Assembly (NCBI GenBank): GCA_900550495.1
Contig: URSJ01000005.1
Span: forward strand, 9,056-73,055
DNA length: 64,000 nucleotides
Direction of reading: 5' to 3'
Source: an uncultured Rickettsiales bacterium
Lineage (GTDB): Bacteria; Pseudomonadota; Alphaproteobacteria; Rs-D84
Of the stretch, positions 1-64,000 are shown piece by piece. The notes below the pieces were generated by a model. That model made no database searches. It was not told the origin of the DNA and saw only the letters and a program-made list of their open reading frames with translations. The translations under genes and the position numbers were made by a program. Each line of letters opens with the position of its first letter. The first letter of the stretch is position 1.

Positions 1-102
1 TGGAAATCCACACACAAAATCTGCCAGTTGCTGGGCAACAATCTCAGGCGTCAGACCGTGCGTTTTTATTTGTTCGATATCTGGGGTGGAAAATTCTGTC
101 AT
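1..102 (-). CDS. First 34 codons of a gene running off the left edge; N-terminus resembles DUF4301-family proteins
   Basis: ATG at 100-102 (minus) reads MTEFSTPDIEQIKTHGLTPEIVAQQLADFVCGFP. Too short for the ORF track. The family call is from remembered DUF4301 N-termini only. Confidence 0.3.
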   Translation of the reverse strand, partial: MTEFSTPDIEQIKTHGLTPEIVAQQLADFVCGFP

Positions 103-241
103 AATTATGAATCCCTTGGGTTATTGTCAGAATAATACAAAAAAAATTTGTGCGCAATATATTCCTGATGGCTTGAAAACAGGACGTGTGATATTATATA
201 TCTGATGACAGAAATAAAAAATAAACAGGAGGATTTAAAAT

Positions 242-2299
242 ATGAATCCAGAAGAAATGCAAGAAACGCCACAACAGGCGATTGAAAAATATACGACAGA
301 CTTTACTAAACTGGCGGCCGATGGAAAACTGGACCCAGTGATTGGTCGTGATGAAGAAATTCGTCGCACTATCCAGGTATTGTCGCGCCGCACAAAAAAT
401 AACCCGGTGCTGATTGGTAATCCAGGGGTTGGTAAAACAGCAATAGTAGAAGGTTTGGCCGAACGAATCGTTTCGGGTGACGTTCCAGAAAATCTGTTAA
501 AGAAAAAACTGTTGTCGTTGGACATGGGGGCACTGATGGCGGGCGCGATGTTCCGTGGCCAGTTCGAGGCGCGTTTCAAGGCGATATTAAAAGCGGTCAA
601 AGAAGCCGATGGTGGAATTATTCTGTTCATTGACGAATTACATACGTTGGTCGGTGCCGGCAAAGGTGAAGGCAGTATGGATGCTGGTAATCTGTTAAAG
701 CCTATGTTGGCGCGTGGCGAATTGCACTGTTTGGGCGCAACCACACTGGACGAATATCGTCAGTATATTGAAAAAGATCCAGCGCTGGCGCGTCGGTTTC
801 AGCCCGTCTATGTGGACGAGCCGACCGTTGATGACACAATTTCAATTTTGCGTGGGTTAAAAGAAAAATACGAAGGTCATCATGGTGTGCGGATTTCAGA
901 TTCTGCGCTGGTTTCGGCAGTTAAATTATCGAATCGGTATATTACAGACCGCTTTTTGCCAGATAAAGCGATTGATTTAATTGACGAGGCTGCCGCTCGT
1001 GTCCGTATTGAAATCGCGTCTAAGCCCGAAAAGTTGGACGAAGTTGATCGTCATTTGATGCAACTGAAAATAGAACAACAAGCATTAAAAAAGGAAAAAG
1101 ATGCGGATTCTAAAAAGCGTTTGGGCGAACTGGACAAATTGATTGCAGAATTGCAAAACGAATCGAATAAAATGACTGCTGATTGGCGGGCCGAGCAGAG
1201 TAAAATGCGTGCACTGTCCGATGCGATGGCGTCGTTGGATTCTGCCAAGGCCGAGGTTGCAACCGCCATGCGTAATGGCGATTATGAAAAGGCGTCTGCA
1301 TTGCAATATGGCAAGGTTCCAGAACTGGAAGAACAAATTCGCAAGCTGAACGCGGACGCACGCGAGTACAAGACGGTTCTGCCGGAACATATTGCCGCGG
1401 TTGTCAGTAAATGGACCGGTGTCCCAGCCGACAAGTTGACGATGGAAGAGCAATCAAAATTGCTGAACATAGAAGATGAATTGCGTAAACGTGTCGTTGG
1501 CCAGGATCACGCATTGACGGTTGTCGCGCGTGCGATTCGGCGCAGTCGTGCCGGATTGTCTGACCCACATCGCCCCGCCGGCAGTTTTATGTTCTTGGGG
1601 CCAACCGGCGTCGGCAAGACCGAGGTAGCCAAGGCACTGGCGGAATATTTATTTAACGACGATACGGCGATGACCAGAATTGATATGAGTGAATATATGG
1701 AACCGCATTCGGTGTCGCGCCTGATTGGCAGTCCCCCGGGATACGTTGGCTATGAACAGGGTGGGGTGCTGACCGAATCGGTGCGCCGTCGTCCGTATCA
1801 GGTATTGCTGTTTGATGAAATTGAAAAGGCAAACCCAGACGTGTTTAATGTGTTTCTGCAAATCTTGGACGATGGTCGTTTGACCGACGGCCAGGGTCAT
1901 GTTGTGAACTTTACAAACACGATTATCATTATGACCAGCAATTTGCCGTCAATGGACGCAGTGAAACATCAATTCCGCCCAGAATTCATCAATCGTATTG
2001 ATGAAATCGTGTTCTTTAACCCATTGGGCAAAGATATTATGGCGGGTATCGTCAAGATTCAATTGCGCAATCTGGAACGTCGTCTGGCTGACCGTCGCAT
2101 CACATTAAATGTATCTGATGCTGCGATTAAATGGTTGGGTGATAATGGATATGACGAAGCGTTTGGTGCGCGCCCATTAAAACGTCTGATTACATCCGCC
2201 GTTGAAGATAAAATCGCAGATTTGATTTTATCGGGTACCGTGGGTGAAGGAAGCACTGTCTATGTTGATGTTCATGGCAAAGAACTGACCGTCAAATAA
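242..2299 (+). CDS. clpB: ClpB disaggregase chaperone (AAA+), lacking the N-terminal Clp_N domain
   Basis: 685-aa ORF 9 nt after AGGAGG (227-232). Two Walker A motifs ([16 protein letters not shown]) and a coiled-coil middle domain. Colinear by eye with E. coli ClpB from about residue 150 ([19 protein letters not shown]...). Confidence 0.95.
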
Positions 2300-2317
2300 G
2301 ATATGTTTGTTCGTATG

Positions 2318-2352
2318 AAGAAAGCCCCATATTTGTGGGGCTTTCTTTTTTA
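2318..2352. terminator. Bidirectional intrinsic terminator between clpB and the convergent gene
   Basis: GAAGAAAGCCCCA / TGGGGCTTTCTT hairpin followed by a T-run. Confidence 0.6.
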
Positions 2353-2362
2353 TATACACTTT

Positions 2363-3076
2363 TTATTTTTGGTTTGCCATTGTCAATTTTTGTTGCAGTA
2401 ATGCGCGGACAAATTCCGCACGGCGCGCGGCATCAATAATGTCTGGTGCGCGGTTTTGCAATGCGGCGACACGCATTGGAATTCTAACATTTGTGCGAAT
2501 TTGTGCATGCAATGAATATGGCACGGTCACGTGGGCCGATATCGCTGGGCGTGTATTACGCACTGGCAATGGGCGCATTGTTTTTTTGCGGGTGTTCTTG
2601 GTACGTGCGCGTACGCGACGTTGTGTCTTCTTTTTTGTGCGGCGTTTTGCAACTGTGATTGGTGTGCCAGCAGTCATTGCATTTACTATTTGCAGTTTGG
2701 GCATAATGCCGTTTCGGCGCACCAACAACTGGACAAAATCGGCGTGATTGGTGTCAAATACACTAGAATAATAAAAACGGTTTGTTGCGGCGTCAAACGC
2801 GATTTCTGTGGTGCCGTTCTGAATTAATAATGGCATTTCGCCCGTTTTAGTATCAACCAGATACAGTCTGTTTTCTGTCCCGCGTGGCGTAATTACTGTG
2901 CGACGAATCGCAATGTATGACATATTGGGGAACGTTGCAACAACCTGGAACGGTTGTGATGCAAAACCGATACCTTGCACGCGACGCATCTGACCATACA
3001 TATCGGTCATATACAGGGCATAATGCCCGCCTGCGGTTTTTATACATTTAAAATTATTTTGTATTACGTTATTCAT
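2363..3076 (-). CDS. Hypothetical protein with a central Lys/Arg-rich segment
   Basis: The long ORF (track 2363..3085) begins at GTG. ATG at 3076 sits 10 nt after AAGG. No recognisable motif. Confidence 0.5.
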   Translation of the reverse strand: MNNVIQNNFKCIKTAGGHYALYMTDMYGQMRRVQGIGFASQPFQVVATFPNMSYIAIRRTVITPRGTENRLYLVDTKTGEMPLLIQNGTTEIAFDAATNRFYYSSVFDTNHADFVQLLVRRNGIMPKLQIVNAMTAGTPITVAKRRTKKKTQRRVRARTKNTRKKTMRPLPVRNTRPAISAHVTVPYSLHAQIRTNVRIPMRVAALQNRAPDIIDAARRAEFVRALLQQKLTMANQK

Positions 3077-3091
3077 ATAAAACACGCCTTG

Positions 3092-4909
3092 TTACTTTGA
3101 CTTTGTTTTTTTGATTGCCTTGAACTGAATATCGCGCAGTTTTTTGTATTCCCCGCCCAGCGCACACAGTTCGGAATCTGTTCCTTGTTCGACGATATGA
3201 CCGTCCTTAATCACACATATTATATCAGCATCCAAGATTGTTGACAAGCGGTGTGCGATAACAAATGTTGTGCGCCCCACCATCAGGCTTTTTAATGCCG
3301 ATTGAATCAATTTCTCACTCTGGGTGTCCAGAGCTGATGTCGCCTCGTCCAGTAACAGAATAGGCGCGTCTTTTAAAATTGCGCGTGCAATTGCAATACG
3401 CTGTTTCTGCCCCCCAGATAATAACGCGCCCCCTTCGCCAACGGTGGATTTGTATTTCTTGGGGAATTTCATGATGAAATCATGCGCATTTGCCGCCCGA
3501 GCCGCCGCGATAACCTGGTCAGGGGTGGCGTCAGGACTGCCGTATTTGATGTTATCTTCAATTGTGCCATTGAACAAAAACACATCTTGGGATACTTCCG
3601 CAATATTCTGACGCAGTGATTTCAGTGTGTATTTCTTGATGTCGGTGCGGTTGATTTCAACCTTGCCTGATTGTGGGTCGTAAAACCGTTCCAGCAAATT
3701 AAACATCGTGGTCTTTCCACCGCCCGATGGCCCAACCAAGGCACAAACCCGACCCGCCGGCACGTGCAAGTGTATATCGCGCAATACCGGTTCGTCCGGA
3801 TTATACGCAAATGTGACATGATGGAAATCAACTGACATCTTTTTATCAGATTTCAATTCGCGCGCGTTTGGGGCGTCTTGAATTTCCGGCTTGCTGTCCA
3901 GAAAGTCAAACAAAACCTCGGCCGCCAGCAGGCCATGCTGAACCGTGTTTCCAGTGCCGGTAATGCTTTTTGCAGGTTTGTATGCGGCTGTTAATGCCAA
4001 CAAGAATGCCGTAAAGTCACCAGTTGAAATCGCACCCGTCACAATAAAGTGCCCACCGATAATTAACGCCAGGCACAGCCCGATTGAAATCATCAATTCC
4101 AGCAATGGCGATTGCAAGGCGTGGGCCTGGGTGCTTTTATATGAATTGCACATTGATGTGTCCAGCACGTGGCGAAAACGTTTGGTTTCAGATTCTTCGG
4201 TTGCAAACGCTTGAATTGTTTTGATTCCATGCAGAGTTTGATTCAAATGCTGTGATACGTTGTTCGCGATACCAAACGACTCGCGCGACAGCCGCCGCCG
4301 CTTGCGCATAATTAGCACCATTGGCACCATAATCGCTGGCACCAAGAATATCAATACCGCGCACATCTGAGGCGCGTAATACACCATCAAACCCAATGTC
4401 ATCATCAGGGTTGCAACCTGTTGAATCGTGCTGACGATTGTGCCAGTGACCAAGGTCAACACCGCGCCGGCCTGGACACTGAAATAGTTCAAATTCTTGC
4501 CGATACCGTCGCCATAGAATTTTGAAATATTCATTTTGACCATGTGATTATAAATGCGCTGTTGTAAATTCGCACTGGCCAACAGTCCAGCCTTGGCCAT
4601 CAGCAGGGCCTTGGAATAATTAAAAGCGCCCTTGAATCCGAACGCAGCAATGATTTGCAAGCCGAATATATATATAGATTGCATACTGCGTTCAATAAAT
4701 GCCTTGTCCACGATGCGTTGAACCAGGGTAATAGTATATGCCTCGGCTGCGGATGCGCCGATTGTCGCGATGATGCCCGCCAACAGCCATTTCCATTGTG
4801 GTTTGCCGATTTCGCGCCAAACGCGCCCATATAGTGACCATTTAATACGGACATTGGACGCATCGCCCTTGACCAAAGTTTTTACTTTTTCAGATATTTT
4901 ATTTAACAT
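3092..4909 (-). CDS. ABC transporter, fused permease/ATP-binding protein (MsbA/lipid-exporter-like)
   Basis: Six-TM N-terminal half. Walker A GPSGGGKTT, signature LSGGQKQR, Walker B ILLLDEATS. The track ORF extends to 5032 but that extension overlaps tRNA-Ala; start moved to M42 (ATG 4907-4909). Confidence 0.9.
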   Translation of the reverse strand: MLNKISEKVKTLVKGDASNVRIKWSLYGRVWREIGKPQWKWLLAGIIATIGASAAEAYTITLVQRIVDKAFIERSMQSIYIFGLQIIAAFGFKGAFNYSKALLMAKAGLLASANLQQRIYNHMVKMNISKFYGDGIGKNLNYFSVQAGAVLTLVTGTIVSTIQQVATLMMTLGLMVYYAPQMCAVLIFLVPAIMVPMVLIMRKRRRLSRESFGIANNVSQHLNQTLHGIKTIQAFATEESETKRFRHVLDTSMCNSYKSTQAHALQSPLLELMISIGLCLALIIGGHFIVTGAISTGDFTAFLLALTAAYKPAKSITGTGNTVQHGLLAAEVLFDFLDSKPEIQDAPNARELKSDKKMSVDFHHVTFAYNPDEPVLRDIHLHVPAGRVCALVGPSGGGKTTMFNLLERFYDPQSGKVEINRTDIKKYTLKSLRQNIAEVSQDVFLFNGTIEDNIKYGSPDATPDQVIAAARAANAHDFIMKFPKKYKSTVGEGGALLSGGQKQRIAIARAILKDAPILLLDEATSALDTQSEKLIQSALKSLMVGRTTFVIAHRLSTILDADIICVIKDGHIVEQGTDSELCALGGEYKKLRDIQFKAIKKTKSK

Positions 4910-5024
4910 AGCGGCACTATTATAAAGTGATATATAAAAACTGTCCAGTGAAAGATTTGCATTGACAACGGGCGTAAAAGTGTATAAAATGCGTGGGCTT
5001 TCAGAAATGAAAGGGCAAAGTTTT

Positions 5025-5100
5025 GGGGTCATAGCTCAGTTGGTAGAGCACCTGCTTTGCAAGCAGGGGGTCGTCAGTTCGAGTCTGATTGGCTCCACCA
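5025..5100 (+). tRNA. tRNA-Ala (anticodon UGC), CCA encoded
   Basis: 76-nt cloverleaf GGGGTCATAGCTCAG...TGGCTCCACCA. G3:U70 identity pair, anticodon loop TTTGCAA, T-loop GTTCGAGTC. Confidence 0.95.
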
Positions 5101-5142
5101 AAAAATTGATACAAATGTCACGCTAAAGGGGGTGAATGCATT

Positions 5143-5349
5143 ATGGTGAAGGTTCTGGTTCGCGACAATAACGTTGAACAGGCGTTGCGCGTTGCAAAAC
5201 GTAAATCTCAGAAAGAAGGTCTGTACCGCGAAATGAAAGAACGTCAGCGTTATGAAAAACCAACAACAAAGCGCAAACGTTTGAAGGAAGAGGCTGTGCG
5301 TAACGAAAAAAAACGTCAGTCGAAACAAAGAATGGTCTTTGGATTCTAA
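5143..5349 (+). CDS. rpsU: 30S ribosomal protein S21
   Basis: 68-aa basic protein [21 protein letters not shown]..., typical S21. Confidence 0.95.
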
Positions 5350-5350
5350 T

Positions 5351-5377
5351 AAAAATGCCCCGTTTGGGGCGTTTTTT
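5351..5377 (+). terminator. Intrinsic terminator of rpsU
   Basis: AAAAATGCCCCGTTTGGGGCGTTTTTT. Confidence 0.7.
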
Positions 5378-5378
5378 A

Positions 5379-5538
5379 TTTAGAGAGCAGAGAGCAATGA
5401 TTGTGCTCGCGTCCGCTTGCGATATTTATATGACCCCAGAATCCAGGTATATGGAGTTGCGCGTATGCGCACCAGCTATTAGTTCCCATCCACCGGAGTG
5501 GAACTTAGTCTGTGCCGGGGGGCGGCATTGCACTCTAA
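5379..5538. repeat. About 160-bp non-coding element bounded by imperfect inverted repeats (TTTAGAGAGCA...CAATG / CATTGCACTCTAA)
   Basis: Terminal IRs read directly. The same TTTAGAG(A/T)GCA end motif recurs at 33073-33083 and 44799-44840, each time right after a terminator. Confidence 0.3.
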
Positions 5539-5565
5539 TAAAAAAATGCGCCATTGGCGCACTTT

Positions 5566-6030
5566 TTATTTATTAAACTTGTGATATGGGTTGTCGGCAA
5601 CCTTGGTTGGCAATAGCGAGAACACAAACATCACCACACTGGCGAAAATCGACAAGAACGGTATCACGCACAGCGCATATATAAACCACCACCACGCCGA
5701 CAGGCCCGCGTCATGCAGACGCCGTGTGCGCAGCGAAATCAGCGGGATTGCAATCGCGAGACTGTAAATCACGCCCAACAATATCATCAGGCCGAACATC
5801 ACACTGACATCGCCTGAAAGTGCAAAGTCAATGGTCATGCCCATTACCACCAATATGCCCCAAATCATATAAATCAGAGCATTGACCAACGTTGTCCACC
5901 AGAATTCAGACCGTGACGATGTGCCCGCCCATTCTGTAAATCCACGCCGCCAGAAAGCCGCATACGCCAAGAACATATTTGTATATGTTGTGCTGGATTG
6001 AACTTTCTTTGATTTTTTAACGTTTGGCAT
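5566..6030 (-). CDS. DUF805-family inner-membrane protein
   Basis: RSEFWW..., multiple TM helices, and the RRLHDAGLSAWWW motif typical of DUF805 (YhaH/YhaI-like). Confidence 0.8.
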   Translation of the reverse strand: MPNVKKSKKVQSSTTYTNMFLAYAAFWRRGFTEWAGTSSRSEFWWTTLVNALIYMIWGILVVMGMTIDFALSGDVSVMFGLMILLGVIYSLAIAIPLISLRTRRLHDAGLSAWWWFIYALCVIPFLSIFASVVMFVFSLLPTKVADNPYHKFNK

Positions 6031-6318
6031 AGAAATTCCTTTTTGTTTTGTTATGTCATTCTAGCACAATTTTTCCCACGTGCACAGGAATTTTATTTTT
6101 GTTCCCCTTTCTGGAGAGCCAATAACAACGATTTTGTTCATGTTCATTTGTTACATATAAACGTCAGATTGAATACAAAACAGCGTTGACGCACACCGAT
6201 TTTCGGGCTGTAATTTATCAATAATTATGCAGAATTCAAACCGTTGGTTTTGTTCAGCATGATATACAGTAATGTATCCGTGGGGGACGGTTTCATGATG
6301 TGTTATGTGTGTCGTTTT

Positions 6319-9105
6319 TTATTTTCCCCATTCGGGTGCGATAACGTATTCGGCCGCCAGTGGCACGGTCAATGTTGTTACATGAGTCATCGCGTACTGA
6401 ATTTGCGTCGCAAATTCAGCAGCGACCGCCGCGTCACATTCAAATACCATTTCATCATGAACCTGCATAATCAGTTTTATTTTGTCGGCATTGGGACGGA
6501 CAATGTCGCGGTATATTTGCACCATGGCACGCCGCATCAGGTCAGCCTCGAACCCCTGGATTGGGGCATTGACCGCGGCACGCATTGCGTATGCACGCAG
6601 ACGGGGATTGCGAACCTCGGGTAATTCGATGCGGCGACCCCACGGGGTATATACGCACGCGTTCTGCATTGCGAAATCGCGCGTTTTGGTGATGTATTTT
6701 TCAATTTCTGGCAATCCCGCCATATATGAATTTATCAGTTCTGCCGCTGCTGCGCGGGATATGCCCAACTGGCCCGCCAGGCCGAATGACGATATTCCGT
6801 ATATTATAGAAAAATTTACTGTCTTGGCCGCACGACGCATTTCACGCGGAACGGGTGCACCTGGTGCAATACCGAAAATCTTGCGTGCGGTTTGTTCGTG
6901 AATATCGGTGCCTGCGTGAAATGTTTCTTTGAACGTTGCAACGTTGGCAACGTCTGCCAACAGACGCAGTTGAATCTGGGAATAGTCAACCGAAATCAAC
7001 AACCGACCCGTCGGCGCAACAAAACATTTTCGAATCTGTTCCCCCAGTTCGGTTTTAATCGGGATGTTTTGCAGATTTGGATCACGACTGGACAGACGCC
7101 CAGTGTTCGTACTGGTCTGTAAATAGGTGGTGTGAATACGACCGTCTGATGCAATCTGGCGCGGCAATGTGTCCGCGTATGTGCCAGCTAACTTGGCGAT
7201 AGAACGCCATGACAGAATTTTATCAATTATAGGATGCGCGTCAGACAGGTCGCCCAGGGCATCGGCATCGGTGGAACGTTTTTTGTTCGCAGGCAATTTT
7301 AATTCATCAAATAAAACAGCACCAAGTTGTTTAGGACTGGCGATATTAAACTCGTGGCCTGCCTGTTCCCATATTTCTGATTCCAGTTTGCCCAGGCTGT
7401 CGTGAAAGGCACCTGACAGTTGCTGCAGCCCCGTACGATTGACCAAAACGCCTGCGCGTTCCATCTGAACTAATATCGGCATCAGGGGTAAATCGCATGT
7501 TTCATATAATTCGCGCAATTGTGCATTTGCGTCCAGGCGTGGTCGTAATATTTCATACAGTGCCATACAAACGGTTGCGTCTTCGGCCGCATAGGGTGCG
7601 GCGACAGATATGTCCAGACGCGCAAAGTGCATGTCGGCATCGCGTGTCTTGGGCGGAAACAGCGACGCAAAATGGATATTTTCGTGCCCCAGGTGCAACA
7701 TCGCCAGTTCGTCCAGGCCGTGCCCGTGCAGTGTCCCGTCCAATGCATAAGACAACAACATCGTATCATCAACAGGGGTGATTTTTTCAATATCCCAGCC
7801 GTCGTTTGCCATAATGTGCAGGTCGTATTTTAGGTTATGGCCGACCTTGGTAATATTGGGATTTTCCAGTATCGGACGCAGGACGTCATACACAATAGCA
7901 ACTGATAGCTGGTGCGGGGCAGGTGTGTCGGTGCCGAACAAATCGTTTGTGGATGCTGCGTGACGCAATGGAATATATACGCCATGCGTTGCGTCTGCCG
8001 CCAGAGAAATTCCCACCATTTTATCGGCGATTGGATTCAGTCCCGTTGTTTCGGTGTCAATCGCAATCACGTTTTTTACCCGTGATAGAAATTGTTTCAG
8101 CGCGGTAACGTCCTGGATTATTTCGAACGTCATTGGGCGCACAGGGGTGGGCCGGGGTGCCGGGGTGCGGGGTGTGGTGGTAATTTCCACCGGGCATTGT
8201 GATGCGGCAAACTGAAATTCTGGCACAGCGTGTGACGCGTCAAATTTTTCCAACGGGAACAGTTTTTCAATCTTTGCCACCAGCGAATTGCTTTCCAATT
8301 TTGTGCGGACAAAATCCAACGCTGCTGGTGTGTTAAACCGAAAAGGTGTAATTTCCAGGCCAGACAAATCCACATCTGATTTTAATTGCACCAGTTTGCG
8401 CGATACGTATGCCATTTCGCGATTGTCGCGCAACAGATTGCGCGTGCGTTCATTTTGAATTTCAGCCAGGTGGTCATACAGTGCGTCCAGACTGCCAAAC
8501 TGGTTTATTAATTCGGCGGCCTTTTTCGGGCCGATGCCTGGGACACCAGGCACATTGTCAGACGAATCGCCCATCAGTGCCTGGACGTCAACTACGCGGT
8601 CGGGTGTGACACCGAATTTTTCCAGCACACCGGGCGCACGGATTTCGCGCTGTTTCATACCGTCATACAAGAACACACAATTGGATACCAATTGCATTAA
8701 ATCCTTGTCGCCGGTGATGATGCGTGTGCTGTCGGTGGCAGAACAATTTTGCCGCGCCAGGGTTGCGATTACATCGTCTGCTTCGACCCCGGGAATACAT
8801 AATACTGGCATTCCCATTGCTGCTGCGCCGGTGCGCACCATGTGCGATTGTGTTATTAAATCATCTGGGGTTTCAGGACGGTTGGCCTTGTATGCAGGAT
8901 AAATATCCTGACGAAAAGAAATGCGCGACGCGTCAAACACGCACACAAATGCGTCGTCGGGGCGGGCTGCCGATAATATAGGTAACATCATATTGAAAAA
9001 TCCATACACTGCGCCCACAGGTGTTCCGTCACTGCGCGTCAGGCGACTGTGCACGCCGTAATAGGCACGAAATAATAACGAATTTCCATCAATTAGTGTC
9101 AGCAT
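6319..9105 (-). CDS. polA: DNA polymerase I
   Basis: 928 aa. 5'-3' exonuclease N-terminus (LIDGNSLLFRAYY), 3'-5' exo region, and family-A polymerase motifs (DYSQIQLRLLA, RRAAKTVNFSIIYG, QVHDE). Confidence 0.97.
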   Translation of the reverse strand: MLTLIDGNSLLFRAYYGVHSRLTRSDGTPVGAVYGFFNMMLPILSAARPDDAFVCVFDASRISFRQDIYPAYKANRPETPDDLITQSHMVRTGAAAMGMPVLCIPGVEADDVIATLARQNCSATDSTRIITGDKDLMQLVSNCVFLYDGMKQREIRAPGVLEKFGVTPDRVVDVQALMGDSSDNVPGVPGIGPKKAAELINQFGSLDALYDHLAEIQNERTRNLLRDNREMAYVSRKLVQLKSDVDLSGLEITPFRFNTPAALDFVRTKLESNSLVAKIEKLFPLEKFDASHAVPEFQFAASQCPVEITTTPRTPAPRPTPVRPMTFEIIQDVTALKQFLSRVKNVIAIDTETTGLNPIADKMVGISLAADATHGVYIPLRHAASTNDLFGTDTPAPHQLSVAIVYDVLRPILENPNITKVGHNLKYDLHIMANDGWDIEKITPVDDTMLLSYALDGTLHGHGLDELAMLHLGHENIHFASLFPPKTRDADMHFARLDISVAAPYAAEDATVCMALYEILRPRLDANAQLRELYETCDLPLMPILVQMERAGVLVNRTGLQQLSGAFHDSLGKLESEIWEQAGHEFNIASPKQLGAVLFDELKLPANKKRSTDADALGDLSDAHPIIDKILSWRSIAKLAGTYADTLPRQIASDGRIHTTYLQTSTNTGRLSSRDPNLQNIPIKTELGEQIRKCFVAPTGRLLISVDYSQIQLRLLADVANVATFKETFHAGTDIHEQTARKIFGIAPGAPVPREMRRAAKTVNFSIIYGISSFGLAGQLGISRAAAAELINSYMAGLPEIEKYITKTRDFAMQNACVYTPWGRRIELPEVRNPRLRAYAMRAAVNAPIQGFEADLMRRAMVQIYRDIVRPNADKIKLIMQVHDEMVFECDAAVAAEFATQIQYAMTHVTTLTVPLAAEYVIAPEWGK

Positions 9106-9170
9106 TTGAATTTTTCCATATAACTGTTTAATAAAACGTGGGGACGCAAATCGCGCCCCCTGGTATTTAA

Positions 9171-9716
9171 TTAAAATACATAGCGCAATTTCAGGCGACC
9201 TTCGTATTGCAAAATGTCTGGCTTTTTGTTGCCAAGTTCATAGATGTCAGGTGCATACAGGGCGCGTGCTTCGGCATCGATCTTGATTGGTAATGCCGGC
9301 ACATCAAATGTCAGCCCCAGCATTCCTTGGTATGCTGCGCCATGCTTGATGTCAACCGATGGAATATCAATATCGCCACCGAACACACCACCAATACCAA
9401 CGCCCAGATATGGATGCACAACCGTTGACGGCATTTTAACATACAGGTTTGCCATGCCAACGTGCATTTTTACCAAATCACTGCTCAGGTAACTGTATTC
9501 GCCCTCGATACGCAGAACGGGAATATCAAAACCCAGAACCGCGCCATATGATTGCGCATTTTCGGTCTTGTTGTCGTGACCACCAAACTGGCTGGACGCG
9601 CCAACACCGATTGTCGCACCGGCATAAAAATCATACAAGACATTACTTGCATTGGCATTTGCGCCAGTGAACAGGACAGACGCCATGGTTAAAATGCCTG
9701 CAGTTTTTAATTTCAT
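9171..9716 (-). CDS. Small outer-membrane beta-barrel protein (OmpW/Opa-like)
   Basis: Signal peptide ...TGANANA, alternating beta-strand pattern, C-terminal ...LKLRYVF. AGGAG RBS. Confidence 0.75.
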   Translation of the reverse strand: MKLKTAGILTMASVLFTGANANASNVLYDFYAGATIGVGASSQFGGHDNKTENAQSYGAVLGFDIPVLRIEGEYSYLSSDLVKMHVGMANLYVKMPSTVVHPYLGVGIGGVFGGDIDIPSVDIKHGAAYQGMLGLTFDVPALPIKIDAEARALYAPDIYELGNKKPDILQYEGRLKLRYVF

Positions 9717-9763
9717 ATTTTTCTCCTTTGTGTGATATTATAATAGAAAAAAGAGATATTGAT

Positions 9764-10291
9764 ATGCAAGAAAATAAACCTGTTTTGGTCGTCGGACTGG
9801 GCAATCCTGGGGCGCAATATGCACGCACACGCCACAATGTTGGATTTATGGCGGTGCAAAAATTAGCCGGGGCGGATGCCACATGGCGCAGTGAAAAAAA
9901 TGCCAAAACTACATCCGGGGATATTGATGGACGTCGTGTTATATTCGCAATGCCCCAAACATTTATGAACCTGTCTGGGGACGCAGTTCGACCACTGATG
10001 GCATTTTATAAAATTCCGCTGGAAAATTTAATCGTGATTCACGACGATATGGATTTAGCGGTTGGTCGCATAAAGACCAAGATTGGTGGTGGCAGTGCAG
10101 GTCACAATGGCATTAAATCAATCGACGCGGCTGTTGGCAATGAATACTGCCGTATTAGAATCGGTATCGGTCATCCGCGTGATTTAGAAATCCCTATGTC
10201 GCCAGCAGATTGGGTTCTGGGAAAATTTGACGATGCGCAGATAACAAAAATAAATCATGCGATTTCAGAAATCAATTTGTTTAGCATTTAA
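9764..10291 (+). CDS. pth: Peptidyl-tRNA hydrolase
   Basis: LVVGLGNPGAQYARTRHNVGF and HNGIKS motifs. ATG at 9764 preferred to the TTG at 9728 used by the track. Confidence 0.95.
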   Translation: MQENKPVLVVGLGNPGAQYARTRHNVGFMAVQKLAGADATWRSEKNAKTTSGDIDGRRVIFAMPQTFMNLSGDAVRPLMAFYKIPLENLIVIHDDMDLAVGRIKTKIGGGSAGHNGIKSIDAAVGNEYCRIRIGIGHPRDLEIPMSPADWVLGKFDDAQITKINHAISEINLFSI

Positions 10292-11499
10292 AGCGAATTG
10301 ATGATTCCAGAACCGGGCAGGTTAAAACAGCCAACACTATCACAGAATTTTGTGCCGTTATCGCCAAGTTTGATGCCACATTCGTTGATGCTGGCATTAG
10401 CACCAGACGATGTTGTGCCGGCGGGACATTTGTCGCAACTTGTGACCCCGTCAGCAGAAAAATATCCAGCGGGTGTTGGCGTACATGTTGTGTTGTTTGT
10501 TTCAAGAACACAATATTTTTCTTTACATGATGTCACTGACACATGCCTACATGTTTGGTTATTAAATGTGCTATTGTCGACATCATAATTGCACTGCATT
10601 CTTTGTTGACCGATTTCATCCCCAGTCGCTGAGTTAATGGGATAGTGATCTGTGGTGCACGTGCATGTGCTGTAATCATACTGACCATTTTGTAATTGGG
10701 CGGTGCCGCCAACTTGGACACTATCAACGTGGACACTATTTTGCCATGCTGTACATGCATCCTGGATTTCATAAGTATCGCTACAATTGATTTCTTTTTT
10801 TATGCATTTTCCCAAAAACATAAATTGGCTATTAATGGAACAAACAAAATCGCGGTTATTCATCAGGTTAACCAATTCATACTCGTCATAGTTTTCGCAT
10901 GTGTTGGCATAACAGTCAAATTTACCAGCATCGTTTCGTATGTAATATTTTATATCAGCACCATCAGTGCAGTCTTTGCCGATATCGGCTGATGCTGGGC
11001 GAGTGGTTGTCCAGCGTGGCTGGCATGAGCCATTATTTTCAAAATACGAGTCACATAAATTTGTTACATTTTTTCCATCAATGTTAACTGTGTTGGTCTC
11101 ACACAGCAAACATTTATTGCAGTCTGCTGGATAATACGCCCGTTCATCGTCGGGTGTGCACGGGCCAAGTGTTCCGTGGGGAACCTCAGATTCAGAGGTT
11201 TCGCATGACATGTAGCATTGGTTTATGCTGTTTGCGCCTATATCTGATAAAGTGTAGGGAAGAACGTCACTACATTGTCTCTTTAGATTGTCACCGGTGC
11301 AATAAGAGCCAGGTGGACATTTATAGCATGCATGCATTTGAGTATCATAATAGCAACCAACAGCGTTACCAACCTGGCATTGGTCATTAGGACTGCCATC
11401 ATCATAACACAGGACTGCCGAATCCCCCCCAGGGGCAGCATGCGTGGTGTTCAATGGCAACAGCAGGCATATGATAAAGATCGCAATTTGTTTTCTCAT
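10288..11499 (-). CDS. Secreted cysteine-rich repeat protein (CxxCPxG-type modules)
   Basis: Signal peptide MRKQIAIFIICLLLPLNTTHA. About 40 Cys. Modules such as CYKCPPGSYCTG and CDKCPAGTTSSGANASINEC. Confidence 0.75.
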   Translation of the reverse strand: MRKQIAIFIICLLLPLNTTHAAPGGDSAVLCYDDGSPNDQCQVGNAVGCYYDTQMHACYKCPPGSYCTGDNLKRQCSDVLPYTLSDIGANSINQCYMSCETSESEVPHGTLGPCTPDDERAYYPADCNKCLLCETNTVNIDGKNVTNLCDSYFENNGSCQPRWTTTRPASADIGKDCTDGADIKYYIRNDAGKFDCYANTCENYDEYELVNLMNNRDFVCSINSQFMFLGKCIKKEINCSDTYEIQDACTAWQNSVHVDSVQVGGTAQLQNGQYDYSTCTCTTDHYPINSATGDEIGQQRMQCNYDVDNSTFNNQTCRHVSVTSCKEKYCVLETNNTTCTPTPAGYFSADGVTSCDKCPAGTTSSGANASINECGIKLGDNGTKFCDSVGCFNLPGSGIINSL

Positions 11500-11573
11500 C
11501 CTTGGGGTAAATGGTATGAAATATCGGGGGGAAAATCAACAAAAAACCGACCATAACATGGTCGGTTTATTTT

Positions 11574-12068
11574 TTAACGCTGTTTTGTGGATTTTGTGGT
11601 ATTTACCGGCGGACGCACCGATATTTTGCTAGAATATTCGGGCTGTGGGGGGGTATTTACCGTCCAGCCGTGTTCAACGAACCATAAACTGTCTTCTTTT
11701 GCACAGGGGCCCGAGAAAAAGATAATGTTTCCACGTCCATGGACACGTTTTGGATCAAGCGCAATTCGCCATTCCATTTCTTTACGCAGATAATGGGATT
11801 GTGCGGCACGAACAGTGTATGCAGGAAAGTATTTTAAATAAATATTATTCACCTTTGGGTCATACAAATTGATCTTAATATTTGCTTCTGTAATTTCAGA
11901 CCCCCAGTGCGCAGTCCATAGCAATTCAACATCGTGTTTTGAATCTGTTTTATCGTAGTGGTCATCGTCGTCGTTGTTGCATGCCGCCGGGACAATTGAT
12001 GCGCCAACAAACGCCAATATCGGCAATGCTGTCTTTAATTTATACGGTAATTTTTGCAGGATTTTCAT
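11574..12068 (-). CDS. Lipoprotein, paralog A of a three-member family
   Basis: MKILQKLPYKLKTALPILAFVGASIVPAAC lipobox followed by an NNDDDD linker. Start set at M28 of the track ORF (ATG 12066-12068). Terminator hairpin at about 11545-11570. Confidence 0.75.
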   Translation of the reverse strand: MKILQKLPYKLKTALPILAFVGASIVPAACNNDDDDHYDKTDSKHDVELLWTAHWGSEITEANIKINLYDPKVNNIYLKYFPAYTVRAAQSHYLRKEMEWRIALDPKRVHGRGNIIFFSGPCAKEDSLWFVEHGWTVNTPPQPEYSSKISVRPPVNTTKSTKQR

Positions 12069-12425
12069 ATTTATTACCCCTTTTTTATTATGCGCCGTTT
12101 GAAAATATTTCCTGAAAACGCATAAAAGCAAAAGGGCCCGTAAAAACACGGACCCAATTACTCATTTATCATAAAACCAGACACAATTCCACACGTGACC
12201 GCGCCAGCCCCAGCCACCCCGCCACCATTTGGCGATGGGGCACAAAAATGCGGAATAACAGCATTTGTTCGTGACATAACGCGACCCATTTGTTTTTACA
12301 TCCAGTTTCGGTTTAGTTCATGCAAATTGTGGTCAAAAAAAGGTTGTTTGTCAAGTATAAATTGCGCTATATCAAACAATTAGGAATTTTGTCCATACTA
12401 TTTAATGGTGATTATGCTGTGTTTG
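11923..12425. repeat. Left copy of a 503-bp direct repeat (offset 1446 bp)
   Basis: Identical by eye to 13369-13871 apart from one T/C difference (12403 vs 13849). Covers the lipoprotein 5' end, its upstream region and a remnant of the 3' end of the 13844 gene. Confidence 0.9.
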
Positions 12426-12465
12426 AGGGACGACAAAAAAAACGACCATGTTATGGTCGTTTTTT

Positions 12466-12987
12466 TTAACGCTGTTTTGTAGATTGTGTAGTATTTGTCT
12501 GTGGGGGTATCTGTGGTTGTGGAGGAAAAAATATACCAGTATATGGCGTATTTACTGTCCAGCCGTGTTCAACGAACCATAAACTGTCTTCTTTGGCACA
12601 CAGTCCTAAGAGAAAGATAAGGTTTCCACGTCCATGGACACGTTTTGGATCAAGCGCAATTCGCCATTCCATTCTTTGACGTAGATAATTGGCTTCTTGC
12701 GGTTTCGTAAAGGAAAACGGAAACATATTAACGAATCTTAAATAGATATTATTTACATTTGGGTCATCCAGATGTTTCTGAATATTTGCTACTTTAGTTT
12801 CATCAGTCCAACGAGCAGTCCATAGTAATTCAACATCGTGTTTTGAATCTGTTTTATCGTTATCGTTGTGGTCGTAGTTGTCATCGTCGTCGTTGTTGCA
12901 TGCCGCCGGGACAATTGATGCGCCAACAAACGCCAATATCGGCAATGCGGTCTTTAATTTATACGGTAATTTTTGCAGAATTTTCAT
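12466..12987 (-). CDS. Lipoprotein, paralog B
   Basis: Same signal/lipobox and conserved C-terminal core (RIALDPKRVHGRGN...CAKEDSLWFVEHGWTVNTP). Confidence 0.75.
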   Translation of the reverse strand: MKILQKLPYKLKTALPILAFVGASIVPAACNNDDDDNYDHNDNDKTDSKHDVELLWTARWTDETKVANIQKHLDDPNVNNIYLRFVNMFPFSFTKPQEANYLRQRMEWRIALDPKRVHGRGNLIFLLGLCAKEDSLWFVEHGWTVNTPYTGIFFPPQPQIPPQTNTTQSTKQR

Positions 12988-13010
12988 ATTTGTTACCCCT
13001 TTTTTATTTT

Positions 13011-13514
13011 TTAACGCTGTCTTGTGGATTTTGTGGTATTTACCGTCGGACGTATTGATGTTTTTGAAGAAAACATGATATGATATGGTGTATTTACCGT
13101 CCAGCCGTGTTCAACGAACCATAAACTGTCTTCTTTTGCACAGTGTCCCAGGGAAAAGACAAGGTTTCCCCGTCCATAGACACGTTTTGGATCAAGCGCA
13201 ATTCGCCATTCCATTGATTGACGTAGTCTATGGAGTGCGGATTCGTCATATCCGACATACATTTCTACAGGGACGAATCTTAAATAGATATTATTTACAT
13301 TTGGGTCATCCAGATGTTTTTGAATATTTGCTTCTGTAATTTCATCACCCCAACTATTAGCCCATAGTAATTCAACATCGTGTTTTGAATCTGTTTTATC
13401 GTAGTGGTCATCGTCGTCGTTGTTGCATGCCGCCGGGACAATTGATGCGCCAACAAACGCCAATATCGGCAATGCTGTCTTTAATTTATACGGTAATTTT
13501 TGCAGGATTTTCAT
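13011..13514 (-). CDS. Lipoprotein, paralog C
   Basis: Same family. Start at M28 of the track ORF (ATG 13512-13514). Its stop lies 23 nt upstream of the paralog B start. Confidence 0.75.
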   Translation of the reverse strand: MKILQKLPYKLKTALPILAFVGASIVPAACNNDDDDHYDKTDSKHDVELLWANSWGDEITEANIQKHLDDPNVNNIYLRFVPVEMYVGYDESALHRLRQSMEWRIALDPKRVYGRGNLVFSLGHCAKEDSLWFVEHGWTVNTPYHIMFSSKTSIRPTVNTTKSTRQR

Positions 13515-13871
13515 ATTTATTACCCCTTTTTTATTATGCGCCGTTTGAAAATATTTCCTGAAAACGCATAAAAGCAAAAGGGCCCGTAAAAACACGGACC
13601 CAATTACTCATTTATCATAAAACCAGACACAATTCCACACGTGACCGCGCCAGCCCCAGCCACCCCGCCACCATTTGGCGATGGGGCACAAAAATGCGGA
13701 ATAACAGCATTTGTTCGTGACATAACGCGACCCATTTGTTTTTACATCCAGTTTCGGTTTAGTTCATGCAAATTGTGGTCAAAAAAAGGTTGTTTGTCAA
13801 GTATAAATTGCGCTATATCAAACAATTAGGAATTTTGTCCATACTATTCAATGGTGATTATGCTGTGTTTG
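13369..13871. repeat. Right copy of the 503-bp direct repeat
   Basis: See 11923-12425. This copy contains the genuine 3' end (..EPKHSIITIE*) of the 13844..16957 gene. Confidence 0.9.
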
Positions 13872-16800
13872 GGTTCTGTGGTTGTTGGCGCGGGAATTGT
13901 TGCGTTATCTGTGCTGTTCCCGGCCAGCCATTTCCATACCCCGCCGTCATACTGGCGTGTCCGTTTTGTGGTTTCGTCGATTCTGTATGAACTTTCATAC
14001 TTTGTTCCATATGTGGTGTTGTCATACAATGGATTGAAATACGCACCATACGATGTGCTAGTGCCGTCGGACCTGTACAGGACGATTACATAGTGACCAC
14101 CATTGCAATCTAATTCATTGCCATTTGGGAAACCTTCGGGAAGAGAATCATTATTTCCAAGCGTTGGGTGTGTGATATCATTTGCGCCCACACATATCAA
14201 CATCGCTTGTGCGTTAGCGGTGTCGTTGCCGTATGGATTATTGTTTGGCATTGTAAATTGGGTTACAATACGGAAAGCGGCGTTATTACCCAGACATAAT
14301 TTATCGTTATTGATTCCGAAAGTTGGCACAGTGTTGCCGACATAATCAGTTGTATTATTAGTGGATATTTGAACCAGGTCATCTGGGGCGCTGCAACAAT
14401 TGCCAAACATATCCAGTTTGCCACCAATAAGACGTTCTTGGCCGTCAGACATATCTAGTTTGCCACAACAGTTGGACCAGTTATCAAATATTTTTATGCG
14501 GTTACTTGTTTCGCATGCCCAGTTACTGTCATCCATGGCATTGGTGGGGACGCAACCTTGGTTGGCACTCATTATTTCGCCAACACCGCACTGTGTATTA
14601 CTGCAACTGTTGGGGACATTGGCGGTGCCAGTGTTTTTCGCAAACCATGACATCAGCGTATCAGTGTCTGTGGTAACAGGTATTTTGATTTTGTTATGGT
14701 CATTGTCTTTGGATAATGATGTTTTTGGGTCTTTTTCACAATTACCCCACAGGCGTTCGGCCAAACGACATGTATAACAATCGACTGATGATGCGTCGGC
14801 GCATTCGGTGGTGCAAATGTCGTGAACCCGATTTTGTGTGTCTGTATTCGTGGTGGCATCACCTGCTGTATTTGGTGTGTCGCACCATCTGGGGTCGTTG
14901 TTATTAATCGGATTATCAATACAGTGCACCCCGCTGTATAACAGAGTATAAAAATTGCCGTCGGTATTAATCTGGTTGTCTGTTACTTGGCGACCCCAGA
15001 TTTGTTTGATTGCGTCATCGCCCGCAGATGCAACACAAGCCTTGACATCGCCCCAGCATGACGTGCGTTCAATAATCGCGTGACGATTGACCGATGTCTG
15101 GATATTTTCGCACAGGCCAAAGTTGCCAGAAATTGATTTGCATGCCTGGATAATACAGGCGCGTCCAACCTCGCGACAGGTTTGCATTATGGTATTAAAT
15201 GTCTTGTCTGTGGCGATTTCGGTCATGCCGCCGACCCAGTCGGCATCACCACCTGTGGTTTTAAGTAATGCTGTGCATGCGGTGCGAACATCGGTGCACA
15301 TTGCGTTGACGGTCTTGTCGGCAGCAACCCCAAAGGTTGACAACGCACGTGCGTCAAAATCCTGTAATGATTTTGCAGTGTCGGTCAAACACTGGGCTGT
15401 CAGCGTTGTGCATGCCTGGCGCATATCTTCCAGTTTGGATTCTTGGGCCAATTTGATTTGCGCCAGCGCATCTTCAATAAATTCGTCCCAGACCGTGTCG
15501 GAAATGTCTTGACATTTTTCCATTGCTGGTTCCAAGAATTTCTTTTTTGAATTTAAATATGTGACAAACACCTGGTTCCCAGGGACGGAAGTCCAGGTTT
15601 GATTGGTATCTGGTCGCTTGATTAAATTATTCAAATTCGCCAAGTCAACGGTCAAGAACGCCTCGCCCGTGGTGGGGTCAATATAACGTCCCGTCGTATC
15701 CAAACATTTGCCCAGGTTTTCACCGCATACGGTCGAATCAGTCAACATTGCCAACATCTTGCTTTTACAGGTCAATATGTCGTCAGAATTGCGTTTCTGG
15801 TAAATGTCCAGGCGCGACATATCCAACAGTGCGCTGCCTTCGCGCAGTTTTTCGCGTGCCTGGTCGGTCTGGGTCTGGTATGTTTTGGCGACGGTGTTGC
15901 AATCCTGTTCAATTGTGACCTGGTATCCACTTTCGGCGATGGCCAGTTCGTCATCGGTACAAACCTCGGCCGCCATTTCGCGACACACGGGCAGGGCCGC
16001 CGAATACAACGCCGTCCCAGATTTTGCCGTATTATACGTCCCAGATAATGAATCAACACTGTCAAACGCGGCGTCGGTGTCCAATGATAACGATATCGCC
16101 GTCAGCGAGTTGTTAAAGTTGCTGTCGCTGAAACTGGTGTTTAGTTTTTTTGCAATTTCGTCCAGCATTTTCTTGGATTTAGATGTGTCTTTTTGTTGGA
16201 ATGCCAGTTCGCCCTCGGTCGCCTGGTTTAATGCGGCGGCATCTTCTTTGTCCATATTGACGGTCAACAAGCGTTGGTTGAAATCCAACATTTTGTCTTC
16301 GACCGTGTTCAGGCTTTTTTTCACGCTGTCAAATTCGTTCATACGTGATGAACAGGCGCAACGTTTTAATTGGCTGTCCTTGTTCGCACAGAATTCGTCC
16401 ATACAGTTATAATAAACCTCGCGACATTTTTTGTAATCGCGGCTGATGACGTCGTTCGCTGTCAGTTTTTTTTGCGTATCAGTTGTTGCTGCGCGTGATA
16501 TTGCCGCACGTGACACAGACGTCGTGCGTGTTGTCGCCCGATTTGTCGCACTGCGCGATATTGGGGCGCGTGCCGGCGTGGTGGTTGCGCGTGGCACTGT
16601 TGCCGTGCGCACGGTGGTTGCGCGTGGTGCGGTTGCGGATGTCGCGTTGCGCTGTGATACCGCGGTGCGTGATGTAATGTTTGTTTTGCCGGCACCGCGC
16701 ATTGTTGTGTTTGCGCCCGTTGTATTGCGATTACGCACAGTGGGGGCGTTTGCCGCGCCCAGGCCCGTTGCAATTCGTGATGTGGCCACCGATGTTGTCG

Positions 16801-16957
16801 GCGCGGTTCCCGTCGCATTGCCACGATTATTTGACGCAACAGCACCCGGCGTGCGACGCGTCCCAGCGCGTGCGACATCGTCGCCATCGGTCGCCCATGA
16901 TGGCAAAAAAGATACCAACATCAGGCATGTGGCAAAAAAGACTTTGATTCCTTTCAT
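13844..16957 (-). CDS. Large secreted protein (1037 aa): Arg/Thr/Ala-rich low-complexity N-region followed by a Cys-rich region
   Basis: Start moved to MKGIKVFFATCLMLVSFLPSWA (ATG 16955-16957), because the track extension to 17107 overlaps tRNA-Leu. No family recognised. Confidence 0.8.
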   Translation of the reverse strand: MKGIKVFFATCLMLVSFLPSWATDGDDVARAGTRRTPGAVASNNRGNATGTAPTTSVATSRIATGLGAANAPTVRNRNTTGANTTMRGAGKTNITSRTAVSQRNATSATAPRATTVRTATVPRATTTPARAPISRSATNRATTRTTSVSRAAISRAATTDTQKKLTANDVISRDYKKCREVYYNCMDEFCANKDSQLKRCACSSRMNEFDSVKKSLNTVEDKMLDFNQRLLTVNMDKEDAAALNQATEGELAFQQKDTSKSKKMLDEIAKKLNTSFSDSNFNNSLTAISLSLDTDAAFDSVDSLSGTYNTAKSGTALYSAALPVCREMAAEVCTDDELAIAESGYQVTIEQDCNTVAKTYQTQTDQAREKLREGSALLDMSRLDIYQKRNSDDILTCKSKMLAMLTDSTVCGENLGKCLDTTGRYIDPTTGEAFLTVDLANLNNLIKRPDTNQTWTSVPGNQVFVTYLNSKKKFLEPAMEKCQDISDTVWDEFIEDALAQIKLAQESKLEDMRQACTTLTAQCLTDTAKSLQDFDARALSTFGVAADKTVNAMCTDVRTACTALLKTTGGDADWVGGMTEIATDKTFNTIMQTCREVGRACIIQACKSISGNFGLCENIQTSVNRHAIIERTSCWGDVKACVASAGDDAIKQIWGRQVTDNQINTDGNFYTLLYSGVHCIDNPINNNDPRWCDTPNTAGDATTNTDTQNRVHDICTTECADASSVDCYTCRLAERLWGNCEKDPKTSLSKDNDHNKIKIPVTTDTDTLMSWFAKNTGTANVPNSCSNTQCGVGEIMSANQGCVPTNAMDDSNWACETSNRIKIFDNWSNCCGKLDMSDGQERLIGGKLDMFGNCCSAPDDLVQISTNNTTDYVGNTVPTFGINNDKLCLGNNAAFRIVTQFTMPNNNPYGNDTANAQAMLICVGANDITHPTLGNNDSLPEGFPNGNELDCNGGHYVIVLYRSDGTSTSYGAYFNPLYDNTTYGTKYESSYRIDETTKRTRQYDGGVWKWLAGNSTDNATIPAPTTTEPKHSIITIE

Positions 16958-17020
16958 TCTTTTATATGTCAATGTTAGCAAAATTACAGAATCCCGGGCA
17001 AGGGAAAAATAAGAAATTCT

Positions 17021-17105
17021 TGGTGCGAGCAGGGGGACTTGAACCCCCAAGGTTTGCACCACAGCATCCTTAGTGCTGCGCGTATACCAATTCCGCCATG
17101 CTCGC
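17021..17105 (-). tRNA. tRNA-Leu, class II, anticodon read as AAG, CCA encoded
   Basis: 85 nt: GCGAGCA-TG-GCGGAATTGGTATACGCG-CAGCA-CTAAGGA-TGCTG-long variable arm-GGGGGTTCAAGTCCCCC-TGCTCGC-A-CCA. Confidence 0.85.
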
Positions 17106-17199
17106 ACAGTGTGTCTATATTCTTATCAATATGTGGTTTGTTTTTCAACCGTTTTTGTGATACCATATAGGTGAAATTGTAAAGGTAAGGATTTTTAAT

Positions 17200-18708
17200 A
17201 TGACAAAATTACCGAAATTTTTATTGCGTGTGTCGCTGATTTCGATGTTGCCGGTGGCCGCAAATGCCGCTGGGACATACTATACCGGGAATTACCAGTC
17301 GCCCCAGATGCGCTATAACACGCAATCGTATGCGTCGCGCGGATACGGTGCAAATACGACCCAGACGCGCAACTATAACACAACGGGATATTCAGCATAT
17401 TCGTCAACGCGACCAGCCGTCGGCACCAGAACGGGCCAGGTGAACGTCGCACGCACCAATGCGCAACCGACCACAACGACTGCGTCTAGTAAAAATGGAT
17501 TCTGGCTGGACGCCGGGATTTCGCACGAAAATGCGATGTGGCAATTTGAAATGAAGGAATCATCGTCAAAACTGCATTATGATAATGTCAGTTGGAACGT
17601 GTTGGATTTGCGTGGTGGATACGTTTTTGACGCAGGCAACACAAAAATGCAAATTGACGCCGGATTCAAATACGGTATGCAATACGGCGACAGCAGTATG
17701 GTTGACGACGATATTTCCGATGGTGGGTATTTTGTCACACGCTGGGTGAATGAAGCGAACGAGGTTATTGGTGATCAAATTGGTCACGCATTGTCGGTCG
17801 GAACCAGCAATGGCGGTGACATGTATGGATTTAACGCCGGATTTGGCCTGACAGATTTCTTTAAGTGGGGCAATATGCGTGTGACACCGTCGTTGGGGTA
17901 TCGCTATTTCAAATATAAATTGGAAACCAAAAAAAATTATGGATTGTCAGTTGATACGGCGGCGTGCTTTAAAATAGAAGGCAGTGATGAAATTCAATGT
18001 GACCCAGCGATAGTTGTTGAATTGTCTGATGGTTCGCAACAGGTTTTGTGGCGTGACAATGTAACTGGTAAAATGGAAATTGCGTCAAATGCAAAATATA
18101 TTGACAGCCAGGGAACGTATTATTATCAGCAACCAGGCGTATCTCATTCATACGAGGTTGAATGGTCAGGGCCATATTTAGCGTTGGATATGAATTATCT
18201 GATAAACGCAAATAATTCGGTCAATGGGCGCGTGGAATTGGGATTGCCAGGATATAAATCCGTTGGTGACCAGCCGTATCGTTTTGACTGGGCACATCCA
18301 AAAAGCGTAGAAGACAAGGCCAGTATCGGCAGTGCAATGCACTTTGGATTTGGCGCGAATTGGGTGACCGCGATAACAAATTCAGTGTCGCTGTCGTTGG
18401 GGCTGACATACGATTACTATACCGTCAGCGACGCGGACGCGACAACATATTTGAACGGCGCGTATTATACGGATTTGTATAATAAAAGATTTGAAATATG
18501 GCGAACAGAGCATGCATCGGATTCTGAACAAATTAAATCCGAAGCGGGCATGTTGGGACAAGTTTCCGGAACTGCTGGTGATGAAATCGCAATCAGTATT
18601 AAAAATCTGGAATCCCAGTGTAGTGGTTGGAAATGCAGTGCGTCCAAGGAAATCGATTCGTTCTATCGTTCGTTGGGAATTCGCGTTGGTGTAAATGCCC
18701 GGTTCTGA
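17200..18708 (+). CDS. Outer-membrane beta-barrel protein with a Q/N/T/Y-rich N-terminal region
   Basis: Signal peptide ...PVAANAAG, beta-strand pattern, C-terminal ...RVGVNARF. Confidence 0.7.
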   Translation: MTKLPKFLLRVSLISMLPVAANAAGTYYTGNYQSPQMRYNTQSYASRGYGANTTQTRNYNTTGYSAYSSTRPAVGTRTGQVNVARTNAQPTTTTASSKNGFWLDAGISHENAMWQFEMKESSSKLHYDNVSWNVLDLRGGYVFDAGNTKMQIDAGFKYGMQYGDSSMVDDDISDGGYFVTRWVNEANEVIGDQIGHALSVGTSNGGDMYGFNAGFGLTDFFKWGNMRVTPSLGYRYFKYKLETKKNYGLSVDTAACFKIEGSDEIQCDPAIVVELSDGSQQVLWRDNVTGKMEIASNAKYIDSQGTYYYQQPGVSHSYEVEWSGPYLALDMNYLINANNSVNGRVELGLPGYKSVGDQPYRFDWAHPKSVEDKASIGSAMHFGFGANWVTAITNSVSLSLGLTYDYYTVSDADATTYLNGAYYTDLYNKRFEIWRTEHASDSEQIKSEAGMLGQVSGTAGDEIAISIKNLESQCSGWKCSASKEIDSFYRSLGIRVGVNARF

Positions 18709-18721
18709 TAAAGGTTGCGTA

Positions 18722-19339
18722 ATGTTGGCAAGGTTTCGTTCTGTGTTTATTGGTGCGGTGCTGGCGATTGTGGTCGGGGTGGCAAATGCCGCAAACCTGG
18801 GTGGGGTGGCAACGGTGAATATCACCAGTGATACCGCCGCCACCGCAAAAAATATGGCGTTGGCGTCTGCGCGTCGTCAAATTATCAATGATGCGCTGTC
18901 GCAATATACGTTGCCAGACCAATTGCAATCGGCAATTTCGGAATCAAAACCGTCGGATTTGCAAAACCTGATTGCGTCAACAGAAATTTCTGGGGAACAG
19001 CAATCTGATACAACATATTCGGCGACAATTTCTATGACGATTGACGCGACGGCGGCGACAAATTGGCTGAACGCAAACGGTGTGCAAAATTGGTTGCCAA
19101 ACAGTGCGTCTGGGGATACGTTTGTTGTTATTGCCACGCTGTCAGATCCAATGGCGAACTGGATTGAATTACAGAACATCGCACGCACAGAAAAAATTGA
19201 TTTGAGAACAAAATATATAAACGCAAGGACAGTTACAATGGAATTGCCGGTCGCGGCACGTCGCGAGTTTTCATCGGCGTTACGCGGTTCTGGGTGGCGT
19301 GTTGCTGACGATAATGGCACGCTGCGAATCGCACGATAA
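18722..19339 (+). CDS. Secreted hypothetical protein
   Basis: MLARFRSVFIGAVLAIVVGVANA signal peptide. ATG 18722 follows AAAGG. Probably co-transcribed with 17200 and 19412. Confidence 0.6.
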   Translation: MLARFRSVFIGAVLAIVVGVANAANLGGVATVNITSDTAATAKNMALASARRQIINDALSQYTLPDQLQSAISESKPSDLQNLIASTEISGEQQSDTTYSATISMTIDATAATNWLNANGVQNWLPNSASGDTFVVIATLSDPMANWIELQNIARTEKIDLRTKYINARTVTMELPVAARREFSSALRGSGWRVADDNGTLRIAR

Positions 19340-19411
19340 ATTGTCGGCAAGAATTCCTTGACTTTGTATAAAATATTTATACATTGCCATTCACAGAAAG
19401 GAACGGAAATC

Positions 19412-20281
19412 GTGAAAAAATTATCGTTGGTTCTATTTATGGCGTTGTCGCCAATGGTTGCGCACGCAGATGATGTGTTGAATATTGAACCGGCACCAAA
19501 AACACTGAAATTAAATATTCGTCGCATGGGACTGGATTTGTCCAAGACCACGGTCACAAATGCACGTCAATATGCGGATTCGCCGGTGTCGGCACTGAAT
19601 GCGTCCAGCCAGGATTATATCAAGGGCATATCTGATGTCGTGTTGGAATATAATCATGGTCGTTTCAAATGGGATAATGGCCTGTTTATGGAATACGGTA
19701 AAACGACACTGAAACCCTATGACGGCCCCAAGACAGTTGACCAAAATGCTGATAAAATTGAATTTACCAGTGATGCATCGCACGCGTGCTGGGATTTTTC
19801 AGGACTGAAATTCGGGCCGACGGTTCGTGGTGCCTATGACACACAATTTGAAGATAATCACGATGCACCGCGTCAGCAAATTGCCCGTGTCAGCGCCGGT
19901 TTGTCCCTGTTTGACCACAAGATTTTGAAAAGTTTATATGCAACAGGACTGTATGAATATGATTTTACATACGGACACGACCAGACCAGCAAAACCGGTA
20001 TAGAGGTCGGCTGGCGTCTGGAATATGCGGTGCGCGATGGTGTGAAAATTTCCAGCAATGGTTATTATCGTGAATACTTGCATTATTCTGATTATGTAGG
20101 CACAGATTTGGAACGTGATTTGTCGGCTGTGTTGCGATTGGATACAAATTTGTGGTCCAGTTTTACGATGGGGCCGTATCTGCAATATCGCTTGGCCAAG
20201 GCACGTGCCGCCGATGTTTATGGCAGTAATTTTATCATCGGGGTGTCGTTTAACTATATAACAAAATTTGATTTGATGTAG
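19412..20281 (+). CDS. Putative outer-membrane protein (DUF3078-like pattern)
   Basis: GTG 19412 after AAAGGAACGG. Signal peptide KKLSLVLFMALSPMVAHA. Repeated W.N/YG beta-strand pattern. Family call is tentative. Confidence 0.5.
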   Translation: MKKLSLVLFMALSPMVAHADDVLNIEPAPKTLKLNIRRMGLDLSKTTVTNARQYADSPVSALNASSQDYIKGISDVVLEYNHGRFKWDNGLFMEYGKTTLKPYDGPKTVDQNADKIEFTSDASHACWDFSGLKFGPTVRGAYDTQFEDNHDAPRQQIARVSAGLSLFDHKILKSLYATGLYEYDFTYGHDQTSKTGIEVGWRLEYAVRDGVKISSNGYYREYLHYSDYVGTDLERDLSAVLRLDTNLWSSFTMGPYLQYRLAKARAADVYGSNFIIGVSFNYITKFDLM

Positions 20282-20313
20282 TGTATGCCGGCGCGACAAT
20301 GTGCGCCGGTTTT

Positions 20314-22713
20314 TTATTTAATTACGCTGAATTCTGTGCGTCCGGCGTTGCCCAGTGCATCAGATGTTCGGACGGTGTGCGTCCCCATTTTTATTGGGCG
20401 CGAAATAATTTCGCCCGACCGGGTTTTGCCGATAAAGTCATCATCAACAAACCAAAATATTGTTGCGTCGTTGCGTGTGGAAATTGCCTGGAACGATACG
20501 TCGGCAATGTCGCGATTATCGGTGATTACGATTCGGGTGTCAGCGATTGGGGATATAATTACGTTTGTTGGATTGGCGTCAACAATTTCGTCCAGATTGC
20601 ACCCGGGCATAAATGGGGGTGGGGTGTTGCGCGTGACGCCGGCGCGTCGGAACATATCCAGGTATTCTGCGTCCCAAAATTCATAGACCGCTGTATGCGT
20701 CGTGTCTGGCGATGCGTCGCACGCGCGTAATCCGGTCGCGTTATCAATCGCAACCGCACGATAAATTGGCGATGTGTCAATGGGCGATACGCCCGGGATA
20801 AAATATGAATAAACAGTTTTCGGACAATGTTGCCCGGCCAAACCGCCAACGCCGTCGCACATAGGCACCAATGCGACGTTCATATCATCGCGCAGAAAAT
20901 TATTGTTCTGTATCGGGTGGCCACGTGCGGCGTCGTATGACGCGACGGTATCGGCCAACGCGAAATAAATCGGTGCGGCCGTGCGCGCCCCTGAAAACGC
21001 GTTGTTTGGTGTGCCGTCAAAATTTCCAACCCAGACGATTAAAACATAGTCGCCAAATATACCGGCCGTCCAGGCGTCGCGATATGATGATGATGTGCCT
21101 GTTTTCCAATAGTGGCGGATTTGTGATGTTTTGCGACGTTCAAATGGTAATGCGGCACTGGGCGCAGATTGACGTGCCAACATATCCAGCGTCAGAAAGT
21201 TTGCCTCGGGCGACAGGATTTGCACCCCACGCGACAGTGGTGTGTCCAGGTTTGTGCGAATTGCATAATGCCGGCCCAGGTTCGCAATGCCTGTGTATAT
21301 TCCGGCCAGTTCGGACATTGAAACCTCGGCCCCGCCCAGGGCGATTGATATGCCATAATGATCGGGCGATTTCAGATTTTCAACCCCGTAATCAGACAAC
21401 ATTTGATAGAAATTTTGCACGCCTATTTTGCGCAGTAAATCAATCGCCGGGATATTTCGCGAATGTGTCAATGCAGTATGCGCCAGCACCGGGCCGTAAA
21501 ATTCACTGTCTGAATTTTCGGGGGCATATACCCCAAAACTGATTTTCGCATCGCGCAATAATGTCATACCGTGAATCAGACCGCGGTCGGTGGCGGCGGC
21601 GTATATCAATGGTTTCAGGGTTGAACCCGGACTGCGTCGTGCGGTGACGCCGTCGTTTTCGCCAAAAATAGATTTATCAAAATAATCAACCGAACCGATG
21701 TGCGCTAAAACCTGCATAGTTTTATAGTTGACCAAAATCGCCGCCGCATTATTGACGCCGTGGGATTTTCGTCGCGCAATTTGCTGGCGCAGTGTCTGGG
21801 TCAATCGTTTTTGCAGATTTATGTCCAGCGTCGTTCTGATTTCTGAATTTTGCGCGCCAATGTCAGCCCAATAATTTTGTCGTGTGGCAATTTGGCGATC
21901 TGTGAAATGTGGGGCGTCAAACGGTAAATCGCGCACGTTATATGTGTTCAATGGCATTTCGGCCAATGTCACCAGGTGGGCGTCATCTGGGTTTGCGGCA
22001 ACCCAACGTCGCACTAAATCGCCACGCATATTCATAATGTTGTTCAGGCCTGTATTCGTGTTCAGACCACGACGCGTCGGATTTTGCGGAATCGTCGCCA
22101 GGGTAATTGATTCTATGGTTGGCATATCTTGGGCGCGATGATGAAAATACACCAGTGCCGCCGCGCCAACGCCTTCTATGTTGCCACCATACGGCGCCAG
22201 GTTTAAATATGTTTCCAGAATTTCGCGCTTGGAATAAAATGCGTCAATATAAATCGCGGTGGCAATTTGTTCCAGTTTTCCAACAGGGCGACGCGTGTCC
22301 AGGTTATATAATATTCGTGCAACCTGCATTGTGATTGTTGATGCGCCGGCCGGGTGGGGCGTGCCACGAAACCAATTCACCGTGGCCTTGGCCAGGGATA
22401 CTGGGTTTATGCCCGGGTGATACCAGAAATATTTATCTTCGTATAAAATGGTGGCGCGGGCGATGTCAGGACTGATTTTATTCAATGGGGTGAATAATCT
22501 GTATTTGTCATCGGCCGACAATGTCAGACGCATTAAATTACCATTTCGGTCGTAATATGCGGTTGAAAAATGTGTGTGCGCCAACAGTGGTGGTGTAAAA
22601 AACAATTGCACCGTCCAATACCCAACCAGCACGCCGGCAACACAGGCATACGCCACGCGATGACGACGTATATGTTGCCAAATGCGATGAATAATCAAAC
22701 TAGTGCGTTTCAT
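20314..22713 (-). CDS. pbpC: Penicillin-binding protein 1C (bifunctional transglycosylase/transpeptidase)
   Basis: GT51 motif EDKYFWYHPG. Transpeptidase motifs STLKP, SRN and KTGT. C-terminal PBP1C-type domain. Its start overlaps the alpha-2-macroglobulin stop by 14 nt. Confidence 0.9.
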   Translation of the reverse strand: MKRTSLIIHRIWQHIRRHRVAYACVAGVLVGYWTVQLFFTPPLLAHTHFSTAYYDRNGNLMRLTLSADDKYRLFTPLNKISPDIARATILYEDKYFWYHPGINPVSLAKATVNWFRGTPHPAGASTITMQVARILYNLDTRRPVGKLEQIATAIYIDAFYSKREILETYLNLAPYGGNIEGVGAAALVYFHHRAQDMPTIESITLATIPQNPTRRGLNTNTGLNNIMNMRGDLVRRWVAANPDDAHLVTLAEMPLNTYNVRDLPFDAPHFTDRQIATRQNYWADIGAQNSEIRTTLDINLQKRLTQTLRQQIARRKSHGVNNAAAILVNYKTMQVLAHIGSVDYFDKSIFGENDGVTARRSPGSTLKPLIYAAATDRGLIHGMTLLRDAKISFGVYAPENSDSEFYGPVLAHTALTHSRNIPAIDLLRKIGVQNFYQMLSDYGVENLKSPDHYGISIALGGAEVSMSELAGIYTGIANLGRHYAIRTNLDTPLSRGVQILSPEANFLTLDMLARQSAPSAALPFERRKTSQIRHYWKTGTSSSYRDAWTAGIFGDYVLIVWVGNFDGTPNNAFSGARTAAPIYFALADTVASYDAARGHPIQNNNFLRDDMNVALVPMCDGVGGLAGQHCPKTVYSYFIPGVSPIDTSPIYRAVAIDNATGLRACDASPDTTHTAVYEFWDAEYLDMFRRAGVTRNTPPPFMPGCNLDEIVDANPTNVIISPIADTRIVITDNRDIADVSFQAISTRNDATIFWFVDDDFIGKTRSGEIISRPIKMGTHTVRTSDALGNAGRTEFSVIK

Positions 22714-25700
22714 TTGTCACGGTGAATTTTGACATATCCCCGGTCGCGTTAATGCCAGGATTATACATAGATTCTGCATGAATTGGCGGAACACTGAATT
22801 CGCCCGACGTGGTCAGTTGGGCTGTGTATTCAAATAATTCGCCACTGCGTGATACGTCGGCAAAGACAACAACGCGGTCGTCACGAACCTGGGTAAATGT
22901 GGCATTTCCGGTGACATCGCCGTCGACGACAAATCCGCCCGGTAACAAATCAGTAATTGCGACATTTGGCACAAAATCTGCGCCGCGTGCACGCGCAAAA
23001 ATTCGAACGGTCACAATGTCGCCAATTTTTGCCGATGTAATGCGATTGCCCGCACTGTCCAGATATTCGCGCGAAACCGTCATGCCGTTGGACGCGTCAA
23101 CATCTGTTATTGGGTATCCACGCGTAATCAGCGAATAATATGGTGCGGCGGCGGTGCAATCTGGGCATTTTATTTCAACACGTGCCGCATTTTGCGGAAT
23201 TGTTATGTGCAGTGCGGAATCTGCAATGGTGCCAGATAATTTTTCGCCATCGGCACTGACTGTTATATTAGCGATTGTGCCATCAGACGTTGTCCCGTGC
23301 AGGCCCATCACCATTGTGGCTGCTGTAAATGAATCGTAATTGCCACCGTCCAGATACTTTTGCATGGATTTTGTTATATCTGGTGTGGTTGCAAAATAGT
23401 TGCGCACGATATAATTATACATTGCATCATTTGCAACATTGTTGGTAAACATATCAGCATATTCAAAACTATTGTCAGATGTGCGATATTTTGCAATCAG
23501 CGCATCGGCCTGGGCGTCTTGGTGCATGATTTTATATGCCGCGGCGATATATGTTCCCATCAGGTCGCGCTGCCAATTCTTGATATTTTTGTCGGCGTAT
23601 TCCTGGAACAGATTTATGTAATTAGTTGTGACAAAATTGTTCTGGGTTATGACAAAGATTGCGTGTGCAACCGCACGGGCGGACGCCGTGTCTGTGATGG
23701 TGCCACCAGCGTAATCGCGCAAGAAATCAATCGCGCGGTCGTGCATGTCGCGCGGGACGGTAAATCCTGCGGCACGTGCCATGGTCAAGAATTGTGCAAC
23801 GTATGCGGTTGTTTCGGCGGTAGTCGCATCGGTGGCGGCATTGCGTGCGACTGCAACGTCAACCGACGCGGTGCTGGGCCACAATTCAAATGAACCGTCG
23901 GATGCCTGGCGCGATTGCAGGGCACGTATAGTGTCATCAATATGTGTGCGGGAATTTGAATAACGCGTGCCAAGAATAGCATCATTTGGCGCAATAACAT
24001 ATGGAATTGCCGCAGACACAATCTGTTCAGTGCACGGAAAATCGTAATTTTCCAAATACAAAACCAGTGGTCGCATCAGCACCGAGGCGTTGCCCGAAAT
24101 CACCAGTTCGCGTGATGCGTTGTCTGGATACATTGGGGTTGGTTTTGTGCGAATTCTGGTCGTAGTGTCGCCAATAATTCCAGTGCGTGCCGTGGTTCGG
24201 AACGCGGTTGTCGGGCGAACGGATATATCAGACGTTGCTGACGCGCGTGATTTAAATGCGCCGTCTGCCATGATTTCAGCATTTAATGTGATTTGCGCAT
24301 TGCCCAGTTTGTCGCCCGCCAAGACATTTGTTACGAACAGGCGTTCGGTGTTTTCTGGGATTGCGATTTTGTCGGTCGCAGTGGCCAGTTTCAAATTATC
24401 CGACGCGCGTGCGGAAATGTGCGCAATCGCGTCAGCACCCGTTCCATCGGTCAGGTTTGAAATCACACCACTGATATCAAATTTATCGCCTGGTGCGACA
24501 ACTGTTGGTGTGGACATTGATATAACAACCGGTGATTGGACAGTGACGGTGGTATCCGCACTGCCCATTGCTGTTGTGTTTGTGGCGACGGCAAATACGC
24601 GGACCGCGCCGTTAAAATATTCTGGTAAATTAAATTTTATTTCACCCGGGGTATTTGCAGTCACGTCAATTATGCCGGAATAGAATGCCACTGGGGGCAG
24701 GGTGCGCTGCGCAAACGGGTTGGTCAATATTTGTTCCATTGCACCTGGGGTTACGTCACCACCACCAGTCTTTGCAAATTCGCGCAGGATTTTATATTCT
24801 GGTAATAACAGTGACAGCGTTTGATATGTCGTTACCTGTAACGCGGATTTTTGAAAGAAATATTTTAGTGGCTGGGGGACGGTGTATTTTGCAACCTGTA
24901 ATATCCCTGCGTTGACCGCAAATATCATCATACGCGCATCACGGTCGGCGGTATATTTTATATCCAGTGTATGATTGCGAACAACATCAGGTGTAGCCAG
25001 TTTGATATTTATTTTGTGTTCGTCCAGATTGACAGAAAATGGCGCAACAGCGTATGCATATGGGTTGGTGAAAATGTCGTGACTGGCAATATTGCGCACA
25101 AATGAAACGTTGACGTATCCTGTTCCGGAAAAATCATCAGGCACTGTTATGTGCTGCACTGATGTGGTGGTGTCGGCGTGGAACCATTTGTATGCATAGA
25201 CGCGGTCGCGTTCAATTGTGACCAGGCCCGTGCCGGCATATGGGGCGGTAATGCTGACCGCGATTTTTTCGCCAGGTTTGTATTCGGTTGCAGACAATTT
25301 GACCTTTAATTCTGCATTTGTGTCGGATTTCATTTCAGCATTTTTATTTCCCGCAACAAAATATTCTATATTAGCCAAGGTTTTATCGGCGGCATCAAGA
25401 ATCTGAATAAAATATGTCCCAGGTGCGTCGGTATCCAGGCGCAGTGTGCGACCGGTTACAGGAATATCAATCGGGGTTTGATTTATGACCTTGTCCTGGG
25501 TGACTGTTTGATATTTATAATAACCACTGTAATCTTTGACCAGACTGGTTAAATTTTCACGACGAACCAAACGCATACGTAATCCCGTTGCGGTGGCCGA
25601 AGCACCCGTGTGGTCCAGCGCAACCAGATGAACACTGCGTGCTGCGCCACGCGAAATATACGCCAAATCGCCTGTCGCGCGATAGCCTACCAAGTATTTT

Positions 25701-28447
25701 GCCCCAGACACGCGCGATGTCGCAACTGCACGAACACTGCGACCAGAATCGCCTTCGAAGCCACGAGTGGTAACGGCCAACGTGTATGTCCCCATTGGGA
25801 TACTGTCATTAAAGGTAATGTCAAAACTGGCTGCGCCGTTGTCGTCTGTGCGAACATCTGGCAAATCAATCGTAAATGTTTGCGCGTTGCGAGCTGTGCT
25901 GTCGCTGAGGCCGGTTCCAGAAACAAAATTCGTTGTGAATTTGTAATCGGTGTATCCTGGAAAAGAAAAATTCGTCGGGCGCAAAGATGCTTGAACAGAT
26001 ATGCGTTTATCTGTTGCAGCCGTTCCAAACAGATTGCGTAATGAAACGTTTGCGCGCATGTTGTCTGGTGAAATCCAGCCGTTATCTGATGCATCAACAA
26101 TTGTTGCCGTTATTTTCAGATTGTCTGGGACAAAATCGGCAACGCGAAATGTTGTTCCCCCCAGCGTGCTGTCAATGTTATTGCGTGCATCCAAAGAATA
26201 TAGATGAACCTGGTATTCGCCAGTTGATGCCGTTGCCGGAATATCATATTTTACGTCGAACATACCGTCGTTCGTCGCAGAAAATGTTTTGATATATGCG
26301 TCGCGGCCACGCGGGTCGCGAATTTCCAACCGCACCGGCATTCCTGCCAATGATTTAAATGATTTGTTTTTGACAATGCCGCCAATAATCATATTTTCGC
26401 CAGTACGATAAATTCCGCGATCGGTGAATATAAATGCGTTCAGTGGCGCGTTGCCATATGAATACACGCCATCAACATCGAACTTGGAGTAATCGACCGT
26501 CGGCGCGGTTGCATTGTATGGGATAAATGACACGTCGGTCCCGCGGCGTGCGACGATTGCAACCGGTTCGCGTGCGCCACGATATTCGTCCCACGACAGC
26601 ACCGGCAAATCTGCGCGGCCGTTTTCATCGGTGCGACCCGCCCATACGGCGTTGCCATTGCGGCCAAGAATTGATATTTCAACATCGGCGGCAGGCGTGC
26701 CATCAGACAATTGCACGACAAACAATGCAGATGCGTCGGTGGTTGATAATTTGCGTATAATTCCCAAATCGGTCAGCAAAATCAGACGACGATCACTGAC
26801 GTCGGCGGCATTTTCATCGGCACCTGTTTGTATGACAAAGATACCTGTTTTATCTTGGGTCCGGTTCAGATAGTCGCCCAGGTTTACCGACGCGTAATTT
26901 GTGCGTGTCATTGATGCGTCTGCAAATGGGATTTTTTTGTTAAATACAATTGACATATCATCGGTGCCAAATGACCACGATTTGAATTCTATGTTTTCAG
27001 AAAAGATATTATACGTCTGGGAAATCAGGTGATTTATTTCGGATGATTTTATTTTATACAGATTTACATACGCCACCGTGACGCCGCCACGTGCCATGAT
27101 GGCCAGTTTTTTATCACCACCCAGGGACAGTAATGCACCGCTGCCGGCGATTTGGACCGTGCGTGGTGGATATGGCACCGCCATAACGCGTGACGCGGCG
27201 TTTTTGACCGTAAAACCTGATTCTGATTTCAGGCCCGCCAAAACACGGACGTATATAAAGCGGTCACGTGTGTCTGATACTGAATATGGAAACGCATATT
27301 GATAAACGCCTGCGGGTGTAACGAAATCGGCGCGCGTGGTGGTCATTTTTTCGGCCCCGCGTAATACGTCGTCGGTGATTTCGTCTGCCGCCCAGTGGTG
27401 CGTGCGATTGTCTGATTTTTCATCATTATCCTTGAATTCCGGTAACAGATATATTTCAACATACTGGGCCCAATTTGTTTTATTCTGGGCCGTGGCGGTC
27501 ATGTCAATCAAAACCAATTGACGTGCGTTCCCGTTAGTGTCATCTGCTGCCGTTGTTGCGATGGACGCGACCTTGAATATATTATCCGCAGATTCAATGG
27601 TTGTGTGCGCGGTCAGTTTCTTGGTCGCACCATTGCCCGCCGCCGGCGATACGCGATTTAATTTCAGGCGCATTGTTTGCGCTGTATTTGTGATTCTTAC
27701 TGGTGCGGTTGTTATGACGGCTGTGCGGTGGAATTTGTCCAGTTTTATGTCAAAATCCAATTTCTTGTCATCCAGTTTAACCAGAACCTTGTCCGCAAAG
27801 TTTTTTGTGTCAATTGGATAGTTAAACGATACAACCGCAACACCAATCACAGATTTATCGGCGTTGGGTGCCGGATACAGATTGAAACTGGACACCGTTG
27901 CGGTGATTTTGGGCGTTGTGAACGATATTGTCTTTTTATCCACAGACACATCGTCGTTAAATAATTTTTTATCAATGCGGACCGTGAAATCTGTATCGGC
28001 GGGCCAATCAATCGCTGGCGTGAATACGATTTCATCACCGCCCCCCTGGGTGCGAAATGCGCCGCGCACAGTTGGCGTGATTTTTATGCCATTCGTAATA
28101 TCAGACTGGGTCAGGGTGGGTTTTAATACCTGTTGATATGGGCCAGAATACCAATTATAAGAAATGATCAGTGGCACAATGCTAGACACTGCACGATTAT
28201 TGTTGACGGTTGGAACATTATTTGCGCCGAACAAAACCGTGTTGTCATCAGTGAATGTTGCCGCCGTCACATCAGAAACAGAAACACGCATAACGGTTAT
28301 ATTTTCAGACCCGTGTGCGATAACGCGCCAAAACATAATCCCGCCAATTGTCGCGACAATGGCAACCATTGCAGCAATAACAATACGATGCCATTTGTGT
28401 AAGCGGATGTTGTTATTCGGTTTGCGTATGCGTTGATTCTTTTTCAT
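22700..28447 (-). CDS. Bacterial alpha-2-macroglobulin family protein (YfhM-like), thioester type
   Basis: 1915 aa. N-terminal TM anchor. CTEQ thioester motif in YDFPCTEQIVSAA. Operon partner of pbpC, as in E. coli. Confidence 0.92.
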   Translation of the reverse strand: MKKNQRIRKPNNNIRLHKWHRIVIAAMVAIVATIGGIMFWRVIAHGSENITVMRVSVSDVTAATFTDDNTVLFGANNVPTVNNNRAVSSIVPLIISYNWYSGPYQQVLKPTLTQSDITNGIKITPTVRGAFRTQGGGDEIVFTPAIDWPADTDFTVRIDKKLFNDDVSVDKKTISFTTPKITATVSSFNLYPAPNADKSVIGVAVVSFNYPIDTKNFADKVLVKLDDKKLDFDIKLDKFHRTAVITTAPVRITNTAQTMRLKLNRVSPAAGNGATKKLTAHTTIESADNIFKVASIATTAADDTNGNARQLVLIDMTATAQNKTNWAQYVEIYLLPEFKDNDEKSDNRTHHWAADEITDDVLRGAEKMTTTRADFVTPAGVYQYAFPYSVSDTRDRFIYVRVLAGLKSESGFTVKNAASRVMAVPYPPRTVQIAGSGALLSLGGDKKLAIMARGGVTVAYVNLYKIKSSEINHLISQTYNIFSENIEFKSWSFGTDDMSIVFNKKIPFADASMTRTNYASVNLGDYLNRTQDKTGIFVIQTGADENAADVSDRRLILLTDLGIIRKLSTTDASALFVVQLSDGTPAADVEISILGRNGNAVWAGRTDENGRADLPVLSWDEYRGAREPVAIVARRGTDVSFIPYNATAPTVDYSKFDVDGVYSYGNAPLNAFIFTDRGIYRTGENMIIGGIVKNKSFKSLAGMPVRLEIRDPRGRDAYIKTFSATNDGMFDVKYDIPATASTGEYQVHLYSLDARNNIDSTLGGTTFRVADFVPDNLKITATIVDASDNGWISPDNMRANVSLRNLFGTAATDKRISVQASLRPTNFSFPGYTDYKFTTNFVSGTGLSDSTARNAQTFTIDLPDVRTDDNGAASFDITFNDSIPMGTYTLAVTTRGFEGDSGRSVRAVATSRVSGAKYLVGYRATGDLAYISRGAARSVHLVALDHTGASATATGLRMRLVRRENLTSLVKDYSGYYKYQTVTQDKVINQTPIDIPVTGRTLRLDTDAPGTYFIQILDAADKTLANIEYFVAGNKNAEMKSDTNAELKVKLSATEYKPGEKIAVSITAPYAGTGLVTIERDRVYAYKWFHADTTTSVQHITVPDDFSGTGYVNVSFVRNIASHDIFTNPYAYAVAPFSVNLDEHKINIKLATPDVVRNHTLDIKYTADRDARMMIFAVNAGILQVAKYTVPQPLKYFFQKSALQVTTYQTLSLLLPEYKILREFAKTGGGDVTPGAMEQILTNPFAQRTLPPVAFYSGIIDVTANTPGEIKFNLPEYFNGAVRVFAVATNTTAMGSADTTVTVQSPVVISMSTPTVVAPGDKFDISGVISNLTDGTGADAIAHISARASDNLKLATATDKIAIPENTERLFVTNVLAGDKLGNAQITLNAEIMADGAFKSRASATSDISVRPTTAFRTTARTGIIGDTTTRIRTKPTPMYPDNASRELVISGNASVLMRPLVLYLENYDFPCTEQIVSAAIPYVIAPNDAILGTRYSNSRTHIDDTIRALQSRQASDGSFELWPSTASVDVAVARNAATDATTAETTAYVAQFLTMARAAGFTVPRDMHDRAIDFLRDYAGGTITDTASARAVAHAIFVITQNNFVTTNYINLFQEYADKNIKNWQRDLMGTYIAAAYKIMHQDAQADALIAKYRTSDNSFEYADMFTNNVANDAMYNYIVRNYFATTPDITKSMQKYLDGGNYDSFTAATMVMGLHGTTSDGTIANITVSADGEKLSGTIADSALHITIPQNAARVEIKCPDCTAAAPYYSLITRGYPITDVDASNGMTVSREYLDSAGNRITSAKIGDIVTVRIFARARGADFVPNVAITDLLPGGFVVDGDVTGNATFTQVRDDRVVVFADVSRSGELFEYTAQLTTSGEFSVPPIHAESMYNPGINATGDMSKFTVTNETH

Positions 28448-28624
28448 GATGTTTCAGACCCCTTGTCCCGAGAATACGTGTTTATTCTAAAAGGTGAAAC
28501 ATAAAAAGACAAGTCTAAATATGTTTTTTTGTGTTATAAAAATCCTAAATTTTGGTATTTTTTATCACTGGGGGATAGATTAAGAAAGGAGGCAATAATA
28601 ATGTAACCACCACAGGAGTGCAAA

Positions 28625-29275
28625 TTGATATACGGATATATACGTGTGTCGACAGACCACCAAACAACAGAAAACCAACGGTTTGAAATACAACGCTTTT
28701 GCGAAAACCAAAATATATCTATTGATTGTTGGATAGAAGAAACAATTTCGTCAACCAAGGATTTGTCAAAACGCAAATTGGGGCGATTGATAAAACGATT
28801 ACAGAAAGATGATTTATTGATTGCGTCAGAATTGTCACGTTTGGGGCGTAATTTGTTACAGGTTATGAGTATTTTGCATCACTGTATGGACGTTGGGGCA
28901 AAAATATGGACGATAAAGGATAATTATCGTTTGGGGTCTGATATTACCAGCAAGGTGCTGGCATTTGCATTTGGCTTGTCGGCGGAAATTGAACGCAATT
29001 TGATATCCCAGCGCACTAAAGAGGCACTGGCCCGTGTCAAAGCCCAGGGGGGCCATATTGGTCGCCCATCGGGCAGTCGTAATGCGTCTAAATTGGCGGG
29101 ACGTGAACGATATATTCACCAGAAATTAAATGATGGTCGTTATCGATATGAAATCGCGCGGCGATTGCGTGTTCATCGCGATACGCTGAACAAATTCATC
29201 AGCGAGCATGGTATTGCAACCGCTGAGCCATCAAGAGATTTAGAACTGCAAACGCCATGTTCCCAACATGTATAA
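28625..29275 (+). CDS. Small serine recombinase (resolvase/invertase family)
   Basis: TTG start 7 nt after AGGAG. IYGYIRVSTDHQ catalytic-Ser motif. C-terminal HTH region. Confidence 0.85.
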   Translation: MIYGYIRVSTDHQTTENQRFEIQRFCENQNISIDCWIEETISSTKDLSKRKLGRLIKRLQKDDLLIASELSRLGRNLLQVMSILHHCMDVGAKIWTIKDNYRLGSDITSKVLAFAFGLSAEIERNLISQRTKEALARVKAQGGHIGRPSGSRNASKLAGRERYIHQKLNDGRYRYEIARRLRVHRDTLNKFISEHGIATAEPSRDLELQTPCSQHV

Positions 29276-31057
29276 TTCATCGGTGCCGTATGGATTGTCA
29301 ACAAATCCGACGGTTATGAATTTATATTTTGCTGAAATATCAATCGATGGGCGCGTAACCAAATCGGCGATATAATCGTCGTATATTATCGTGCCATCTG
29401 GTGCGCGTCCCGTGGGCAAGCGCATTGTCATATTGCCTGAAATCACGGTGTCTGGAATGGCGATACTAAACGTCCAATCGTGAACGCGAGTGGCGATGGA
29501 AAATGATGCGGTCGTTATGTCCGAAAATCCAGTAACAAATGAATTGGTCGTTGTGTGCGGTCGTGCAAATCCAATTGTTGCGTTTTGTGATATTTCGGCG
29601 TCCATAAATTCCCACGTGTTGGTTGCGCCAATAAAACTGATGAAGTTTTGATGGTCTGTATCCAGAAATCCACTGGTGGGCAAGAAATCCGCGCTGCGCA
29701 TTCCTATTTGGATGCTGCCGGCGGTGATGGTGGTGTTGCGTCCATCGCGCAGGTGTCGCCACCCCATTGATGGGTTTTGAATTGAAATATTGTCGCCCAG
29801 GTCGCCCGCAAACGCGCGTCCGTATTTATCAAAATATGCAAATCTGGGGTTGGTGGATTTTATACTGTGGGCAATCTGACCCGATACGCGCGCGGTGCGC
29901 AGTGGTTGCATCACACCGTCGTCCATTGGAACCAGTGCCGCACCCACGGGTCGCGTTGCGCGTTCTAAATCCAGCATTCCGTGACCGTATACCGCGTCAA
30001 CACCGGGCGCACCCAAATCACGCGCGGTTTCAAATAATAATGATGTTATCTGGGCGGCGGTCATATATGGAAACGCTTGGCGCACGGTGGCGATTGCTGC
30101 CGATACGATCGGGGCGGCAAAACTGGTGCCATCGGCGTGCATGCCGTCATCTGTAATCAGACTGCCTGGGGCGGTTATGCACCAGTCGCGTGTGATGCCA
30201 CATGCGTTGCTGTAATCGGCCAGTTGCCCTGTGGCATTATCAAATGCAACGACATTTATGAAATGACCGTGCAGTTCGGGCAGAACGCGCGGCATCGCAG
30301 ACAACATGCTGGATTGGTTCGCGCCATCGTTCCCGGCGGCCCAGACGAAAATTGCGTCACGTACGTTTGCTGCATCAGAAATTTCGGTGACAAACCTAGC
30401 GTTGGTCAGTCGTTCCAGTTGTGCGCGTGATTTTAATTCTGTTGCACGCATACCGACGGACCAACTGGCGTTATATACGTGCGCGTCGTGTGCGCTGGCG
30501 ATAACGGTCGCGATTTCTGCGTATGACAGAAAGTCCATATATTCGTTGGTAATTTTGTATTCTGTGACGTTGGCGTCTGGGGCAACTGCGCCCGATGCAA
30601 ATGATGCAACCGTGCGACCGTGCCATGTGTCCAAACCTGCATCCAGCACGGCAATATTTGTGCCGGCCCCGCGCCATCCGCGTCCCAATGACCAGGCCAG
30701 GCGGATGCTGGTATATTGGTCAAAATTGCGTGAAAACGCGTCTGTGCCCATTATCCCGGCCAGATGCGCCGAATCCACGTCGTTGCCGACATAAAATATA
30801 TTGGTGGTCAACGTGGGTATTGTTGCACCGCCACCCCCACCACCGGTGCCGCCGGCCGCCAAACCAACCAGTGCCAATGCGCTGGCCGCGATGGTTGTGC
30901 CGCCAATCAGTGTTGTTGCGCCGCCGAAAAACATATTACATTCGTCGGAATTGTTTTTGCGATATGTTGGATTTGTGCAATTATTGACCGCCAGCGCATC
31001 CATACACACAGTGGACATAAATATGGTTGCGGTAATAATGCCTGGCAATGATTTCAT
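29240..31057 (-). CDS. Subtilisin-like (S8) serine protease autotransporter
   Basis: Signal peptide. Triad contexts IAVLDAGLD, WHGRTVAS and GTSFAAP. C-terminal beta-domain ending ...LGTWRLQF. Confidence 0.85.
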   Translation of the reverse strand: MKSLPGIITATIFMSTVCMDALAVNNCTNPTYRKNNSDECNMFFGGATTLIGGTTIAASALALVGLAAGGTGGGGGGATIPTLTTNIFYVGNDVDSAHLAGIMGTDAFSRNFDQYTSIRLAWSLGRGWRGAGTNIAVLDAGLDTWHGRTVASFASGAVAPDANVTEYKITNEYMDFLSYAEIATVIASAHDAHVYNASWSVGMRATELKSRAQLERLTNARFVTEISDAANVRDAIFVWAAGNDGANQSSMLSAMPRVLPELHGHFINVVAFDNATGQLADYSNACGITRDWCITAPGSLITDDGMHADGTSFAAPIVSAAIATVRQAFPYMTAAQITSLLFETARDLGAPGVDAVYGHGMLDLERATRPVGAALVPMDDGVMQPLRTARVSGQIAHSIKSTNPRFAYFDKYGRAFAGDLGDNISIQNPSMGWRHLRDGRNTTITAGSIQIGMRSADFLPTSGFLDTDHQNFISFIGATNTWEFMDAEISQNATIGFARPHTTTNSFVTGFSDITTASFSIATRVHDWTFSIAIPDTVISGNMTMRLPTGRAPDGTIIYDDYIADLVTRPSIDISAKYKFITVGFVDNPYGTDELYMLGTWRLQF

Positions 31058-31280
31058 ACTGAAAGATTAGCACGCAAAAATATTTTGTCAATCTAAAACC
31101 CAGGAATATAAATATGGACAAAATTTCAATTTCTGCTTGATTTTATTGGGCAATTGTTCTATCATCGGGCTACACGCTGGTGCGTGAATAACACAACCGT
31201 TGGACAAGATTTCTGTCCGGATTTGAAAAATCTGGTCTGGGGTCCACGGCGAGGATAACAACAGAAAAAAGGATAAAATC

Positions 31281-32126
31281 ATGGCATTGCCAACATTTAC
31301 TATGAAGCAGTTGATGGAAGCGGGTGTCCATTTTGGTCACCACACACGTCGCTGGAATCCGTTGATGACACCGTATGTTTATGGGGTCAAGGATAAAATC
31401 CACATCATCAATTTGAACAAAACTGCACCGTTGCTGTATCGTTCCCTGGTTGCATTGGAAGCAATCGCGGCCGCAGGCGGCAAGGTTCTGTTTGTTGCGA
31501 CCAAGCACCAGGCCAAAGACATTGTCAAAGACGCCGCTGAACGTTGCGGTCAATACTATGTCAACAACCGTTGGTTGGGTGGTATGCTGACAAACTGGAC
31601 AACAGTTTCACAGTCTATTCGCCGTCTGAAAAAGATGGAAGCAGACATTGCAAACGCCGACAAATTGGGTCTGACCAAAAAAGAAGTCGGTGTTATGACC
31701 AAAGAAGTTGAAAAACTGCGTGAAATCTTTGGTGGTATTTTGGATATGCACGGCACGCCCCAGGCGATGATTGTCATTGACGTTCCACGTGAAATCAATG
31801 CGGTCCGCGAAGCGCGCAACCTGGACATCCCAACAATCGCCATCTGTGATACAAACGCGAATCCAGAATTGGTTGATTACCCGGTTCCGGGCAACGACGA
31901 TGCCGCACGTGCAACCCAGTTGTATTGCGACCTGTTCGTTGACGCAATCTTGTCTGGTATTGAAAAACGTTTGGGCGGCGCGGCCGGTAAAAAGGTCGAA
32001 GCAGACATGTCTGCGGCCGATGATTTCGAAGCGGGTGTCAAAGACAAAGAAGCACGCCAGAAATCCAAAACATCCGAAGCACGCGCAGAACGTCGCGGCA
32101 AATTGGCAGACAAGGCGGATAAATAA
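31281..32126 (+). CDS. rpsB: 30S ribosomal protein S2
   Basis: MALPTFTMKQLMEAGVHFGHHTRRWNP... with an acidic/basic C-terminal tail. Confidence 0.97.
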   Translation: MALPTFTMKQLMEAGVHFGHHTRRWNPLMTPYVYGVKDKIHIINLNKTAPLLYRSLVALEAIAAAGGKVLFVATKHQAKDIVKDAAERCGQYYVNNRWLGGMLTNWTTVSQSIRRLKKMEADIANADKLGLTKKEVGVMTKEVEKLREIFGGILDMHGTPQAMIVIDVPREINAVREARNLDIPTIAICDTNANPELVDYPVPGNDDAARATQLYCDLFVDAILSGIEKRLGGAAGKKVEADMSAADDFEAGVKDKEARQKSKTSEARAERRGKLADKADK

Positions 32127-32157
32127 TTAAATCTTTATAATAAATGGGAGAAAAACA

Positions 32158-33027
32158 ATGGCAGAAGTAACCGCAAAAATGATTCAAGAACTGCGTGAAA
32201 AAACATCCGCAGGTATGATGGATTGCAAGAAAGCATTGGTTGAATCAAATGGCGATATCGAAGCGGCGGCCGACTGGTTGCGCCAAAAGGGTATTGTCAA
32301 GGCGGCATCCAAGGCCGGCCGCGTTGCGGCGTCTGGTTTGGTGACCGTTGTAAAATGCGACAATATGGGTTGCGTTGTTGAATTGAACGCTGAAACAGAC
32401 TTTGTTGCGAAAAACGACAAGTTCCAGAAATTGGTTGCCGATGTTGCAGCCAAGGCATTGGAACTGGGTGGTGATTTCGACGCGACAATGGCGGCGGTCA
32501 AAGATGACATCGCGGCAACTATTTCCACAATTGGTGAAAATATGACATTGCGCCGTATTGCCAAGGTTTCTGGCCAGCATATTTACACATACATCCACAA
32601 CGCATTGGTTCCGGGTATGGGCCAGATTGGTGTTGCGGTTGCAATTGATGGCGATTCCGACAAAATCGACGAAATCGGCAACAAGATTGCAATGCACATC
32701 GCGGCAAACAAACCTGAATTTATGACGATTGCCGATGTTGACCCGGCCGCGGTTGAACGCGAAAAGAAAGTGTTCATTGAATCCGGTGCCACCGCTGGCA
32801 AGCCAGAGGCTGTGGTTGAAAAAATGGTCCAGGGCCGTATCCACAAATACTATGCGGAAACCGTTCTGGAAGAACAGCCGTTCGTTATGGATCCATCCAA
32901 GACCGTCAAAGAAGTTGTTGCCGAACACGGTGGCAAACTGGCTGGATTTGCGTATTATGTTCTGGGCGAAGGTATCCAGAAGCGCGAAGACAACCTGGCG
33001 GACGAGGTTGCAAAGATGTTGGCATAA
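32158..33027 (+). CDS. tsf: Elongation factor Ts
   Basis: AKMIQELREKTSAGMMDCKKAL (UBA-like N-terminus); immediately follows rpsB. Confidence 0.97.
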   Translation: MAEVTAKMIQELREKTSAGMMDCKKALVESNGDIEAAADWLRQKGIVKAASKAGRVAASGLVTVVKCDNMGCVVELNAETDFVAKNDKFQKLVADVAAKALELGGDFDATMAAVKDDIAATISTIGENMTLRRIAKVSGQHIYTYIHNALVPGMGQIGVAVAIDGDSDKIDEIGNKIAMHIAANKPEFMTIADVDPAAVEREKKVFIESGATAGKPEAVVEKMVQGRIHKYYAETVLEEQPFVMDPSKTVKEVVAEHGGKLAGFAYYVLGEGIQKREDNLADEVAKMLA

Positions 33028-33048
33028 TTTACATTGCCGATACGAAAA

Positions 33049-33076
33049 AATACCGCCATACGGCGGTATTTTTTTA
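33049..33076 (+). terminator. Intrinsic terminator of rpsB-tsf
   Basis: AATACCGCC-ATA-CGGCGGTATT followed by TTTTT. Confidence 0.7.
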
Positions 33077-33168
33077 GAGTGCAAAGTTCAGAGTTCAAAG
33101 TTCAAATAATAAACATTTGCGCGGGGGGTAAAACTTTGCTAGCATTGTGGGCATAAGGAAATAATCAG

Positions 33169-34383
33169 ATGAGAAATGAATTGTTACAGGAATTGGACGC
33201 ACGTGGTTTTATCAACCAAGCCTCTAATATGGACGCGTTAAACGATGCGCTGAATGCGGGACGCGTGACCGTGTATTGGGGCACCGACCCAACCGGGGAT
33301 TCGTTGCATGTGGGACACCTGGCGTCGTTGATGTTGATGCGCTGGTTCCAGAAATATGGTCATCGTCCGATTGCGCTGGTTGGTGGTGCAACGGGGCGTA
33401 TTGGCGACCCGTCTGGTCGGGACAAGGGACGCCCAATGCTGACCGACGAACAAATTGAACACAATTGTGCGGGATTGCGTCATTCGATTTCAAAATTTAT
33501 TCACTTTGATGATGGTACCGATGGCGCGGTTATGGTCGATAATAACGATTGGATGAGTGGATACAGTCATATGGATTTCCTGCGTGAATTTGGGACGGAT
33601 TTTACCGTGCCACGTATGCTGGGTATGGAAAGTGTTCGTCGCCGGTTGGAAAATGGTATGACGTTCCTGGAATTTAATTATATGACATTCCAGGCGGTTG
33701 ATTTCTTGACACTGTATAAAAAATATAATTGCACGGTGCAATTGTGTGGTGCCGACCAATGGGGCAACAGCATTATGGGTGTTGAACTGGTGCGTAAAAA
33801 ACTGGGCAAAGAAGTTTTTGTTTTGTCTACCCCATTGATTACCGACGCAAACGGCGAAAAGATTGGCAAATCGGCCGGCAACGCGGTCTGGGTGAACGAA
33901 GACAAAACGTCGCCATACGAATATTACCAGTATTTCCGCAACACGCCCGACGACCTGGTAGAAACGTTTTTAAAGATATTTACGGAAATTCCATTGGATG
34001 AAATTGCACGTCTGGCGGCGGCGCGTGGGGCAGAATTAAACGCGGTTAAACGCGTGCTGGCATTTACTGCGACCGAAATTGCGCACGGTCACGACGCGGC
34101 GGTGGCGGCCCAAGATACGGCCGACGCATTGTTTGGTGGTGGCGCGAAATCTGAAAATATGCCGACTGTCCAGATTAATTTTAGTGCGGCAATGGGTATC
34201 TTGGATTTCCTGTGTGTGACCGGGCTGTTCACATCCAAGTCCGAGGCGCGTCGTAACGTGGAACAGGGCGGAATCCAATTGGATGGTAAAAAAGTTACTG
34301 ACCCGAAATACACGGTTGTGCCGGTTGACGAAATCATTGTGCAGAAAGGCAAAAAAACATTTTTACGTGTCGTAAAAAAATAA
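33169..34383 (+). CDS. tyrS: Tyrosyl-tRNA synthetase
   Basis: HIGH motif as HVGHL, KMSKS motif as KIGKS, C-terminal S4-like domain. Confidence 0.95.
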   Translation: MRNELLQELDARGFINQASNMDALNDALNAGRVTVYWGTDPTGDSLHVGHLASLMLMRWFQKYGHRPIALVGGATGRIGDPSGRDKGRPMLTDEQIEHNCAGLRHSISKFIHFDDGTDGAVMVDNNDWMSGYSHMDFLREFGTDFTVPRMLGMESVRRRLENGMTFLEFNYMTFQAVDFLTLYKKYNCTVQLCGADQWGNSIMGVELVRKKLGKEVFVLSTPLITDANGEKIGKSAGNAVWVNEDKTSPYEYYQYFRNTPDDLVETFLKIFTEIPLDEIARLAAARGAELNAVKRVLAFTATEIAHGHDAAVAAQDTADALFGGGAKSENMPTVQINFSAAMGILDFLCVTGLFTSKSEARRNVEQGGIQLDGKKVTDPKYTVVPVDEIIVQKGKKTFLRVVKK

Positions 34384-35456
34384 TGAAAAAACTGTTGGTT
34401 GGTTTATTGGGGTTGATTTTGGCGACCGAACCTGTTTTGTGCGCCAGCGAGTTGTCACGTATCAACGCCCAAATTGCCAAAACAGAACAAGAAAATAAAA
34501 AACTGAGCCAGCGTGTTCGCACGTCTCAGGCCGAGGTTGAAAAAACCAAAAAGAAACTGGTTGCAGCTGGTAAACAGGTCAGTAATCTGGAAGAACAGCG
34601 TGGCGTTGTCATTCGCAAAATTGCTGATCTGGATGCCCAGCGTGACCAATTGACACGGTCATTGGACGAAAATCGGGCGCGTATTTCTGATGCTGCGGCC
34701 AGCATTTTATTCGTTGCGTCGCACCCAAGTTTTGACACAGATAATATGCGCGAATACGTTTTGACATCGGCGGTGTTATCGGGGGCGTCGGCGCGTTTTG
34801 ATGATGAAATCCGCGATGCCACGGTCAAAATTCGCGAATTAGAAAAAATCCGTGATGCGCGCGCGGTAGAGAAAGAAAAACTGGATCGCACGGCGAAAAA
34901 ATATGCGGCTGAAAAAAATGAACTGGATAAATTGTTACAACGTCGCGCAGCGCAAAATCAAAAGTTAAAGACCGAACAAGCGGCGTTGCAAAAAAAATTG
35001 CGCGAATTGTCGGCACGCGCAAAAAGTATTTCTGAATTGTCTGCCGGTGTGGGCAGTTCGCAGATGTCGGGTGATTCCCGTTTCTCATTTCGTAAATTAA
35101 ACCAGCCTGTGCGCGGTCGTGTTGTGGTGCATTTCGGCGAAAAAACGGCGTTGGGGTTAAAGTCAGATGGTTGGCGCATTCGCACGCGTGGTGCGGCGTT
35201 AGTGATGGCGCCGGCAGACGGCACAGTAAAATTTGCAGACAGTTTTCGTGGGTTTGGTCGTGTGCTGATTGTATCGCACAAAAATGGATACAACACGGTA
35301 ATGACAAATTTAGGTGATATTGATGTGATGGTAGAACAAGACGTTCTGGCAGGGGAGCCGGTGGGACGTATGAACCCGGACAAGCCTGAAATGTATCTGG
35401 AGGTCAGACGCGGCAACGTCGCGGTTGATCCAGCGCGTTTGTTCCGCGAGGATTGA
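34383..35456 (+). CDS. EnvC-like murein hydrolase activator (coiled coil plus degenerate LytM/M23 domain)
   Basis: Signal peptide, long coiled coil, C-terminal M23 fold without clear HxxxD/HxH metal ligands. Start overlaps the tyrS stop (TAATG). Confidence 0.8.
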   Translation: MKKLLVGLLGLILATEPVLCASELSRINAQIAKTEQENKKLSQRVRTSQAEVEKTKKKLVAAGKQVSNLEEQRGVVIRKIADLDAQRDQLTRSLDENRARISDAAASILFVASHPSFDTDNMREYVLTSAVLSGASARFDDEIRDATVKIRELEKIRDARAVEKEKLDRTAKKYAAEKNELDKLLQRRAAQNQKLKTEQAALQKKLRELSARAKSISELSAGVGSSQMSGDSRFSFRKLNQPVRGRVVVHFGEKTALGLKSDGWRIRTRGAALVMAPADGTVKFADSFRGFGRVLIVSHKNGYNTVMTNLGDIDVMVEQDVLAGEPVGRMNPDKPEMYLEVRRGNVAVDPARLFRED

Positions 35457-35462
35457 TTTGTA

Positions 35463-36392
35463 TTATTTCTGCAATGTGCGTTCCAGGCTTTGCAAATATT
35501 GCATCCATTCACGCATAAATGCGACTTTTTCGATGTTGTTGCGACGACCCTTTTCGTTTTGCGGATTCAGACGCAGGTCGTCAGACGCCTTGATAAAGCG
35601 TTTTAGAACAACAGTCATCAAACGGTATTTCATAATGTTTCTCAGATTTTCGTTTTTTGCACTGGGCATTTGCCACAATGTTTTGTCGTGCATTTTCAGG
35701 TATGCGTCATAAACTTGTTTCCAGATTCCTAATTCAATTTGCAGCGACGCAAATATATCGCGATAGATGAAACGATATCCGGCTTCGGCGAAATCAATGA
35801 AGGATAGTTTGCTGGTATTGGCGTCGTATAACACATTGCCTGGATTTAAATCACAGTGCGACCACGCCAGGCGTGTCATGTATTGAAACGAAGCGATTTC
35901 GTCACGGATACGTGACATTTGGCGAATCTCGTTTTTATTAAACCAATATGACATCTTGGTGCTGATAAATGTGTCCAGACGTGAAAATTTCAATTCAGAT
36001 ACAATTTTATGTGTCTGAGCCGGACCAATCGGTTGCGATTCGTTCATATCAACCAGAAAACTGGCCAGACTGTTGATGATTTCATAGCGTTGACGACGTG
36101 ACAAGGTGCGATATATGTCCACTGTTAGTGGCACGCCAGGGGCGCGATCTTCCAAAATTTGGTATTCTTCATTGTTGATGAAACGCATCGCTGGCACGTT
36201 ATACAGTGGGTTACCAATGGCACGAATGCAATCAATGACATTTTTGGTCTTGTGTTGTTTGTCCAGCCACGCGTTTTTTGCATCGTCACCAAACGTCGGC
36301 AATGGACGTTTCAGGACGAATTCATCACCGTAATATACGGTGTATGTTTCACGACCATGAATCAAGGTTTTTATTTTGGGGGTGTTACTCAT
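35463..36392 (-). CDS. Aminoglycoside-phosphotransferase-like (APH/ePK-like) kinase
   Basis: HCDLNPGN (HxDxxxxN catalytic loop), FIDF (DFG-like) and VLKR lysine. Start taken at M31 (ATG 36390-36392), which overlaps the Fic stop as TAATG. Confidence 0.75.
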   Translation of the reverse strand: MSNTPKIKTLIHGRETYTVYYGDEFVLKRPLPTFGDDAKNAWLDKQHKTKNVIDCIRAIGNPLYNVPAMRFINNEEYQILEDRAPGVPLTVDIYRTLSRRQRYEIINSLASFLVDMNESQPIGPAQTHKIVSELKFSRLDTFISTKMSYWFNKNEIRQMSRIRDEIASFQYMTRLAWSHCDLNPGNVLYDANTSKLSFIDFAEAGYRFIYRDIFASLQIELGIWKQVYDAYLKMHDKTLWQMPSAKNENLRNIMKYRLMTVVLKRFIKASDDLRLNPQNEKGRRNNIEKVAFMREWMQYLQSLERTLQK

Positions 36393-37126
36393 TATAAAGT
36401 CCGTGATTTGTTTAACAGCCTGATTATCTCGCGCTGGGTGCGCAACATACATGAATACATATAGTGTGAATATGTTTTGCAATCGTCGTTTGCGCGTGCA
36501 CGCAGGGCATCCATGTATTCGTGTTTGTCTGACGGGTGGTTAAATAATATCGGGCGATATCCGTTCTGGACCAGAAACCAGTTCATCACCATGCGTGATG
36601 TGCGTTTGTTAAAGTCATTAAATGGCTGGGCCGCGATAATGTCATAGTGGGCATTAAATGCGCGTGTCAATACTGGTATGTTTTTATCGCCCAGGTTGTA
36701 TTGAATGTCGTCCATCTTGTATAGCATGTCGTTAAAGCCAGGGGCAGATGTGCGTAAAACATATACATCAACCATGCGATATTGTCCCCCTTGGATATCA
36801 GTGCCGTGCGCCAACAGCGAGTGAATCTTGCGAATTGCCATGTTGTCAATTACGTGTTTGGGACTTTGATGCTTTAAAATATACTCCCATGTTTTGGCCA
36901 GGTTGCTCATTGATGTATAATCCAAGCATGCGTCACGCTCGGCTTTGGGCATGCCATCGGGGCATTGAAATAAAATCTGGGTTTCGACCGTTAATTCGTG
37001 TGTAATCCAATTCAAATTGTTCAAGCGTTTTACTGTATCACGACCAGATAACAATTTAGAAATTGTTTCACGATTTTCTTCGATTTGTAATTTTATCTTG
37101 TTTGTTTTCATTATTTTATCCCCCAT
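36392..37126 (-). CDS. Fic/DOC-fold protein with a degenerate active-site motif
   Basis: Core reads QPFNDFNKRTSRMVMNWFLVQNGYRPI where canonical Fic has HPFxDGNGRxxR...GYP. Confidence 0.7.
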   Translation of the reverse strand: MGDKIMKTNKIKLQIEENRETISKLLSGRDTVKRLNNLNWITHELTVETQILFQCPDGMPKAERDACLDYTSMSNLAKTWEYILKHQSPKHVIDNMAIRKIHSLLAHGTDIQGGQYRMVDVYVLRTSAPGFNDMLYKMDDIQYNLGDKNIPVLTRAFNAHYDIIAAQPFNDFNKRTSRMVMNWFLVQNGYRPILFNHPSDKHEYMDALRARANDDCKTYSHYMYSCMLRTQREIIRLLNKSRTL

Positions 37127-37286
37127 GCATCAATATAAATATAGCCCAAAAAAGCAATTTGTCAAGTGGGTGTCGTTTCTGGCACGTAAAAAATGGCGAG
37201 GCAAGAAAAAATCGTGTTGCGGGCGTGCGGAATTTGTTTTATGCTGGGCTATGTCAGAGAATAGTGGTTTATGGAAAGGGAACATA

Positions 37287-38696
37287 ATGCTGAAAAAGTT
37301 GCTGATTTTTATTGTTTTATTAGTGCCAATTACGTCATTGGCAGCGGGTTCGTCCAAGGCTAAAAAGGAAGAACCGGTTGTCCACTTGACGGATGAACAG
37401 ATTTACGAGCAGTTGAAAAAACTGGCCCTGGTATTTGAGACTGCACGTGACAGTTTTGTTGAAGAAGCGGACGAGAAAAAAATGCTGGAATCTGCGATGA
37501 ACGGCATGTTAGCGGCGTTGGATCCGCATTCATCGTATCTGTCGGCAGATGATTTCAAAGAATTTAATGACAAATCATATGGCGAATTTGGTGGATTGGG
37601 GATTCAGATTACCAGTGACCGTGGTGCGGTGCGCGTCATTTCGCCAATTGACGATACACCGGCTGCCAAAGCAGGAATAAAGGCAGGCGACTATATCACG
37701 CATATTGATGGCGAACAGGTTTTTGATCTGACATTAAATCAGGCGGTGAAAAAGATGAAAGGTCGGCCAGGAACCAAGGTTAAATTGACCGTTGTGTCTG
37801 ATGGTAAAGAACCGCGCAATATCACGCTGAAACGCGCAATCATCAAAGTGAAATCGGTAAAGTTCGAAGAGAAATCAATTGCTGATGCGGACGAAAATTC
37901 TGATGAAAAAATCGGATATATTCGTATTTCTGATTTTGGTGCCACCACGTCCAAGGATCTGAAAAACGCAATTGAAAAACTGGAAAAGAAAAACGTAATT
38001 GGTTATGTCCTGGACGTACGTAATAATCCGGGTGGATATCTGACGGCGGCGATTGATGTATCGGACGCGTTCTTGGACGGGGGCGAAATTGTGTCAACGC
38101 GTGGCAAGGCCAAGACTGATATTGAACGCAGTTTTGCGCGGCCGGGCGATATGACAAATGGTAAGCCGGTGGTCGTGTTGATAAATCATGGTTCGGCCTC
38201 GGCATCTGAAATTGTCGCGGGGGCATTACAGGATAATGGTCGCGCGTTGGTAATGGGCTCCCAGAGTTTCGGCAAAGGTAGTGTGCAACAGCAAAAGCCT
38301 CTGGGCGATGGCACGGCGATACATATTACTATTGCGCGTTATTACACACCCAGTGGACGTTCAATCCAGAACGAGGGGATTACCCCAGACGTAGAGGTGT
38401 TACAGAGCAAGATTGAAACAATTGAACGCAAGGAAAGTCTGTATTCCGAGGCATCGTTTAAAAATGCCTTGAAAAACGAAAATGCCAAGAAAAAGGCCGA
38501 CAAGAAATCTGATGATGATGACGCAGATACTGAATTGACTGACGAAGAAAAAGATGCGCTGGATTATCAATTGCAACGTGCGATGGATATGGTGCGGGCA
38601 ATGTCTAAATTAAAACTACGTGCACCGGTTTGTGACACGGTGGTGGCGGATAGCGACATTGATGATGAGGCCACGGTAACCACAGATAAAAAATAA
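37287..38696 (+). CDS. ctpA: C-terminal processing peptidase (S41) with PDZ domain
   Basis: Signal peptide MLKKLLIFIVLLVPITSLAAG (ATG 37287 after GGAAAGGG). PDZ (GLGIQI...). GSASASEIVAGALQD catalytic Ser and FGKGSVQ Lys. Acidic C-terminal tail. Confidence 0.92.
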   Translation: MLKKLLIFIVLLVPITSLAAGSSKAKKEEPVVHLTDEQIYEQLKKLALVFETARDSFVEEADEKKMLESAMNGMLAALDPHSSYLSADDFKEFNDKSYGEFGGLGIQITSDRGAVRVISPIDDTPAAKAGIKAGDYITHIDGEQVFDLTLNQAVKKMKGRPGTKVKLTVVSDGKEPRNITLKRAIIKVKSVKFEEKSIADADENSDEKIGYIRISDFGATTSKDLKNAIEKLEKKNVIGYVLDVRNNPGGYLTAAIDVSDAFLDGGEIVSTRGKAKTDIERSFARPGDMTNGKPVVVLINHGSASASEIVAGALQDNGRALVMGSQSFGKGSVQQQKPLGDGTAIHITIARYYTPSGRSIQNEGITPDVEVLQSKIETIERKESLYSEASFKNALKNENAKKKADKKSDDDDADTELTDEEKDALDYQLQRAMDMVRAMSKLKLRAPVCDTVVADSDIDDEATVTTDKK

Positions 38697-38698
38697 AA

Positions 38699-38727
38699 AA
38701 ACGTCCATTGGGGCGTTTTTTATCGGT
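38699..38727. terminator. Intrinsic terminator after ctpA
   Basis: AAAAAAACGTCC-ATT-GGGGCGTTTTTT. Confidence 0.55.
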
Positions 38728-39391
38728 GGCGACCGCGCATTTTGCCATTGTTTTGCAGAATCCAGTCGCACAGGCCATGCTTCAAACACTGGGTTGCCGT
38801 TATTGGTTGGCTGTTTTGCATCATGTCTGTGATTTCATCGTTGCTCAATTTTGTATTCTTTTTGTATATTGAACGAATGTATTCTATTTCGCTGTTTGTT
38901 GGGCGTATTGATGATGGGCCAACAAATCCCAAATTGCGCTGACAGGCACTGGTATATGGAACCAGGGTTGCTGATTCATACATAATACGAAATCCCGGTG
39001 TCCCTAATATTGCTAATAGCCCCGCTGCATCACGTGCAGTGCCAATAATATTTGTGCGGATAATTGCACCACGCGCCCGCATCAGTGCCAACAATGCGGC
39101 AAACGATGAGAATGCTGTTAAATCACGACCGTATCCGTTGATGTATAAATCAAAAGCCTGACGATCTGTGATATCGTATGGCGATGTTAGTTTTGTTGGT
39201 GTATAAATTGTTTGCATATGGGGCATATTTTGTATATGCGCTGCAATATGTCGTAATGTTTCCGACTGGGGGCTGATTTGTCCAAATAGGCATGCGCTCA
39301 GTTCGGCACTAATATATCCGACGGTATCGTCTTCGGTGCTTTCGACGGTTGTGTTGATTGTTTCGTATTCGCCAGGTTGTATGTCAGACAT
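38720..39391 (-). CDS. ClpP-like (S14 fold) protein lacking the catalytic Ser and His
   Basis: DLYINGYGRDLTAFSS...IIGTARDAAGLL...FRIMYESA aligns by eye with ClpP YINSPGG...GQAASMGAFL...RVMIHQP. Start at MSDIQ (ATG 39389-39391), because the track extension overlaps the PFOR start. Confidence 0.5.
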   Translation of the reverse strand: MSDIQPGEYETINTTVESTEDDTVGYISAELSACLFGQISPQSETLRHIAAHIQNMPHMQTIYTPTKLTSPYDITDRQAFDLYINGYGRDLTAFSSFAALLALMRARGAIIRTNIIGTARDAAGLLAILGTPGFRIMYESATLVPYTSACQRNLGFVGPSSIRPTNSEIEYIRSIYKKNTKLSNDEITDMMQNSQPITATQCLKHGLCDWILQNNGKMRGRHR

Positions 39392-39541
39392 ATGATTCCC
39401 CGTTACTGAATTTATTCTTCGTTTTTGTATAATACAAATGCCGCGTTTTGTCAAGTCGTTTTGCAAGTATCGTCTTGCCTTGTAATAAAAATCGCGGTAT
39501 GATTCTGGCATCAATGAAAAATTGTAAAAGGAAAAGGCAAA

Positions 39542-42500
39542 ATGGTAAATTTGATTGTTGATGGTAACTGGGCAGCGGCTGATGTCGCGTACAGATGCGT
39601 TGATTTCGCGGCGATTTATCCAATCACCCCCAGTAGTACGATGGGTGAACTGGCGGACGAGTGGTCCTTTCAGCACAAGAAAAATATTTGGGGCGCAATT
39701 CCACAGATTATTGAAATGCAATCCGAAGGTGGCGCAGCCGGCGCAATGCACGGTGCGTTACAGATGGGGTCGCTGGCGACGACATTTACGGCATCACAGG
39801 GGTTGTTGCTGATGATTCCGAATATGTATAAAATCGCTGGCGAACAGACGCCGTTTGTCATGCATGTGGCGGCGCGCGCATTGGCGACACATGCGCTGTC
39901 CATATTTGGCGACCACAGTGATGTTATGGCAGTGCGCAGCACTGGTTTTGCGCTGTTGTCCAGTCATAATGTGCAACAGGCGTCTGATATGGCGGCGATT
40001 GCGCATGCTGCGACGTTACGGGCACGTGTGCCATTTTTGCACTTTTTTGACGGATTCCGCACCAGCCATGAAGAATCGCGTTTGATTCGAATCGAAGATG
40101 ATGTGTTACGTAAAATGATTCCAGATAATCTGGTGCGTGAAAACCGTGCACGTGGTATGTCGCCAGAACACCCGACAATTCGCGGAACTGCCCAAAATCC
40201 AGACGTGTATTTCCAAGGACGCGAGGCGGCAAACCCACTGTATGCTGCGACGCCTGATATTGTTCAAAAATGTATGGACGAATTTGCGGCACTGACGGGG
40301 CGCAAGTATAATTTGGTTGATTATGTTGGTGACCCAAATGCCGAAAACGTTATCGTTGCCATGGGCAGTGCGTGTGAAACAATTGAAGAAACACTGCCGT
40401 TCCTGCCACGTGGACTGGGACTGGTCAAGGTGCATTTGTATCGACCGTTCCCGGTTGACGCGTTGCGCGTTGCGTTGCCGAAAACAGTGAAACGTATTGC
40501 GGTTCTGGATCGAACCAAGGAACCAGGCGCAATCGGTGAGCCGTTATATCAAGATGTTAAAACGGTCGTGGGCGATGCGGCGGCGGTATATGGTGGACGT
40601 TATGGACTGGGGTCCAAAGAATTCAAACCGCGCGATGTCAAGGCAGTCTATGAAAACCTGATGCGCGATACATTGCATCATAACTTTACCGTGGGGATTG
40701 ATGACGATTTGTCGGGACTGTCGCTGAAAACGGATCCGGCGTTTGCTGTCCAGGCAGAAAATTTCAAGACCGCAATTTTGTATGGTATTGGTTCGGACGG
40801 CACAGTTGGCGCGGTTAAAAATATCGTTAAAATCGTTGGGGAAAATTCTGATTTATATCCGCAATCATACGCAGTATATGATTCCAAAAAATCAGGGGGA
40901 CTTACCGCATCGCATATTCGTTTTTCTGATGCACCGATTAAAAGCCAGTATTTGATAGAAGTGGCAGATTTTATCAGCGTATCAAACTTTATGATTGCAC
41001 AGCGTTTTGATGTGTTTCGCGGCCTGCGTGCAGGTGGGACGATTATGATAAATACGTCAATGGCACCTGATGTGGCGTTTGCAAATCTGCCACGAGAAAC
41101 CCAGGAACATTTAATCAGACTGCGTGCAAATGTGTATTTCTTGGACGCAAATGGTGCGGCAAATGAACTGGGGTTAGGCAATCGTATAAACACGTTTATT
41201 ATGCTGAATTTCTTTAATCTGACCCAGGTTATTGACCCAGCGGTTGCTGCCAAATCGGCCAAGGCGGCAATTGAAAAAACATACAAGAAAAAGGGTATGG
41301 ATGTTGTTCAAGCAAACTGGGCAGCGGTTGATCGAGCAGCGGGCTATCTACATCAATATACGTTGCCGTCGTCGGTGTCAAATTTTGCGCCAGACTTTAT
41401 CCCGTCGATGACTGCGGATGCCCCGGCCGAGATTGCGGGGACATTGGGTGAAATGGCGGCACAGCGTGGTGACGCAATTCCGGTGTCGCGTTTCCGCACT
41501 GATGGTGCGTTTGGTGCAGGCCAGTATCCAGTCGGCACATCAAAGTATGAAAAGCGTTCGATTTCTCAGCGTGTTGCAACGTGCGATTTGGAAAAATGTA
41601 TTCAGTGCGGTAAATGTTCTATGCTGTGTCCGCACGCGGCAATTCGTATCCGTGCATTGACCGCTGATCAAGTGGCGTCTGCACGTGCATCGGGAATAAT
41701 AGTTGTTCCGATGAAAACCCCAGAACTGGGGCCGGATATGTATTACACACTGGCAATTTCACCAGCAGATTGCACTGGTTGTGGCGTGTGTGTGAAAAAT
41801 TGTCCAGTGGCGGCACTGGCTATGAAAAACGTGCGCGATGTTGCCGACGAAAATCAACGCGCATTTGACGCAGTGGTAAAATTGCCTGATATTCCGCGTG
41901 AAAAACTGAACTTGAATATACCAAAACATGTAGAATTATTACCACATTACTTTGAGTTTCCGGGGGCCTGTGCGGGATGCGGGGAAACACCATATATCAA
42001 GATGTTGGCGCATTTGTTTGGTGACCACATGGTGGTTGCAAATGCGACGGGGTGTTCGTCTATATATGGGGCAAATTTGCCTACGACGCCGTGGACGTGC
42101 GACGCGTCTGGGCGCGGACCGGCGTGGTCTAATTCGTTGTTTGAAGATAACGCGGAATACGGTTTGGGTATGCGGTTGGCGTTGAATCAGAAACGCGACA
42201 CATTGCGCAGTTTGCTGTTCGAATTAAATATTCCAAATGTTGACGCAATGTTTGATACATGCGACATAAATGCCCAGCGTGCCAGTGCGGAAACATTACG
42301 CAAAAAATTGGCGACAATTGATGGGCCACGTGCTCGCCTGGCGGAAAGTTTAGTTGACGCGATTATTGATAAATCTGTATGGATTATCGGCGGCGACGGC
42401 TGGGCGTATGATATTGGATATGGCGGTTTGGATCATGTCTTGCACAGTGGCGAAAATGTGAACGTTTTAGTTCTGGATACCGAGGGATATTCCAATACTG

Positions 42501-43054
42501 GCGGCCAACAGTCAAAATCGACGCCATTTGGTGCCAGTATGAAATTTGCTATCGGTGGTAAAGAACATGCCAAGAAAGACTTAGGTATGATTGCGATGAT
42601 GTCGGGGGCATACGTTGCGCAAATTGCGTTGGGGGCAAATCCTGCCCAGGCGATTCGTGCGTTCCGCGAAGCGGCAGCGTTCCCTGGACCATCTATCATA
42701 TTAGCGTATGCGCCGTGTATTGCGCACGGGTTCGCGTTGCAAAATGCTGTTCAGCACCAGAATCAGGTTGTCCAGACTGGCGCGTGGCCGTTGTATCGTT
42801 TTGATCCGACAATGGTGATAGAAGGGCGTAATCCATTGACGCTGGATTCAAATATTGATAATCCGACCGCATTGGAGGACTTTTTGAAAACCGAGAGTCG
42901 TTTTAGCGCTGCACGCGCGGTCAACCCTAACTTTGACAGATTGGTCGAATTTGCCAAGGAAAATAATCGTTACAAGGTGGAACTGAAAAAATATATTGCG
43001 CATTTTGCAATGATGCACGCAGCAAACGAAACCAAAGAAAATGGCGAGGGATAA
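39542..43054 (+). CDS. nifJ: Pyruvate:ferredoxin (flavodoxin) oxidoreductase, single-chain PFOR
   Basis: 1170 aa. Two 4Fe-4S motifs (CIQCGKCSMLCP, CTGCGVCVKNCP). TPP-binding GGDGWAYDIGYGGLDH. Confidence 0.95.
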   Translation: MVNLIVDGNWAAADVAYRCVDFAAIYPITPSSTMGELADEWSFQHKKNIWGAIPQIIEMQSEGGAAGAMHGALQMGSLATTFTASQGLLLMIPNMYKIAGEQTPFVMHVAARALATHALSIFGDHSDVMAVRSTGFALLSSHNVQQASDMAAIAHAATLRARVPFLHFFDGFRTSHEESRLIRIEDDVLRKMIPDNLVRENRARGMSPEHPTIRGTAQNPDVYFQGREAANPLYAATPDIVQKCMDEFAALTGRKYNLVDYVGDPNAENVIVAMGSACETIEETLPFLPRGLGLVKVHLYRPFPVDALRVALPKTVKRIAVLDRTKEPGAIGEPLYQDVKTVVGDAAAVYGGRYGLGSKEFKPRDVKAVYENLMRDTLHHNFTVGIDDDLSGLSLKTDPAFAVQAENFKTAILYGIGSDGTVGAVKNIVKIVGENSDLYPQSYAVYDSKKSGGLTASHIRFSDAPIKSQYLIEVADFISVSNFMIAQRFDVFRGLRAGGTIMINTSMAPDVAFANLPRETQEHLIRLRANVYFLDANGAANELGLGNRINTFIMLNFFNLTQVIDPAVAAKSAKAAIEKTYKKKGMDVVQANWAAVDRAAGYLHQYTLPSSVSNFAPDFIPSMTADAPAEIAGTLGEMAAQRGDAIPVSRFRTDGAFGAGQYPVGTSKYEKRSISQRVATCDLEKCIQCGKCSMLCPHAAIRIRALTADQVASARASGIIVVPMKTPELGPDMYYTLAISPADCTGCGVCVKNCPVAALAMKNVRDVADENQRAFDAVVKLPDIPREKLNLNIPKHVELLPHYFEFPGACAGCGETPYIKMLAHLFGDHMVVANATGCSSIYGANLPTTPWTCDASGRGPAWSNSLFEDNAEYGLGMRLALNQKRDTLRSLLFELNIPNVDAMFDTCDINAQRASAETLRKKLATIDGPRARLAESLVDAIIDKSVWIIGGDGWAYDIGYGGLDHVLHSGENVNVLVLDTEGYSNTGGQQSKSTPFGASMKFAIGGKEHAKKDLGMIAMMSGAYVAQIALGANPAQAIRAFREAAAFPGPSIILAYAPCIAHGFALQNAVQHQNQVVQTGAWPLYRFDPTMVIEGRNPLTLDSNIDNPTALEDFLKTESRFSAARAVNPNFDRLVEFAKENNRYKVELKKYIAHFAMMHAANETKENGEG

Positions 43055-43059
43055 ATAAC

Positions 43060-43488
43060 ATGAAAAAAATAATCGCGATTTGTTTAATGGCACTGGTCGG
43101 CTGCACGTTCCAGACCAAACATCGAGGATATGTTTTCCCAGCGGATTTGGATGCACGCGTGGCGCAAATTAAAACGACCGATGAACTGGAACAGCAGATT
43201 GGTGCGCCCCAGGTAAAAACAATCCATGGTGACGACGTCTGGATTTATTATGGTGCAGATGAAAATTATCGCGGCCCATTGAAAAAGACATATGATAATC
43301 GGACGGTTTTGTTGGCGTGGATAAAAGGCAATCGCGTTACCCGAATGCAGGTTTTGCGTGATGATGATTTGCCTGAAGTTCGGGTTGCTGATGGTGAAAC
43401 AGAAATCCCGGCAGCGATTGAATTGAACGCAATCCAGGAATTGTTTAACAATATCGGTCGTTTCACACCGGCGGGACTGGGACAATAA
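43060..43488 (+). CDS. bamE: BamE (SmpA/OmlA) outer-membrane assembly lipoprotein
   Basis: Lipobox LVGC followed by a HRGY...SmpA/OmlA-like fold pattern. Confidence 0.7.
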   Translation: MKKIIAICLMALVGCTFQTKHRGYVFPADLDARVAQIKTTDELEQQIGAPQVKTIHGDDVWIYYGADENYRGPLKKTYDNRTVLLAWIKGNRVTRMQVLRDDDLPEVRVADGETEIPAAIELNAIQELFNNIGRFTPAGLGQ

Positions 43489-43539
43489 AAAGCGTTTGGA
43501 TTTTTACCGTAAATTGTGTAAAATAATGTCCAAAGAGAG

Positions 43540-44085
43540 ATGCAGATGAAAAAACTGTTTTGTTCTGTGATTGTGCTGGCCACGATGGTAACGTGTGTGC
43601 ATGCGGCGACGTTCACGTCGTGCGGGGCGGGGTATATATTGGCAGAACACGCAAAAGTTGATGGCATCAAGGCGGCTGAATGTCAAAAGTTGTGGTGCCG
43701 CGATTTGGAAACAGGTCACGTAATGGGCAATGGTCGTGCGGCGTCATCGGGATACGTTGATACGCCCGCGCCAGTGGAACTGATTGACGCGTCTGGCAAT
43801 CGCATTGAATGCTTTGGCAAGCGTAAATGGTGCAATGGGGAACCAGCAGGTAACTGGAATCCAGAATATGGTGCATACACGCGTGGTGGTGACGACAGCA
43901 CGTATAAATCGTATCAAAAAGGTGGGTGTTTTGCATGGCAATTAGAAAAACCGGATTGTGCCGATGGGCTGACCGCGATATTGCAAAATCATAAATGGGT
44001 TTGCGCCAAGGCCGAAGGGGGGGCGTCTATCAATCGTGCGTCAGCGGTGCGTCGAACTGGCGCGGTTCGTCGCATAAATAAATAA
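43540..44085 (+). CDS. Secreted Cys-containing hypothetical protein
   Basis: Signal peptide ...VTCVHAATF, 10 Cys, basic C-terminus. The alternative ATG at 43546 is equally possible. Confidence 0.6.
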   Translation: MQMKKLFCSVIVLATMVTCVHAATFTSCGAGYILAEHAKVDGIKAAECQKLWCRDLETGHVMGNGRAASSGYVDTPAPVELIDASGNRIECFGKRKWCNGEPAGNWNPEYGAYTRGGDDSTYKSYQKGGCFAWQLEKPDCADGLTAILQNHKWVCAKAEGGASINRASAVRRTGAVRRINK

Positions 44086-44178
44086 TATTATGCCGTCTTG
44101 AATGGGACGGTATTTTTTTATGGTCAATTATTTGTTTTTTTGGTTTTTTTGTGGTATACTGCCTGAGAGTCAGAGAGA

Positions 44179-44772
44179 ATGGCAACCGCAAAGGGTAACG
44201 CTATTATGCCAAGCAAGAAATTAGATTTTAAAACTGGCCAGTATGTTGTGTATCCAACCCAGGGCGTTGGAAAGCTGGTCCGAACCGAAGAACAAACAAT
44301 CGGCGACCAAAAAATTAAAATGTTGGTCATTGATTTTGAACGCAATCACATGACTTTGCGCGTCCCGGTCGAGCGTGCCGAAATCTCGGGACTGCGTCCA
44401 CTGACCACTGCCAAAAAAATGGACGAGGCAATTGCGTCTGCCAAGGGCAAGGCGGGGGCAAAGCGTATGATTTGGGCGCGTCGTGCCGCCCAATATGAAG
44501 AGAATATAAATTCTGGCGATCCTATGAAGTTGGCCGAGGTTGTGCGTGATCTGCAACGTCGGACGGCGGCGGACACGATGACGTTTTCTGCGCGTCAGTT
44601 GTATTTGCGTGCGCTGGAACGCATGGCCCAGGAATTTGCTGTTTTGCATAAAATTGACCTGGATGCTGCGTCTGAAAAAATAGAAGATATTTTAGGGGTG
44701 CCCAAGGAAATCGACTTGAACGCCGCCGGTGTTGATGACGATGACGACATGGACGAAGAAGATACGGAATAA
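44179..44772 (+). CDS. carD: CarD-family RNA-polymerase-binding transcription factor with an acidic tail
   Basis: FKTGQYVVYPTQGVGKLVRTEEQTIGDQKIKMLVIDF (Tudor-like RID) and a DDDDDMDEEDTE tail. Confidence 0.9.
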   Translation: MATAKGNAIMPSKKLDFKTGQYVVYPTQGVGKLVRTEEQTIGDQKIKMLVIDFERNHMTLRVPVERAEISGLRPLTTAKKMDEAIASAKGKAGAKRMIWARRAAQYEENINSGDPMKLAEVVRDLQRRTAADTMTFSARQLYLRALERMAQEFAVLHKIDLDAASEKIEDILGVPKEIDLNAAGVDDDDDMDEEDTE

Positions 44773-44774
44773 AA

Positions 44775-44800
44775 AACGGGGCATCGCCCCGTTCTTTATT
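44775..44800 (+). terminator. Intrinsic terminator of carD
   Basis: AACGGGGC-ATC-GCCCCGTT followed by CTTTATTT. Confidence 0.65.
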
Positions 44801-44840
44801 TAGAGAGCATCCGTCTCTGCTGCGCCCTCTGCTCTCTAAA
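44799..44840. repeat. Perfect 11-bp inverted repeat TTTAGAGAGCA / TGCTCTCTAAA around a 20-nt loop
   Basis: Read directly. Same end motif as the element at 5379-5538. Confidence 0.7.
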
Positions 44841-44906
44841 ATAGACGACACCCCGGTCTGCGCACCACCCCTCTGGTCAGAGGGGAACTGAGTCCGCGAC
44901 GAGGCT

Positions 44907-45635
44907 TTACATTGTGAAATCTTCGCCCAGATAGACTTTCTTGACCATTTCGTCTCGTATAATCTCGTCGGTGGTGCCGTGCTTTAAAATCATACCATCA
45001 TGCAGAACGTAACTGTGATCGGTAATTCCTAATGTTTCGCGCACATTATGGTCGGTGATAATTACGCCCAGACCACGATTCTTTAATTGAGACACCAGGC
45101 TGCGGATTTCGTTCACGGCGATTGGGTCAATCCCAGCAAACGGTTCGTCCAGCAATATAAACTTTGGGTCGTTTGCCAATGCGCGCGCGATTTCAACACG
45201 ACGGCGTTCGCCACCCGACAGGGCGGTTGCAGGGCTGTGCCGCAGAGATGAAATTGAAAATTCATCCAGCAACGCGTCCAGTTTCATCTTGCGTTTCTTG
45301 CGGCTGGGTTCTACGACCTCTAGTATTGCCATAATGTTTTGTTCTACTGTCAGACCGCGGAAAACACTGTTTTCTTGGGGCAGATATCCAATATGCAGCC
45401 GTGCCCGCTGGTAAAATGGCAGGTGTGTTATATCCTGGGAATTCAGGAAAATCTGACCCCCAGTGGCCGCTAATTGGCCTGTGATACAATAAAATGCCGT
45501 CGTCTTGCCTGCGCCGTTTGGCCCCAACAGGCCGACCGATTCGCCCTGACGTGCGACCATGGAAATGTCGCGAATGACCATGCGTTTGCCATATGATTTT
45601 GACAAGTGTTCAATGCGTAATACGGATTGTTTCAT
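44907..45635 (-). CDS. lptB: LPS export ABC transporter ATP-binding protein
   Basis: GPNGAGKTT, LSGGERRRVEIARAL, FILLDEPFAGIDP; size 242 aa. Confidence 0.93.
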   Translation of the reverse strand: MKQSVLRIEHLSKSYGKRMVIRDISMVARQGESVGLLGPNGAGKTTAFYCITGQLAATGGQIFLNSQDITHLPFYQRARLHIGYLPQENSVFRGLTVEQNIMAILEVVEPSRKKRKMKLDALLDEFSISSLRHSPATALSGGERRRVEIARALANDPKFILLDEPFAGIDPIAVNEIRSLVSQLKNRGLGVIITDHNVRETLGITDHSYVLHDGMILKHGTTDEIIRDEMVKKVYLGEDFTM

Positions 45636-46111
45636 AATTTTACCACCAATTCGTCAGTTAGTATTTTGTCGCCGTTACTGGAATCAATGCGGACGTTCCC
45701 ACTGAGTGTCACAGTTTGCGCACGGCGGTCATATCGACCACGATTTGCACGAATATTGTCGGTTATACGTTCACCGCTGGTGCGACGAACAATCGTCCCC
45801 GATACAGATTCTAGAAATATAATGTCAGGCTTGCCATACTCCTGGCGACCGGACGCGGCACGTAACTTGAACGGCTCGCCGTTTGTATCGGTGCCAGCAA
45901 ATGATGCGCCAGACATCTTGAATTGATTGCTGACAATGTCAGTCATATTCACCGCGGTAATTGGCGTCCATAGTAATTGTTTGGTAAACAAAGAACCAGC
46001 GACCAACGCCGCCACCATTACCAGTCCCCAGCCGGTAAAGAAAAACTGCCACAGGCGTTTTAAGCGTCTGTGTTTAGTAAATATAATAAAATTGCGTTTG
46101 TCGCCTTGCAC
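45632..46111 (-). CDS. OstA-fold LPS transport protein (LptC/LptA-like) with an N-terminal membrane anchor
   Basis: TM helix, then a beta-jellyroll-like repeat pattern. ATGA overlap with lptB. Confidence 0.6.
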   Translation of the reverse strand: MQGDKRNFIIFTKHRRLKRLWQFFFTGWGLVMVAALVAGSLFTKQLLWTPITAVNMTDIVSNQFKMSGASFAGTDTNGEPFKLRAASGRQEYGKPDIIFLESVSGTIVRRTSGERITDNIRANRGRYDRRAQTVTLSGNVRIDSSNGDKILTDELVVKL

Positions 46112-46198
46112 GTGATTCAGTTTAGCGCGTCAGATGACAAAAAGCAATTTTTATATTTATTCAATTGTTTTTTTATGTTATAATGTTCGCCAAGAGAG

Positions 46199-47008
46199 AT
46201 GATAAAAAAATTGCTAACCTTTTTATGTATGGCGTTGTTTGCAGTCACATCTGATGCTGTGGCGGCGGTCACGGTTAAAAAGGCTGCGCCGGTTGCACCC
46301 CAGACGTCTGTCACATCCACAGATACCGCTAGTTTGGTTGGAACGGTATTGGGGCTGGTCAACAGTGTGCAGCAGTTAAATGCCAAGCAAAAGGCACTGA
46401 CCGCGGAATGCGTTCCGTCATCCAAGGAAATTACGTTCGTCAATAATATGATGAAAGAGTGGGCGAAAGTTGGCGAAATGACCGCGGACGAGGCTCAGAC
46501 CCGTCTGAATCAGCGTCGTTGTACTATTGCACGGGGCGGTTATGCCCAAGCAGTGCGCATTGCTGCGGGAACCGACGCGACGGAAATCTGCTATGATTAT
46601 TTTGCGGGTGACGGCAACGATGGTATGGTGTGGGCAAATTTCCCAATGGCCAGTACCGCTACGTACTGCACAGATGGTTCGCTGTCGTGCAAAAATCCGG
46701 CAAATGTTTCCAATATATATGAAATATTCAATCTGATTGATTTTTCTGAAACAGACTATACAGACGGGGATAATCGGACAATAGCAGCAAATCTGATATC
46801 AAAAATTGAAAACTGCAGTTATGCGAAACTGAGTGCAAAAAAACGTGCACTGTGGGGTAATTTCTTGACTAGCACTGTCAGCAATATGGGCCAGAGCACA
46901 AATACTGGCGCAATCATGGATTCGGTGGGGCAGATGACCAGTGGTGGTGGTGGACTAGGTGGCCTGGGGTCATTGGGGGCAATAGTACAACAAATTACAA
47001 ATAAATAG
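46199..47008 (+). CDS. Secreted hypothetical protein with a Gly-rich C-terminus
   Basis: Signal peptide MIKKLLTFLCMALFAVTSDAVA, 8 Cys, ...SGGGGLGGLGSLGAIVQQITNK. Confidence 0.6.
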   Translation: MIKKLLTFLCMALFAVTSDAVAAVTVKKAAPVAPQTSVTSTDTASLVGTVLGLVNSVQQLNAKQKALTAECVPSSKEITFVNNMMKEWAKVGEMTADEAQTRLNQRRCTIARGGYAQAVRIAAGTDATEICYDYFAGDGNDGMVWANFPMASTATYCTDGSLSCKNPANVSNIYEIFNLIDFSETDYTDGDNRTIAANLISKIENCSYAKLSAKKRALWGNFLTSTVSNMGQSTNTGAIMDSVGQMTSGGGGLGGLGSLGAIVQQITNK

Positions 47009-47091
47009 TGCGGTTTATATCGCACTTTTTTGCTTTACTCATATGACAAAAAAGCGTATAATACGGGGGATTATAAGAGAAGGGATTTCTG

Positions 47092-48609
47092 ATGAAAAAT
47101 AAATCTTGTGTGTTGACATGGATTGTATCACGCGTAATCTCGATGGCGTCTGTTGTGGCGTTGACGGCGTGCGCAGGCAGTAAAGATAATGCCCAATATG
47201 CACCGATTGATACGCCAACGGTTGATTACGTGGAACAATTAGATGTGTATTCTGCGCCGCACCAGGATTCATTTTTGAATCAGTTGGCGATGAATTACCG
47301 TTCGTATGCAATTTATAATGCACGAACCAGTGGGTATTCTGAAATGGGTGAATTATTCGCACAAAAGGCGGTTGCTGCATTCAGCGGCGAGGTGCCGTTC
47401 CCAGAATCCTTGGAAAATTGGCCGGTTGACAACGAACAGGATTCATTTGAATTATATACAGCTTATAATGATTTGATGGACCAATTGAAAAACGATGCCA
47501 GTGAAGCCAACCCGCAATTAGCGGCCGAGGCCCAGGCAAAATTTGACTGTTGGTTATCTGCGGCGGCCAGCGGTCAAGACGGCACGGCACGTGAATGTCG
47601 TGACAGATACTTGAAAACTATGGCCGCGTTGCGCGACTGCAAAGGGGGCAAGATTGTAACTAACAATCGCGTATCTGCAACAACGACGACAACGACCGAG
47701 ACAATCGCTGTTCAGTCGCGTCGGCCAGTTACAAATGCCAGTAATCGCCCAACAGATTATTATCCAGAAACTCGCACTATGCAGGCGATGAGTGGGACGG
47801 GGCATGCACGTGATGGCGTGATTATTGTCAATAATGTAAATGTTCCGCAACATTTGATTAACCCGGTGCCTGTTCAACCACTGGTTTTTAACCAGAATAT
47901 CTATGGTGGCGACAAGACAATTTCGGACAGTAATAATATGGCGGTTATGTCGGCGGAATGTGCGGCAAACCCAGAAATGCCAGACTGTGCCGTTGCAAGT
48001 CAGAACGAAGAAATCCCAATGGTGGGCGACGAATTGGTCACACGCCAGGAATTCATCAATATGATGATGGCTATGCGTTCCGAATTAGCGGCGATAAATG
48101 CACGCTTAGACCAGATTCAGGCGGCATCTGGTGATAAAACCATTATCAAGGTGCAACAAATTCCATTGGAACCAAAACAGCATGTTATGGAAGAAGTGTT
48201 TGAAATCCGCTTTGATTTTGACAAGGCTACAATCAAACCAGAATACCAGGATTTGATTAAAAAATTGGCCAATGCAACCCAGGAAAACAAGAATATCAAG
48301 GTGTCTGTGGTTGGACACACCGACACAATGGGCAGCAAGGATTATAACTATGCATTGGGTGGTCGTCGTGCCGAGGCTGTGCAAAAAATGCTGATTAAAT
48401 ACGGTATCCCGGCCAGCCAGATTGTCGCGGTATCGTCCGGCGAAGAAGATTTGGCAGTGCCAACGGCTGATGGCGTTGCAAATGCGGCCAATCGTCGCGT
48501 GCGTGTGGTCAAGGAAACGCACTATGCCGAACAGGTCAAGGCCGCGCCAATCGTGGTTGAAGAGTATTCGGCAAATGAACCGTGTGGCATGTATGGTTGC
48601 GACAAATAA
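47092..48609 (+). CDS. OmpA-family lipoprotein (peptidoglycan-associated C-terminal domain)
   Basis: Lipobox LTAC. C-terminal VVGHTDTMGSKDYNYALGGRRAEAV...NRRVRVV. Confidence 0.85.
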   Translation: MKNKSCVLTWIVSRVISMASVVALTACAGSKDNAQYAPIDTPTVDYVEQLDVYSAPHQDSFLNQLAMNYRSYAIYNARTSGYSEMGELFAQKAVAAFSGEVPFPESLENWPVDNEQDSFELYTAYNDLMDQLKNDASEANPQLAAEAQAKFDCWLSAAASGQDGTARECRDRYLKTMAALRDCKGGKIVTNNRVSATTTTTTETIAVQSRRPVTNASNRPTDYYPETRTMQAMSGTGHARDGVIIVNNVNVPQHLINPVPVQPLVFNQNIYGGDKTISDSNNMAVMSAECAANPEMPDCAVASQNEEIPMVGDELVTRQEFINMMMAMRSELAAINARLDQIQAASGDKTIIKVQQIPLEPKQHVMEEVFEIRFDFDKATIKPEYQDLIKKLANATQENKNIKVSVVGHTDTMGSKDYNYALGGRRAEAVQKMLIKYGIPASQIVAVSSGEEDLAVPTADGVANAANRRVRVVKETHYAEQVKAAPIVVEEYSANEPCGMYGCDK

Positions 48610-48700
48610 AACAAATTGTTGACAATTATACTTGACAAAAAAGGTTTGTTGTTATAATCTGACCACTGTCAGAGAGATGTTTTGACAAGAGGCATTGAAT

Positions 48701-48859
48701 ATGACTGATAATGTGAATAAGTTTAGTATTGCGTCAAACGCCGTAGCAAACAAGGCGAATGGGGCAGGTTACAAGAAGGGTATTGCGGCGGTAAATTTGG
48801 CGGCCGAATTTATGGCGCGTGGTGTGAATTTGCACAATGGCTCGCAGAGTGAGAAGTAG
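48701..48859 (+). CDS. Possible 52-aa small protein
   Basis: AAGAGG 7 nt upstream of ATG. Upstream TGTTATAAT extended -10 (48650-48658). Hairpin terminator TCGGGGG...CCCCCGA at about 48893-48915. Not in the track (<60 aa). Confidence 0.35.
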   Translation: MTDNVNKFSIASNAVANKANGAGYKKGIAAVNLAAEFMARGVNLHNGSQSEK

Positions 48860-49398
48860 TTTTTGTGCCGTATTAAACATCTATTTTACGTCGGGGGTAT
48901 TTTGCCCCCGATGTTTATTTGACAAAAAATTCTTGATAAAAACGCGTGTTTTAGTATCGTTATTGCGAAAGGAATTTGTGCAAAAACAGTTCACCACGGG
49001 GGAGGTTGAATTTCGCATGTTTTTGTCATGTCATGTTTTTCGGACGGTATTTTTCGGTTGCGTTTTTGCGACTGTGTTTTGCGTTTTTTGTGCTTGGGCG
49101 TTGCCAAATGATGTCAATCCTGATGATAATGGCACGACTTATGCGACAACCAGAGTGGTATTGCCGGCGTCAGTTATGTCAAGGATGTTGTGGCAAACAA
49201 GGAAAATACAATGAACAAGGTTATCAGTCTGACACCCAGTGTGACCGATGTCCAATATCCATCGGCATTGGCGGTCTATTCGTCGGTGTCAGAGCGTGTC
49301 AGCACATCATCTGCGGCAAATCAATCAATGGCGGGTAAATATAATGTTACGGGGACGCTTTCCGTTCCAGATTTACCATTGCCCAGGGCAGAATGAGG

Positions 49399-49514
49399 AA
49401 AAAAACAGGCACCAAAGTGCCTGTTTTTATGGTGAAATATCCTTTCGTATGAAAGGTTCTTATTAACGACTAGACATCTAATTCCAACTTGATTTTAGTG
49501 TTATTTCTTTCACC
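49399..49514 (-). ncRNA. Predicted tracrRNA
   Basis: Minus strand reads ...AAUCAAGUUGGAAUUAGAUGUCUAGUCGUUAAUAAGAACCUUUCAUACGAAAGGAUAUUUCACCAUAAAAACAGGCACUUUGGUGCCUGUUUUUUU. It has an 18-nt perfect anti-repeat core plus G-U pairs, then two hairpins and a U-tract. The 5' end is inferred from the promoter. Confidence 0.75.
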
Positions 49515-49520
49515 ACCGTA

Positions 49521-49548
49521 ATTATACAACACTAAAATAATAAGTCAA
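49521..49548 (-). promoter_or_regulatory. Sigma-70-type promoter for the tracrRNA
   Basis: On the minus strand: TTGACT, 16 nt, TATAAT. Confidence 0.5.
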
Positions 49549-49607
49549 TTGATTTGCATTTATTTGTTATGTTTTGTATCATGTGATGTGCACAAAGGGG
49601 TGTGGTC

Positions 49608-52600
49608 GTGAAATATAAATTAGGCTTGGATTTAGGCAGCACATCACTGGGGTGGGCGGTCGTAGAATTAAACGATATGGATAATATAACCCGTTTGGTT
49701 GATATGGGGGTGCGTATATTTCCAGATGGTCGTGATGCGCAAAGTCATACACCAATCAATGTTGTTCGTCGCGAGCATCGTCAGATGCGTCGTCGCGGTG
49801 ATCGTGTGGCCTTGCGTAAAAAGCGCACATTGCAACTGATTCATAAATATGGAATGGATTTTGATATTCATTCAAATGTTTCGTTGGAAAATCCGTATGC
49901 GTTGCGTGCCCGTGCGGTCGTTGAAAAGTTGCAACCACATGAGTTGGGACGCGTTTTATTTCATTTGGCGTTGCGTCGTGGATTCAAGAGTAATCGTAAA
50001 GAAACCAGGGGCGAGGCCGGTGGAAAGTTAAAAAATGCAACGGCGTCTTTACAGGTGGCAATGGGTGACAAAACACTGGGGCAATTTCAATTTGAATCAC
50101 ACAGATACAGATTCGCAGAACAATTTGATGGAAATAAAATCAAAGATGGGGCGTTCTATCCGACGCGTGATATGTATCTGGCAGAATTTAATCGTATATG
50201 TACGGCCCAGGGATTATCAGATGAAATGCGAAAAGAATTTGAACATGCAATATTTCATCAACGTCCGTTATTGCCACCTGTTATTGGGACGTGTATGTTT
50301 GAACCGGGACAACTACGCGCATATAAATTTGAACCGGTGTTTCAACGGTTCCGTGTCCTGCAACAGATAAATCAATTGCGAATAATTGATAATGGTGTCG
50401 TAACGGAATTATCGGGTGAACAGCGTCAGAAATTACAAGATATATTATTACGGACGTTTGATGGTGTTAAGCGCGATAAATCAGGGCGTGTAAAGATTAC
50501 GTTTGCTGCGGTGCGAAAAATGCTGGGGTTGGCACGTGGTGTCCGGTTTAATCTGGAAACCGAAAAACGCAAAGAAATGGACGTTGACACGACAGCGTTC
50601 GCGTTTTCGGAATGTGGTTTGTCTGATTTCTGGTATGCGTGTCCAGACGATAAAAAATCGCAAATCTTGGCACGAATAAACGATGATACGCTGGGTGATG
50701 ATGATTTGGTCGACTATTTGGTGGAAAATTGTGGTCTGAATCCAGATGTGGCAGCTCAGTTGATACAACGCCCGTTTGAAGACGGGGTTGCGAATCTATC
50801 TGTCTGCGCCATGCAAAAGATGTTGCCATTTTTGGCGCAGGGTGATTTATACCATGTTGCGGCAGACAAGGCTGGATATAATCATGCTGACCGGGGTGTT
50901 GTTCAGATGGCACAACTGCCATACTATGGAGATGTTGCAGCATTAAAGCCGTCATTGGCTCCAGATAAAAATGGTGTATATCGCACAATGAATGCCACTG
51001 TTCATATTGCATTGAACCAGTTGCGTGCGGTTGTCAACGATTTGATTGCACGATTTGGCAGCGTACCATATGCGATAAATATTGAAATGGGGCGCGATGT
51101 TCGTGCGGGGGCGCTGGAACGAGCTGAGATAGACAGTCAGCAAGCCGCTAATAAACGTGAAAATGATCGTATCGCGTCGGAATTGGTGGTGATGGGGGTT
51201 CGGGTCAGTCGTGAAAATATTCAAAAATATAAATTGTGGGAAAATCTGGGCAAGAATCCATTAGACCGTCGTTGTGTTTATACGGGTGAAATTATCAGCA
51301 AAGAAAAATTATTTAGTCCTGAATTTGAGATAGAACATATACTGCCGTTTTCGCGCACACTGGATGATTCGATGGCGAATAAAACAATTTCTGCGGTGGC
51401 GGCAAACCGTTTCAAAGGAAATCGCAGCCCAGATGAAGCGTTCACAGACTCTAAATCGCCGTGGCATTATGATGATGTTGTTGCGCGTGCACAAAATTTA
51501 CCAGGGGCGACAAAGTGGCGGTTCAATCGTGGCGCAATGAATGCGTTCTTGCGTGACCAAGACTGTATTGCGCGTGCGTTGAATGATACGAGATTCATGA
51601 CGCGTATATCGGTCACGTATTTACAGCATGTATGTGCAGATAAATACCGTGTTACTGGAATGCCTGGGCGCATGACAGCGATGTTGCGCGATGCATGGCA
51701 TTTGGATTGGTGGAAAGACAAAGCGGACGCAGAAAAATATCGTGGTAATCATATTCATCACGCGATTGACGCGTTTGTTGTCGCGTGCACTGGGGCAGGG
51801 ATATTGCAGCGCTTGTCGCGAAACGCGATTGAAACTGATAAATTGTTTGGTAAACCCCAGAAAGAAAAACGCAGACAGTGGTTTGTTGATATGAATGTGC
51901 CGTTTGACGGTTTTGATTATTATGATTTCAAAATGCGGTGCGAAAATACGATTATTTCGTATCGTCAATCCCAGAAATCACCCAAAGATTCAAAAGGAAC
52001 AATTGGTTGTCTGCATGAAGACACGGCGTATAACCTGGAATTTTTTGAACGCGGAACATCTGCGGTGATGTCGCGACGCGACGCGTTGCCAACCACGGAC
52101 AAGGATAGAAAGGCATTTACCAAAGATTTCAACAATGTAAATCCAAAAACGCTGCAGATGTTTTTGAAAGACACAGGGACTACAAATGATGAGCCGAATA
52201 TCGCAAATAAATTTTTAGATTGGTGTACATTGCGCGATATCCGCAAAGTTCGTATGTATAAGCGTGGTGTTGACGTAACGACATATGTTCCTGTATTTCG
52301 AACAAAACGGCAACGTGATACATATCGTGCGGCGTATTTGAATTGGTATGTTGCCAGTGGAATTGCCGGCGGTATTGCCGATAAAAAAATGCGTTTGGCC
52401 CAGCAAGAAAAAGAAAAGGCTTTGCTGCAAGAATTTCAAAATGCGGCAAAGTTGGCCTATAAGTGGTATGTTGGTGGTAATAATTTCTGTGCCGATGTAT
52501 TTAAAATGCGTGATGACGATAAAAGGTATCCAAAACTGCGTGGCCGGTGGCAAGTTGAAATCTTGTCCAATTATAATGCGCAACTAGATGCAGGTTCGCC

Positions 52601-52937
52601 ATTGTGGCGACGCAAATATGCGACGGCCGGACGGGTAATGCGGCTGCGAATAAATGATATGGTTATGGCGACGTTTTCCAAAGCTGACCCAAAATTGCCC
52701 AAGGGATTGGTGGAAACGGTTATGCACCAATGCGCAATAGAAAATACGGATACGGTCAATGTGATATTTCGTGTTAAAAAAATCAGCAGTAATGGCACGA
52801 TATATTTACGTCCGCATTTTATTGCCAAGGAAGAGGGCGATACAAAGTCATGGGCCGCCAGCGCTACGTCATTGCAAGAGCATAACGCGCACAAGGTGTA
52901 TGTCAGCCCATCTGGAAAATTGCAATGCTCAGAATAA
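49608..52937 (+). CDS. cas9: Cas9, type II-C
   Basis: RuvC-I GLDLGSTSLGWAV, HNH EIEHILPFS..N.., RuvC-III HHAIDAFV. About 1109 aa. GTG 49608 is 8 nt after AAAGGGG (the track starts at GTG 49602). No csn2 or cas4 in the locus. Confidence 0.95.
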   Translation: MKYKLGLDLGSTSLGWAVVELNDMDNITRLVDMGVRIFPDGRDAQSHTPINVVRREHRQMRRRGDRVALRKKRTLQLIHKYGMDFDIHSNVSLENPYALRARAVVEKLQPHELGRVLFHLALRRGFKSNRKETRGEAGGKLKNATASLQVAMGDKTLGQFQFESHRYRFAEQFDGNKIKDGAFYPTRDMYLAEFNRICTAQGLSDEMRKEFEHAIFHQRPLLPPVIGTCMFEPGQLRAYKFEPVFQRFRVLQQINQLRIIDNGVVTELSGEQRQKLQDILLRTFDGVKRDKSGRVKITFAAVRKMLGLARGVRFNLETEKRKEMDVDTTAFAFSECGLSDFWYACPDDKKSQILARINDDTLGDDDLVDYLVENCGLNPDVAAQLIQRPFEDGVANLSVCAMQKMLPFLAQGDLYHVAADKAGYNHADRGVVQMAQLPYYGDVAALKPSLAPDKNGVYRTMNATVHIALNQLRAVVNDLIARFGSVPYAINIEMGRDVRAGALERAEIDSQQAANKRENDRIASELVVMGVRVSRENIQKYKLWENLGKNPLDRRCVYTGEIISKEKLFSPEFEIEHILPFSRTLDDSMANKTISAVAANRFKGNRSPDEAFTDSKSPWHYDDVVARAQNLPGATKWRFNRGAMNAFLRDQDCIARALNDTRFMTRISVTYLQHVCADKYRVTGMPGRMTAMLRDAWHLDWWKDKADAEKYRGNHIHHAIDAFVVACTGAGILQRLSRNAIETDKLFGKPQKEKRRQWFVDMNVPFDGFDYYDFKMRCENTIISYRQSQKSPKDSKGTIGCLHEDTAYNLEFFERGTSAVMSRRDALPTTDKDRKAFTKDFNNVNPKTLQMFLKDTGTTNDEPNIANKFLDWCTLRDIRKVRMYKRGVDVTTYVPVFRTKRQRDTYRAAYLNWYVASGIAGGIADKKMRLAQQEKEKALLQEFQNAAKLAYKWYVGGNNFCADVFKMRDDDKRYPKLRGRWQVEILSNYNAQLDAGSPLWRRKYATAGRVMRLRINDMVMATFSKADPKLPKGLVETVMHQCAIENTDTVNVIFRVKKISSNGTIYLRPHFIAKEEGDTKSWAASATSLQEHNAHKVYVSPSGKLQCSE

Positions 52938-53273
52938 TTGTAATTGGCCCGGACGCGATGCTAATGCGCGTGGGCTGTTTGCTTTGTCCAAGTGGATTAT
53001 ATCGCCAAATTGTGTGTCGGTGAAAAATAAAATATTTACGTCGCCTGTCCGTGGGTTGTTGCGTTTTACAGCGTGAACGTATTTTTGTGAATTTTCCCGC
53101 GTTCCGGTAAAACGCATATAGACTGAATATTGCGCCATTGAAAATCCCAGGTCTTGCAGAAAATTGCGAAACCGTGATGCCTCGCGACGTTCGTGTTTTG
53201 TATCGGTTGGCAAATCAAACATAACCATCATCCACATATATTTTAATCCATCAGTTTTTAATGACATTTTCAA
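52929..53273 (-). CDS. cas2: Cas2
   Basis: MMVMFDLPTDTKHERREASRFRNFLQDLGFSMAQYSVYMRF, typical type II Cas2. Its 3' end overlaps the cas9 3' end by 9 nt. Start uncertain (53273/53267/53237). Confidence 0.9.
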   Translation of the reverse strand: MKMSLKTDGLKYMWMMVMFDLPTDTKHERREASRFRNFLQDLGFSMAQYSVYMRFTGTRENSQKYVHAVKRNNPRTGDVNILFFTDTQFGDIIHLDKANSPRALASRPGQLQLF

Positions 53274-54159
53274 AGTCCAATTTGTTTTTCTTTTCTTTCA
53301 GTGAATTTACAAAATTCCAAACATCGCGTTGCATAATGGTGGCCAATGGTGATGTGCCACCACCCCGGGTTGGAATATTGGTCTCCAGGGTGCCCGACAA
53401 CATGCGTTTGTCGTCTGGGGTCAATTCGCGTGACGGATTATCGGTGCCATCAAATATGTCGTATACAATGGCGTCAATTACTGGACGATACACCTCCATC
53501 AAATCGTCCACCAGGCACATTGGGTTTAGTTGATTGTGGTGTTCTATGCCGTATGATGGGTTCAGACCACTGGCAACGACCAGGCGTGCCATTGCGCCCC
53601 GTAAAATAGCATAACCGTAATTCAGAAACGCATTGATTCCTTTGGCATTATGATTGCGTAAAAAATATGGGCCAAACAGACTGGTGAAATACATTCTAGC
53701 GGCAATACCTTCCATATTATTGCTGTCGCCAGATAATACCGCAGATGGGATATGTTTGATACGATTGTCTATGCCATATTTATCCAAAACGCGGGACTGG
53801 TTGCGAATTTTTTCTTGGACGATGCGTCGCCACAACTGCTTTTCTAGTGGGCGCGATGTATTTATTTGCATTTGCTGCACGGCCATTTGGCGATTTTGAC
53901 CAACCAGTGGCGTCATTATACCGATTGGATTATAGTTATCACCGATTATTATCAATGGTATTCCGTTTTCACACATGGCAGACATTAAAGCCTGGGTAAA
54001 AACAATTGCGCGTCCAGTGGCCATAACGGCGCATATGCTGTCTAATGGAACTTCTCCGATAGTTGTTCCGTGTTCTGTGACGCACAAGAATCCCCGTCGA
54101 ACCGACAGTTCGCGATTGTCGCTGGAAATTTCTATTATATTGGTTTGCATACTGCTCAT
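53251..54159 (-). CDS. cas1: Cas1
   Basis: 302 aa, type II Cas1 pattern (..ISSDNRELSVRRGFL.., ..NAFLNYGYAILRG..). Overlaps cas2. Confidence 0.93.
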   Translation of the reverse strand: MSSMQTNIIEISSDNRELSVRRGFLCVTEHGTTIGEVPLDSICAVMATGRAIVFTQALMSAMCENGIPLIIIGDNYNPIGIMTPLVGQNRQMAVQQMQINTSRPLEKQLWRRIVQEKIRNQSRVLDKYGIDNRIKHIPSAVLSGDSNNMEGIAARMYFTSLFGPYFLRNHNAKGINAFLNYGYAILRGAMARLVVASGLNPSYGIEHHNQLNPMCLVDDLMEVYRPVIDAIVYDIFDGTDNPSRELTPDDKRMLSGTLETNIPTRGGGTSPLATIMQRDVWNFVNSLKEKKNKLDFENVIKN

Positions 54160-54275
54160 ATAGGACTGTTTTTAGTTTTGTCAATACGTATTTTCGGAAA
54201 AAAGACGCAAAAAATAACGATAACGAATCGTTTCATGCGAAAAATAAGGTATTTTTTATTTTGAAATAAATTATA

Positions 54276-54300
54276 AAAAGCCCCGAATCTCGGGGCTTTT
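54276..54300. terminator. Hairpin terminator between the CRISPR array and cas1
   Basis: AAAAGCCCCGA-ATC-TCGGGGCTTTT, flanked by A/T runs on both sides. Confidence 0.65.
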
Positions 54301-54310
54301 GTTGATATGT

Positions 54311-54808
54311 ATTATATCAGATTGGAATTAGATGTCTAGCCGCAACGCGATGGCATCAAAAGGCGATTAAATAGGCAATTATATCAGATTGGAATTAGAT
54401 GTCTAGCCGCAACGTATAACAACAAATATGTCAACCAGACCAAATTATATCAGATTGGAATTAGATGTCTAGCCGCAACTGCAAATGCCGTTGAACAATC
54501 CGGTGTTTTATTATATCAGATTGGAATTAGATGTCTAGCCGCAACAAACATACCCCTCTATCTCAGAGAATATGATTATATCAGATTGGAATTAGATGTC
54601 TAGCCGCAACTGTTTGTGCGGCTGTGTATGTCAGAACCGCATTATATCAGATTGGAATTAGATGTCTAGCCGCAACCGAACGGTTCGGCGTTGACCTGGT
54701 AAGGGATTATATCAGATTGGAATTAGATGTCTAGCCGCAACTGATTCTGGTAAAAACATTATTGCCCCCTTTATTATATCAGATTGGAATTAGATGTCTA
54801 GCCGCAAC
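54311..54808 (-). CRISPR. CRISPR array: 8 identical 36-nt repeats and 7 spacers (29-31 nt)
   Basis: Repeats start at 54311, 54378, 54444, 54510, 54575, 54641, 54706 and 54773. crRNA-sense repeat (minus strand) is GTTGCGGCTAGACATCTAATTCCAATCTGATATAAT. Orientation is inferred from the GTTG...AAT form, tracrRNA complementarity and terminator position. Confidence 0.95.
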
Positions 54809-54842
54809 AATTAAATAAAATCAATAACTTAAATAATAAGAT

Positions 54843-55499
54843 TTATCGTGTTTTTTGCTTTCCCTTTAGCATTTTATTATATAATTCGTCAAATATGACA
54901 GGAATGTTCTTTGCAAATAATTCTAATGTCGGTTGCATAATTTCTTTTACACATGGACGAGAATTACCTAAAGCGCGTAATTCAAATATATGATACCATT
55001 CCCGTAGATTAGCTGTCATATTCATCTCAGCTGCAGTCGATTGTGGAAGTAATAGACTTAATTCATCTGGTGTTGCACCTAACGTAGCCATTTGTAAATA
55101 ATGTTCTTCAGCTTGTTGACAAGCATTTAACCAGACTTGATATTTCAATGTATCTTTAGGAATTTCAATTGGATCTAAGAATTTAATATTATTATCAAAC
55201 TTATCCTTTGAATAATTACACCAACGTGTGCTTTCAATTGCAAAACTAGAATGCCGCATACGAGTCAAATCTTTATATGCTGCAATATTAGTTAAATAAT
55301 TCATCGAAACAGAATAGTTTTCAATCATGGACGTATGCCCAGATTTCATTAAATTTGCTACAATCTTCTTTGCTGATTCTAAATCATCTGAATCCTTATA
55401 TGATTTATAACAGGTTCTAGCAATTCGTTGAATTAATAATAACGCTTCTTTACCATCAATTTTAGTTAATGGATTTACTTGTGCTTTAACGATTTTCAT
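54843..55499 (-). CDS. thyX: Flavin-dependent thymidylate synthase ThyX
   Basis: AGGAG 7 nt before ATG 55497-55499. GHTSMIEN and RMRHSSFAIESTRW (ThyX RHRxxSxxxxSxR signature with H to M) plus ...REWYHIFELR. Visibly AT-rich. Confidence 0.85.
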   Translation of the reverse strand: MKIVKAQVNPLTKIDGKEALLLIQRIARTCYKSYKDSDDLESAKKIVANLMKSGHTSMIENYSVSMNYLTNIAAYKDLTRMRHSSFAIESTRWCNYSKDKFDNNIKFLDPIEIPKDTLKYQVWLNACQQAEEHYLQMATLGATPDELSLLLPQSTAAEMNMTANLREWYHIFELRALGNSRPCVKEIMQPTLELFAKNIPVIFDELYNKMLKGKQKTR

Positions 55500-55543
55500 T
55501 TTTACTCCTTTATAAACAAATAAAATCAATGGAAAATATTATA

Positions 55544-55579
55544 ATTATATCAGATTGGAATTAGATGTCCAGCCGCAAC
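55544..55579 (-). CRISPR. Orphan ninth CRISPR repeat (35/36 identical; T to C at 55570)
   Basis: ATTATATCAGATTGGAATTAGATGTCCAGCCGCAAC on the plus strand, 735 bp from repeat 8. Confidence 0.9.
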
Positions 55580-55710
55580 CGGTTATTGGCACCGCCCTTA
55601 AAGAATGTCTGGATGGGCGTAGAGGCATATTCATAATTAAGATATTTTGCTAGCGATCTGGCACAGGTGGATTTTCCAACCCCATCCATACCCTTAATAT
55701 CAATGATCAT
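55561..55710 (-). pseudogene. 5' fragment of a P-loop nucleotide/nucleoside-monophosphate-kinase-like gene, cut off by the orphan repeat
   Basis: MIIDIKGMDGVGKSTCARSLAKYLNYEYASTPIQTFFKGGANN, after which the frame runs into the repeat (..RLRLDI*). Confidence 0.5.
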
Positions 55711-55830
55711 TTCTGGTCCTTAATTGCAAGTTTTAATATGTTTCTTGCTACCAGCAAATAGCATACCATCGCTTATTGTCAAGCAAAAATTGTCAAAAAT
55801 ATATATTTTGTCCAGTTGTCTTCTTTGTAA

Positions 55831-56103
55831 TTACTTTATTCCACTTTTACCGTATACCAATTTGAAGTTCCTGCGGTTCTTTTTACGAATAGAAACGTGT
55901 GGCTTGTCTGAGTCTATGACAAAAACAATCCTCCCAATCCAAATTCTGAAATATCTTGCATGTACTTTTTTGAATTTAACTGGTTCATGGGTTCGTATTT
56001 CTGTTCCGTCTGTGTGTTCATATTCAGTACTGCGTCCAAACCCATATTTGTTGTTATCAAAGTCCAAGCCATACTCTGTGAAAATCTTTTTAACTTTTGG
56101 CAT
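55831..56103 (-). CDS. Hypothetical 90-aa protein
   Basis: Strong AAGGAGG RBS 6 nt before the ATG. No recognisable family. Confidence 0.5.
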   Translation of the reverse strand: MPKVKKIFTEYGLDFDNNKYGFGRSTEYEHTDGTEIRTHEPVKFKKVHARYFRIWIGRIVFVIDSDKPHVSIRKKNRRNFKLVYGKSGIK

Positions 56104-56256
56104 GATTGTCCTCCTTTTCTCTATTAAATTCTGCCACGAATGCTCTAGGTTCGCAATAATTATTCTTTGAATTTACTAGTTTAGCATTTCTTCTTCAATA
56201 TCTAACGTGATTGAGGTGCTTTTATTGTCTACCTTGTTGATAAGACAATCTCTTTC

Positions 56257-56935
56257 ATGATTATAGCAAGTAATTGGACTGCCTCTGATACAAATGATGT
56301 GCTATTAAAATTTATCATGGTTGTCCTTCGATTCCTGAATTCTGACATGACCAAATTACCAGATGAAAAACGCTTGGCATTCAACCAATGCAAATATAGT
56401 GATGAACTGCTGAAATCAATGATTGAAAAAATCGTGTACAACAATCATAAAATAAGTACTTTTATAAAAATCAAAAATATCGAATATCTGCAAAATTTCC
56501 AAAAGCAAGACTATATGAATCCGACATGCGAGCCAATGGACTACTACGTCATCAGATGGGCAGTATGCGGTAATTGAAACCCCTCTATATTTCTCGGCTG
56601 GTACTTGTATTAACCAACGAAATGGCGATGTAGAAGTTGAATTACTGACAATGACCGGAAACACTCAAATACTAATCAAGGCACTGGCCTATGCGTGGAA
56701 ATATAAAAAGGAGTATGAAAACGGGGTTGGTATAAAGGCCATCGCAAAAAACGAACAACGCGATCAACGAACAATATATAAATACCTGAACCTGGCATAC
56801 CTGTCGCCACGGATTATCAACGACATCATGGACAGCAAAATCCCACCCCATGTCAACCTGCAAACGTTATTCCAAATCGCAAGTAAACATGAGAATTTTG
56901 GTGAACAGGAACAGGCATTTTATGAAATCAACTAA
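56257..56935 (+). pseudogene. Frameshifted, 5'-truncated serine-recombinase remnant (C-terminal HTH domain intact)
   Basis: The 56651..56935 product (LIKALAYAWKYKKEYENGVGIKAIAKNEQRDQRTIYKYLNLAYLSPRIINDIMDSKIPPHVNLQTL) matches the remembered C-terminal domain of a resolvase-family group. That frame is open back to 56519 and then shifts into the 56257..56577 frame. No catalytic N-domain is present. Confidence 0.45.
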
Positions 56936-57744
56936 TTAACGGGTTTAAATTCAATCTTAATAGGAAGTTCCGACATCGCATAATGTACAAAGTCCTTGCC
57001 CAAATTGGTTAATTCATATTGTTTGTTTGGTTCAAATGCTGATTCCATCGTTGTTGAAGCTGAACTTTTGCCAATACCAGATCGTTGTCTTAGAAATTGT
57101 CCATCGTATGTAACATTACGATGTTGTCTAATTATTCCACCTGTGGACAAATCTCTTATCACCAAGCGAAACAAATCTGCATCTGCGGAATTTTCTCTAA
57201 CTCGTTGGCGACCTAATTTATTCCAGATTTCAAAACGAGAAATCCCTTCTGGTTGGTTATAGATGGCTTCAATAACTCTAAAATGTAGCTCTGAGTATGT
57301 TTTTATCCAATCCAAGAACATACGTATCACATCATAGCTATAACTCCCTGATACATCTGCAGCCGTATTGGAAAGTATATTTCTGATGTAGATACGCTTT
57401 TGTTCGCTTTCGGCCGCCCCCCATTCACGAAATGCCTTTTTTGATAATGATTGAAAATCGGTGCTAGAAACTTTGTCTGCAATTTTTTCATCTTGAAAAT
57501 CTAATCTTGACATGATTTCAAGAATTGTCTGTTGCTTTTCCTTCATTTCATCTCGTAACATTGAAATCCAATTATATAAAAAAGCATTTGCTTTTTCTTG
57601 TTGCTTATCCTGGTATGCACCCTTTATCGCCGAAATAATTCCACCAGCATACGGTATTACACCAGCCAATACATCAAGTCCTGCCTTTGCTATTCTTTTA
57701 CCTTTGCTATCTTGTTCAATTTCTTCTGGTAAATTATCAGCCAT
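56932..57744 (-). CDS. Hypothetical 270-aa protein (N-terminal hydrophobic/Gly-rich segment, C-terminal winged-helix-like region)
   Basis: ATG 57742-57744 preceded by AAAGGA. The track ORF extends to 57786. Confidence 0.55.
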   Translation of the reverse strand: MADNLPEEIEQDSKGKRIAKAGLDVLAGVIPYAGGIISAIKGAYQDKQQEKANAFLYNWISMLRDEMKEKQQTILEIMSRLDFQDEKIADKVSSTDFQSLSKKAFREWGAAESEQKRIYIRNILSNTAADVSGSYSYDVIRMFLDWIKTYSELHFRVIEAIYNQPEGISRFEIWNKLGRQRVRENSADADLFRLVIRDLSTGGIIRQHRNVTYDGQFLRQRSGIGKSSASTTMESAFEPNKQYELTNLGKDFVHYAMSELPIKIEFKPVN

Positions 57745-57957
57745 AATCAAATCCTTTCTTTTTTCTAAAATATAGATTTTTTCCACAATTTTTCAATCCC
57801 ATTGACTCCACAAAATTAGGCATTATATAAATTCTGGTATATTATGGGTGGATTTGCGTATATTAGGGGAATACCGGAGTCAATGCATTCCGCGAATGCC
57901 CGCAGTGGGGGGCGGAGACACGAAAAAAGTCGCAACTGTGTGCGACCTTTCTAATTA

Positions 57958-57970
57958 CTGGTCGGGGCGA
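57958..57970 (-). repeat. 13-nt direct repeat CTGGTCGGGGCGA (minus: TCGCCCCGACCAG), copy 1
   Basis: Read directly. Matches the canonical 3' end of bacterial tRNA-Pro (..CGCCCCG-A-CCA). Followed on the minus strand by a terminator hairpin. Confidence 0.7.
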
Positions 57971-58126
57971 CAATGAGTAGGCGAGGGCGTGCATTGCACG
58001 GCCAAACCGTCACGAATGCCCCGCAGTTGTGGCCAAGCCACAACGAGGGAAAGATGAGAACCAAGTTTAAATCCGCGTCCCACGAAAAAAATAAAAAACG
58101 ACCCAAAGTGGTCGTTTATTATTTTT

Positions 58127-58139
58127 CTGGTCGGGGCGA
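58127..58139 (-). repeat. 13-nt direct repeat CTGGTCGGGGCGA, copy 2
   Basis: Read directly. The flanking ..CCGGTTCCCTTTCGCCCCGACCA looks like a decayed T-arm plus acceptor end. Confidence 0.7.
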
Positions 58140-58718
58140 AAGGGAACCGGTCATTTTTTGTAAAACCCCAGAAAACCAACCTTTTTTATGTTCTGCTTTT
58201 CCCAACCTTGTTAAAATGTCATACACTTTGTATCACACTTTCTTGTTGATACAGTTATAATCCATTTTTTTGATAATGTAAACTGGTTTTTATGGTCGTG
58301 AACCCAGTTTTTATATTTTTTGGGTCAATCGACCACTGTTTCAAGGATGTTTTATCAACGGAGTCATAAAATTTAGGGTTTTGGTATCATAATACCATAA
58401 AAATCAAAAAAAATGCAAAAAAATGACATTTATAAAGTCTAACAAGCGTTAAAAACGTAAAAAAAATAGTTCTAATATATATGGGGTGATAAATTTTGTC
58501 CCATAACCGAACCTATTTTTTATTAACCCCAAAAGACACCAAGTGGGGTCAAATCAAAATAAAATCCAAAAACAAATCAAATACCTTTGTCATCAAAAAA
58601 ATATCGGTATGATTATTTTTGTCGTTTTTTAACATTTGTCCCTTTTTGATGTCCTTTGGATTCCAATTAACATTTTCTGTAAATAATGCACAAACCGAAA
58701 CAACAGAGAGGTATAAAA

Positions 58719-59204
58719 ATGGATACCCAATTTCCAGCGATTATATTCGCAAGACAAAACCTATTTTTTAAACAGGATAAAGTGGATACCTTGACCCCAC
58801 AATTATTTAGAACTACAAAATATTGCTTAAAAAAAGATCTGGTAATTTTACAGACGTTTTTTGAAACACACCCAGCAGATTATGTATTTTATAAAATGAT
58901 AAACTACATAACCGATTTACATAAAACAGTTGCAGTTGTGTTTGATAGTGCAAAACAATTACCCACGTATGATTTTGGAAGAATTGTTTTATTAGATTTT
59001 TTATTCAGCACAAGCACCATTGAAATACATTTGGTTAAGGAAAATATGGTTTTGATGGACATAAAAAGCGAATATGAATCAAAAATGTGGTCAAAATATA
59101 CAAATACACATCCAAAAAAAATGCAGTGGTTACGTAACGGTATTGATGTTTACAAATATTTGGAACTAGATACCACAAATGGTTTACATACTAATCTTGG
59201 TTAA
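58719..59204 (+). CDS. Hypothetical protein
   Basis: ATG 58719 is 8 nt after AGAGAGG. The track ORF starts at 58686. No family recognised. Confidence 0.45.
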   Translation: MDTQFPAIIFARQNLFFKQDKVDTLTPQLFRTTKYCLKKDLVILQTFFETHPADYVFYKMINYITDLHKTVAVVFDSAKQLPTYDFGRIVLLDFLFSTSTIEIHLVKENMVLMDIKSEYESKMWSKYTNTHPKKMQWLRNGIDVYKYLELDTTNGLHTNLG

Positions 59205-59620
59205 TTTATAACAGGCTGGGTGCTTGTCGGGGAACAGTTGACCATTTCGGGCACCCACAGGATACTATTTTACCCAATTTTATTAAAAGACACAGTTTTA
59301 ACCGTTAGTGTCTTATCAACCAACGGAGTGATTATTGTGGGGTATCTGACCCCCGGTATAGGTGAAAAAACGCCTTTACGTTACGGTGCGTATAAATATC
59401 AGTTGTCGTTAATAGACACCTGTGTAAACGACATTATCGGACACTATGGACTTCATAAATAGACGTATTGAAAAATAATGTCGTATTTTATCGGTAATAT
59501 AACTGGGCAAGCCCCAAGTAAACAAATATACCTATAATTAAAATAAATAAAAAAATAACATACAAACAATAATAAAAATAACAATTAACATACCCCATAA
59601 TATAACACATCACTTACATT

Positions 59621-60169
59621 ATGGGGCACAAATATAGGAATAAAAAAATGACTAAATTCAACAAAAATACTTTTTACAGCAAACAGCAATATTATAAAAT
59701 GTTTCCTAAACTTATTTCGTTCCTAAACGAAGACAATCCCACACATTACTTATGTATTCGTTTACCCATTTATGCCGAAACTGATTGCAGTTACAAGGCA
59801 CTTGATTTATTACACCCAATTTTATTAAACCTTGAACGAAAATTATGTGGGTCACATTGGAATCGACATCATTTACGTTTTCGTGGTGTAACAGAATTGG
59901 GGACAAAACACGTGTGTCATTTTCATATTCATTTGACAGCACCCAATCATACCACCGAACAAATACAAAAAGTGTGTAATGATATTATAAAATTACGTAA
60001 AATGCCGTCACATGCTATATTAGTGCAAGACATAAACAGAACCCCTGAACATCTTGCGGGTTACAATACCAAAGAAATATATGTAGATAATTATAATAAC
60101 TTTGAATCGTTACGAATATTTACATCCAACGACTTGTTCAATATACCGTATAAACGCCCCAAAAAATAA
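59621..60169 (+). CDS. Putative HUH-motif protein (rolling-circle Rep / YagK-YfjJ-like)
   Basis: HVCHFHIHLTAP (HUH-like) and a downstream Tyr-containing AGYNTKEIY. Alternative start ATG 59648 after AGGA. Family call is tentative. Confidence 0.4.
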   Translation: MGHKYRNKKMTKFNKNTFYSKQQYYKMFPKLISFLNEDNPTHYLCIRLPIYAETDCSYKALDLLHPILLNLERKLCGSHWNRHHLRFRGVTELGTKHVCHFHIHLTAPNHTTEQIQKVCNDIIKLRKMPSHAILVQDINRTPEHLAGYNTKEIYVDNYNNFESLRIFTSNDLFNIPYKRPKK

Positions 60170-60176
60170 ATAATTA

Positions 60177-60374
60177 TTATTTTTGGACATCACGCACCCA
60201 TTTACCGTTTGAATCGTAAACGTGATTATGGGTGCTGAATATTCCACCGCTTGTGATAACAAAATCTGATGTATATGATACCAACGTCCCATTTACACGA
60301 CAATATTCACGATTGGAACTGTCGTAAAGTGATACTTGGTTGCCGCTTTGTTTTGCATACATTATTTTTTTCAT
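60177..60374 (-). CDS. Small hypothetical protein (65 aa) with an internal repeat pattern
   Basis: ..VSLYDSSNREYCRVNGTLVSYTSDFV..HVYDSNGKWV.., a pattern common in small mobile-element proteins. Confidence 0.4.
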   Translation of the reverse strand: MKKIMYAKQSGNQVSLYDSSNREYCRVNGTLVSYTSDFVITSGGIFSTHNHVYDSNGKWVRDVQK

Positions 60375-60454
60375 TTGTGCTACCTATACTCTGTTTCTAC
60401 GAGAATATTATAATACATAAAAATACTGTCGCAAACGGGTAATTTATAATTTTA

Positions 60455-60484
60455 TTGACTTTTACTAGGGTTTTATGTTACAAT
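60455..60484 (+). promoter_or_regulatory. Sigma-70 promoter with extended -10
   Basis: TTGACT (60455-60460), 18 nt, TGtTACAAT (60476-60484). Confidence 0.5.
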
Positions 60485-60490
60485 GACAGT

Positions 60491-60568
60491 CAGGTAAAGG
60501 GACTATATCCCACGTTAAGCATGTCTATGCAGCCGCAAGGTGTTCGTGTGGTGATTGTCCCTTTTTTT
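60491..60568 (+). ncRNA. Candidate about 75-nt structured small RNA
   Basis: Lies between the promoter above and a closing stem AAAGGGAC (60496-60503) / GTCCCTTT (60557-60564) followed by TTTTT. Internal hairpins GCAT-GTCT-ATGC and CC-GCAA-GG. No ORF. Confidence 0.4.
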
Positions 60569-61196
60569 ATATTTTGCAGGTTATAAAACCAAAATCTAAC
60601 CCTTGTTTGAATATACTGTCAAATCTGTCAATGGGTTTTATATGGTCTAAAACAGAAATTGCACCTAATTCACGCATCATACGTAATAATAAATTGTGCA
60701 TTTTATGACAGGGCATTTGTCTTTTATGGCAAATCAACAAAGAACCATTATGTGAAAACCGATTACGATACCGACGTATTTGGTCTATTTCAAAACAAAC
60801 CTTTTCCAAACGAATAAATGCCTGACGTTTAGAAAATATCTCTGACAATATATTCGGGTATTTGTTCCAAATTGTATCATTATATGTGGACATAAATAAC
60901 CGAGACCAAAAGGCAAAGGTTAAACTGTCTATCAATTCATTACGGTCTGTAATAAGTTTTTCGTCAATCAACTTTTCGTCTTGTTTAACAAAATCAAAAA
61001 TCCAATTTTCACCCATGTATTTGGAAAAAACAAAATCTATCTTGTTACGTAAGGCAACTTCAAATTGACTCAACAATGGGTAAAAACTTTCACAAAGTTC
61101 CACATTGAAAAAGTATTCTTTGATTGTTTCCGGTTTATTTGTATCACCATACTTTGATAAACGTTTTTCAGATAAAAAGTCAATAATTTCACACAT
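60567..61196 (-). CDS. Abi_2 (AbiD/AbiF-like) abortive-infection protein with a HEPN-type Rx4H motif
   Basis: ..ELCESFYPLLSQFEVALRNKI.. and IRRYRNRFSHNG (RNxxxH). ATG 61194-61196; the track starts at TTG 61220. Confidence 0.78.
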   Translation of the reverse strand: MCEIIDFLSEKRLSKYGDTNKPETIKEYFFNVELCESFYPLLSQFEVALRNKIDFVFSKYMGENWIFDFVKQDEKLIDEKLITDRNELIDSLTFAFWSRLFMSTYNDTIWNKYPNILSEIFSKRQAFIRLEKVCFEIDQIRRYRNRFSHNGSLLICHKRQMPCHKMHNLLLRMMRELGAISVLDHIKPIDRFDSIFKQGLDFGFITCKI

Positions 61197-61361
61197 TTGC
61201 CATACCGTTGTTACCGACAATATTATGACAAAATACCTATAATTTCAAGATAAAACCGAAGATTATTTAATAAAAAAAAGGGACGACTGAAAATTTACAC
61301 ATCGTCCCATTATATATACTATTATAATGCCAAAATACCACGGTGTAAACGGGTAAAATGA

Positions 61362-62531
61362 TTATTTAGCTACACCAAAAGCCCCGTTAAATTCTACATT
61401 ATTATTTTGAAATCCTACACCACCAACAGCTTCAGATGCTACATTATTGTCGCCATAGTATATAATATTGGTCTCTAAATTATTTACTGGTTTTTCTGAA
61501 TCCAACGCATAAGTATTTTCACCAGTCAAACTTGTATCTCCCGTCCATGATACACTGTAATTTCCATCCACGGGTTTATTAACGGTAACGGTATACCAGT
61601 TATTAAACGGCATAGTCAATGTAGTATTTCCTGACGCATCAATTTGCAACTGTGTGGCTGTATCACCCGTTTCTATTTTTGTAGACCCATTTTCGTGTAC
61701 TGGACCAAGTGCAGCAATGGCTTTACCTGTAAAGGTTGCACCAGCTAAGTTTTCTGGATTTTTAATTTCTTTTATTTCATAACCACCATAAACTATATTA
61801 TTATCATCACCAACACCGTCACCGTCTTCATGAATTTCTTTGGCTAATATTGTTGTATAACCAAAATCAGCGTATCTTAATTTACGAGCTAATCCTTTGC
61901 CTTGCAAATCAACAACATTACGATGCACGTATTCTGTTGGTTCCATATTTTCTGTGACAGAACTTATAATATCGTTCATTGTATTTTCAGGAACTTCATC
62001 TTCCCAGGCATCTCTGAATGCATTTTTTATTTCGTCAACAGTATATTGTTTCGGTGCCAAAGAGTCTGTATAATATGTATTAGCACCCACCGTTACATTA
62101 TATTTGTATACATTGTTACGAAAAACACTGCTGTCGTCATTTGCGGAATCTTCACGAACAGCCATTTCTTCTAGTTTGTCGCCATTATACATACGTATTT
62201 CTTTTATTCGCCCATTTTCTTCATCTATACCAAAAGATACATATTCATCACCAGGTTCTGTATCGTAATAAAATTTTGCATCATCTAAATGATAAGAAAT
62301 GTATTCTTTACCGCCATTTGTTACCGTTCCAGAACGTACGATACTTGGTGAAGTACCGTCTTTTGCCACTAAAATTTCCGATGCCATAGATGTTACATGT
62401 GAATTACTTGTTATTGCCGTTTCTGATGCACGCATACCAGAATCTGGGATAATACCAGGCTTTCCTCCGCCACTTCCGCCACCACAAGCAGCCAAAGCCA
62501 AAACAGACGTTAAAATTAAACATTTTTTCAT
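61362..62531 (-). CDS. Surface-lipoprotein-like protein with a TbpB/fHbp-type C-terminal beta-barrel
   Basis: Lipobox LAACGGGSGGG. ..LRYADFGY.., ..ATFTGKAIA.. and the terminal ..NGAFGVAK, as in Neisseria/Pasteurellaceae Slam-dependent lipoproteins (recognised from memory). Confidence 0.65.
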   Translation of the reverse strand: MKKCLILTSVLALAACGGGSGGGKPGIIPDSGMRASETAITSNSHVTSMASEILVAKDGTSPSIVRSGTVTNGGKEYISYHLDDAKFYYDTEPGDEYVSFGIDEENGRIKEIRMYNGDKLEEMAVREDSANDDSSVFRNNVYKYNVTVGANTYYTDSLAPKQYTVDEIKNAFRDAWEDEVPENTMNDIISSVTENMEPTEYVHRNVVDLQGKGLARKLRYADFGYTTILAKEIHEDGDGVGDDNNIVYGGYEIKEIKNPENLAGATFTGKAIAALGPVHENGSTKIETGDTATQLQIDASGNTTLTMPFNNWYTVTVNKPVDGNYSVSWTGDTSLTGENTYALDSEKPVNNLETNIIYYGDNNVASEAVGGVGFQNNNVEFNGAFGVAK

Positions 62532-62576
62532 AAATAACTCCCTTGGTTATAAAAAGTTGACCACCAAGGGAAATGG

Positions 62577-62657
62577 TGGTCGGGGAGTTCTCAAATCATT
62601 TGTTCATTGATTCTGCGGTTTTTCGGTTTCCCGTATTTTATAACCAACAGCTCCCCG
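62577..62657 (-). other. 81-nt element closed by a tRNA-Pro-like acceptor stem (CGGGGAG...CTCCCCG-A-CCA) with a non-tRNA interior
   Basis: Read directly on the minus strand. Inner hairpins CGG-GAAA-CCG and AATCA..TGATT. Overlaps the hairpin CCACCA-N7-TGGTGG just upstream of the lipoprotein RBS. Confidence 0.35.
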
Positions 62658-63013
62658 ACATAACATCAGGGATGACAACGGTGCAAAAACACCGAAACAT
62701 CAAATTACGATGCTTTCGCACCGGAACAAACGGGCTTGAGAAATGCCCGAACCCAATCTCTTGGATTCAAGGTAATTATAAAATATCAGACACGAAATGT
62801 AAATACTGATTTAAGAAAAAATTCTGAATAATCAAAATTAAATTATATTCTGCGCTGGTTTGTTAGGAAAAAATCGTAAATTCTTCGTTTCGGATCCATA
62901 TAGAACCATACAGAAACCATTAAAATTTGACACAGGATACCCTGGAACACGTTTTTAAGGGTAATTTATTATTATTTATGGTTTAACAAATCTGGAATTA
63001 AATCTGAATTATT

Positions 63014-63046
63014 TGTTCCCGTTGTTCCCGAAATTCCCTGTTCCCG
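63014..63046. repeat. Three direct copies of TGTTCCCG
   Basis: 63014-63021, 63023-63030 and 63039-63046, about 20 nt beyond the integrase stop. Confidence 0.8.
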
Positions 63047-63066
63047 AATAGTGTTTTTCACTATAT

Positions 63067-63987
63067 TTATAATTTTTTCATAATTTCAGTCCATTTATCA
63101 AAATGTGGTTGTAAAAAGTTGTATTTTAATTTATCAACCTGTTGTTTAATCTGTGGGACAGTGTGTTTTGAATAACTTTTTAACATCGTATTTTCGCCTT
63201 CCCAACCAATAATATCGTTGGTATAAGATTGGGTAACACCTGCATTTTGTAAATTATTACTCGCATTATTACGGAATGAATGAAAGTCCAATTTTTTATC
63301 TGTTGACCCTTTGATACCAATTTCGGTTAAAAATTTTAATACACCACGGGTTGCAAATTTCCCGTTATAAGTTCCGTTCTTTGTTTGACAGTTTGAAAAT
63401 ATAAAATCAGAATCCGTCTTTTTTAATTTTTGTTTCTGTTTTTGAATAAATTGAACAAATCCCATATTTAATAATTGTTCTGGAATCGGGACAATACGTT
63501 CTGACGCTTCGGTTTTTAATTGTTTCAACGGGTGGTTTTTAACAAAATGAATACAGTCAATACCGTCTTCTTTAATAATGTCACCATATTGTAATGTTAT
63601 TACTGCATTTAATCTTGACCCAGTAAATAATGCAATCATACACGCCCAAAATTGATCTGGATTTTCTTTGAAATAATTATATTTTGGGTCAAACATTTGT
63701 AATAATTGTTCATCAGAATATGGAAAATGTGGATTCTTTTCAGATTTTGGTGTTTTGTTAAAGTTAGGTAATATATTCAATAAGTTAGTTTTATAAACAT
63801 CTGGTTCCAAAAAATGTGCGTGATTTATAACTTCTTTGATATATCTCACGTGTTTCCGTTTGGAATCACCATTTATTTTACCGTTTTTTCTTATGACATC
63901 ACAAATGTCTTGAATCACATTTGGTTTATAAAAATCCGTATAATTGGACTTGGTGTCCATATTGATACCTTTCAAATTATTCTGCAT
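63067..63987 (-). CDS. Tyrosine recombinase/integrase
   Basis: ..ASERIVPIP.. (Arg I), FHSFRNN (HxxR), IIGWEG and ..LKSYSKH (Tyr). 306 aa. Starts 13 nt from the window edge. Confidence 0.88.
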   Translation of the reverse strand: MQNNLKGINMDTKSNYTDFYKPNVIQDICDVIRKNGKINGDSKRKHVRYIKEVINHAHFLEPDVYKTNLLNILPNFNKTPKSEKNPHFPYSDEQLLQMFDPKYNYFKENPDQFWACMIALFTGSRLNAVITLQYGDIIKEDGIDCIHFVKNHPLKQLKTEASERIVPIPEQLLNMGFVQFIQKQKQKLKKTDSDFIFSNCQTKNGTYNGKFATRGVLKFLTEIGIKGSTDKKLDFHSFRNNASNNLQNAGVTQSYTNDIIGWEGENTMLKSYSKHTVPQIKQQVDKLKYNFLQPHFDKWTEIMKKL

Positions 63988-64000
63988 TATATGATATTTA

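Follow-up and report, generated by a model that had tools for sequence, protein, structure and literature searches.

A type II-C locus with a gene in a spacer slot

The window, i.e. the whole stretch of 64,000 nucleotides that was analysed, contains a type II-C CRISPR-Cas locus made up of cas9, cas1, cas2 and a tracrRNA gene (Table 1). Neither csn2 nor cas4 was found at the locus, and there was no further sizeable ORF between 49.6 and 54.2 kb. The array consists of eight exact copies of the 36-nt repeat ATTATATCAGATTGGAATTAGATGTCTAGCCGCAAC, and a ninth copy with a single mismatch (T to C at 55570) lies 735 bp beyond the eighth. Dinucleotide-shuffled sequence gave no repeat matches. The only other repeat-like sequence within the window was the anti-repeat of the tracrRNA gene, which is inverted and has nine mismatches; cofolding with the minus-strand repeat yielded a duplex of ~27 bp with an energy of -68 kcal/mol. 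The leader motif adjoining repeat 1 (..TTTTGTTGATATGT) is kept across related species.

Table 1. Features of the CRISPR-Cas locus and its outer flank (window coordinates)
Feature	Position	Strand	Description
tracrRNA gene	49385..49505	-	anti-repeat ~49463-49498, two hairpins, terminator CAGGCACTTTGGTGCCTGTTTTTTT; promoter TTGACT-16-TATAAT at 49548-49521
cas9, 1111 aa	49602..52937	+	Pfam HNH_4, RuvC_III, Cas9_a; PADLOC Cas9 3e-88
cas2, 114 aa	52929..53273	-	convergent with cas9; Pfam CRISPR_Cas2 6.5e-15
cas1, 302 aa	53251..54159	-	Pfam Cas_Cas1 1e-30
Leader region	54160..54310	-	intrinsic terminator 54300-54276 ending crRNA transcription
CRISPR array	54311..54808	-	8 identical 36-nt repeats and 7 spacers of 29-31 nt; TAGACA-16-TGATATAAT in each repeat
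Insert, 735 bp	54809..55543	-	oldest (trailer-most) spacer slot; T4-like phage genome fragment
thyX CDS, 218 aa + stop	54843..55499	-	Pfam Thy1 (E=5.8e-30); PHROG thymidylate synthase; nearest relatives in T4-like phage contigs
Terminal (trailer) repeat	55544..55579	-	variant ..GATGTCCAGCC..; TGGACA in -35-like box; the 'orphan' repeat of the first-pass annotation
Truncated thymidylate-kinase-like ORF, 49 codons	55561..55710	-	reaches into terminal repeat; P-loop GMDGVGKST
Strain-variable region	55580..57947		between terminal repeat and tRNA-Pro-associated element

The sole ORF in the 735-bp insert is thyX, which starts with an ATG at 55499, ends with a stop codon at 54845-54843 and is preceded by AGGAG 8 nt 5' of the ATG. 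Residues 20-202 of its product align with positions 9-191 of the 191 positions of the Thy1 profile (PF02511), indicating a full-length domain. The consensus of the ThyX motif is RHRxxSxxxxSxR. The corresponding region, which reads RMRHSSFAIESTR in the window as well as in the phage copies, conserves the Arg, Ser, Ser and Arg residues and has Met in place of His at the second position. The GC content of the insert was 29%, as against 46% for the host. A 13-bp direct repeat, AAATAAAATCAAT, lies near each end of the insert; it was rejected as mechanistic, since one copy belongs to the ordinary phage 3' flank and upstream the phage relatives keep a 9-nt core only.

In every repeat, the minus (crRNA) strand carries a predicted sigma-70 promoter with an 11/12 match to TTGACA-N16-(TG)TATAAT. 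In the ninth copy the -10 box has its end at 55544, which leaves 45 nt to the thyX ATG. Terminator-like hairpins were found only at 54300-54276, after the array, and at 54108-54094, and none lies in the stretch from the thyX stop to repeat 8. The first-pass annotation had been made from the letters of the sequence and described a 735-bp spacer slot between two full repeats that holds only a complete thyX with its own AGGAG, a ninth repeat 35/36 identical to the others, a repeat-borne promoter box ending 45 nt upstream of thyX, and no hairpin separating the thyX stop from repeat 8. The repeat, ORF, Pfam, promoter and hairpin searches agreed with it on each of these points.

Because the tracrRNA anti-repeat, the repeat promoters and the 54300-54276 terminator all agree, the array is assigned to the minus (thyX) strand, and it would run in the thyX-sense direction toward the leader. 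The acquisition end is the cas1-proximal end of the array. All that the arrays of L007 and L002 have in common is the spacer farthest from cas and a degenerate final repeat; for the window, L012 and L027 it is the thyX unit at the cas-distal end. This polarity matches the pattern in Neisseria type II-C systems, in which repeat promoters start crRNAs inside each spacer and the leader-adjacent repeat takes in new spacers (PMC12477760).

Phage relatives and alleles of the thyX unit

On sequence comparison, the thyX insert is a piece of a T4-like phage genome and not a resident gene. Positions 54805-55526 showed 93.5-94.6% nucleotide identity to phage contigs L013 and L024, and ThyX itself was 97% identical at the protein level to the products of both. 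The insert comprises the last ~14 codons of the upstream phage gene, the RBS, the complete thyX and 34 nt of 3' flank, and it ends just short of the phage terminator. In L024, a contig of 125.6 kb, thyX lies within a T4-type nucleotide-metabolism cluster whose members include the AGT and TAGT glucosyltransferases, DNMK, NrdD/NrdG and T4 RNA ligase. A more distant contig, L010 (79% identity to the insert), encodes gp23, gp32, UvsW, UvsX, gp13 and gp15. The ThyX relatives at ~65% identity that were checked were likewise phage-borne. Phage collections were searched as well, as envisaged in the first-pass annotation: INPHARED gave no DNA match to the insert, and in IMG/VR the ThyX relatives were only 26-39% identical. 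The window copy shares its full-length Thy1 domain with the phage proteins (PF02511) of such clusters; unlike them, it sits inside a bacterial CRISPR array, has no phage neighbour genes and lacks phage-level purifying selection. The phage origin, the population polymorphism and a second giant insert, which are described below, had been overlooked in the first-pass annotation.

At the repeat-8 side the junction is exact: ..TTTATTTAATT is followed by GTTGCGG in the array and by TTTGAAAAAAGTGC in the phage, whose sequence runs on past this point into its own terminator. At the terminal-repeat side, the first 17 nt of the insert align weakly with the known phage relatives and the junction is approximate. 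Around the phage thyX, the repeat was absent from flanks of up to 10 kb in either direction (L010, L024), from 10 kb upstream (L025) and from the short contigs L013 and L014, and IMG/VR contained no exact match to it.

The first-pass annotation had suggested a comparison with related genomes and metagenomes. The repeat-thyX-repeat arrangement recurs in over 40 independently assembled contigs (SPAdes, MEGAHIT, Logan, JGI), and thyX-free alleles exist as well. The arrangement is real. Metagenome assemblers can mis-join at repeats, and phage and host occur in the same sample sets, so that a chimeric join through the 36-nt repeat might place phage reads in a host array; the likelihood of such an artefact is negligible, because the contigs come from different assemblers and studies and include one of 247 kb at 355x coverage, host synteny holds on both sides, the known phages offer no repeat for such a join, and in some copies the flanking repeats carry private mutations (2-3 mismatches), which are impossible by graph collapse.

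The ninth repeat is the species' own conserved terminal (trailer) repeat and not a foreign one: the thyX-free L015 shares both its variant base and its outer flank. In L015 and L016 a 27-repeat array ends in this variant repeat, and both strains have a normal spacer, 30 nt long in L015, where the window has thyX. In L017 the terminal variant is the only repeat remaining and thyX is absent. These alleles bear on the first of three origins put forward in the first-pass annotation, a solitary repeat brought in by a mobile element. More broadly, a phage or another element with a solitary repeat, a mini-array or an RNA anti-CRISPR might have swapped repeat-thyX, with or without a second repeat, into the array by repeat homology. 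Phage-borne solitary repeats (Racrs) exist (PMC10651486), and repeat-mediated exchange clearly moves the thyX unit among strains. But the ninth copy belongs to the host, the phage relatives and IMG/VR are without the repeat over the ranges given above, the phage sequence passes the junction into its own terminator, and the second insert comes from a repeat-free bacterial chromosome. An origin from a mobile-element repeat is thus largely refuted and has very little probability left.

In many strains cas9, cas1, cas2 and the array are gone and repeat-thyX-repeat is retained. On comparison of the window with L027, identity was 99.5% for the thyX unit, as against 96% for the cas genes, and the outer flanks are unrelated. 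The locus is a recombination mosaic, which limits how well the order of events can be inferred. Recombination between repeats and in the flanks has since shuffled the thyX unit among strains; one event would have removed cas9, cas2, cas1 and the array and left repeat-thyX-repeat behind, and in one strain thyX would have been deleted as well.

The outer flank is also variable. The kinase-like ORF, which gave weak Pfam dNK/Thymidylate_kin matches and matched phrog_761 (thymidylate kinase, 3.9e-6), is present in all alleles with this outer flank, with or without thyX. The region at 55580-57947 is missing in species L004, and L027 has a methylase and a 327-aa ORF in its place; the 284-aa ORF at 56932-57786 is replaced in other strains by a Lit-like Peptidase_U49, DUF4238 or other genes. 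A single mobile island with its own repeat, extending from 54.8 kb to the window end, was considered and rejected, as the comparison with L004, L015, L017, L019 and L027 showed three separate items: the thyX insert, this strain-variable defence slot, and an integrase island in tRNA-Pro from 58144. A degenerate outer repeat, which would make the kinase fragment another giant insert, was likewise rejected; the search beyond the terminal repeat gave nothing better than shuffled sequence. A 196-bp conserved element gave nothing above noise against Rfam.

A second insert and the fate of thyX

Sister strains L027 and L028 carry a second over-long insert. The order in both is terminal repeat, thyX (735 bp), repeat, 1505 bp, repeat, 23 normal spacers, leader and cas1, so that the array returns to normal spacers after the second insert. 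L027 is the 247-kb contig at 355x coverage mentioned above, 20 similar contigs were found, and L012 has the same insert junctions. In an AT-rich bacterium, rumA-cdd-orf-pgpH is collinear with the 1505 bp, which are 97-98% identical to L032 and 81% identical to L029-31. rumA and pgpH are cut at the insert ends, and the genes are antisense to the crRNA. Like the thyX insert, the 1505 bp are abutted at both ends by complete 36-nt repeats, and the flanks of the donor showed neither the repeat nor microhomology. Taking both inserts together, donor homology extends up to the repeat edge at three of the four junctions, the fourth being approximate. The other spacers associated with this repeat are 27-31 nt long (n=235, 13 arrays), as against 735 and 1505 bp for the inserts. 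In L027 the two giant inserts occupy the two oldest of 25 slots, for which the probability would be 1/300 if the events fell at random.

In the first-pass annotation it had been proposed that the CRISPR-repeat promoter could transcribe thyX and that the arrangement couples two functions. In a stronger form, the host would keep thyX as a thymidylate synthase expressed from the repeat promoter, linking CRISPR to dTMP synthesis. The ORF is indeed intact and has an RBS, a strong promoter-like repeat precedes it in the sense direction with no terminator between, and thyX is whole in most contigs, including many that have lost the cas genes and still have both repeats. However, the host copies showed nine nonsynonymous and three synonymous segregating changes (pN/pS ~0.75), as against a dN/dS of 0.05-0.07 for phage thyX, and 9/12 nonsynonymous changes are very unlikely under phage-level constraint. 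The gene is frameshifted in L019 and L026 and several other cluster members are truncated; disruption has taken at least five independent forms, which make up roughly a quarter of the contigs counted. thyX-free alleles occur in the same species (L015, L017), and the genes of the adjacent 1505-bp insert are cut and antisense, from which it follows that the process does not select for function. Such co-option therefore seems improbable, and the functional reading of the first-pass annotation is weakened by a thyX that is phage-derived and near-neutral, is disrupted in several strains and outlives the loss of cas. The best reading of these data is that thyX in the host is nearly neutral, free of phage-type purifying selection, and hence a passenger and not a co-opted metabolic gene; some selective value is possible, as it is intact in most contigs. 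An intact metabolic gene beside a promoter in an odd place need not be functional.

Routes of insertion and known systems

On balance, we lean towards the view that the inserts are over-length 'spacers' put in by Cas1-Cas2 with duplication of the repeat. Over-length integration was the second origin in the first-pass annotation and gives the best fit: both inserts abut full repeats, the donors are without the repeat, the 1505-bp donor shows no homology at the junctions, and it is from these features that we infer the role of the enzyme. Exact duplication of a 36-bp target, where the donor has no homology to it, would be the signature of a Cas1-type integrase. In such a reaction, the two 3' ends of an untrimmed kilobase-scale fragment would attack both ends of one repeat, and gap repair would then duplicate the 36-bp repeat. 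The same event would have been repeated in the next slot of the sister strains with 1505 bp from another bacterium's chromosome, and later acquisition would have gone back to 29-31-nt spacers. thyX would be whole only because of its small size. Lying in sense orientation behind the terminal-repeat promoter, it probably forms the 5' portion of a very long pre-crRNA transcript, and the insert unit could still give a guide, because its last 27 nt at repeat 8 match the phage.

Several points count against this reading. We know of no Cas1-Cas2 that integrates kilobase DNA in vivo. The structures of type I-E and II-A complexes contain a molecular ruler of ~30 bp, and inserts of 735 and 1505 bp break the 29-31-nt ruler of the integrase. 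In addition, repeat 8 has the consensus sequence and the terminal repeat is the T to C variant, which counts against simple duplication; since only the terminal repeat has the change, a simple duplication of that repeat would need a later mutation or gene conversion. The third origin in the first-pass annotation, the splitting of an older array by insertion, holds in the trivial sense that the terminal repeat has been set apart, but no spacer remnant was present at the repeat-8 junction.

Tentatively, and with slightly less assurance than for the Cas1-Cas2 reading of the inserts themselves, it may be proposed that natural type II-C Cas1-Cas2, with or without Cas9, can concertedly integrate untrimmed DNA of 0.7-1.5 kb at the leader-proximal repeat, and that arrays would be occasional casposon-like gene-capture sites and a route of HGT. 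In Neisseria, apoCas9 drives 'super-adaptation' when the array has one or very few repeats. Because both events fill the two oldest slots, the data suggest that both inserts entered at a time when the array, reduced to a single repeat or very few, was being built up again. It is also possible that the glucosyl-hydroxymethylcytosine DNA of a T4-like donor withstood the trimming of prespacers.

The chief competing explanation is recombination in which spacers already present serve as templates. Two adjacent ordinary spacers would match donor sites ~0.7 kb apart in the phage, or ~1.5 kb apart in the bacterium, with matching order and orientation, and a double crossover would swap spacer-repeat-spacer for the donor segment. 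Junctions at repeat edges without a donor repeat are expected here too, and T4-like phages bring strong recombination functions (L010 has UvsX and UvsW). Staphylococcal spacers reportedly recombine with matching phage protospacers, a result attributed to Varble et al. 2019. A tentative PAM, NNAA, was derived from two overlapping normal-spacer pairs only (flanks TAAAACA and CGAATG). ATAA, 30 nt in from the 5' end of the thyX insert, fits this motif, as spacer templating would have it; the 1505-bp donor flank GAAAG fits as well, and the phage flank TTTGAAAA past the thyX fragment, taken from the 94%-identical relatives, does not. On the other hand, the right pair of adjacent, co-oriented spacers would be required twice running in one lineage, and none of the 235 spacers from the 13 arrays matched either insert. 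Searches for protospacers with 212-235 spacers against all loci collected gave only chance-level matches, among them one of 19 nt to a generic RBS/ATG region, and neither concatenated spacers against INPHARED nor two pattern scans of IMG/VR gave a match. Moreover, 30 bp is at the lower limit for RecA-type exchange, Cas9 cuts at both protospacers would by our reasoning leave just 3 bp of homology at one fragment end, and the position of both inserts in the two oldest slots is left unexplained. Spacer templating is thus considered unlikely.

Integration by Cas1-Cas2, the reading preferred here, resembles canonical acquisition as known from Neisseria II-C (PMC12477760) in that foreign DNA lies exactly between duplicated complete repeats, the array order fits acquisition time, the sources are phage and foreign chromosomal DNA, and repeat promoters transcribe toward the leader. 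It differs in that the inserts exceed the 29-31 nt of a spacer ~25-50-fold and contain whole genes, and in that the enzyme is here a presumed one. Casposase is a Cas1 homologue that integrates kilobase DNA with a target-site duplication of fixed length, a reaction presumed to be the ancestor of spacer integration (PMC7786333, PMC8464041). The inserts would share with casposons the Cas1-family integration of kilobase DNA with a fixed-length duplication. In contrast to casposons, which have terminal inverted repeats and their own casposase, they have neither terminal repeats nor an integrase, are random fragments of donor genomes, and have the 36-bp CRISPR repeat as the duplicated target.

The Cas1-Cas2 ruler is regarded as setting a fixed spacer length, and because acquisition assays usually seek "+1 spacer" bands only, they would miss kilobase inserts. 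At the present locus, a natural case found across the population, 735 bp from a phage and 1505 bp from another bacterium fill consecutive spacer slots. If Cas1-Cas2 made the inserts, the CRISPR integrase would retain a casposase-like ability to insert long DNA, whole genes could be imported into CRISPR arrays, and array finders with a spacer-length cap would split or mis-end such arrays. With donors and junctions known, and alleles with and without the inserts, the system is testable.

Viral solitary repeats, RNA anti-CRISPRs and mini-arrays (PMC10651486) also have a repeat away from a regular array and beside phage-type genes; in L017 a single leftover repeat remains. The lone repeats here are chromosomal, being relics or ends of the host array, whereas the phage relatives have none. 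Site-specific insertion at the repeat by an integrase was considered and rejected, as the insert holds thyX only and the donor flanks are unlike the repeat. A case of that kind is phiAP1.1 of S. pyogenes, in which a whole prophage enters a CRISPR repeat by means of the phage integrase at a repeat-homologous attP (Varble et al., bioRxiv 10.1101/2020.10.09.333658). The present insert differs from it in being a 735-bp fragment with no integrase, from a donor without a repeat-like att site; in both, phage DNA lies between two CRISPR repeats, and excision or recombination can delete or move spacers.

Foreign DNA in two spacer slots

The 36-nt repeat ATTATATCAGATTGGAATTAGATGTCTAGCCGCAAC was found in eight mismatch-free copies with spacers of 29–31 nt and in a ninth copy with one T→C change, and the shuffled-sequence control gave zero repeat matches. 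thyX was the single gene in the 735 bp between repeats 8 and 9. On the minus strand, every repeat matched an extended –10 sigma-70 promoter (TAGACA-16-TGATATAAT) at 11 of 12 positions; in the ninth repeat TAGACA was replaced by TGGACA, and the –10 box ended 45 nt before the thyX ATG. No terminator-like hairpin was detected on this strand between thyX and repeat 8, and the first one downstream of thyX lay past the array. On recount, the first-pass annotation was right on each of these points (repeats, lone complete thyX, promoter spacing, missing hairpin). The predicted promoter of the terminal repeat should transcribe thyX and read on into repeat 8. Because the insert's final 27 nt have kept their match to phage, such a transcript could even mature into a guide.

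Features of the CRISPR locus and its neighbourhood (window coordinates)
Feature	Position	Strand	Remarks
tracrRNA gene (predicted)	49385–49548	minus	unannotated; own near-consensus promoter; divergent from cas9
Repeat-like sequence	49463–49498		inverted; nine mismatches
cas9	49602–52937	+	adjoins array locus
cas2	52929–53273	–	array locus
cas1	53251–54159	–	array locus
Terminator-like hairpin	54300–54276	minus	past array
Repeats 1–8	54311–54808		
thyX insert	54809–55543		
thyX	ATG 55499, stop 54845–54843	minus	218 aa; full-length Pfam Thy1, E = 5.8e-30
Ninth repeat	55544–55579		
Thymidylate-kinase-like gene, truncated	55561–55710	minus	first 44 codons in flank; frame enters terminal repeat
Cassette	56913–57800		284-aa protein, ORF 56932–57786, no assigned family
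196-bp element	57948–58143		52% GC; tRNA-Pro(TGG) 3'-end copies at 57958–57970 and 58127–58139
AT-rich island	58144–64000		~30% GC
Rep-like ORF (weak)	59621–60169		in island
PD-T4-5/Abi_2-like defence gene	60567–61220		in island; PADLOC 4.9e-16
Tyrosine integrase	63067–63987	–	in island

Comparison of thyX with phage sequences, as the first-pass annotation had suggested, placed its nearest relatives on contigs of T4-like phages, the closest proteins beyond the 99% cluster being 97% (P0002), 82% and 81% identical. The phage contigs L010 and L011 encoded gp23, gp32, UvsW, UvsX, gp13 and gp15, L014 was similar, and a more distant relative (64% identity; 243-kb contig) was likewise phage-borne. 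In the 125.6-kb phage contig L024, thyX stood at the end of a cluster encoding AGT and TAGT glucosyltransferases, a ThyA-family enzyme, dCMP deaminase, DNMK, SHMT and NrdD/NrdG, with T4 RNA ligase downstream. Window positions 54805–55526 were 94.6% and 93.5% identical in DNA to the phage contigs L013 and L024, respectively. On the repeat-8 side, phage homology ended exactly at the repeat edge, and the phage then ran into its own terminator; on the terminal-repeat side, clear homology started 27 nt before the ATG, and the outer 17 nt gave a weak, indel-containing alignment with the 3' end of the phage gene upstream. The GC content was 29% for the insert, 28.5–33% for the phages and 46% for the host. 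The repeat was absent from all phage loci examined around thyX and from IMG/VR. These data show that the insert is a captured phage fragment, not the metabolic gene under CRISPR control that had been proposed, and through it a T4-like donor phage was tied to gut Alphaproteobacteria.

The lineage of L024 (ERZ27275977 k141_180071) is the likely donor. At 327–10657 of this contig, the AGT and TAGT genes were homologues of alpha-/beta-glucosyl-HMC transferases; their position beside thyX, together with the ThyA-family enzyme, DNMK and SHMT genes, suggests that the donor lineage has glucosylated hydroxymethylcytosine DNA. A 13-bp direct repeat, AAATAAAATCAAT, was observed near both insert ends (54812–54824 and 55518–55530). 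One copy was ordinary phage 3' flank, phage relatives had just a 9-nt core at the other position, and the repeat is probably an AT-rich coincidence.

A second over-length insert was found in sister strains. The Logan contig L012 showed repeat-thyX-repeat as in the window, then a 1504-bp segment and a further exact repeat, and the full two-insert structure was confirmed in L027 (247 kb, 355x coverage, 20 similar contigs) and L028. In crRNA sense, these read terminal repeat, thyX (735 bp), repeat, 1505 bp, repeat, 23 spacers of 29–30 nt, leader and cas1-cas2-cas9. The 1505 bp held a RumA-type methyltransferase gene reduced to its last ~165 codons, a complete cytidine deaminase gene, a small ORF and a PgpH-type 7TM-HD gene of which the first ~70 codons were present, all antisense to the crRNA direction. 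The order rnt-rumA-cdd-orf-pgpH-ybeY-dgkA, full-length, was found in chromosomal contigs of an AT-rich gut bacterium, with nucleotide identity to the insert of 81% (L029–L031) and 97–98% (L032). Both junctions lay at repeat edges, and the donor flanks showed neither repeat nor microhomology. The array thus took up foreign DNA of kilobase size, with arbitrary end points, on two occasions and afterwards returned to normal spacers.

Array polarity and the terminal repeat

On the minus strand, the sole further repeat-like sequence in the window had TTGACT-16-TATAAT ahead of it and two hairpins plus a terminator behind it, and its predicted duplex with the minus-strand repeat was ~27 bp (–68 kcal/mol). 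It was assigned, as a prediction, to a tracrRNA; this pairs with the minus-strand repeat, so crRNAs would be minus-strand transcripts, read in the thyX-to-cas1 direction. From its sequence, the system is classified as type II-C with predicted repeat-embedded promoters, as in Neisseria meningitidis, where the crRNA starts at the 6th nucleotide of each spacer (PMC12477760). The exact repeat occurred in gut Alphaproteobacteria MAGs (Candidatus Enterousia and relatives). cas1-cas2 was convergent with cas9, the cas2 and cas9 3' ends overlapping by 9 nt (52929–52937). Alignment of the related loci L004, L005, L006 and L007 across the same cas region suggests that they share this unusual cas/tracrRNA layout.

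Between the related loci L007 and L002, the overlap was limited to the final cas-distal spacer and a degenerate final repeat. The window, L012 and L027 had nothing but the cas-distal thyX unit in common, and the sequence adjoining the cas1-proximal repeat was conserved between species. New spacers therefore enter beside cas1, which places thyX in the oldest slot. In L027, the two giant units were the two oldest of 25 slots (chance 1/300 if randomly placed).

The thyX-less strains L015/L016, 96% identical to the window over cas9-cas1, carried 27 repeats and normal spacers, and their last repeat likewise carried the T→C change and led into the flank seen in the window, CGGTTATTGGCACC.... The ninth repeat, earlier called an orphan, is thus not foreign but the array's own terminal repeat. 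The break in the thymidylate-kinase-like gene of this flank coincided exactly with the terminal repeat's outer edge, with or without thyX. This is another truncation precisely at a repeat boundary; no second repeat bounded the fragment on its outer side.

Origin of the inserts

Both inserts shared complete 36-nt repeats on either side, repeat-less donors and ends blind to gene boundaries, and junction homology to the donor was not found for the 1505-bp insert. Such features are produced by a transposase-type reaction with a fixed staggered target. Cas1-Cas2 performs this reaction at the CRISPR repeat, and casposases perform it with kilobase DNA. On these grounds, aberrant integration of untrimmed kilobase fragments by Cas1-Cas2, one of the origins offered in the first-pass annotation, is on balance the probable one. 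Another of these, exchange with a repeat borne by a phage or other element, was contradicted by the donors of both inserts, which lacked the repeat, and site-specific prophage integration at the repeat by donor sequences and flanks. The main rival, a double crossover templated by two pre-existing adjacent spacers, predicts the same junctions but requires the right spacer pair twice, and no spacer matching either insert was present among 235 spacers from 13 arrays; it is considered unlikely. No protospacers for a PAM comparison of the two models were found in INPHARED or IMG/VR.

Because the giant inserts cluster in the oldest slots, Cas1-Cas2 might have integrated them during a special early state of the array, for which rebuilding from very few repeats would be a candidate, with apoCas9 boosting acquisition as in Neisseria (PMC12477760). 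Long inserts would have been invisible in that study, because +1 bands were picked. That glucosyl-HMC in the phage DNA blocked trimming is speculation.

Full-text literature searches, in agreement with the first-pass annotation, returned no account of spacer slots holding inserts of gene size between repeats. The nearest known cases were prophage integration into CRISPR repeats (bioRxiv 10.1101/2020.10.09.333658), phage solitary repeats (PMC10651486) and casposons. The two inserts would be a variant form of spacer acquisition, and they bear on the ruler model of spacer length and on CRISPR as a gene-capture route.

Spacers UBA_s27 (L003/L005), L018_s12/s24/s25 (L018) and L006_s8 (L006), independently acquired in arrays of different species, had the same conserved target, GGCTGTGCCACGGCG...AAAAGGAA, with shared 3' ends, which suggests that a common invader holds a protospacer hotspot; the target had no match in IMG/VR.

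Population alleles, fate of thyX and neighbouring cassettes

Comparison with related genomes, also proposed earlier, resolved five allele structures.

Allele structures in the species of the window
Allele	Contigs	Structure
Array with thyX	window (ThyX = P0132)	cas genes, 8 repeats, thyX, terminal repeat
Array with thyX and 1505 bp	L027, L028, L012	cas genes, 23 spacers, 1505 bp, thyX, terminal repeat
Array without thyX	L015, L016	cas genes, 27 repeats, normal last spacer
cas-less with thyX	L019, L026, L035–L046	window 49488 joined directly to repeat-thyX-repeat
cas-less, single repeat	L017	one terminal repeat only

The repeat-repeat recombination predicted to delete thyX was visible as the L017 and L015 alleles. 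The cas-less contigs were 98–99% identical to the window, and their flanking repeats had private mutations; assembly error was excluded by these mutations and the range of alleles. The thyX unit was 99.5% identical between the window and L027 despite a 4% difference in the cas genes and unrelated outer flanks, so the repeats evidently act as recombination sites that shuffle it.

Many same-species strains lacked cas9, cas2, cas1 and the array (L017 5430–5512, L019 1900–1975, L026 8542–8600), window 49472 being joined to 54773 or 55544. The left breakpoint lay inside the tracrRNA anti-repeat, whose last ~25 nt were replaced by a different repeat-like sequence, GATTCACAACCAATCATAACATA, and the predicted promoter of the remaining repeat was directed straight into the tracrRNA gene.

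The 17 host-borne thyX copies (8 DNA alleles) segregated for 9 nonsynonymous changes over 522.7 sites and 3 synonymous changes over 131.3 sites. The resulting pN/pS of ~0.75, against a dN/dS of 0.05–0.07 in phage-phage and host-phage comparisons, the independent frameshifts in L019 and L026, the further fragments in the ThyX 90% cluster (161, 82+126, 128 and 133 aa) and the existence of thyX-less alleles argue that thyX is drifting in the host. As it was still intact in most contigs, it may give a minor or recent benefit. The ThyX signature (residues 78–90, window 55266–55228) was RMRHSSFAIESTR; the canonical motif is RHR, and Met replaced its second residue, His, in the host copy and all phage homologues examined.

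Outside the array, the slot between a DUF3977-like ORF and the tRNA-Pro element held a different cassette in almost every strain (L035 2534–3571, L037 4385–5509, L027 4862–6779), with Lit-like Peptidase_U49, DUF4238, 270-/290-aa proteins, or a C5 methylase plus a 327-aa ORF in other strains. The slot has the appearance of a defence-gene hotspot next to the CRISPR array. The 196-bp element, 89–99% conserved between species and without an Rfam match, was bracketed by the tRNA-Pro 3'-end copies and two similar terminator hairpins, and resembles the scar left by an earlier integration at tRNA-Pro. An intact tRNA-Pro followed it in L004, L003, L015, L017 and L027; in the window, the AT-rich island was inserted at the tRNA-Pro 3' end, and the tRNA was displaced past the window.
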